From a virus (Duplodnaviria > Caudoviricetes): a stretch of 29,571 nucleotides of DNA. The notes under the pieces were generated by a model. That model saw nothing but the letters and a program-made list of their open reading frames with translations, did not search any database and was not told the origin of the DNA. The position numbers were made by a program, and so were the translations under genes. The DNA lies in IMG/VR virus record IMGVR_UViG_3300044733_002667, positions 1-29,571 of that record. The stretch is one strand, 5' to 3'. Of the stretch, positions 1 through 29,571 are shown one piece after another (positions within the stretch are counted from its first letter, which is position 1; each line of letters begins with the position of its first letter).

Positions 1-10
1 ATAGGTTGCC
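1..10 (-). promoter_or_regulatory. Reverse-strand variant (GGCAACCTAT) of the late-gene motif, back-to-back with the + strand copy
   Basis: ATAGGTTGCC|GGCAAGCTAG forms a near-palindrome at 2-19. Confidence 0.4.
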
Positions 11-20
11 GGCAAGCTAG
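11..20 (+). promoter_or_regulatory. GGCAAnCTAG motif copy 1 (putative late promoter)
   Basis: GGCAAGCTAG-GCC-ATG immediately before the tape measure start codon. Confidence 0.65.
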
Positions 21-23
21 GCC

Positions 24-2165
24 ATGGCAGACTCCCTCGGCGAGGTCGTACTAGGCATCAAGGTCGACCAGGCCGGTGCCCAGCAGGCCCTGCAGCAGTT
101 CAGCAATCAGGCCAAGACTGCGGCCAATACGGCCGGCAATGCATTAGAGGGCCTCGACCAACGGCTAGGGCTCACCACGACGCTAGTGAGCAGTCTTGCC
201 GGGGCATTCGGCACGCTCGCCGTCGGTGAGTTTCTGCGGCAGTCAGTACAGGCCGCGATTGATCTAGAGAGCATTACCCGCAAGCTCAGCAACAGCCTCG
301 GTGAACAGGGCGCGGCTGGTGCGTTGAGCTTTGCCCGTGGCCTCGCCGATGAGCTGGGTCTATCCTTCAAGACCCTGGCCAGTACCTTCTCAAGCTTCAC
401 GGCTGCCGCTACTCAAGCTAATGTCCCGCTGGCTCAGCAGCAGGAGCTATTCGCGGCGGTCGCGCGATCCGCCCAGCAGCTGGGCCTCAGCAATGACGAG
501 CTGTCCGGGTCGCTGCTGGCCCTGCAGCAGGTCGCATCGAAAGGCACCGTCCAGATGGAGGAGTTGCGCGGGCAGCTCGGGGAGCGGTTGCCGGTGGCAT
601 TCGCGGCAACTGCCAAGGGCCTCGGGCTGACTCAGCAGGAACTGATCAAGCTGGTTGAATCCGGCAAGCTCACCGCCGCTCAGTTCTTCCCGGCACTGAC
701 CAAGGGTCTTAACGAAATCAGCTCCGGCCCCAATGGCGCTCCCACGACGGCGCAAGAGCTTGGCAAGCTGACGAATGCCATCGATGAACTGAAGACCGAA
801 CTAGGGCAAGGGTTGGTCCCAGCGATCAAACCTGCTATCGATGGCCTCAAAGGGCTGATCACACTGCTGCGGGCATACCGTGAACTGCGGCTGGATCAGC
901 AGTCCCTAGGTGCCGCCGCAATCCCCCTGACACCGCTTGGACCGGGTGCAATCAAGGGCTTTGATGCCTTGATTCAGCGGCTCGGAGTGGCCAAGCTTGC
1001 TACCGACGGCCTCGGAGCCGCCAGCAAGTCGCTACGCCCCCTCCTGGATTCACTCGGCCAGTCCAAGGCCGTTGAGAATACCGGGCAGGCGCTGGATGAC
1101 AGCAAGGGCCGGGCCAACGCTGCCGCAGCAGCATTCGCGGCATCGGCTGCTGCAGCAAAGGCCAGCCTGAACAGTGTTGACAATCTGGCGGCCAAGCTCA
1201 AAGGCCAACGGGCCGAGCTGAATGCCGTTGAAATTGGCTCCGTGCGATTCCAGGAGCTGACGGGTCAGATCCGCACCACCGAAGAGGCCCTGCAGGCTGC
1301 CACCGATGCCGCAAAGGGCACCTCTGCTGCCGTCGCCGAAATCCGGCCCGATACCTTCAACGTCGACACCCAGTCCGCTGCCCTCAAGCTCAACCAGGCA
1401 CGCCTCGACCTGACGGGTCAGATCGCACAGGCCGAAACCGACCTGGCCAATGCCAAGCTCCGCACCGAAGAGGCGCTGCTCAACGCCCAGGAGAAGCGGG
1501 CTCTAGAAGGCGTCACCAATGACCGCACCCGGGCGGCCATCGCGGAAGAGTTCCAGCTCAAGCGCGACGAGCTCGAGCGCCGGAGCTTTGAGCTGAAGGC
1601 TCGGGCATTGGCTGCCGAGAATGCCGCGCAGGTCAAGGCCCTGGAGCTTGAATCCAAGCTGACGGAGCTTGCCGCCCGTCGTGGTGTCATCGCTGCTCAA
1701 GCGCAGCTGTCCCAGGCACAGGCGAAAGGCAATCAAGGTGAAGTGCAGGCCGCTCAGCAGGCCCTATCGCTCGCCCAGCAGGAATACGCCATCGCCCGCG
1801 AGATCAGCGCCGAGAAGATCGCCGGCACCAAGCAGCTATTCGAGCTTCGCCGGCAGCAGCTCGAGCAGGAGCGCCGGGCCGCCGCCGCCGATGACCTGGC
1901 ATTGCCGCAGGTGCAGCAGCAGTCCGGCTTCCGTTCCCTCCTGGATTCCATCCAGATCGACCCGGCACCAATCCAGGAGAACAGCAAAGCATCCTTGACT
2001 GCTGCCGAAAACATCAGCAACAGCAATACCGCCCTAGTCGATCGGATCGGCAACCTTGAACAGTCCATCGGCGGCCTCGTCGAGAAGGATTGGACTGTTC
2101 AGGTCAACGTCACCAACGAAGCCGGTGGGGCTGCCACCGTGAACACCGTCAATAGCCTCCAATGA
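24..2165 (+). CDS. Tail tape measure protein
   Basis: 713 aa, Ala/Leu/Gln-rich and helical. Contains the tape-measure N-terminal signature 'ALQQVASKGTVQMEELRGQLGERLPVAF...LIKLVESGKL' and a long coiled-coil C-terminal half. Confidence 0.93.
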   Translation: MADSLGEVVLGIKVDQAGAQQALQQFSNQAKTAANTAGNALEGLDQRLGLTTTLVSSLAGAFGTLAVGEFLRQSVQAAIDLESITRKLSNSLGEQGAAGALSFARGLADELGLSFKTLASTFSSFTAAATQANVPLAQQQELFAAVARSAQQLGLSNDELSGSLLALQQVASKGTVQMEELRGQLGERLPVAFAATAKGLGLTQQELIKLVESGKLTAAQFFPALTKGLNEISSGPNGAPTTAQELGKLTNAIDELKTELGQGLVPAIKPAIDGLKGLITLLRAYRELRLDQQSLGAAAIPLTPLGPGAIKGFDALIQRLGVAKLATDGLGAASKSLRPLLDSLGQSKAVENTGQALDDSKGRANAAAAAFAASAAAAKASLNSVDNLAAKLKGQRAELNAVEIGSVRFQELTGQIRTTEEALQAATDAAKGTSAAVAEIRPDTFNVDTQSAALKLNQARLDLTGQIAQAETDLANAKLRTEEALLNAQEKRALEGVTNDRTRAAIAEEFQLKRDELERRSFELKARALAAENAAQVKALELESKLTELAARRGVIAAQAQLSQAQAKGNQGEVQAAQQALSLAQQEYAIAREISAEKIAGTKQLFELRRQQLEQERRAAAADDLALPQVQQQSGFRSLLDSIQIDPAPIQENSKASLTAAENISNSNTALVDRIGNLEQSIGGLVEKDWTVQVNVTNEAGGAATVNTVNSLQ

Positions 2166-2908
2166 CCGTCACCATCGGCGCTTTCTCCTGCACCCATCTC
2201 ACCGCTCAGCCGTTCGGCTACGAAGGTGATGCACGGCAAGGCCTTACCTCGCGCTTCTGGTCCATCTCTGGCCTCCTCACAAAGACCCAGTGGACCGCCC
2301 TCCTTAGCGTCTACGACACCTGGCGTGATGCACGAATCCAGGATCAGGACACCGCCCTATCGGGCGCCATCGGCACCACCGTCAGCCTCACCGCTGATGG
2401 CTTCGGCCAGTCGTGGTCATCGGTCGCATGCTGGTTCGTGTCAGCCCCTGCCGGTGAGCAGCTCGGCGCCTATGTCCAGGCATCCTTTACCCTCGTTGAT
2501 GCCACCCAGGCTCTGGCGGTGCTGCTACGGGAGCAGGAGAAGGGCCGGCAATCGGAGGAGGCCAGCAGGCCCGCCTACGGCACCCTCACGCTCGGCAGCT
2601 GCACCCTGACGCTGATCGAAGAACCCGTCGGCTATCAGGACGCACCGAACCTGCAGCTCACCGCTGGCGGTCGTCACTATGTCCAAGGCCCACTGGCCGC
2701 GACCAAGCTGCGGAAGGTCGTCGGCACCACCACCTCGGCCGGCTGGTCGGCCCTGCAGACGTGGTACGAAGCCATTGTGCAGACGACCCCAGCAGCCGGC
2801 ACCTACTGGCCCATCAGCCCGCCTGAGGCCACAGGAGAGGTCATCATCGACGGTGGAGCCAAGGCCACCCGTTACACCGTGAACCTGACCCAAGCATTGG
2901 TCCGATGA
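2162..2908 (+). CDS. Tail protein, putative distal tail (Dit-like), internally duplicated
   Basis: ATGA-coupled directly after the tape measure gene. Two similar halves (TVTIG..QPFGYEGD..W.AL...Y..W / TLTLG..EPVGYQD..W.ALQ.WY). The Dit call comes from synteny only. Confidence 0.55.
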   Translation: MTVTIGAFSCTHLTAQPFGYEGDARQGLTSRFWSISGLLTKTQWTALLSVYDTWRDARIQDQDTALSGAIGTTVSLTADGFGQSWSSVACWFVSAPAGEQLGAYVQASFTLVDATQALAVLLREQEKGRQSEEASRPAYGTLTLGSCTLTLIEEPVGYQDAPNLQLTAGGRHYVQGPLAATKLRKVVGTTTSAGWSALQTWYEAIVQTTPAAGTYWPISPPEATGEVIIDGGAKATRYTVNLTQALVR

Positions 2909-4911
2909 CGATTGACATTCGCGCCAACGTCTTCTGCAACCTCGGCCCGATCATCGAAGGCAGCCTGTCAGATTCCTATGTGCAAGGCAACGGGCTGATC
3001 TACTGCCGCGGATCGGTCACGCTCGACGGCATCTACCAGCCAACCTTGGGGCAGGTGGTGGACTTTGCCTATCAGAAAAACGGCTGGCTCTCGCGCTTCC
3101 CCCGTCGCCTGCGGGTCCTGTCATCGTTCGCGGATCCCTTCACCCGCCAGACCCAGATCGAGCTGGGCTGCAAGCTGACCTACCTGAAGGACTACAAGAA
3201 GCGCGACTATCAGAAGGACACCAGCCGCAAGCTACCCACGATCGCGATCAGCGCTGCAGCGGACCCGACGAATCCCATCCGCGTTCAGGATCGCGGCTAC
3301 ATCCCGCAGAGCATCGCGGTTAACTATGTGATCAATACCTGCCTGACTGCACTTGGCATCACGGCTGCTGCAGCCCTCCCGTTTGCGGTGCGGTTCAACG
3401 GGTCGAAGTTCGAGGCCGACACCACCTACGTCGGCATGATCGACGAAATCCTGAAAAGTGCCGCTTACATCGGCTACCTCAACGAGTCCGAACAGCTGGT
3501 CCTGCGCAACCTGACCGATGACTCCGGCACCGGACCTGTCATCGGCCGTGATGAAGTCATCGCCATGGAACCCATCGCGGTCGGCGAATTGGGCGGCGAA
3601 ACCGTCGACGTGACGACGCCTAACTACACCTTCGCCCCAGGCTCGATCCAGGCCGGTGAGGACAGCATCGACGAGGGCAGCCCGCAGGATCCCCCAGGGC
3701 CCCCGGATACACCTGAGCCGCCGGACGATCCCAACCAGCCGCCAGACCTGCCACCGTCGCGGGTGTTGTGGACCTATGACGAGTCCATTGGTGGCCTCCA
3801 GCGGCTGGAGATCGTCTGGAACCCGGCGCCACCTGCTACGACGAAGGCCACCTATTTCTTGAACTACGTGCCATTCGTCTACACCACAACCGAGTACGAC
3901 GAAAACAACCGAGTCGCTAAGCGCACCACCACCGAACGCACTTATGCACCCGTGGCAAACGGATCCTACTTTAAGGAGGCGCTTGAGTTCTACAACGGTT
4001 CCGTTTCTGGCTCTTATCCGTTACTGATGCAGACCATCGAGCGGTACGAGTACGACAACAATGGCACCCTGATTCGGCAGGTGCAGGAACGCTACGAACC
4101 GGAAGTCGTCAGCATTGGCAAATCAGCCATCCGCTACACCTACGACGTCAGCGGCGGCCAGACGATCTACAACCCACGCCTAACGCCTGCCTATCTAGCC
4201 GAGCGCACGACCACGGACTATGCCAAGTGGGAAGCCACGACGGACGATGGGCTGGTCATCAAGTACAGCAAGACCAAACGGACCGTCGAGAAGTTGCCAT
4301 TGCACACCCAGGAGGGCCAGCAGGCCATCGCCAGACAGGCCGAGGATGCCAGTGCTTACTCTGAGGTGGTCGCCTTGGCCACAGCCATGCTGCGCGGGCT
4401 GGCGATTGATTCGGTCGAGCTGCAGAACAGCCAGGAGGTCAGCACCGCCGAAGCCAAACAGATCGCACCACCAGACCAGGCGCGACCCGACCCGGATCAA
4501 CTGCTGGCCGAGAAGTTCCGCACTCAAGACACCGTCAAGGCAAAGGTGAAGATCCAAGCCGGGCAGGAAACTGACAAGCGCGAGGTGGGCTACAGCTTGC
4601 CTTATGCCTTCGCCGATTACTACGTCTACGATCCGATCCTGGCCAAATACACTCCCGTCGGTGAGACCATCAATGGGCAGGTGCTGCGGTTCGCCAGGAT
4701 CCAGAATCGTCTCCGGCTCGCCAATCGTGCCGGCCTGTCGCTGCAGCTGGAACCCGAGCTGGTGCCGGTCCGGCCCTTTGATCCGCTCTACATCAACCTT
4801 GACGGCATCGTGGGCCAGTACCGCGTCAATGGCACCTCCTGGGCCTTCTCCGCCGATGGCATCGCGGCACAGGTTGATGCCATGTTCTGGGGAGGCGTCG
4901 GCACCGTATGA
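2905..4911 (+). CDS. Large tail-tip / baseplate hub-like protein
   Basis: 668 aa, second gene after the tape measure gene. Pro-rich linker (PQDPPGPPDTPEPPDD) and Tyr/Thr-rich beta segments. Function inferred from synteny. Confidence 0.55.
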   Translation: MTIDIRANVFCNLGPIIEGSLSDSYVQGNGLIYCRGSVTLDGIYQPTLGQVVDFAYQKNGWLSRFPRRLRVLSSFADPFTRQTQIELGCKLTYLKDYKKRDYQKDTSRKLPTIAISAAADPTNPIRVQDRGYIPQSIAVNYVINTCLTALGITAAAALPFAVRFNGSKFEADTTYVGMIDEILKSAAYIGYLNESEQLVLRNLTDDSGTGPVIGRDEVIAMEPIAVGELGGETVDVTTPNYTFAPGSIQAGEDSIDEGSPQDPPGPPDTPEPPDDPNQPPDLPPSRVLWTYDESIGGLQRLEIVWNPAPPATTKATYFLNYVPFVYTTTEYDENNRVAKRTTTERTYAPVANGSYFKEALEFYNGSVSGSYPLLMQTIERYEYDNNGTLIRQVQERYEPEVVSIGKSAIRYTYDVSGGQTIYNPRLTPAYLAERTTTDYAKWEATTDDGLVIKYSKTKRTVEKLPLHTQEGQQAIARQAEDASAYSEVVALATAMLRGLAIDSVELQNSQEVSTAEAKQIAPPDQARPDPDQLLAEKFRTQDTVKAKVKIQAGQETDKREVGYSLPYAFADYYVYDPILAKYTPVGETINGQVLRFARIQNRLRLANRAGLSLQLEPELVPVRPFDPLYINLDGIVGQYRVNGTSWAFSADGIAAQVDAMFWGGVGTV

Positions 4912-5657
4912 CCGCTGTATCGCTCGAAACCCGCACCGCTCTCCTGGCCTCCGCGCCAGCAGCAGCGGCGATCTGGTTCCCGACACCGCCAGGTGTCACG
5001 ACGCTCGGGGCGGCACCTGCGATCTCGACCAACCCGACACCGCAGCCGCCCAATGCCGTCGCGGTCCCCGCTGGGTTCGATCCGGCCAACCTGCAGGCCC
5101 TATTCGGCACGATCCTGCCGTATGCCGTCGCGCCGGTCTGGCCCAAGGTGATGACCGCGGCCCGGGTGCTGGCGCCGTTCAATGAGGAAATCCCCGCCGA
5201 TGCTGCGACCACCACGGCCCTTGTGGTTGGGGAGCTCCCCTATGCGCTGATCCTGCCGGGTGATGCCGCGGCGCTGCAGACCCTGACCAAGCTCGACGCC
5301 GTCACGCTGCTACTGGTTGGCCTTGAGAGCGTGGCCCTGTCGACCCTGACGGGCCTCGACGCGCAGACGTGGCTACAGATCGGCATCGAGACCGTCAGCC
5401 TTGGCACCACGACCCAGCTGGGCATTGAACTGAAGTCTGGCGGTCTGCTCGACACACTGACGGCCCTTGACGTGGTGGTGCCACCGCCGACCGTGATCAC
5501 GGTCCTCACTGGCCTCCAGGTCGTGCCATCGACGGAAGTCCTACTCGAGGTGGAGACCAGCAGTGGGGCCAGCGATGAGACCTACTTCAATTCGTGGAGC
5601 TGGCAGCACTACGAATGGGACGCCGAGGCCGTGTGGCCTGAAGGCTGGGCAAACTAG
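4908..5657 (+). CDS. Putative virion structural protein with T-x-T-x-L repeats
   Basis: ATGA-coupled; 249 aa, Thr/Leu/Val-rich with recurring TLTxLD-like units. Confidence 0.6.
   Translation: MTAVSLETRTALLASAPAAAAIWFPTPPGVTTLGAAPAISTNPTPQPPNAVAVPAGFDPANLQALFGTILPYAVAPVWPKVMTAARVLAPFNEEIPADAATTTALVVGELPYALILPGDAAALQTLTKLDAVTLLLVGLESVALSTLTGLDAQTWLQIGIETVSLGTTTQLGIELKSGGLLDTLTALDVVVPPPTVITVLTGLQVVPSTEVLLEVETSSGASDETYFNSWSWQHYEWDAEAVWPEGWAN
5648..5657 (+). promoter_or_regulatory. GGCAAnCTAG motif copy 2
   Basis: GGCAAACTAG; its TAG is the upstream stop codon; next ATG 17 nt later. Confidence 0.6.
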
Positions 5658-5674
5658 CGCGATGGCATGACCTG

Positions 5675-6031
5675 ATGGCTGCTCCAAACCTACGGGTCCC
5701 GCTAACGGTCACCGGCAAGCTGGCCTTGGCTCAGGCCTCCACCACCTTGGCATCGGTGCTGGCCAATGGATCCAGCAGCGGCAAGGTGCTCAAGGTCACG
5801 ACGATCCGGGCGTGCAACATTACCGCGTCATCCTCCAGCATCTCAATCACCGTCTATCGGGCCTCGACCCATCGGTATCTGATCAAGGCGGCGCCGGTCG
5901 ATGCTGGCCTGTCGCTGATCGTCACCAGCCGGGAGGATTACATCTACCTGGAGGAGGGTGATGCGCTCTATGCCCAGTCGTCGGGTGCGTCAGCGTTTGA
6001 TGTGTCCGTTGCTTATGAGGAGGTGAGCTGA
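5675..6031 (+). CDS. Small beta-rich tail-associated protein
   Basis: 118 aa, resembles small beta-sandwich tail/fibre adaptor proteins ('IYLEEGDAL...VSVAYEEVS'). TGATG-coupled to the next gene. Confidence 0.65.
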   Translation: MAAPNLRVPLTVTGKLALAQASTTLASVLANGSSSGKVLKVTTIRACNITASSSSISITVYRASTHRYLIKAAPVDAGLSLIVTSREDYIYLEEGDALYAQSSGASAFDVSVAYEEVS

Positions 6032-6921
6032 TGGCTGTCGTAACCACCACGTTCAGCAGTGCGGCAGGCGATGTGTGGGCATCCCCGACCTGGGTGAGCA
6101 CCGACCCCAGCTGGAAGCTTGACGTTCAGCTGACCAACTGGGTGACGGCGATCAATGACGCCAGCAAAATCAGTATCATCCACGATCCGGGCGATGCAAC
6201 CGCTCGTGGCACCAGTGATGAGGTGCGCTGGCTGCTGCGGTGCCGTGAGTCCGACACGTCAAGCGATTATGGGATCAGGTTTTGCAATATGCAGGCTGGT
6301 GGTGCCAACACGAGCTCCCAGGGAATCTATTACGGCAGAACAGCGGGCAGCGCCAATAACGGCGCCGGCGCAGCTACTTTCGCCAACATTGGTGGCTCTG
6401 GAGCTGTCGCGGGATCGCTAACCAGTTATGCCGTTGACTATAGGACCGCCTACGACGCTGAAGGCGCGACCCCATGGTTCGCTTTTATGAGTCGATTTGT
6501 TCAGAGTGGCAGCAATCTCGGAGCGATTAACTTCTTGTGCAGGCTGTCAACGGCAAACATGGCCGCCGGCAGCTATTACCCATCGACAGGACTTGGAAAG
6601 TGGCTTTACGCTTCGCAGGCTGGTAACTACTTGTCCTCAAACAGCATCCCACAGTTCTTAACGCCTCAGCGAAACACAAGCGCTCCTTACATTGGCTTGC
6701 AGTCAAGCATTGCGCTTCGTGCACCGCAGCCAGCCGTAACTTATGGCAATGGCTACTTCTTTAAGCTCGGCGCCCAGTATGGCGACACTCACTTTCTAGG
6801 TGAGCCAACATACGACATGCTGGTTTCCAATGGTGCGACAGGCGACTGGAGCGACACGGTGATCCTTGAAGGTAAGACCTACGCCCGCTCTGTTGGGTGC
6901 CTCTGGGTGAGGATCGCCTGA
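6031..6921 (+). CDS. Putative tail fibre / receptor-binding protein
   Basis: 296 aa, Gly/Ser/Thr/aromatic-rich. The central and C-terminal part is visibly lower in GC than the flanks. Confidence 0.5.
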   Translation: MAVVTTTFSSAAGDVWASPTWVSTDPSWKLDVQLTNWVTAINDASKISIIHDPGDATARGTSDEVRWLLRCRESDTSSDYGIRFCNMQAGGANTSSQGIYYGRTAGSANNGAGAATFANIGGSGAVAGSLTSYAVDYRTAYDAEGATPWFAFMSRFVQSGSNLGAINFLCRLSTANMAAGSYYPSTGLGKWLYASQAGNYLSSNSIPQFLTPQRNTSAPYIGLQSSIALRAPQPAVTYGNGYFFKLGAQYGDTHFLGEPTYDMLVSNGATGDWSDTVILEGKTYARSVGCLWVRIA

Positions 6922-7097
6922 TGGCCGTCATCACCCCCAACGGTTACGCCTACCACTTCCTCGGCGGCGTCTCCCTCTGGCCTCCGGCTGAATATCCCCT
7001 GCAGTCGCTCACCTTCCTTGATGCACGGCCTGATCCGCCGCCCTATCCCGTCCGTCCACCCTGGCGGCGGGCGATCCGCACCATCTCGGCAACCTAG
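6921..7097 (+). CDS. Small Pro-rich hypothetical protein (58 aa)
   Basis: Start revised to ATG 6921 (TGATG overlap); MAVITPNGYAYHF...; ends in the TAG of a motif copy. Confidence 0.65.
   Translation: MAVITPNGYAYHFLGGVSLWPPAEYPLQSLTFLDARPDPPPYPVRPPWRRAIRTISAT
7088..7097 (+). promoter_or_regulatory. GGCAAnCTAG motif copy 3
   Basis: GGCAACCTAG; next ATG at 7115, 17 nt later. Confidence 0.6.
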
Positions 7098-7114
7098 ACC
7101 AAACCGGTGAAACC

Positions 7115-7522
7115 ATGGCAATCACGACCACCATCAGCACGAGAGAACTGCTCCGCCAATCGGCGGCGGTCTTTGATGGCAAGGCCTACCGGGTCTATCT
7201 CGCCACAAACAATGGCAGCCTTACTGCTGAATCCACGCACAGCGCCTGGAGTGCTGTTGAGGTTGGTGGTGGTACTGGTTACGCTGCTGTTACCGGCACC
7301 CTCGGAGCTGGTGTTTACCAGGCAGGGACTGGTCGGGTCGAAGTCCCAGCCATCACTGCCACCTTCACCGCGACCGGGGCTGGGTTCTCCTATGACACGG
7401 TGGTGATCAGGATTGCCACCGAAACCTACGTGCATTCCATCATCGTGGAATCCCCGTCGATCACGCTTGCCGCTGGTCAATCCAAGACCTATACCCTCAC
7501 CTTCAGCCAGAACGACGCCTGA
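7115..7522 (+). CDS. Putative tail structural protein
   Basis: 135 aa, Thr/Gly-rich beta protein within the tail operon. Confidence 0.65.
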   Translation: MAITTTISTRELLRQSAAVFDGKAYRVYLATNNGSLTAESTHSAWSAVEVGGGTGYAAVTGTLGAGVYQAGTGRVEVPAITATFTATGAGFSYDTVVIRIATETYVHSIIVESPSITLAAGQSKTYTLTFSQNDA

Positions 7523-7524
7523 TC

Positions 7525-9165
7525 GTGGCCACGATCATTCACGTCATCCTGAAAGGGTCGGCCCTGCTCAATCGCCTGCTCAGCCAACAGGCATCCAACC
7601 GCAAGGCCCTCACCGAACAGGAACGGCAGAAGCGCGAACAGGCGGTCGTCGAGCAGAAGCGCCGCCAGGCCATTGCTAAGGCGGCCCCGCCATCCTTCAC
7701 CCGTAGGGTCGAGGAGCCCGCCGCGACACCAACAGGTGCACCGACGGTTCTGCTGATCTCCTGCACCTTCATCGACCTGCCCGAGTGGTCCTATCCCGGT
7801 GGAGTCGCAAGGGCTCCGGATGCGACCGCACAACTCAACGCAGCTCAGGTCCCGGCCACAGGCAAGCTGCTGACCGTCACGGCGCCACCGTTCACGCTTG
7901 AGGACTGGCAAGACTTCGACGGTCGTGCACCACAGGCCGGTGGTGTCTACCAGCGCCTGTACCGGCCCTATACGGCCATCCACAACCGCGGCGTCTCATT
8001 CTCGTTCGGGCGGTCCTATGCCGTGCTGCCAAAGGCCCTCAGCCTCTCTGGCACCGACGTGGCAACCATGGCCGCGCCGCAGTTCGAGTCATTGCGGACT
8101 GACCCGACGGCGCAAGAGTTCCCGTTTATGGTCTACCCCTACGTCATTGGCCCCCGTGGATTCGCGGTCGGTTACGACGGGCCGAACATCATCCTGCAGG
8201 TTTACACCGAAGCCAGCGCCAGGGACAGTGACGACAAGCCCGGCTGTGCAATCCTCTACAGCGTCGGTGACCAGTTCCGGATCGTTCCGTTTCTGATCTA
8301 CAGCACCAGCCCATCGGCGCAGACAGCCAACACCTTCATGCGGTCATACTGGACCACGCCCGATACGCTCTACACCGTCGCCGCAGTGGATCGCACCGTC
8401 ACCGGCGAGGTGCGTTACACCATCAGCGGCGCCACGTGGCCGGCAGTCTCGATCAGTGGCCTGCGGTTCTACATGATCCGGTCCTATGCCACCTGGGACC
8501 AGGTCCCGCCGACTGAGGTGCGCTGGGCGTATGACGCTGCAGGTATCCCCGCCGTAGACCTGCCGCCTAACCCGCTCAACGACAAGACCTTTCGCCTATC
8601 GGCAAGCATCGACTATCAGAACCCGTACAAGAAAGACGCCTACATCGCCACCACCTATGAACACCCGCTCTACAGCATGGCGACGCCACGAATCCAGAAG
8701 GGGCCGACCGGGATTGCGGCAGTCTGGCCCACCCAACAAGCGCTGATCGATGGCCAGGCCAATGCCTACTCCTTCTATCGGCAGAAGTTCAGCGCCGCGA
8801 GTCGCAGCACAACATCATCCGAGGCCGGTGCGGCATCGTTCGATCAGATCCAGACCGGCAACGATGCCTGGGACAGCAGCATCCCGGCAGACTATGTGCC
8901 GACCTATCAGCTCCGGCGATTTGAGCCGCGTATTGTCTATGACCAATCGACCGACGTGATCACATTCAACTTCGCCAAAGATGGTGACGACAATGCCGAT
9001 AGCCCCTACTATCCCGTCCGGATTCCACGCGCACAACTTCGCCCCCTGCTGGATTCCACCCGCGGCAACTGGTTCTTTGGCTATAACCCGCCCTACAGCA
9101 CCTTCGAGAACCGCACACCACCAGGCCGCTACGCTCAACTGGAGGTGAGCATCATCAGCGCATGA
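7525..9165 (+). CDS. Putative virion protein with N-terminal coiled coil (QQxxNR) and large aromatic-rich beta domain
   Basis: 546 aa, GTG start; N-terminus LLNRLLSQQASNRKALTEQERQKREQ; Tyr/Pro/Thr-rich body. Confidence 0.65.
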   Translation: MATIIHVILKGSALLNRLLSQQASNRKALTEQERQKREQAVVEQKRRQAIAKAAPPSFTRRVEEPAATPTGAPTVLLISCTFIDLPEWSYPGGVARAPDATAQLNAAQVPATGKLLTVTAPPFTLEDWQDFDGRAPQAGGVYQRLYRPYTAIHNRGVSFSFGRSYAVLPKALSLSGTDVATMAAPQFESLRTDPTAQEFPFMVYPYVIGPRGFAVGYDGPNIILQVYTEASARDSDDKPGCAILYSVGDQFRIVPFLIYSTSPSAQTANTFMRSYWTTPDTLYTVAAVDRTVTGEVRYTISGATWPAVSISGLRFYMIRSYATWDQVPPTEVRWAYDAAGIPAVDLPPNPLNDKTFRLSASIDYQNPYKKDAYIATTYEHPLYSMATPRIQKGPTGIAAVWPTQQALIDGQANAYSFYRQKFSAASRSTTSSEAGAASFDQIQTGNDAWDSSIPADYVPTYQLRRFEPRIVYDQSTDVITFNFAKDGDDNADSPYYPVRIPRAQLRPLLDSTRGNWFFGYNPPYSTFENRTPPGRYAQLEVSIISA

Positions 9166-9269
9166 CCAGCCATCAACTGATCGCCAAACTCGCACGGCAA
9201 CAGGCCGCCAATCGCGCCTCACTCCTCCGTAACGAACAGACCGCCGCCACCCTCGCCGCTGCCAAGTGA
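9162..9269 (+). CDS. 35-aa mini-protein resembling the N-terminus of the upstream gene
   Basis: MTSHQLIAKLARQQAANRASLLRNEQTAATLAAAK*; ATGA overlap upstream and GTGA overlap downstream. Below the ORF-track cutoff. Confidence 0.6.
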   Translation: MTSHQLIAKLARQQAANRASLLRNEQTAATLAAAK

Positions 9270-9910
9270 CCCTCCACCTCAACTACACCACCCCACCCGC
9301 TGCCGCTGGTGCACCGCGCCTCATCGGCAACACCGCCTCTGGCATCATCGCGGTCCCGGTCCTCGGCGGCATCACCACCGATGAGGACACGGACTACACC
9401 CTCATCCAGGCCGACCAGCCCTCAACCTTTGAGGCTGCTGCCAAGCTGGCTGAGGCCTGGCACGTTGAGCACGGCATCACCCGCGCCGAGGGCTACGCCA
9501 TCATCCAAGCCCACCTCGCTGGCGTCGTGCAGGAACCTGCGGCCCTTGAGATCGCCCTGGCCCATGCGCAGCAGCTGGAGACCATCAAGCGCGATTGGCT
9601 CCGGGAGTTCCAGACCCAACGTCTCGCGGCAGTCCTGACCCTCCTGCGCCACCGTTGCGGACAGGCCGCTGCCACCCTCGATGATGTGCGCCGCCAGCCG
9701 CGGGTGCTCATCGATGGCCTCTATGCCCTCTGGCAGGACGAACAGGTCGTCAAGGCTGACCCGCCGGAACCCATGACGGAGGACGTGCTAAAAAAGCCGC
9801 CGGAGGATCCAGACGGGGCAAGCCAACCCGCACCTGGGCCTCCACCTTCTGGGAGCTCGCCCACCACTACCCCGGACAGTTCCACCGCCAAACGTTCGGC
9901 CAAGAGCTGA
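9266..9910 (+). CDS. Putative tail assembly chaperone (lambda gpG-like, zero-frame product)
   Basis: 214 aa. Carries an in-frame CTA-AAA-AAG slippery site followed by a low-complexity Pro/Ser tail. Confidence 0.65.
   Translation: MTLHLNYTTPPAAAGAPRLIGNTASGIIAVPVLGGITTDEDTDYTLIQADQPSTFEAAAKLAEAWHVEHGITRAEGYAIIQAHLAGVVQEPAALEIALAHAQQLETIKRDWLREFQTQRLAAVLTLLRHRCGQAAATLDDVRRQPRVLIDGLYALWQDEQVVKADPPEPMTEDVLKKPPEDPDGASQPAPGPPPSGSSPTTTPDSSTAKRSAKS
9790..9796 (+). other. Programmed -1 ribosomal frameshift slippery heptamer A_AAA_AAG
   Basis: Correctly phased in the 9266 ORF. The -1 frame is open from 9790 through 10443. Confidence 0.8.
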
Positions 9911-10443
9911 CCTGGATCGTCCGGGATGCCCTGCGGGCAATGCGAACCCAGCAGCGGGAAGCTGCGGCACGGGCAGAACGGCCCATTGCCCAGCTCACCG
10001 CCTTGTTGTTCAACATCAACCGCGGCAAGGATGCCAAGGTGCTGACCGAGCGCGACTGGTGGATCTATGGCACCCTCGACCCTGAGGTGTCCGGCGATTC
10101 GCTCAGCCCTGCCGTCGTCGCCGTCATGCTGGCCCTACGTGCTGAGCGCAAGCTGCCCGACCAGCTGCTGGCCGCCTGGCACCTCGCACAAGCCCAGGCC
10201 GACACCGCAGGCCGCCCACCCGACTGCCGGGCCTTGCGGTCCGACTGTGGGCGGTTCTGGGTGCTGGCGCCAACATGGGAGGGCGGCAACATCCGCGGCG
10301 GCCTCGTCGGTTGCCATGGCCTCAACGCTGGCACCATCACAGTCCGCGACCTAGACCGGCAGCTGCTGACCTGGACCGTCAAGATCCCGCAGCGAAGCCA
10401 TGGCGGCTGGATCGAGGCGGATCTACTCCTGGCGGGAACCTAG
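9790..10443 (+). CDS. C-terminal part of the frameshift fusion (gpGT-like, about 392 aa in total)
   Basis: The -1 frame reads KKAAGGSRRGKPTRTWASTFWELAHHYPGQFHRQTFGQELTWIVRDALRA and continues without a stop into the 9940-10443 ORF (MRTQQREAA...). Confidence 0.72.
   Translation, partial: KKAAGGSRRGKPTRTWASTFWELAHHYPGQFHRQTFGQELTWIVRDALRAMRTQQREAAARAERPIAQLTALLFNINRGKDAKVLTERDWWIYGTLDPEVSGDSLSPAVVAVMLALRAERKLPDQLLAAWHLAQAQADTAGRPPDCRALRSDCGRFWVLAPTWEGGNIRGGLVGCHGLNAGTITVRDLDRQLLTWTVKIPQRSHGGWIEADLLLAGT
10434..10443 (+). promoter_or_regulatory. GGCAAnCTAG motif copy 4 (variant)
   Basis: GGGAACCTAG-GCC-ATG before the 10447 ORF. Confidence 0.55.
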
Positions 10444-10446
10444 GCC

Positions 10447-10833
10447 ATGACCACAACCGTCCGACAGCTGCGCGATCGCGTCGAAGGCGTCCTACGGGAT
10501 GACCTGGGCCGCTACCGCCTCCAGAACGGCACCCTCACCCCTGCGATCGCCGTACGGGCTGAAGGGGAGGGCCGACCGTCGGGAACCACCGTCGAGGGCC
10601 TGGAGGTCGTCATCTACCGCGAACCGGTGCCCGAGGCAGTGCCGGGCTACCGCAACCAGCAGGCCCGTAAGGTCTGGCAGGTCTATCTGGTCGACTGGTC
10701 GGGTCGTACACCGCTCATGGTGCTAACCGATCGTCTGCTGCTCGAGTTCCCCGGCATGATCGTCACCAATCTCGGCGTCTCCGAAAACGTCGGCCCGTCC
10801 AATCAGGTCCTCTGTGAAGTCGAGGCAAGCTAG
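10447..10833 (+). CDS. Hypothetical protein, possible tail terminator/completion protein
   Basis: 128 aa alpha/beta pattern in the morphogenesis module. Function is a guess. Confidence 0.55.
   Translation: MTTTVRQLRDRVEGVLRDDLGRYRLQNGTLTPAIAVRAEGEGRPSGTTVEGLEVVIYREPVPEAVPGYRNQQARKVWQVYLVDWSGRTPLMVLTDRLLLEFPGMIVTNLGVSENVGPSNQVLCEVEAS
10824..10833 (+). promoter_or_regulatory. GGCAAnCTAG motif copy 5
   Basis: GGCAAGCTAGGCCATG, a 16-mer identical to positions 11-26. Confidence 0.65.
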
Positions 10834-10836
10834 GCC

Positions 10837-11208
10837 ATGCTCCCCACCTGGACCACCCTCGACATCCCGGTCAAGCGCCGCGGTGATACGGTCGTCGCCA
10901 TCACGATCAAGAACACAGCAGGCGCCACGGTGGACCTGTCAACCTATGCAGGCCGGATCTACTGCGCCGTGTGGAGCCTCAACCCAGACCGCAGCCGTAA
11001 CACCAAGCTCGGTGATGCCGTCATCACTGAAGTCAGCCTCGCGGTCGGGCGGTTCAACATCACTTTCCCCCGGGCGATTACTGCCGTCATCGACCTGGCC
11101 CGTGGTGCTGGTTATGACGTGAAGTTCGACGAGCCAAGCGGCGGCCTCGACATCTACCACCTTGACGGGCGACTGCTGCCCACTGAAGGTTTCACGGAGG
11201 TTCCCTAA
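10837..11208 (+). CDS. Ig-like / BppU-N-like tail adaptor protein
   Basis: 123 aa with 'RRGDT..ITIKN..G..VDLS.Y' and 'GYDV...Y.L.G', a pattern typical of small beta-sandwich baseplate adaptors. Confidence 0.55.
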   Translation: MLPTWTTLDIPVKRRGDTVVAITIKNTAGATVDLSTYAGRIYCAVWSLNPDRSRNTKLGDAVITEVSLAVGRFNITFPRAITAVIDLARGAGYDVKFDEPSGGLDIYHLDGRLLPTEGFTEVP

Positions 11209-11843
11209 TGGCTGATTACGTCGTTGAAGTCACGACCGGCGCCACTGACCTGGCAGTCGGCACCCGCACCACGACCACGATGGTCGTCACCAGCTCCAGT
11301 GGTGTCGACGTGACCCTGCCGCAGGCCACGACCACACAGGCCGGCCTGCTGAACGCTACGGGCAAGACCCGCCTCGACCAGCTCGATGCCGACGACTCAC
11401 CGACCTTCGCTGGCCTCACCGTCACCGGTATCGCAACCGTCGATGAGGTGCACGGTGAGCTCACCGGGTCGGTCTTTGTCCATGTCCGCAACGACGACAG
11501 CATCACCCTGGCCAAGGGCACTCCCGTCTACTGCGTCGGCAACGTCGGCAACACAGACCGCATGCTGGTCCGTCGTGCCAATGCCGCCAGCCTTGCCACC
11601 ATGCCCGCTGTTGGTCTCATCGGCGACAGCCTGCCCGCCGGTCAGGATGGCCACATCATCACCCACGGCAAGCTCAACGACGTGCCGACCAATACCTACA
11701 CCATCAATGCCACCCTCTACGTCGCTTCGGGTGGTGGCCTCACCGCAACGGCACCGGCCAATCGTCAACCCATGGGCGTCGTCGCTCGCGTCAACTCCAG
11801 CACCGGCATGATTCTCGTCATGGGTCCCGGCGCTGTCCTCTGA
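11208..11843 (+). CDS. Putative fibre/decoration structural protein
   Basis: 211 aa, Thr/Gly-rich; 'TLPQATTTQAGLL' and 'TLAKGTPVY...MPAVG...LYVASGGGLTATAP' are motifs seen in phage fibre proteins. Confidence 0.6.
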   Translation: MADYVVEVTTGATDLAVGTRTTTTMVVTSSSGVDVTLPQATTTQAGLLNATGKTRLDQLDADDSPTFAGLTVTGIATVDEVHGELTGSVFVHVRNDDSITLAKGTPVYCVGNVGNTDRMLVRRANAASLATMPAVGLIGDSLPAGQDGHIITHGKLNDVPTNTYTINATLYVASGGGLTATAPANRQPMGVVARVNSSTGMILVMGPGAVL

Positions 11844-11853
11844 GGCAAGCTAG
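11844..11853 (+). promoter_or_regulatory. GGCAAnCTAG motif copy 6
   Basis: GGCAAGCTAG, fully intergenic after the TGA at 11843, in front of the lysis genes. Confidence 0.65.
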
Positions 11854-11877
11854 CCCGAGGATGCAGCACCGAGACAA

Positions 11878-12135
11878 ATGACCGGCAATGACAATCGGAG
11901 GCCCCTCCTCGATTGGCGCGAGATCATCGCAACCTCCGCCTCATGGCTGGTCATCGGTGCCATCTGTGGTGTCGGTTGGCTCTCGTGGACCGTGCCGCGA
12001 CAACTGGATCGGATCCTGCACAATCAGCAGCAGCTAGTCGAAAAAACCGAAGACTTCGACAGCCGCATCACCAAGATCGAGGCCAGTGACAGGATTCAGG
12101 ACACCCGCCTGACCCGCATGGAATCCGTCCGCTGA
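11878..12135 (+). CDS. Membrane protein with C-terminal coiled coil (holin/lysis accessory candidate)
   Basis: One hydrophobic helix (IIATSASWLVIGAICGVGWLSW) followed by a heptad-like tail; lies upstream of the endolysin. Confidence 0.6.
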   Translation: MTGNDNRRPLLDWREIIATSASWLVIGAICGVGWLSWTVPRQLDRILHNQQQLVEKTEDFDSRITKIEASDRIQDTRLTRMESVR

Positions 12136-12335
12136 TGGCCCTGTTCCTGCGCCTCCTTTGCATCGTCTGGGGTACGGCCCTGGGTCTTGCCGTTGCACAG
12201 GTCAGCGTCTGCGAGATTCGCGCCGGCAGCCGGTCGCAGCAGTGCCAGCAGGAATGGCAACTCACGACTGCCACCGTCCTTGGTCTCGGCTCTCAACTGT
12301 TTTCCCTATTCCAACAACCGCCCCACCAGCTATGA
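12135..12335 (+). CDS. Small two-helix membrane protein (holin candidate)
   Basis: 66 aa, two hydrophobic stretches around a Cys-x10-Cys loop; coupled to the endolysin by ATGA. Confidence 0.55.
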   Translation: MALFLRLLCIVWGTALGLAVAQVSVCEIRAGSRSQQCQQEWQLTTATVLGLGSQLFSLFQQPPHQL

Positions 12336-13492
12336 CCGGCAAACTGATCGATGCTGCACGCTTCACCGGCAATCCACCCGAACCCCATCAGGCCGCGGCA
12401 TGGAACTGGCTTGATGAAGGGCTGACACCAGAGGCGCGGGAACGCTTCTTCGAGATGTTCCGTGCTGGCCCACCACCGAAGGCACCGGACAATCCTGCGG
12501 TCAAGCTGGCCTTGCCGTTGATTCAAGAGTTCGAGGGGTGCCGGCTGGAGGCCTACCCCGATCCTGAGACCGGCGGTGAGCCGTGGACCATCGGCTGGGG
12601 TGCCACCACCCACTTCGACGGGTCCAAGGTCAAGGCTGGCGACACCATCACCCAGGCGGTCGCGGACCAGATGCTCGACAGCCACGTCCGGGACGTGCTG
12701 GAGCCTCGGCTGAGCCGCTCGATCCCGACCTGGCGCAAGCTCTCAGCACGCCAGCAGGCGGCCATCCTGAGCTTCGCTTACAACGTCGGTGCCGGATTCT
12801 ATGGCGCCTCAGGCTTTGACTCCATCACCAAGGCCCTACGCGACGGCAACTGGCCCGCGGTGCCGGCTGTTCTGCGGCTCTACGTCAACCCTGGCGGCCC
12901 CTCAGAGGCTGGCCTGCGCCGTCGTCGTGATGCTGAGGCCAAGCTCTGGGGCGAGGCCGTACAGGCGGCGTCGGTGCGCCTGAAAGTGCCGTACTTCTCG
13001 CAGAACGACAATGCCTCCGGCACCGGCTACCGCGAGTGTTTCAGCTCATCGTGCGCCATGGTCGCCGCCTTTTACGGCAAGGTCACGTCCGATGACGCCT
13101 ACAACGTCATCCGGTCGAAGTTCGGTGATACCACCGACGCACAGGCCCAGCTGGCAGCCCTGCGGTCCCTTGGCCTCGAGGCCACCCTGCGGACCAACTG
13201 CGGCCCGGACCTGCTCGAAGCTGAACTGCGTGCCGGTCGGCCGGTGCCTGTCGGCTGGTTGCACCATGGCTCTGCCACGTCCCCATCCGGTGGTGGCCAT
13301 TGGACGGTCGCGATCGGCTTTGATGCCGATGCCTTCTACCACAACGACCCCAACGGTGAAGCCAACCTCGTCAGCGGCGGCTATGTCTCCAATGCCAATG
13401 GCGCCGGGATCCGCTACAGCCGCCGGAACTGGCTGCCTCGCTGGATGCCCGACGGCTCAGCTACCGGCTGGGCATTGCTGGTCCGGGCGTGA
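12332..13492 (+). CDS. Endolysin: GH24 phage lysozyme + C39-like cysteine peptidase
   Basis: Start revised to ATG 12332. Lysozyme motifs FEGCRLEAYPD..WTIGWGAT, SFAYNVG, GLRRRR. Peptidase motifs VPYFSQND..ECFSSSCAM, GGGHW, NDP. Confidence 0.9.
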   Translation: MTGKLIDAARFTGNPPEPHQAAAWNWLDEGLTPEARERFFEMFRAGPPPKAPDNPAVKLALPLIQEFEGCRLEAYPDPETGGEPWTIGWGATTHFDGSKVKAGDTITQAVADQMLDSHVRDVLEPRLSRSIPTWRKLSARQQAAILSFAYNVGAGFYGASGFDSITKALRDGNWPAVPAVLRLYVNPGGPSEAGLRRRRDAEAKLWGEAVQAASVRLKVPYFSQNDNASGTGYRECFSSSCAMVAAFYGKVTSDDAYNVIRSKFGDTTDAQAQLAALRSLGLEATLRTNCGPDLLEAELRAGRPVPVGWLHHGSATSPSGGGHWTVAIGFDADAFYHNDPNGEANLVSGGYVSNANGAGIRYSRRNWLPRWMPDGSATGWALLVRA

Positions 13493-13636
13493 CCGGGCCT
13501 GCAGCCAGACCATCACCTGCCATCGCTGGTGGTGCTGCCAGCACTGCCCGTCATAACAACCCAGCCACATCGGTCCATCATCAGTCTCAACCTGTTGCAA
13601 TGTCGGCAACCTAGGGCAACCTTCAGGCGTGCACAT
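13457..13636 (-). CDS. Small hypothetical protein (59 aa), not in the ORF track
   Basis: MCTPEGCPRLPTLQQVETDDGPMWLGCYDGQCWQHHQRWQVMVWLQARSRPDQQCPAGS*; fills the otherwise empty gap after the endolysin. The true start may be internal. Confidence 0.45.
   Translation of the reverse strand: MCTPEGCPRLPTLQQVETDDGPMWLGCYDGQCWQHHQRWQVMVWLQARSRPDQQCPAGS
13605..13614 (+). promoter_or_regulatory. GGCAAnCTAG motif copy 7, followed by a partial tandem copy GGCAACCT
   Basis: GGCAACCTAG-GGCAACCTTC upstream of the 13635 ORF. Confidence 0.6.
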
Positions 13637-13814
13637 GAAACCCCTTGTGTATCGTGTGGAAGATCAGTTCATCGCCGAAGGTCATAAGCGTTGCCTCCGA
13701 GAAATGCACGACCGCGGCGACTTCAACGGCGTCTTAGAATATGCCGTCCTGCTGGCTGATCAGGACGCTACGTCGCGCTCAAAGATTGCGTGGTTGATGC
13801 AAGAAGTCTTTTGA
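13635..13814 (+). CDS. Small hypothetical protein
   Basis: MKPLVYRVEDQF...IAWLMQEVF (alternative GTG at 13629); preceded by a motif copy; overlaps the end of the convergent sigma gene. Confidence 0.6.
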   Translation: MKPLVYRVEDQFIAEGHKRCLREMHDRGDFNGVLEYAVLLADQDATSRSKIAWLMQEVF

Positions 13815-14610
13815 GCTTTACAATCCCACCCCTGATTCGCCTTTCGGCCTTGAATTGCGTCACGTCATGCTCCCTGACATACTCTCGGATCGACATCGCA
13901 TCGTGATCAGTGCAGATTCCATAGGTTGCCCGTATCGCATGAGCCTCTTCTGGCTCCAACGCATCCAACGCATCATGCACCCTCCCGCATAGCTCCATGG
14001 CCTCGGCATAGTCCGACGGGTCAGCGTCGCCCTGCAGCACGCTCCCTAGGTCCAGGTCGTCGCTGTCGCCGATCACCTTGTCGAGGCTCACCGGCCCGAT
14101 GCTGGCGCTGATGTATCCCAGCACCTCGTCGTAGTCCAGTCCCAACGCATCGACAGCATCCCGTAGCGTCGGCTGCTGCTGGCTATTGCGGGCCATCCAT
14201 GTCGACACCTGCGACAGCAACCGCTGAGGTCTGGTCTTCAGCCTGATCGCACCGTCCTGATACATCAGCTCTCGATTGATCGCCTGCTGAATCCACCAGT
14301 AGGCATACGTCGAGAACTTATAGCCGCGCTCAGGATCCCAACCGCTGACGGCACGACTCAGGCCGAAGACACCAGCCTGGAACAGATCCTCAATCGTCAG
14401 CATCTGCGGCCGGCGACGATGAAAGATGGTGCTTGCAATCTTGGCAACCAGTCGCAAATTGCACAGCATCATCCGCTCGTGCGCACGCTTCGACCCCTTG
14501 GCAATCTTGCGGGCCAGTAGGATCTCCTCCTCTGCCGTCAGCAGCTTATAGCGCTTCACGGCATCCATGAAGGTCTGATAGCCGTGGGAAATGTGGACGG
14601 TGGTGGTCAT
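13768..14610 (-). CDS. Phage-encoded RNA polymerase sigma70-family factor (RpoD/RpoS-like), copy A
   Basis: Region 1.2 LLTAEEEILLARKI; region 2 NLRLVAKIA..EDLFQAG..WDPERGYKFSTYAYWWIQQAI; region 3.2 PVSLDK; diverged region 4. Confidence 0.93.
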   Translation of the reverse strand: MTTTVHISHGYQTFMDAVKRYKLLTAEEEILLARKIAKGSKRAHERMMLCNLRLVAKIASTIFHRRRPQMLTIEDLFQAGVFGLSRAVSGWDPERGYKFSTYAYWWIQQAINRELMYQDGAIRLKTRPQRLLSQVSTWMARNSQQQPTLRDAVDALGLDYDEVLGYISASIGPVSLDKVIGDSDDLDLGSVLQGDADPSDYAEAMELCGRVHDALDALEPEEAHAIRATYGICTDHDAMSIREYVREHDVTQFKAERRIRGGIVKLKRLLASTTQSLSAT

Positions 14611-15458
14611 TGGATGGCAGGGTCAACGTTGATCATTCGCTCCAGTTGAGATATAGCGCGGTCGTGGATCTGTTTCACTGCCTGTCGGCTCCGGTTGGTT
14701 TCGCGGGCGATGGCGGTCATCGGTTGCGGTTCTGTGTTGAACCCATAGACCCGCTCGATGATGTCGCGCTGTAGGTCCCTGAGCCGCAGGACATGCACCT
14801 GTACCAGTTCGGTGCCGATCTCATCAGCGACCAGATCCAGCGGCAACGGGCCACCATCAGCGATCGTCTCATGCAGGTTGAGGTCCGGGCAGTCGCGCAC
14901 CGGGCCGTCGAGTGATGCCAGGGGGCGGGTGACGGATAGTGCTGCCTCGATCAGTTCCGGCGGTGTCGTGCGGCCCTGCAATGCTGCCGCCATCGCATCC
15001 TCTGGACTCATGCCAGCACTGGTCAGGCTGCCGATCTTGGCCTTCATGGTGTGCAGGTTGGCCGGGATCCGGATCGGATCATCTGCCATCCAGATCTCAC
15101 GATCCACAGACTGCCGGATCCACAGGGTCGCGTAGGTCACGAACCGACAGCCGTGCTCCGGCTTGAACAGTTCCGCGGCACGTGTCAGTCCAATCGTGGC
15201 AGCCTGCAGCAGGTCCTCACGGTCGAGGGTCTTGCAGCACCGCAGATGGCGGCTGATGAACCGATAGGCAAAGCGCAGGTTATGAACGACCAGTTGATCC
15301 CTAGCGCGGATGCCACGACGCCAGGTGCGGCGATCGGCGGCGGTGGTGGGTTCTGTGTCGCGGATGGCCATCCAGGCCTGCACCTGCCGGCCTAGGGCGA
15401 TCTCCTGATCTCGATGCAGCAGCGGCACCCGCAGCGCCGCGGTGATGAGGTTGGCCAT
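14607..15458 (-). CDS. Phage-encoded sigma70-family factor (cyanobacterial group-2-like), copy B
   Basis: PLLHRDQEIALGRQVQAW..GIRARDQLVVHNLR..EDLLQAATIGLTRAAELFKPEHGCRFVTYATLWIRQSV; SLDGP; region 4 HTH MTAIARETNRSRQAVKQI. Confidence 0.92.
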   Translation of the reverse strand: MANLITAALRVPLLHRDQEIALGRQVQAWMAIRDTEPTTAADRRTWRRGIRARDQLVVHNLRFAYRFISRHLRCCKTLDREDLLQAATIGLTRAAELFKPEHGCRFVTYATLWIRQSVDREIWMADDPIRIPANLHTMKAKIGSLTSAGMSPEDAMAAALQGRTTPPELIEAALSVTRPLASLDGPVRDCPDLNLHETIADGGPLPLDLVADEIGTELVQVHVLRLRDLQRDIIERVYGFNTEPQPMTAIARETNRSRQAVKQIHDRAISQLERMINVDPAIQ

Positions 15459-15461
15459 GGC

Positions 15462-15650
15462 TCAGGCAAGGGCGCGGCGGACGGCGTAGCGGGTGATGCC
15501 GAGGCGGTCAGCAATCGCCTGCTGGCTCATGCCATTAGCACGCCAGCGGCGAATCCGCTGCTCCCTGGACTCCGTCGCCCACAGCAGGATCAGCACAGGG
15601 ATGGTGAGGATGGCCAGCAGCGTCGCTGCAAGGCAAAGGGTGGCGGTCAT
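15462..15650 (-). CDS. Membrane-anchored HTH protein (62 aa)
   Basis: Start revised to ATG 15650. Hydrophobic N-terminus, then GMSQQAIADRLGITRYAVRRALA HTH. Confidence 0.75.
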   Translation of the reverse strand: MTATLCLAATLLAILTIPVLILLWATESREQRIRRWRANGMSQQAIADRLGITRYAVRRALA

Positions 15651-15690
15651 TGGTGAATGGTGGTGGCGGGGCGTCGTGCCCCATGACTTG

Positions 15691-15719
15691 ATCGTAACAC
15701 TGGGTCCCACCGTTGCCAA
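15691..15719 (-). promoter_or_regulatory. Host sigma70-type promoter driving the HTH and both sigma genes
   Basis: TTGGCA-17 bp-TACGAT with extended TGn, followed by a GGGGC/GCCCC hairpin (15668-15682) and a CCA-rich leader. Confidence 0.7.
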
Positions 15720-15760
15720 GGGGAGGGCGCAACAGTCCGTCACGCCCCCCCCCGCTGGCC

Positions 15761-16360
15761 TCAGATGATGACGAAATCAGCCGCCGAGGTGGCACCAGCG
15801 AAGCCCTGCAGAGTGCAGATCAGCTGCGCCTTCTCAGCCCCGATACCGTCCCGGTCGAAGTAGATCGCCTGGGCCGTCCCCTGGCTGCCGTAGCGCAGGA
15901 ACGTCGGCCCGGCGCCAGTCGCCTGCCGGTTCAGCTCGTAACCCACGGCAGTCCCAGCCGCCAGGCCGAAGGCTGCGCCGTTGATGGCGATCCGATCGAT
16001 CCCGGCCCGGAAGTCGGTGACGAAGTCAGCGTGGGCCTGACCGGCATGGCTGAAGCGGAACACGTCCGCACCGCCGCCGCCGGTCAGCTCGTCCATGCCG
16101 GCGCCACCGTCGAGGAGGTTGTTGCGCTGGTTGCCGCCGATCCTGTTGGCCCCAGCGTTGCCGATGCCCACATCAGCGCCGGAGCCCAGCACGAGGCTGC
16201 CGATTCCGTCCTGCAGCTGGTACGACGCCAGGGTGGAGAGCACCTGGTCCTGACTGTTGCCGCCGACGATGATGTCCCCGGCGTGGTTGACGTAGAACTG
16301 ATCAGCCTGCGCGGTGCCGGTCAGGATGTCGGCTTTCAGGGTGCCTTTGATGATGGCCAT
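15761..16360 (-). CDS. Small RTX / hemolysin-type calcium-binding repeat protein
   Basis: GGxGxDxL nonapeptides (LDGGAGMDELTGGGGADVFRF), serralysin-C-like 'DFVTDFRAGIDRI', C-terminus ADFVII. Confidence 0.88.
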   Translation of the reverse strand: MAIIKGTLKADILTGTAQADQFYVNHAGDIIVGGNSQDQVLSTLASYQLQDGIGSLVLGSGADVGIGNAGANRIGGNQRNNLLDGGAGMDELTGGGGADVFRFSHAGQAHADFVTDFRAGIDRIAINGAAFGLAAGTAVGYELNRQATGAGPTFLRYGSQGTAQAIYFDRDGIGAEKAQLICTLQGFAGATSAADFVII

Positions 16361-16384
16361 TGATGGGAGTGCGTGTGGATGGTC

Positions 16385-16413
16385 GCCGGATTGGGTGCGG
16401 CTCCGGCGGGCCG
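16385..16413 (-). promoter_or_regulatory. Conserved intergenic hairpin element, copy 1
   Basis: Minus strand reads CGGCCC-GCCGGA-GCCGCACCCAA-TCCGGC, between the GIY-YIG stop and the RTX start. Confidence 0.55.
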
Positions 16414-16415
16414 CG

Positions 16416-16883
16416 TCAAAGGAAAAAGTCCTCCAGAAATAATCTGGCCTCTTCCTTTGTCCATTGTCTTTGCGGCTGGAAACTGCACTTTGGCCAAGGG
16501 CTGGGATGGCCGATCACTTCCGTGCGTCCGTTCCACTCTGGATCATACTTTGCAATTAAAAGATTCTCATACCTGCCAAGCGAAACGCCTTCAGGACATT
16601 TTGCCCAAGCGTAGTGAAGCTGAACGCTTTGCAGCCCTGCCGTAATCCGGCACGGATGATACGTGCCGTTCACCCTTGTCTTAATGTTGACAGACCTTCC
16701 AATGTATAGAAAGCGTTTTGTATTCTTGATAGCGTAGATTCCTGCCTGATCTGGAGCGTTATCCAAGCTAAACTTGCGCCAATCTTCTGAGGATTGCAAC
16801 TGCTCGGGAGTCATCGCAGGCTGTCGTACAGGTCGGCGACGGTTTCGCCGTTGAAGATAGACTTCCTTCTGAAAGTCTCTCAC
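16416..16883 (-). CDS. GIY-YIG family endonuclease
   Basis: AGIYAI..FLYIGRSVNIKTRV..E..LIAKYDPEWN. Low-GC DNA. GTGA-coupled start; an internal Met is an alternative. Confidence 0.85.
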   Translation of the reverse strand: MRDFQKEVYLQRRNRRRPVRQPAMTPEQLQSSEDWRKFSLDNAPDQAGIYAIKNTKRFLYIGRSVNIKTRVNGTYHPCRITAGLQSVQLHYAWAKCPEGVSLGRYENLLIAKYDPEWNGRTEVIGHPSPWPKCSFQPQRQWTKEEARLFLEDFFL

Positions 16884-17107
16884 GGCTTGCCCTCCAGCTC
16901 GGCGGCGATGGCGAGCAGTTTTCTGCGAAGCCTCCGGCGGTTTGCTGCCCCATCGGTTCGAGCTGCTGTGTGTGGTACCACCTGATCTGCCAGAGCGCGG
17001 GTGAAGGCGGCCAGCGCATCGCCGTAGTCCTCAAGCACGCCGACACGTTCTGCCACGTCGTTGAACGCTTCCCAGGCGGCCTGCGCGGCGGGGGAGAGGT
17101 CAGCCAT
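16880..17107 (-). CDS. Hypothetical early protein (MADLSPAAQA...)
   Basis: Start revised to ATG 17107, preceded by AGGAGG and overlapping the upstream stop. Confidence 0.7.
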   Translation of the reverse strand: MADLSPAAQAAWEAFNDVAERVGVLEDYGDALAAFTRALADQVVPHTAARTDGAANRRRLRRKLLAIAAELEGKP

Positions 17108-17555
17108 CGGCCCCCTCCTGCGGCGCGGGGATCGCCCAGTGGGGGGCCCAGGCGATGAACGGATACAGCAGCCCATCATCCGGACGCCTCAGCATCCAGG
17201 CTGCCGGGCCGTTCTTCAGTGGTCGGTCCAGCCACCAGCAGCGTCCCTGACCGTCGAAATCCCCCGGCCCCGGCAACCGCTCAGCGACCGGCACCGGCTC
17301 GACGGCAGGGCGGCCCCAGCGGGCGAGGGCGCGGCGGACCAGATCGACCTGCCCGAGACCTTCATCCTCAATCTGATCGGACAGTTCGACGATCTTCATG
17401 ACGGTCGGCCCCTGCTCCGGGGCGGACAGCGCGGCGCGGGCTTTCTTGACAGCCTGATACAGGGCCCGCGCGTCGTCGTCGGGCCACCTGCTGCCGCCGT
17501 GATCGGCGTAAGCCTTCACGAGGCATTCCAGTTCAGCGCGGAAGTCGGTGGTCAT
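17100..17555 (-). CDS. Hypothetical modular early protein
   Basis: 151 aa, ATGA-coupled; C-terminal 'PVPVAERLP...WAPHWAIP' segment reminiscent of DUF551/Ea22-type modules. Confidence 0.7.
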   Translation of the reverse strand: MTTDFRAELECLVKAYADHGGSRWPDDDARALYQAVKKARAALSAPEQGPTVMKIVELSDQIEDEGLGQVDLVRRALARWGRPAVEPVPVAERLPGPGDFDGQGRCWWLDRPLKNGPAAWMLRRPDDGLLYPFIAWAPHWAIPAPQEGADG

Positions 17556-17746
17556 TGGAAACTCTCGGTGATGGTGTACTGCAGCGGCCGCCAGGTCTCC
17601 CCCGGCATGTGCCAGTAGGTGCGTCCCCAGGGCTGCAGGCAGCTGGTGATGCCAGCGAACCGATGGTCAGGGACCACAACGGCAGGCAGGGTGTTCGACC
17701 AGCACAGCGGGCCGATCCAGCCGCCGTGGCTTGTGACGCGGATCAT
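17552..17746 (-). CDS. Hypothetical protein (64 aa)
   Basis: Start revised to ATG 17746 (ATGA overlap). Confidence 0.6.
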   Translation of the reverse strand: MIRVTSHGGWIGPLCWSNTLPAVVVPDHRFAGITSCLQPWGRTYWHMPGETWRPLQYTITESFQ

Positions 17747-18489
17747 TGGCTGGCCTCCTGCTCCAGTAGGGATGCGACGGATGGCCAGTCTGGGCCGTCC
17801 GACCGCAGCCACTTCGCCACCACCCGGACCACGGCGCGAACCTCGCCTGGGCTCAATGGCAGTTGCCTGCAGATCCCGTCCACCAGCCCACCGGCAGGCG
17901 CGGGCGGGGCAGCCATTTTCCTGGCGTCAGCAATATGGTCGGCCGGCTGCGGCTGCTGTCGTTGCTCCTGCCTCTCAATGATCTCGCGGGCCTCTGCTCG
18001 CCATTGCGGTGGCACTGGGTGGCCGCTGTCTTCATACCGCTTGATGGCAGATTGAAGATCGCCAAGACGTTCTTCGTCCGCCAACCATTGCGGCTTGACG
18101 CCAATCGGCGGGGCCAGCGGCTGCTGCACCTCAGGTTCGATGGCGCTCCACCAGATCAGCGCAGGATCGCCGACGAAAAGGCCGCGATCAGTGTAGAAAC
18201 CAGACGGCGAAATAGACGGCGTTAGTGAGTGTGACTGGTCAACCCAGACGCCCCTACTGTGCAGCAGGTTCGGATGAACCCGAAACAGGCATTGCATGCC
18301 ATTTGACGGCTTCACATCACTCAGCCGATGCCATTGCGGCTCGGGCGACTGCTGCGGCTGCTGCGCGGCCTCCAGCGCCTCGATGCGGGCGCGGAGTTCA
18401 AGGATGCAGGAAGGAGCTGAAAACTCACAGCTAGCCCGGTTTTCCATGCTTCTCCACTGCCTGTCACTGGCGCGGTAGTTCGGGTCCAT
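17743..18489 (-). CDS. Hypothetical mosaic early protein
   Basis: 248 aa, several modules joined by Q/P linkers; TAATG-coupled. Confidence 0.7.
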   Translation of the reverse strand: MDPNYRASDRQWRSMENRASCEFSAPSCILELRARIEALEAAQQPQQSPEPQWHRLSDVKPSNGMQCLFRVHPNLLHSRGVWVDQSHSLTPSISPSGFYTDRGLFVGDPALIWWSAIEPEVQQPLAPPIGVKPQWLADEERLGDLQSAIKRYEDSGHPVPPQWRAEAREIIERQEQRQQPQPADHIADARKMAAPPAPAGGLVDGICRQLPLSPGEVRAVVRVVAKWLRSDGPDWPSVASLLEQEASQ

Positions 18490-18494
18490 TAGTC
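18474..18494. repeat. 21-bp direct repeat, copy 1
   Basis: GGTAGTTCGGGTCCATTAGTC, identical to 18701-18721. Confidence 0.95.
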
Positions 18495-18716
18495 TCTTGC
18501 CTCCGATGGCGGTTGCTGCGTGTTTCGAGTCTTAGGTAATTGAAGTGACTCAGTCCAATTCAGTGGAGCTTCGGCAATACCAAGAACCAGCCACCAGGCG
18601 CGACCTTCCTCGCAAATTGCATCAAGTGTATGGCTTCCGTCGGGGTTTTGGTGCCGGCTAATGCTGACAAATCGACGCCGGCGCAATTTAACTGTGGCGA
18701 GGTAGTTCGGGTCCAT
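18489..18716 (-). CDS. Hypothetical protein (75 aa) flanked by direct repeats
   Basis: MDPNYLAT...; lower GC; TAATG coupling on both sides. Confidence 0.7.
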   Translation of the reverse strand: MDPNYLATVKLRRRRFVSISRHQNPDGSHTLDAICEEGRAWWLVLGIAEAPLNWTESLQLPKTRNTQQPPSEARD

Positions 18717-18721
18717 TAGTC
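18701..18721. repeat. 21-bp direct repeat, copy 2
   Basis: Identical to 18474-18494. Confidence 0.95.
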
Positions 18722-18973
18722 CTCCAATGTGCGGTGGGTTCGGTCGGCAATGACACGGGCGTGGTCTGCGGCAAAAGCGCCGCCGCCGTAGCGGATGGGG
18801 AATGGGGTTTCGTTCTCGCAGTAGATGAACAGCTGCCGCCGTCCGCTGGTCGCCCGTTCGGCCTGTAGCCAGATCCCTTGCCGCAGTTCGCAGCAGGCAT
18901 CAGTGCTGAGGGCCAGGCTGTCGCCCGGCTGGGCGGTCTGGATGAAGTTGAGCACTCGGTTTCTCAGGCTCAT
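18716..18973 (-). CDS. Hypothetical protein
   Basis: 85 aa, TGATG-coupled to ssb. Confidence 0.65.
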   Translation of the reverse strand: MSLRNRVLNFIQTAQPGDSLALSTDACCELRQGIWLQAERATSGRRQLFIYCENETPFPIRYGGGAFAADHARVIADRTHRTLED

Positions 18974-19323
18974 CAGAATTCCTCCTCAACAGCAGGGGCA
19001 GAGCCGGTGCCGGCAGGCTTGGAGCCCAGCAGCTGCAGCGTGTTCACATTGACTACCTGTTTCGTTCGCTTCTGGCCCGTCGTCTTGTCGGTCCATGCCT
19101 CTGTCTTGATCGTGCCGACGACACCGATCTGGCTTCCCTTCTTCACATAATCAGCCGCCACCTGGGCTTGCTTGCCCCAGATCTCCAGGTCGAACCAATT
19201 CGTCTCGGCTTCTTTCGTCCAGCCATTGGAGGCCAGGCTCAGTTTCGCGACGACCTTACCGCCGTCCAGAAACTTCACCTCAGGGTCACGGCCAGCGCGG
19301 CCAACGATCGTGATGCTGTTCAT
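18973..19323 (-). CDS. ssb: Single-stranded DNA-binding protein
   Basis: MNSITIVGRAGRDPEVK..WFDLEIWGKQAQVAADYVKKGSQIGVVG, acidic EEEF tail. Confidence 0.95.
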   Translation of the reverse strand: MNSITIVGRAGRDPEVKFLDGGKVVAKLSLASNGWTKEAETNWFDLEIWGKQAQVAADYVKKGSQIGVVGTIKTEAWTDKTTGQKRTKQVVNVNTLQLLGSKPAGTGSAPAVEEEF

Positions 19324-19329
19324 TTGCTC

Positions 19330-19542
19330 TCAGGGGTTGATAGGTGTGATGCCTTGCGCTTCCTCAAAGGCCAGGACGCCAGGCAGGGGGTACAGGACGC
19401 GGCTTTGACCGTATGGGGTGCCAAGCCGCGGGCGGGTGACCCATGGAGGGCCAATCCCGCGCAGTCGCCAGCCTCTCAACGTGTGCTGGCTCAATCCCCA
19501 GCGGTCGGCCAGCTGGGGTGGTGTTAGTCCGGTCTCGGTCAT
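19330..19542 (-). CDS. Excisionase/AlpA-like HTH protein
   Basis: LTPPQLADRWGLSQHTLRGWRLRGIGP..RVLY..V..FE. Confidence 0.8.
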   Translation of the reverse strand: MTETGLTPPQLADRWGLSQHTLRGWRLRGIGPPWVTRPRLGTPYGQSRVLYPLPGVLAFEEAQGITPINP

Positions 19543-20168
19543 GCAGCAGTCAACCTCTCGGCAGCAGATGCCAGCTGCTCTCTGAGCGCAGTGGCATCCT
19601 CGACAGACAGGTCGCCATTGGTCAGCCGCAAGTCAATCCGATCACGAATCGTCGCCAGTTCCGCAGCACTCTTGGCACCCTGGATCGCCTTCTCGCCCGC
19701 CAGGTATGCCGCCGACTGCTGTGGTTCATCCTGCACCTGCCGTTGTTGCTTGTCGTAGAGGGCGAGGCCGAAGGGGTTGCCAAACGTCATCAAGGCACGT
19801 TTCATCGCATCGGTCTCGGCTTCCTTGATCGCCGATTCATGCGCCAGTCCCAGGTCCGTGTCAATGCCATGGCCGGCGCCGCACCCCTCACGGGCCAGGC
19901 CGTTGACCATGACCCGCACCCGGGCGATGTACGTGACGCCCCACCCTGGCTTCTGGTCGCGGCCAATCCCGCGTTCGCGCTCACTGACGCAGCGGATCTC
20001 GATCGTCTCTCGGGTCCAGGCATCAAAGCCAAAGATCCGATTGGCTTCCGCGATCACGTGCCAACCCTCGAGGTAGCTCAGCTGCCGTCCCGACTGGCTG
20101 CGCTGCTGCACCGCTCCACGGTTGAGCGGTGCCTGCAGCTGGGTGATCTGTTCTGTGGTGAAGGTCAT
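19539..20168 (-). CDS. sak: Rad52/Rad22-family single-strand annealing protein (Sak)
   Basis: LSYLEGWHVIAEANRIFGFDAW..REGCGAG..AIKEAETDAMKRALMTFGNPFGLALYDK. Confidence 0.92.
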   Translation of the reverse strand: MTFTTEQITQLQAPLNRGAVQQRSQSGRQLSYLEGWHVIAEANRIFGFDAWTRETIEIRCVSERERGIGRDQKPGWGVTYIARVRVMVNGLAREGCGAGHGIDTDLGLAHESAIKEAETDAMKRALMTFGNPFGLALYDKQQRQVQDEPQQSAAYLAGEKAIQGAKSAAELATIRDRIDLRLTNGDLSVEDATALREQLASAAERLTAA

Positions 20169-20174
20169 GGCGGT

Positions 20175-20963
20175 TCAGAAGTGTTCAGGGGCAAGCTCAG
20201 GGGCTGGACCGTCGAAGCCCGCCCACCGCGGTAGGGGCAACGTCTGCTCTGGATGGCTGGTGTTGGTCAGGTGGGCCTCCCACTCCAACACCCGGGCCTT
20301 GGCAATCTCGCGACGGCGCAGGCCCTCCTCAATCCATTCGCCCGGCAGCCAGTAGAGCCCCACATCAGGCCGCGGGTGCCAGTCGTAGGCGATGAAGCCA
20401 ACACGCGGCAGGTCGGCGGTCTGGCGCTTGTCGAGGTGGCCCAGCAGGTAGTGGGCCATCTGCACGTCATAGCCGCGGGCATAGGCGTCAGCCGCGAATC
20501 CACGGGGGTCGGTGCGGGCGGATTTCTTCATGTCGACCAGCAGGCCCGGCGCCTCAATGTCCGGCAGGTACCGGCACTCAACACCATCAGCATCAAACCA
20601 GAAGTGGGCCTGCTGTGATGCGTGATCGATCAGCGGCCGGATCGCTGGGTCACTGAGGAGGTGCACCACGATGCTGGCGGCCGTGATGTGCCAGTCATGG
20701 CTGATGATCTCGCGCTTGCCTTGGCTGGCCTCCGCCCACCATGCCTTGCCATCCTTGGTGCGGCGGTCGAGGCCTTCAGGTGCCACGACGTAGCGGTGCT
20801 CGAACAGGTCAGGCGTCAGTGCCAGGCAGTCGACCAGCGACCCTTGCCGCATGGCGTCGGTGCGCTCGACCGGGACGTGGAACTTACGGGCGGTGCCGCT
20901 GAGGGCACGCTTGAGCCGCGTGGCCGACAGGGCTGGGTGTGCGTGGTATGCAGCGGGGTTCAT
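20175..20963 (-). CDS. RecE-like PD-(D/E)XK exonuclease (DUF3799-like)
   Basis: YHAHPALSAT..MRQGS..DRRTKDGK..PDI..LVDMKK..YDVQMAHY; adjacent to Sak. Confidence 0.85.
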   Translation of the reverse strand: MNPAAYHAHPALSATRLKRALSGTARKFHVPVERTDAMRQGSLVDCLALTPDLFEHRYVVAPEGLDRRTKDGKAWWAEASQGKREIISHDWHITAASIVVHLLSDPAIRPLIDHASQQAHFWFDADGVECRYLPDIEAPGLLVDMKKSARTDPRGFAADAYARGYDVQMAHYLLGHLDKRQTADLPRVGFIAYDWHPRPDVGLYWLPGEWIEEGLRRREIAKARVLEWEAHLTNTSHPEQTLPLPRWAGFDGPAPELAPEHF

Positions 20964-21145
20964 CGTGCGGTCACCATCGGCGCAAGGGTGGCGGTGTCGT
21001 CGATCCAGGCACGGCCGCGCAGGTTGGCCAGCTCGACCGATGGCACGATCAGCCGGGCCTCCTCTTGTGCACGCTCGATGTCGTCTTCCTCAAGCTCAAC
21101 GACGATCTGGACGGCCATCGCGTAGGTCGCTTGGTATTTGGTCAT
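20960..21145 (-). CDS. Hypothetical protein
   Basis: 61 aa, CCA-rich leader, ATGA-coupled to the exonuclease. Confidence 0.65.
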   Translation of the reverse strand: MTKYQATYAMAVQIVVELEEDDIERAQEEARLIVPSVELANLRGRAWIDDTATLAPMVTAR

Positions 21146-21174
21146 GGGTGGTGAATGGTGGTGGTGGATGGTGG

Positions 21175-21417
21175 TCAGGCCAGCTCGGCTCCTGTATCGC
21201 TGGCCCAGTCGGCGGCAATGAGCATGATTGCCTGGGAAGTAATTGTGGCCCCAAGTTCGACACGGTGGCCGCTGTCCAGCAGATACCAGCCCGTGTGCCC
21301 GTAACCGAGAATCAGGCCGGTCCCCTGCTCTACTGAGCCGTGCTGGCTCAGGATCATTTCATCGCCACAGTTGACAGTAGAGATGAAGTTATCAATCCGG
21401 GATTGAAGGATGGTCAT
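21175..21417 (-). CDS. Hypothetical protein
   Basis: 80 aa, CCA-rich leader. Confidence 0.65.
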   Translation of the reverse strand: MTILQSRIDNFISTVNCGDEMILSQHGSVEQGTGLILGYGHTGWYLLDSGHRVELGATITSQAIMLIAADWASDTGAELA

Positions 21418-21444
21418 GGGTGGTGGGTGGTGGTGGTGAATGTT

Positions 21445-21469
21445 GCCGGGATAGGCTCCCGGCGGGCCG
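21445..21469 (-). promoter_or_regulatory. Conserved intergenic hairpin element, copy 2
   Basis: Minus strand reads CGGCCC-GCCGGGA-GCCTA-TCCCGGC. Confidence 0.55.
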
Positions 21470-21477
21470 TGGGGGGG

Positions 21478-21705
21478 TCAGGCGGCAACAAACCCACGCT
21501 GGATCAGCGATGAATAGAACTCTCGGGCATGTTTGACGCTATAAACACCTTCACCGCGGCCCATGGTGCTGCCCCATCCCGCGTTAGTGAGATGAAGCAT
21601 GCTTACTTCGACCCACGTTTTACCTGAATCGTTGGTGTATGGCTTGAAGATGCAACGAGCGGCAGGAGTGTGCTTGGTCTCAGGGCGAGTGAGGGTGTAG
21701 GTCAT
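21478..21705 (-). CDS. Hypothetical protein, first gene of the leftward early operon
   Basis: Start revised to ATG 21705 (MTYTLTRPETKH...); lower GC. Confidence 0.7.
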   Translation of the reverse strand: MTYTLTRPETKHTPAARCIFKPYTNDSGKTWVEVSMLHLTNAGWGSTMGRGEGVYSVKHAREFYSSLIQRGFVAA

Positions 21706-21753
21706 GGCTGGTCGGTGGTGGTGGGTGGCGGGGGTTCCCTCGCCTGTGTTCAC

Positions 21754-21762
21754 AGACTACCA
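21754..21762 (-). promoter_or_regulatory. Extended -10 promoter of the leftward early operon
   Basis: TGgTAGTCT, followed by a GC hairpin (21727-21744) and a CCA-rich leader, the same architecture as 15651-15719. The -35 is weak. Confidence 0.55.
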
Positions 21763-21807
21763 TGGCTGAGCGGGGATCGCCACCGCTTAGCACCGAGAAT
21801 CTTCACA

Positions 21808-23076
21808 ATGGACCTACGACCACACCAGCTCACCGCCGCAGACGACCTGCTCACCCGCGTCTTCCGTGACGGCTGGGCCTACCTTGCCGGTGAAGTGCGC
21901 GTCGGCAAGACCCTGACCGTCCTTGAGGTCGCCCGGCGCCTGGGGGTCACGCGGTGCCTGTTCCTCACCAAGAAGAAGGCCATCGCCTCCATCGAGGCGG
22001 ACCGGGACGCCCTCGGCCTCACCGACCGGGTGCACGTCACCAACTACGAGCAGGTCCACAAGCTCCTGGGCCATTACGACCTGCTGATCCTTGATGAGGC
22101 CCACTGCCTCGGGGCCTACCCGAAGGCCTCCCTGCGGGCGCGACAGGTGGCACGGCTCACCTACGACCGTTGCATCCTGCTCTCCGGGACACCCTCACCC
22201 GAATCCCTCTCGCAGCTCTACCACCAGATCCGCATTGCCTCCGCCGCTGGCCTCTCCACCGCCGTCCCATGGCAGCAGAGCAGCTTCTACAAGTGGGCCG
22301 CCGCGGGCTACGTCAACGTCCGCACCCGTAGGGTTGGCACCGGTCAGGAGGTCAACGACTACTCCGACGCCAATGAAGCGCTCATCATGGCTGATCTGGC
22401 ACCTCACATGGTGCGCATCACCCAGCAGCAGGCCGGCTTTCAGACCCAGATCATCGAGCAGGTTCATCAGGTGCGGATGGCCCCCCAGACCTATGCCGAC
22501 ACCGGCAAGCTCATGCGCGATGACGTGGTCACCGTTGGCACGGGCTGGCCCGTCGTCGCTGACACCGCAGCCAAGCAGATGCAGAAGCTCAGGCAGATGT
22601 ATAGCGGCACCGTGATTCCAGAGAACGCCTGTGGGACTGGAATCATTTTTGACACCAGCAAGGTCGACTACATCCGCAACAGGTTTAGGGGGCGTCTTGC
22701 GGTCCTCTATTGCTTCCATGCCGAAGGGGTCATGCTCCGGCAGGCCTATGGCACGCTGGCCACCGACTCGCCCGAGGAGTTCGCCGCACGGCCTGATTCC
22801 GTCTTCATCGGGCAGGTCCAGGCCTCACGGGAAGGGGTCAACCTCTCGCCTGCCGATGATCTCGTCTTCCTCGGCATCGACTACTCCGCCCTGTCCTACC
22901 TGCAAGGCCGCGACCGTGCCTCGGCCCTTGGTCGTACCGTCCCGCCGCGCGTACACTGGATCCTTGCAGCCAACTCCCTCGAACTGAAGGTCTATGACAA
23001 AGTCCGGGCGAAGGAGTCCTATACCGCAGCCCACTTCAGAGCGGACCGAGGCAGCCTTTCAGGCAATGTTGGTTAA
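21808..23076 (+). CDS. SF2 (SNF2/DEAH-like) helicase
   Basis: Start revised to ATG 21808. LRPHQ, GEVRVGKT, TNYE, LILDEAH, LLSGTP, REGVNL, QGRDR. Confidence 0.88.
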   Translation: MDLRPHQLTAADDLLTRVFRDGWAYLAGEVRVGKTLTVLEVARRLGVTRCLFLTKKKAIASIEADRDALGLTDRVHVTNYEQVHKLLGHYDLLILDEAHCLGAYPKASLRARQVARLTYDRCILLSGTPSPESLSQLYHQIRIASAAGLSTAVPWQQSSFYKWAAAGYVNVRTRRVGTGQEVNDYSDANEALIMADLAPHMVRITQQQAGFQTQIIEQVHQVRMAPQTYADTGKLMRDDVVTVGTGWPVVADTAAKQMQKLRQMYSGTVIPENACGTGIIFDTSKVDYIRNRFRGRLAVLYCFHAEGVMLRQAYGTLATDSPEEFAARPDSVFIGQVQASREGVNLSPADDLVFLGIDYSALSYLQGRDRASALGRTVPPRVHWILAANSLELKVYDKVRAKESYTAAHFRADRGSLSGNVG

Positions 23077-23311
23077 GCAATACAAGGCCGACGGTTGGTA
23101 TGTGATCCGGCTCCTGCGTACCTCCGTCGCAGGTCTGCCGGATCTTCTCCTATGCCATCCCGACCGCGGCATCCTGTTCGTCGAAGTCAAGGCCTCCCGT
23201 GGGCGCCTGTCACCCATTCAGGAGCACCGAATCCAGGAGCTGCGCGACCTGGGCTTTGAGGTGCAGGTCGTCAAGGATCAAGCGTGTAATGGCACTCACG
23301 ACGACCGTTGA
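22994..23311 (+). CDS. VRR-NUC domain nuclease (Holliday-junction resolvase-like)
   Basis: TEAAFQ..GLPDLL..FVEVKASRGRLSPIQ..L..LGF. Overlaps the helicase 3' end and the convergent primase gene end. Confidence 0.88.
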   Translation: MTKSGRRSPIPQPTSERTEAAFQAMLVKQYKADGWYVIRLLRTSVAGLPDLLLCHPDRGILFVEVKASRGRLSPIQEHRIQELRDLGFEVQVVKDQACNGTHDDR

Positions 23312-25403
23312 CCAGCTTTCGTGTCTTGGAATATCCCAGCCGCCGTAGAATGTCGCCCACCATCATCTGATCCGCCCGGTTCTGCTGCCCCACTGGCTTC
23401 TGGATCGCCTCTTTCAGTAGGACTTCCGTGGTCAGTGGCCGCCCGGCATTCACTGGCGCTTTGATCCATTCCTGTACTGCCGCCATCCATGGCGACTCCG
23501 TCACGTAGTTCTCGTTCTCCTCTCTGACCTGCCGCAGCAGATGGACCGGCAAGAAGCTGCTCTCGCCCCTCCGGTATGCCTTCACCGCTGCGCACCAGAT
23601 CGCATCACGCTCACGTTGTAACCCTGCCGTATTGATCTGGTTATCCTCGCTCAAGGTCGTCGGGATGATCCAGAACCTACGGTTGCCCGTGTCATCGATC
23701 AGCAAGCCATCGGTCTTATTCACCGTTGCCACGATGATCCCACGCCGTGGGTGTTCCTCCACTGCTGCCCCATATGGTGCACGGAACAGGTCCCGCTGGG
23801 TCGTGATGAATGCCTTAATCTGTCCCGAATGGCCGCGGCTCATGATGTGGTCAAGCTCCGGCCATTCCATGATCCAGCTCCGATGCAGCTTCAGCTGCTC
23901 ATCAGTCAACTTCTGCAGCGTGCTCAACTGATCACTGAAGAATGGCCCACCCAGCACCTGCCAGAATGCTGACTTGCGTGCACCCTGGACACCAGCAATC
24001 ACGCAGCACGTGTCATGCTTGCAGCCTGGCTCCAATGCCCGCCGCACCGCACCGATCAAGGTGGCCTTAATCATCGCGTCATACAGGGTCGGTTCATTCA
24101 GGGCCGCATCTTCAGGCCGTAGGTAGGTCGTCGCCAGCTGGTCGATATAGGCCGGTTCTGCCGTGGCTTCAACGTGCTCAAGGTACATTCTCACCGGGTC
24201 GTATTTGTATTCCTTCGCGATCTCAACCAGGCAATCCTGCGCCATCTGTTTTTTGATCGTGTAGCCCATATCTGCCAGCTTCAGGTAGAACCGCTCGATC
24301 CCTTCAATCGCCTCGCCGTTCAGCTCAATCGTCTGATTAAAGGTGTTGTACCGCAACGTCTGCCCGTCCGATGCCTTCACCCGCAGCATCGCCAGCAGCA
24401 GCCCTGCATCCAGCGCCTTGGGTTCATCACTCGTTCGCCTGCGGATCAGCCCATCGAACTGTTTGCCCTCGACCGCTTGCGCTCCCCTCAGCCATTCCTC
24501 TGTCTGCGCCGTGCTCCAGTCCCGCGCATCGGCCAGGTCCCATCCCTCAGTGGCCTCCGGTGGTGGCCCGACCACCTGCACCCGGCACCCTTGACCCCGC
24601 AGCACGTCACCCACCGCGGCCATGGCGTTTCGGCCGTCCAGGTCGTTGTCTGGTGCCAGCCAGCAGTCACGGTTCCGCAGCGGCGACCAGTCGGCCTTGC
24701 CGTGACTCTTGGCCCCGTTCGACCACGTCACCACCACCCAGTCGGGCAATAGCTCACGCGCCGCGTCGGCGGTCTTCTCACCCTCGACCACCAGCACCGG
24801 CGCCTCAGGTCGTTCTGTGAGGTCTGGGAGGCCATAGAGCGGCCGTGGCGTGGGCCAATCGCAGCTGAACCCATCACGGCGCTTGTTCGGCCGGTGCCAG
24901 CCGCCATCAAGCCACACCACATGCGGATATGCCCTGGCGCCGTTGCTCAGCTCCAGCCGCAGAATCCAGAACAGGGGCGCTCCACTGGCGTCCCGGTAAC
25001 ACCAGCGGGCCGTAGCGCCACGATCCAGGGCCGGAGGCGGTGCATCGGCTGGTGGGCGCTCCGGTTGCCGCCATGGCGTCTCTGGGGCCTTGCGCGGGGC
25101 CTCTGGGGTGTCGGGAGTGTCAAGGTACCGGCCGACGTGTCTCAGGGCTTCCCGGGGCGTCCAGCCGCGCTTCCGGGCCAGCAGCTCAAGCCCTGACCCG
25201 CCACCACCGCGTTGGTCCTTCCCCCCGCATTGGTTGCAGAACCAGCTCCCGGTCCCTCCCTGGTCATCAAACCGAAACCGGTCCGTTCCCTCACACAGCG
25301 GGCACGGCCCATGCCGACCGCTCAGGTGCTTTTCCGTCAGGCCGCCAAGATCCGCCAGCACCTGAGGCCAGCGGCCTCGGGCGGCATCAATGATCGCCCC
25401 CAT
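23271..25403 (-). CDS. Primase-helicase: P4-alpha-type Zn-binding domain + TOPRIM + VirE/VapE-like ATPase
   Basis: HGPCPLCEGTDRFRFDD..WFCNQCG; VLVVEGEKTADAA..PDNDLDG; PGCKHD..GVQGARKS..FRAPYG..DDTGNRRFW. Confidence 0.92.
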   Translation of the reverse strand: MGAIIDAARGRWPQVLADLGGLTEKHLSGRHGPCPLCEGTDRFRFDDQGGTGSWFCNQCGGKDQRGGGGSGLELLARKRGWTPREALRHVGRYLDTPDTPEAPRKAPETPWRQPERPPADAPPPALDRGATARWCYRDASGAPLFWILRLELSNGARAYPHVVWLDGGWHRPNKRRDGFSCDWPTPRPLYGLPDLTERPEAPVLVVEGEKTADAARELLPDWVVVTWSNGAKSHGKADWSPLRNRDCWLAPDNDLDGRNAMAAVGDVLRGQGCRVQVVGPPPEATEGWDLADARDWSTAQTEEWLRGAQAVEGKQFDGLIRRRTSDEPKALDAGLLLAMLRVKASDGQTLRYNTFNQTIELNGEAIEGIERFYLKLADMGYTIKKQMAQDCLVEIAKEYKYDPVRMYLEHVEATAEPAYIDQLATTYLRPEDAALNEPTLYDAMIKATLIGAVRRALEPGCKHDTCCVIAGVQGARKSAFWQVLGGPFFSDQLSTLQKLTDEQLKLHRSWIMEWPELDHIMSRGHSGQIKAFITTQRDLFRAPYGAAVEEHPRRGIIVATVNKTDGLLIDDTGNRRFWIIPTTLSEDNQINTAGLQRERDAIWCAAVKAYRRGESSFLPVHLLRQVREENENYVTESPWMAAVQEWIKAPVNAGRPLTTEVLLKEAIQKPVGQQNRADQMMVGDILRRLGYSKTRKLVNGRRECHYTLDP

Positions 25404-25404
25404 C

Positions 25405-25554
25405 TCAGACCCGTGCGGGCTGCTGGTCCCTGTTCATGGCCTCCAGGATCGCGTCCCGAATGATCGCGCTCCGCGTCTGGCGCTTCTGCCGCGCCTTGGC
25501 CTCCGCCCATTCCAGGAAATCTAAGGGCAGCTTGATACTCACGTGCTGGTACAC
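25405..25554 (-). CDS. Ribbon-helix-helix (CopG-like) regulator
   Basis: HVSIKLPLDFLEWAEAKARQKRQTRSAIIRDAI. Start placed at GTG 25554, downstream of the predicted promoter. Confidence 0.75.
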   Translation of the reverse strand: MYQHVSIKLPLDFLEWAEAKARQKRQTRSAIIRDAILEAMNRDQQPARV

Positions 25555-25576
25555 AGGCGGTCGTCGGTGAGGACCC

Positions 25577-25604
25577 ACCGTAGCACTCCGGATCATTGCC
25601 GCAA
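25577..25604 (-). promoter_or_regulatory. Putative sigma70 promoter for the RHH and primase genes
   Basis: TTGCGG-16 bp-TACGGT with extended TGn. Confidence 0.45.
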
Positions 25605-25631
25605 CGGACAGGAGGCCTGCCACACCTGCCT

Positions 25632-25883
25632 TATTGAGAATGGACCTGAGGTATGGCAGCGCTGCCATGCCTGGCATACCTCTGGCATACCTACCCCATC
25701 GCTGAAAAGCCAGTCAGCGACTAGCGGCGTCAGACCTGCCATACCTACCATACCTATTTTCTAATCGGTGTTAAGGGGGGGGGTAAGGGTGTCAGGACAC
25801 GTATATAGGGGCGTGTAGGGGAATATAGGGGGAGGTATGGCTAGGTATGCCAGGTATGGCAGACGGGGGGGTGGTTCTCAATA
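25632..25883. repeat. Iteron cluster / putative replication origin
   Basis: CATACCT at 25675, 25686, 25740, 25749; AGGTATG at 25649, 25833, 25843, 25852; variant CATGCCT at 25666. The core has AT-rich patches and G tracts. Bounded by the inverted pair TATTGAGAA / TTCTCAATA. Confidence 0.7.
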
Positions 25884-25921
25884 GCGGCTGGCTACGCTGG
25901 GTGGGTTCACCAGACCACCGC

Positions 25922-26158
25922 ATGGCCCTCTTCCGCCTTCTCTGTGACCACGCCGGTTACCGCGTCACGCAACTGCCGATGACCGTCCCGGCGTTCGTGG
26001 TCGAGCACCGCCGCGATGGTGGCCGCTGCACCCTGGAGACCCTCGCCGTCTGGGAGCCGTCTCAGGGCCGCTGGAACCCACGCGCGATGGATCCGGCGAC
26101 GGCTGACCTGCCGCCCCTTGTCCTGGACTCCCTGCAGGCCGCTGTAGGCTGCGCTTAA
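25922..26158 (+). CDS. Hypothetical protein
   Basis: Start revised to ATG 25922 because the upstream extension lies within the iterons. Confidence 0.6.
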   Translation: MALFRLLCDHAGYRVTQLPMTVPAFVVEHRRDGGRCTLETLAVWEPSQGRWNPRAMDPATADLPPLVLDSLQAAVGCA

Positions 26159-26170
26159 CGATTACCGCCG

Positions 26171-26491
26171 ATGGGACAGATCGTTCCTGCTGATCTGCGT
26201 GATGATCACATCACCGCCATGGCAGACATGATCTGCCGTGGACTCAGCGGGCGTGAGTGCGTGAGGCACGCGTGCCAGGAGTGGGGTTACAGCCAGACGC
26301 TGGCGGGGTCGATGCTGCAGGCGGCACGATTGCAGATCTGCAACGACTGGGACATCCCACGACCGACGTATGCCGCGATTCAGCTGGCGCAACTGGAGAC
26401 GCTGCAGATGCAGGCGCGACGGGATGGCAATCTGATGGTGGCGCTGGGTTGCATCGACAAGGCCAGCGGTATTGCACGGACGAAGGCCTAG
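26171..26491 (+). CDS. Putative terminase small subunit
   Basis: 106 aa helical protein with an HTH-like N-terminal half (GLSGRECVRHACQEWGYS), upstream of TerL. Confidence 0.55.
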   Translation: MGQIVPADLRDDHITAMADMICRGLSGRECVRHACQEWGYSQTLAGSMLQAARLQICNDWDIPRPTYAAIQLAQLETLQMQARRDGNLMVALGCIDKASGIARTKA

Positions 26492-26516
26492 ACTGGTGGG
26501 GCACCGAACCACCGCC

Positions 26517-26723
26517 GTGGCGACTTTCGTTGAGCTGCTCGACACCATCATCGTCGATGAGCAGGAGGCCACCGTTGCCGAGATGATCGCTGCCCTCGCG
26601 GTCGCTCAGCACGCCCTGATCGTTGGCGCCTACGAGGACGACGACGACGAGGACGAGGTCTGCGAGGACGAGGACGACGACGACGAGGCCGAATCGCCCG
26701 CCTGTGGCCTCATGGCTGCCTGA
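26517..26723 (+). CDS. Small, highly acidic protein
   Basis: Probable GTG start at 26517; EDDDDEDEVCEDEDDDDE; TGATG-coupled to TerL. Confidence 0.6.
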   Translation: MATFVELLDTIIVDEQEATVAEMIAALAVAQHALIVGAYEDDDDEDEVCEDEDDDDEAESPACGLMAA

Positions 26724-28078
26724 TGGGGCTGCTCGATTGTCAAGATCCAGGCAGTCTCCTCGCATTTGATGAGGAGACTGCCTTTTTTGATGCTGATGCC
26801 ACCCTCGCGGCGATCATTGACGATCTGCACCCACGACAGCGGGACTTCGTTCAGGATTCGCAGGTCGAGATCCTCGGGTGTTCCGCAGGCTATGGCGCCG
26901 GCAAGACCCATGCGCTATGCGCCAAGGCGGTGGCCATGGCAATGCTCAACCCTGGCTTCCAGGGGGCCGTCCTGGAGCCCACAGGGCCGCTGATCCGGGA
27001 CATTTGGCTGCCGGAGTTCGACAGCTTCCTGGAGTCCTACGGCATCCCCTACACCTTCCGGTCGTCGCCCCTGCCGGAGTACGTGCTGATGCTGCCGGGC
27101 GGGGCCACCAAGATCCTGTGCCGGTCGTTTGAGAACTGGACCCGGATCATTGGTTTGAACCTCGCGTGGGTGCTGGCCGATGAGATCGACACCGTCGCGC
27201 CCAGCATTGCAGCGCGGGCCTTCCCAAAGATCCTCGGCCGCCTGCGGGCCGGTAACGTCCGTCAGTTCGCGGCAGCCTCGACACCGGAGGGCTTCCGGTG
27301 GATGTGGAAAACGTTTGCCTCAGATGAGGCAGAAGGTCGGGCCGATCGTCGCCTGGTGCGGATGCGCACGACCGACAATCCACACCTGCCGCCGGACTTC
27401 ATCGAGCGCCTGCAGGCCAACTACGACCCCAATCTGCTGCGGGCCTACCTCGACGGTGAGTTCGTCAACCTGACCGCCGGGATGGTCTACGACCGCTTCC
27501 GGCGGGACCTGCACGTCGTCGCATTCGACGAACCGGACCTGGACGATGAGGTCCTGCTGATGGGTTGCGACTTCAACATCGGCAACTGCAATGCGGTGTT
27601 GGCAGTCGAGCGCAAAGGGCAGCTGTGGGTCTGGGATGAGATCGCCGGTGCCCATGACACCGATGCCATGGGGCAGGAGATCCGCAGCCGCTACCCACGG
27701 GCGCAGATCCTCGGCCATCCTGACGCGTCAGGTGCGAACCGCTCGACCAATTCCAGCCGGTCGGATGTGGCGATCCTGCAGAGCTACGGGATCAGCAACC
27801 AGTCACCCGCGGCGAACCCTCCGATCCGGGACCGCGTCGCGGCCGTGCAGGCACTACTAGAGAACGGCCACGGCCAGACCCGCCTCTGGGTTCATCCGAG
27901 GTGCCGAAAGACGATCGAGAGCTTGGAGCTGCAGGCATACGACGACAAGGGGCTGCCGGATAAGGAGACCGGACACGACCACATGGCCGATGCGTTGGGC
28001 TATGTGGTGCACCGCCGGTATGCCGTGGAGCGCGGCAGTGCGGGGCGTGTGGTGCGAGGAATGCGAAGGGTGTACTAG
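26723..28078 (+). CDS. terL: Terminase large subunit
   Basis: LHPRQ, Walker A AGYGAGKT, Walker B VLADE, STPEG, DNPHLP, nuclease motifs GCDFN and DHMADALGY. Confidence 0.95.
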   Translation: MGLLDCQDPGSLLAFDEETAFFDADATLAAIIDDLHPRQRDFVQDSQVEILGCSAGYGAGKTHALCAKAVAMAMLNPGFQGAVLEPTGPLIRDIWLPEFDSFLESYGIPYTFRSSPLPEYVLMLPGGATKILCRSFENWTRIIGLNLAWVLADEIDTVAPSIAARAFPKILGRLRAGNVRQFAAASTPEGFRWMWKTFASDEAEGRADRRLVRMRTTDNPHLPPDFIERLQANYDPNLLRAYLDGEFVNLTAGMVYDRFRRDLHVVAFDEPDLDDEVLLMGCDFNIGNCNAVLAVERKGQLWVWDEIAGAHDTDAMGQEIRSRYPRAQILGHPDASGANRSTNSSRSDVAILQSYGISNQSPAANPPIRDRVAAVQALLENGHGQTRLWVHPRCRKTIESLELQAYDDKGLPDKETGHDHMADALGYVVHRRYAVERGSAGRVVRGMRRVY

Positions 28079-28100
28079 GTGGGCCGTCGTGGGTCTGCGG

Positions 28101-28109
28101 TGCTATGGT
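28101..28109 (+). promoter_or_regulatory. Extended -10 element (TGcTATGGT)
   Basis: Intergenic, 23 nt before ATG 28133; no clear -35. Confidence 0.4.
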
Positions 28110-28132
28110 GCTGGGGCGTTCACCAATGCACC

Positions 28133-28468
28133 ATGACCGAATGGATCACCGACCGCCTGCCGACGGCGGCGGATGCTGATGGGGAGGGAGAAGTGAGTAT
28201 CCGCCGCGGCCCTGAGCTTCTCGGATACATGCACTGGAGTTGCGTCGTCCCCGGCCAGCCGTGGTGGTCGGAAAGAGTCCCCCACGCCGCCCGCCCCACC
28301 CCGCCGCCTGCGCCGGCCCCGGCCCGCGTGGTGACGGCGCTTTGCAGTCACGAAGGCAGGCTCTACGCCGCTTGCGACGACGGCTCATTCTGGGAGGCTA
28401 CTGACAGCAAGCGTTGCGGCTGGCTGCGGCGCGACCAGATCCCCCAACCCGAGGCCCCCAATGCTTGA
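28133..28468 (+). CDS. Hypothetical protein (MTEWITDRLPT...)
   Basis: Start revised to ATG 28133; two modules joined by a PTPPPAPAP linker. Confidence 0.7.
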   Translation: MTEWITDRLPTAADADGEGEVSIRRGPELLGYMHWSCVVPGQPWWSERVPHAARPTPPPAPAPARVVTALCSHEGRLYAACDDGSFWEATDSKRCGWLRRDQIPQPEAPNA

Positions 28469-28634
28469 GATCTACGCCTGGGCCGGCGTCTTCACCGCGA
28501 TGAGCGTCGTGCGCCCCCATGAATGCCGCGAGCCCGGCGAATGGCTTGCCGCCTTGATCGCTGGGGCCGCCTGGCCCCTGGTGGTCGCCGTGCGCTTGAC
28601 CCGCTGGGTCCAACGCAACCGGAGGGTGGCATGA
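28461..28634 (+). CDS. Small membrane protein (57 aa), not in the ORF track
   Basis: MLEIYAWAGVFTAMSVVRPHECREPGEWLAALIAGAAWPLVVAVRLTRWVQRNRRVA*; overlaps both neighbouring genes. Confidence 0.6.
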   Translation: MLEIYAWAGVFTAMSVVRPHECREPGEWLAALIAGAAWPLVVAVRLTRWVQRNRRVA

Positions 28635-28774
28635 CCCCCCTCGACTGGGACAACGTCGCCGACTGCGCGTTGAAGCGTTGGCGGCAACCGTGGAGCCCGA
28701 GCAGCCGCTACGGCGATTATGAGTCGTGGCGTGCTGCGCTGGACCTGGCCGCCCTCCAGCAGCGGCGCAGGTGA
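28631..28774 (+). CDS. Small hypothetical protein (47 aa)
   Basis: GGAGG upstream and ATGA coupling; MTPLDWDNVAD... Confidence 0.55.
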   Translation: MTPLDWDNVADCALKRWRQPWSPSSRYGDYESWRAALDLAALQQRRR

Positions 28775-28812
28775 ACCGTATGCCTTAGAGTGACAACGTA
28801 CCACCATCCACC

Positions 28813-29571
28813 ATGGCCACCACCGACCAGATCACCGCCTACCGTCAATTCATCGCCAGCAAAGGCACCGCAGCTTCGTCCCATGGATTCAGCCCATCCA
28901 TGGACTGGTCCAATCTATTCCCACATCAACGCGCAACCCTTGAGTTCGCGTGCGAAAAGGGCCGATCTGCCGCCTTCCTGGACACTGGCCTTGGCAAGTC
29001 TCGCGTTGAGGCTGCTGCAGCCGCAGAGTTTAGTATTGCCAGCGGCAAGCCGTCACTGATCCTGACGCCGCTTGCCGTTGCGCGTCAGATGATGCGCGAA
29101 TGTGAATCGGCCGGCGTCGAATCGCGTATCGTGCGTGAACAGTCCGACGTCGGCACTGGCGTCAACATCGCCAATTATGAGCGGCTGCCAAAGCTCGACC
29201 CGTCAACATTTGGCGGTGTCGTGCTTGACGAATCCAGTATCTTAAAGAGCTTCACTGGCCCGACGAAGCGGATGCTATGCGACGCATTCAGCCAGACGCC
29301 ATACAGACTCGCGGCAACGGCAACGCCGGCGCCGAATGATCACATGGAGATCGGCCAGCATGCAGAGTTCCTTGGCATCATGCCTGGCCCTGAAATGCTG
29401 TCCCGATGGTTTATCTCGGATCAAACGACCATGGGCGGATATAGACTCAAGGGTCATGCGCAGGAGTCCTTCTGGGCATGGGTAGCCAGCTGGTCAAGGG
29501 CTGCGGCATTGCCGTCAGACCTTGGGGGTGATGACGAAGGATTCGTCCTGCCGCCGCTGTCTTACGAGATC
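28813..29571 (+). CDS. SNF2-like helicase, 5' partial (runs off the window; absent from the ORF track)
   Basis: MATTDQITAYRQFIASK..LFPHQ..FLDTGLGKS..ILTPLAV..NYERL..VVLDESSILK..AATATPAPND; open to the window end. Confidence 0.92.
   Translation, partial: MATTDQITAYRQFIASKGTAASSHGFSPSMDWSNLFPHQRATLEFACEKGRSAAFLDTGLGKSRVEAAAAAEFSIASGKPSLILTPLAVARQMMRECESAGVESRIVREQSDVGTGVNIANYERLPKLDPSTFGGVVLDESSILKSFTGPTKRMLCDAFSQTPYRLAATATPAPNDHMEIGQHAEFLGIMPGPEMLSRWFISDQTTMGGYRLKGHAQESFWAWVASWSRAAALPSDLGGDDEGFVLPPLSYEI

Follow-up and report, generated by a model that had tools for sequence, protein, structure and literature searches.

We consider it probable, at roughly three in four, that a 10-bp word at the head of the late units of this phage and its picocyanobacterial siphovirus family is a one-box promoter (an extended -10 element with no -35) read by host core RNA polymerase together with sig3, a sigma-like protein of the phage itself. 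The original prediction had assigned the word to one of two sigma factors encoded in the window (the whole 29,571-nt stretch of DNA analyzed here), a claim that finds no support, as the distribution across records disagrees with it. A third sigma, sig3, whose gene sits beyond the window between those for the head-tail adaptor and the major tail protein, is the better candidate and, judging from genome comparison, likely reads the word.

Copies of the word in the window and in a complete genome

The word was first described as GGCAAVCTAG. All seven copies originally listed are present on the plus strand, six of them exact and the seventh reading GGGAACCTAG, and an eighth copy, overlooked at first, lies on the minus strand:

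1..10, minus strand: word GGCAACCTAT, the eighth copy; abuts the copy at 11, back-to-back
11..20, plus strand: word GGCAAGCTAG; the tape-measure ATG at 24 follows after 3 nt and is the predicted leaderless start
5648..5657, plus strand: word GGCAAACTAG, its TAG the upstream stop; gene 5675-6031 follows after 17 nt
7088..7097, plus strand: word GGCAACCTAG, its TAG the upstream stop; gene 7115-7522 follows after 17 nt
10434..10443, plus strand: word GGGAACCTAG, its TAG the upstream stop; 3 nt before the ATG at 10447; predicted leaderless
10824..10833, plus strand: word GGCAAGCTAG, its TAG the upstream stop; 3 nt before the ATG at 10837; predicted leaderless
11844..11853, plus strand: word GGCAAGCTAG, intergenic; gene 11878 follows after 24 nt
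13605..13614, plus strand: word GGCAACCTAG, intergenic; followed after 14-20 nt by a 59-61-aa ORF

The GCC-ATG continuation described for three copies is found at 11, 10434 and 10824, the TAG of four copies doubles as the upstream stop as claimed (at 5657, 7097, 10443 and 10833), and the copy at 11844 is indeed intergenic, as is the one at 13605. Gene 11878 is the first of a unit containing the endolysin, and the 59-61-aa ORF behind the 13605 copy converges on the sigma genes. An extra GGCAACCTAT at 13921-13930 on the minus strand falls within a sigma gene and is probably fortuitous. With one mismatch allowed, 13 matches were observed in the window against 3.92 ± 2.07 in shuffles, and 13 were reached in none of 100 shuffles; a third-order Markov model predicts 0.08 exact copies, for a pattern that was chosen after the fact.

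The near-identical genome G001 (complete, 42,622 bp, with terminal repeats; 100% and 97% identical to the window in its two parts) supplies the 13 kb missing from the window and served as an out-of-sample test of word placement. It holds seven further GGVAAVCTAG copies, six before head genes and one located 33 nt inside a gene, and in it the minus-strand copy at 1-10 leads through GGC-ATG into a late gene of 132 aa that is inverted and lies just beyond the window. The word precedes 12 of the 19 late genes with a gap upstream, none of the 15 coupled genes (one of them a sigma gene, counted late by position) and none of the 29 non-late genes, the last in agreement with its claimed absence before early genes; two more motif-headed ORFs were missed by the gene caller. 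Copies had also been predicted before the capsid, portal and major tail genes. In G001 this holds for portal and major tail and fails for the capsid gene, for which, as for TerS and TerL, no own copy was found; the scaffold gene, ahead of the capsid gene, carries its own. The TGnTAnnnT element described for early genes is present before some of them (21762 and 15699, minus strand). Chance as the source of the word was rejected on the shuffles, the Markov expectation, the G001 copies and the gene-start placement across records.

Architecture of the word across relatives

A site profile built from 102 dereplicated sites in relatives gave the family consensus GG(C/A)AA(C/G/A)(C/T)TA(G/A/T). No -35 signal was found in this profile, with at most 0.09 bit at each position from -40 to -2. 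Gene starts fall into two spacing classes: 23 sites have the start 3 nt after the word (two have it at 4-5 nt, none at 6-12 nt), and 71 have it 13-39 nt after, mostly at 17-22 nt; no start was called at the remaining six. In the longer class, 43 of the 71 sites have C at position 13 and 38 have A at position 14, and a CA initiator at a fixed offset from the word is common to both classes. Shine-Dalgarno-like words occur in only 17 of the 71 leaders. The word follows inverted genes to the other strand, and its divergent pairs lie 0-11 nt apart, so that no private -35 space is left; back-to-back divergent copies occupy the entire 26-nt spacer between two genes. Its TAG or TAA serves as the upstream stop at only 27 of the 102 sites, which bears out the earlier view that the word is not a stop-codon artefact, and that explanation was rejected.

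The lack of -35 conservation, the fixed initiator offset and the late-gene placement support the original reading of a noncanonical -10-like element, and the word is likely a late promoter of the -10-only type ahead of virus-particle gene blocks. Transcription would start 4 nt after the word, at position 14, mostly an A following C. For the 3-nt class this would be the A of the ATG, giving leaderless mRNAs as proposed earlier for the GCC-ATG copies, a suggestion with which the exact 3-nt spacing and the shared CA offset are consistent; the other class would have leaders of ~14-19 nt, mostly without a Shine-Dalgarno sequence. By analogy with the cyanobacterial J-box, region 3.0 may read the GG as an extended -10, and the A and T may be flipped bases. 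Such a 10-bp promoter would be compact enough for two to stand back-to-back without a gap.

sig3 and the rival readings

We found 244 viral stretches encoding sig3. Strict matches lie at gene starts in 115 of 146 cases across 14 records with sig3 or, in the case of P-SS2, its relative, and in 0 of 18 across nine records without sig3; the background rate for such placement is 4-7%. It should be noted that the strict pattern was widened after the sig3-bearing genomes had been viewed, and that the positives G010 and G021 had been found through the word itself. Six of the records without sig3 match this phage at 48-52% in the portal, 53-60% in the capsid and 64-70% in TerL, and a seventh, G040, has similar head-module kinship; all seven are as close to this phage as G010 and G021, or closer, and head-module kinship therefore fails to explain the split. 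Of 50 distinct junctions at the sig3 stop, 43 carry the word, and a word search found no start-proximal copies in KBS-S-2A, S-H1, MED4-184, S-CBS1 or S-CBS3. The co-occurrence reflects few independent events, since the records share ancestry and sig3 moves together with a single tail module. G067 has only five word sites at gene starts, G099 carries an orthologue of sig3 on a ~10-kb island that has neither late genes nor the word, and in G016 (49% complete) and G023 (55% complete) 4/4 sites are at starts and no sig3 was found. When the word was compared with region 2.4 across 18 sig3 clusters, position 3 shifted with one subclade, a single event. By eye, GGCAA was seen before some genes of prophage-like elements in the sister clade.

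The best families for sig3 are SigB, SigF and SigG, whose profiles matched only over the N-terminal 60-65% and with scores far below every curated sigma cut-off. Pfam region 2 was detected in 10 of 15 members and region 4 in none of the 15, and the protein ends shortly after region 3. Region 2.4 has the SigF-type pattern, region 2.2 departs from it, and across regions 2-3 both the sequence and the helices are those of sigma factors. The closest solved sequence is 8x6g_H, from the S. aureus SigB complex (E 4e-8); Foldseek returned sigma factors at E 0.02 or weaker only. Among 51 distinct sequences upstream of sig3, 34 have TAnnnT 5-7 nt before the start, versus 7 of 535 other genes. In G001, whose sig3 carries an insertion of ~50 aa, TACAAT lies 22 nt, not 6 nt, before the TTG start; as a conserved sig3 promoter this exact site was rejected, being specific to G001, while the general TAnnnT pattern held. 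The motif QLx[LFM][FLW] is found in 29 of 47 distinct sig3 N-termini versus 10 of 676 others and is missing in 18, mostly from one subclade; through an N-terminal QLxLF word, sig3 may dock on the host DNA-copying clamp.

The window itself encodes two sigma factors:

13768..14610, minus strand: group-2-like sigma factor; Sig70-cyanoRpoD is its best family; its distribution does not follow that of the word
14607..15458, minus strand: another group-2-like sigma factor, with regions 2 and 4; its distribution does not follow that of the word either

That either of these reads the word is hardly credible. They share a genome with it, and a group-2-like sigma is present in six of the 14 motif-rich records; yet the other eight (G010, G021, G060, G062, G063, G064, G066 and G035:C45), two of them with terminal repeats, have the word at gene starts without any such sigma, and four records with one (KBS-S-2A, S-CBS1, S-CBS3 and G036) have no strict gene-start site. 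Both window sigmas moreover group with host group 1/2 sigmas and retain the group 1/2 region 2.4 pattern, and as readers they are largely refuted by the distribution across records. We also find it unlikely that the word is a late promoter read by a host group 3 sigma of the SigF/SigJ type, with sig3 a helper, decoy or passenger. The word is similar to both the J-box and the -12 box of SigF as given in the available text of two papers (PMC2532724, PMC6495340), picocyanobacterial genomes encode full-length SigF-type sigmas, and G016 and G023 have the word and no detected sig3. However, the word is absent from related phages without sig3; the third-G position of the J-box has G in 30 of the 102 phage sites and a C-free A in 15; and in 15 host-family genomes GGCAASCTAGGSCA with up to one mismatch occurs 58 times versus 126 for the reversed control, a comparison confounded by CTAG avoidance, and exactly only twice, once on a phage contig. 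Near pilB in the same genomes no clear J-box was seen, a weak test given poorly defined starts. A separate observation is that G081 has one exact chromosomal copy, before a 4-codon ORF and with no phage marker match within 16 kb.

The divergent region 2.2 would suit a different role for sig3, or for another late-module protein, as an activator binding the word and working with host sigma70 in the manner of Mu C; clamp words and -10-only promoters are found with MuC-type activators too, according to the accessible part of PMC12867686. This is quite improbable, as the word occupies the -10 position itself at a fixed initiator offset, there is no second conserved box, and sig3 keeps the sequence and helices of sigma regions 2-3. 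Lower still we place a signal acting on RNA, for processing or translation initiation in long late transcripts. The word is strand-specific and start-proximal, overlaps stop codons at some sites and is seldom followed by a Shine-Dalgarno-like word, all of which such a signal could accommodate; against it stand the single initiator offset shared by two fixed spacing classes, the divergent copies that fill a complete intergenic spacer, and the co-occurrence with a sigma-like gene.

If sig3 with host core polymerase is the reader, as we prefer, a sigma70-type TAnnnT promoter used by the host sigma or by the phage group-2-like sigmas would switch on sig3, which would then activate at least a dozen late promoters, irrespective of strand. 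The QLxL[FL] word at the N-terminus of most sig3 proteins is predicted to dock on the host beta-clamp, and this would couple late transcription to replication. A broader scenario, which we lean slightly against, is that a widespread family of freshwater picocyanobacterial siphoviruses runs late transcription with a one-piece, minimal SigF-derived region 2-3 sigma that lost region 4 and gained an N-terminal host beta-clamp hook, a T4-like replication-coupled switch reinvented independently.

Significance and comparison with known systems

A phage sigma with a one-box late promoter is a strategy already known; our literature searches, whose coverage excluded most subscription papers, found no paper on the word or the sig3 family. 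For a cyanophage family that is common yet uncultured, a specific pairing of sigma and promoter is proposed here. A candidate regulon is also offered for the group 3 sigma of the cultured phage P-SS2, a sigma whose target had not been settled in 2009, and this makes the claim testable in an existing phage-host system. A sigma without region 4 and a 10-bp promoter rare in host genomes would make a compact, possibly orthogonal cyanobacterial expression part, and if the clamp hook works, clamp-coupled transcription, as in T4 and Mu, would extend to a sigma using the host clamp.

As described in the accessible part of PMC2988020, the T4 late system likewise has many one-box late promoters on either strand without -35 conservation, and a truncated phage sigma with a clamp-binding epitope (predicted in the case of sig3). 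In contrast to T4, sig3 matches SigB/F profiles and is a SigF-like protein with regions 2-3 rather than a gp55, it has its clamp word at the N-terminus in the bacterial QL[SD]LF form, and this phage is siphovirus-like with ~43 kb; no homologues of gp55, gp33 or gp45 were found among the 50 window ORFs, and the 13 kb outside were partly scanned. Mu C is also a phage late-transcription factor with one or more N-terminal QL[SD]LF-like motifs, but it is an activator working with sigma70 whose clamp binding is proven (PMC12867686, in part), whereas that of sig3 is predicted. The phiEco32 gp36 protein is a phage sigma for which middle and late genes have a distinct -10 consensus; unlike sig3, it has a sigma4-like C-terminal domain touching -35 DNA and a helper, gp79 (PMC12276001, in part).

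Among group 3 promoters, SigF uses GGGTAAG (PMC2532724) and the J-box reads GGGaAtacT with a weakly conserved -35 (PMC6495340). As far as the available portions of these papers go, the phage word shares the GG-n-A...T register and an extended -10 that holds most of the information, and group 3 SigF-type profiles are the best matches of sig3. The host SigF and SigJ have region 4 and SigF needs a -32 box, whereas sig3 lacks region 4; the phage word has two Gs rather than three, then C or A, and a TAG end, and the G trio of the J-box is absent from all but those 30 sites with a third G.

The Prochlorococcus siphovirus P-SS2 is, like this phage, a cyanosiphovirus with a group 2 plus a short group 3 sigma (PMC2784084). 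The latter is ORF003, for which the accessible part of that paper names no promoter; going by their legends, its Table S1 and Figs S1-S2 give sigma70 predictions and a sigma tree. ORF003 differs from sig3 in forming a sister lineage (profile E 5e-16; the clade link has 85% SH-aLRT support in a quick tree), in the position of its gene after terL, and in that no QLxLF word was noticed in it. The variant word GGAAnnCT lies at P-SS2 gene starts in 33 of 76 loose matches versus 2 of 144 in the reversed control; a list of 25 P-SS2 genes, chosen after viewing their upstream DNA, does not serve as a test.

Late-gene motif in the window and its near-identical relative

The late-gene motif GGCAA(G/C/A)CTAG, broadened over the relatives to GG(C/A)AA(C/G/A)(C/T)TA(G/A/T) and here called the word, had been noted in seven copies, all of which were recovered at the stated positions; allowing one mismatch, the window holds 13 matches versus 3.92 +/- 2.07 in shuffles. 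The window is the entire record of a siphovirus-like phage fragment, and the features concerned are as follows.

Window 24-13814 (+), tail and lysis genes of the siphovirus-like fragment
Window (mostly -), early and replication genes
Window (+), terminase
Window 1-10 (-), eighth copy of the word
G001 C1:18386-17682 (-), outside the window, sig3 (a third, sigma-like gene), flanked by the head-tail adaptor and major tail genes

G001, a complete genome with terminal repeats, matches the two parts of the window at 100% and 97% identity. There the GGC-ATG continuation of the eighth copy leads into an inverted gene, and two copies abut with zero gap, filling the 26-nt spacer between divergent genes. 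G001 has seven extra GGVAAVCTAG copies, six standing in front of genes (portal, scaffold, and major tail among them) and one inside a gene; the expectation that the word precedes capsid, portal, and major tail genes thus held for the latter two, and no copy lies ahead of TerS, TerL, or the capsid gene in G001. In gene calls of our own, from which two ORFs headed by the word are missing, it stands before 12 of 19 late genes that have a gap upstream, 0/15 coupled genes, and 0/29 non-late genes, the last in line with the original observation of none before early genes.

An inverted two-gene unit (G001:C1:16035-16900; L013:1035-1900) beside window position 1 separates the major tail gene from the tape-measure gene; its first gene is conserved in G010, G021, G011, G012, G025, G026, G027, and G035:C45, in most cases next to a divergent, back-to-back pair of words. 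The tape-measure gene (window 24-2165) encodes 713 aa in the window and 806 aa in the near-identical G001, an N-terminal stretch being exchanged. Small Lys/Arg-rich proteins with a MARNYKRD-like start, often as several paralogues and often word-headed, occur in the late regions of G001, G010, G021, G012, and G027. The early region includes an RTX calcium-binding repeat protein (15761-16360, -); a module of SSB, a Rad52-like annealing protein, and exonuclease VIII, together with a helicase gene oriented against its neighbours, lies at 18973-20963 (-) and 21670-23076 (+).

Anatomy of the probable promoter across relatives

Viral contigs searched for GGCAAVCTAGGCCATG yielded 58 stretches, the majority of which open homologous structural genes. 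We collected 130 start-proximal sites from 19 records, 102 once near-duplicates were removed; the core letters of their profile are set by the search pattern and are no evidence in themselves, and outside the core the information is at most 0.09 bit at positions -40 to -2, indicating that there is no -35 box. The start codon comes 3 nt after the word at 23 sites, 4-5 nt after it at 2, and 13-39 nt after it at 71 (uncalled in 6), with no spacing of 6-12 nt among the 102; the spacing is 17-22 nt at 51 of the 71, and only 17/71 leaders contain a Shine-Dalgarno-like word. Position 13 is C in 70/102 sites and position 14 is A in 65/102 (43/71 and 38/71 in the leader class alone), and a pyrimidine followed by a purine at constant distance has the look of a transcription start. 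In the 3-nt class the position-14 A coincides with the A of ATG, which agrees with the earlier suggestion that these copies would yield leaderless mRNAs; a single type of promoter, placing the last T of the word at -6, would probably give rise to both leaderless and short-leader mRNAs. We consider the word almost certainly a late promoter, as originally predicted.

Where words diverge in the loci fetched, they stand 0-11 nt apart, and no pair has a gap of 12-60 nt. Copies inside coding sequences at window 13921-13930 (-) and G001:C1:16463-16472 (+), the second without the usual CA offset, are unexplained or due to chance.

Candidate readers of the word

The original prediction assigned the word to one of the two group-2-like sigmas of the window. 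Both have cyanobacterial RpoD-type proteins as best profile matches and cluster with host group 1/2 sigmas in a quick tree. A Pfam search exposed sig3 in G001, and it occupies the same place in all eight word-bearing records covering the region and in G035:C45; in all, 244 viral stretches encode it, of which the best 80 loci were fetched. We searched 53 records for sig3, group-2-like sigmas, and the word, and classified hit positions in 25 selected by length or completeness. In the 14 records with sig3 or its P-SS2 relative, 115/146 strict matches lie at gene starts, against 0/18 in nine records with neither, of which four carry a group-2-like sigma and seven share the head module. These counts come from related records, two of them discovered through the word, and from a pattern adjusted on positives. 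The assignment to the window sigmas was not borne out: the complete, word-bearing genomes G010 and G021 have no homologue of either, and the four sigma-bearing, sig3-less records have no strict start-proximal match. Either window sigma as reader was rejected, given that 8 of the 14 word-rich records lack a group-2-like sigma. That the word is a late promoter and sig3 its likely reader has, jointly, a probability of roughly 0.75.

Several records count against the pairing with sig3. The word without a detected sig3 was seen in G016 and G023, both about half complete, and just 1-2 copies are present in the fragments G068-G070. A sig3 orthologue in G099:C9 (about 70-81 kb; L292) sits in an island of ~10 kb made up of small genes, with no late genes and no word, possibly a satellite or remnant. 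In G027 (4589-5449) and G029 (8635-9534) a group-2-like sigma gene lies between terL and portal, with the word immediately after.

Five sig3 members match SigB/SigF/SigG profiles, in their N-terminal part only and under the cut-offs; of 15 members, 10 have a region 2 match in Pfam and none has a region 4 match. The closest solved sequence is S. aureus SigB (chain 8x6g_H, E 4e-8). AlphaFold gives a helical model that is confident over about residues 21-150 and of low confidence at the ends; its top Foldseek rows are sigma factors, none of them reaching E 0.001. Aligned with host SigF-type proteins, sig3 shares the G-E-x-x-H pattern of region 2.4 and ends before region 4; this fits the resemblance of the word to the SigF box GGGTAAG (in the text available of PMC2532724) and the SigJ J-box GGGaAtacT, with its weak -35 (likewise PMC6495340).

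The quick tree places the sig3 proteins in one clade (100) beside (85) other region-4-less SigF-like proteins, including ORF003 of the cultured Prochlorococcus siphovirus P-SS2, a group 3 sigma left without a promoter in the accessible part of PMC2784084. P-SS2 has a variant, GGAAnnCT, ahead of many genes (33/76 loose matches at starts vs 2/144 for a control); sig3-less records have 1-4 such matches each. In NC_013021.1 (L240-L242), GGAAnnCT(A/G) lies about 21-27 nt ahead of many structural genes, and TAGACT ahead of ORF003 and several others.

Host, sig3 expression and known late-transcription systems

The window TerL is 64-70% identical to those of Synechococcus/Prochlorococcus phages S-H1, KBS-S-2A, and MED4-184, and a 44-kb contig carrying a relative belongs to the cyanobacterial genome bin G035, whose family has genomes of 1.6-3.9 Mb with cyanobacterial rpoC1; the TerL kinship and this relative point to a picocyanobacterial host. 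A 425-aa ORF (G010:33638-34915; G021:30121-31398), which by eye we take to be serine recombinase-like, suggests temperate members. Of the region-4-less SigF-like genes checked in host chromosomes, most belong to prophage-like elements, where they are placed between terL and portal. Those of L311, L312, L313, L316, L319, and L320, all in host-family genomes, sit in primase/exonuclease/RusA/TerL/sigma/portal elements; several of the proteins have a QLVL-type word near the N-terminus, and GGCAA stands about 13 nt ahead of some ATGs.

It is improbable that the host's own group 3 sigma reads the word, with sig3 as helper, decoy, or passenger: across 15 host-family genomes the extended word with at most one mismatch occurs 58 times vs 126 for the reversed control, and the surroundings of pilB showed no clear J-box; both tests are weak, but neither hints at a host regulon that uses the word. 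The accessible part of PMC11119718 makes no mention of phages. One exact chromosomal GGCAACCTAG-GCC-ATG (G081:C1:852989-853002, -) stands ahead of an ORF of 4 codons, and no phage marker match lies nearby.

A TAnnnT hexamer lies 5-7 nt upstream of the sig3 start in 34/51 distinct upstream regions vs 7/535 other genes, so that sig3 likely has its own sigma70-type promoter despite its placement among late genes; G001 is an exception, with TACAAT 22 nt upstream. The group-2-like window sigmas could serve an earlier promoter class including that of sig3. TAGACT, found before many sig3 genes, also occurs at window 26488-26493 (+), ahead of a small acidic gene preceding terL.

Neither the word nor the sig3 family was found described in the literature searched. 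QLx[LFM][FLW] occurs in 29/47 distinct sig3 N-termini (51/80 loci, the best 80 of 244) vs 10/676 other genes; in G001 the putative clamp word is QLQLL, and one subclade has none. This N-terminal word, a candidate for clamp binding, compares with the clamp-binding consensus QL[SD]LF used by MuC in late transcription (as given in part of PMC12867686), and T4 gp55 bears a clamp epitope (from an excerpt of PMC2988020). Judged from sequence, the word and sig3 would be a variant on a known late-transcription strategy, operating like that of T4, yet not a member of the T4 system.
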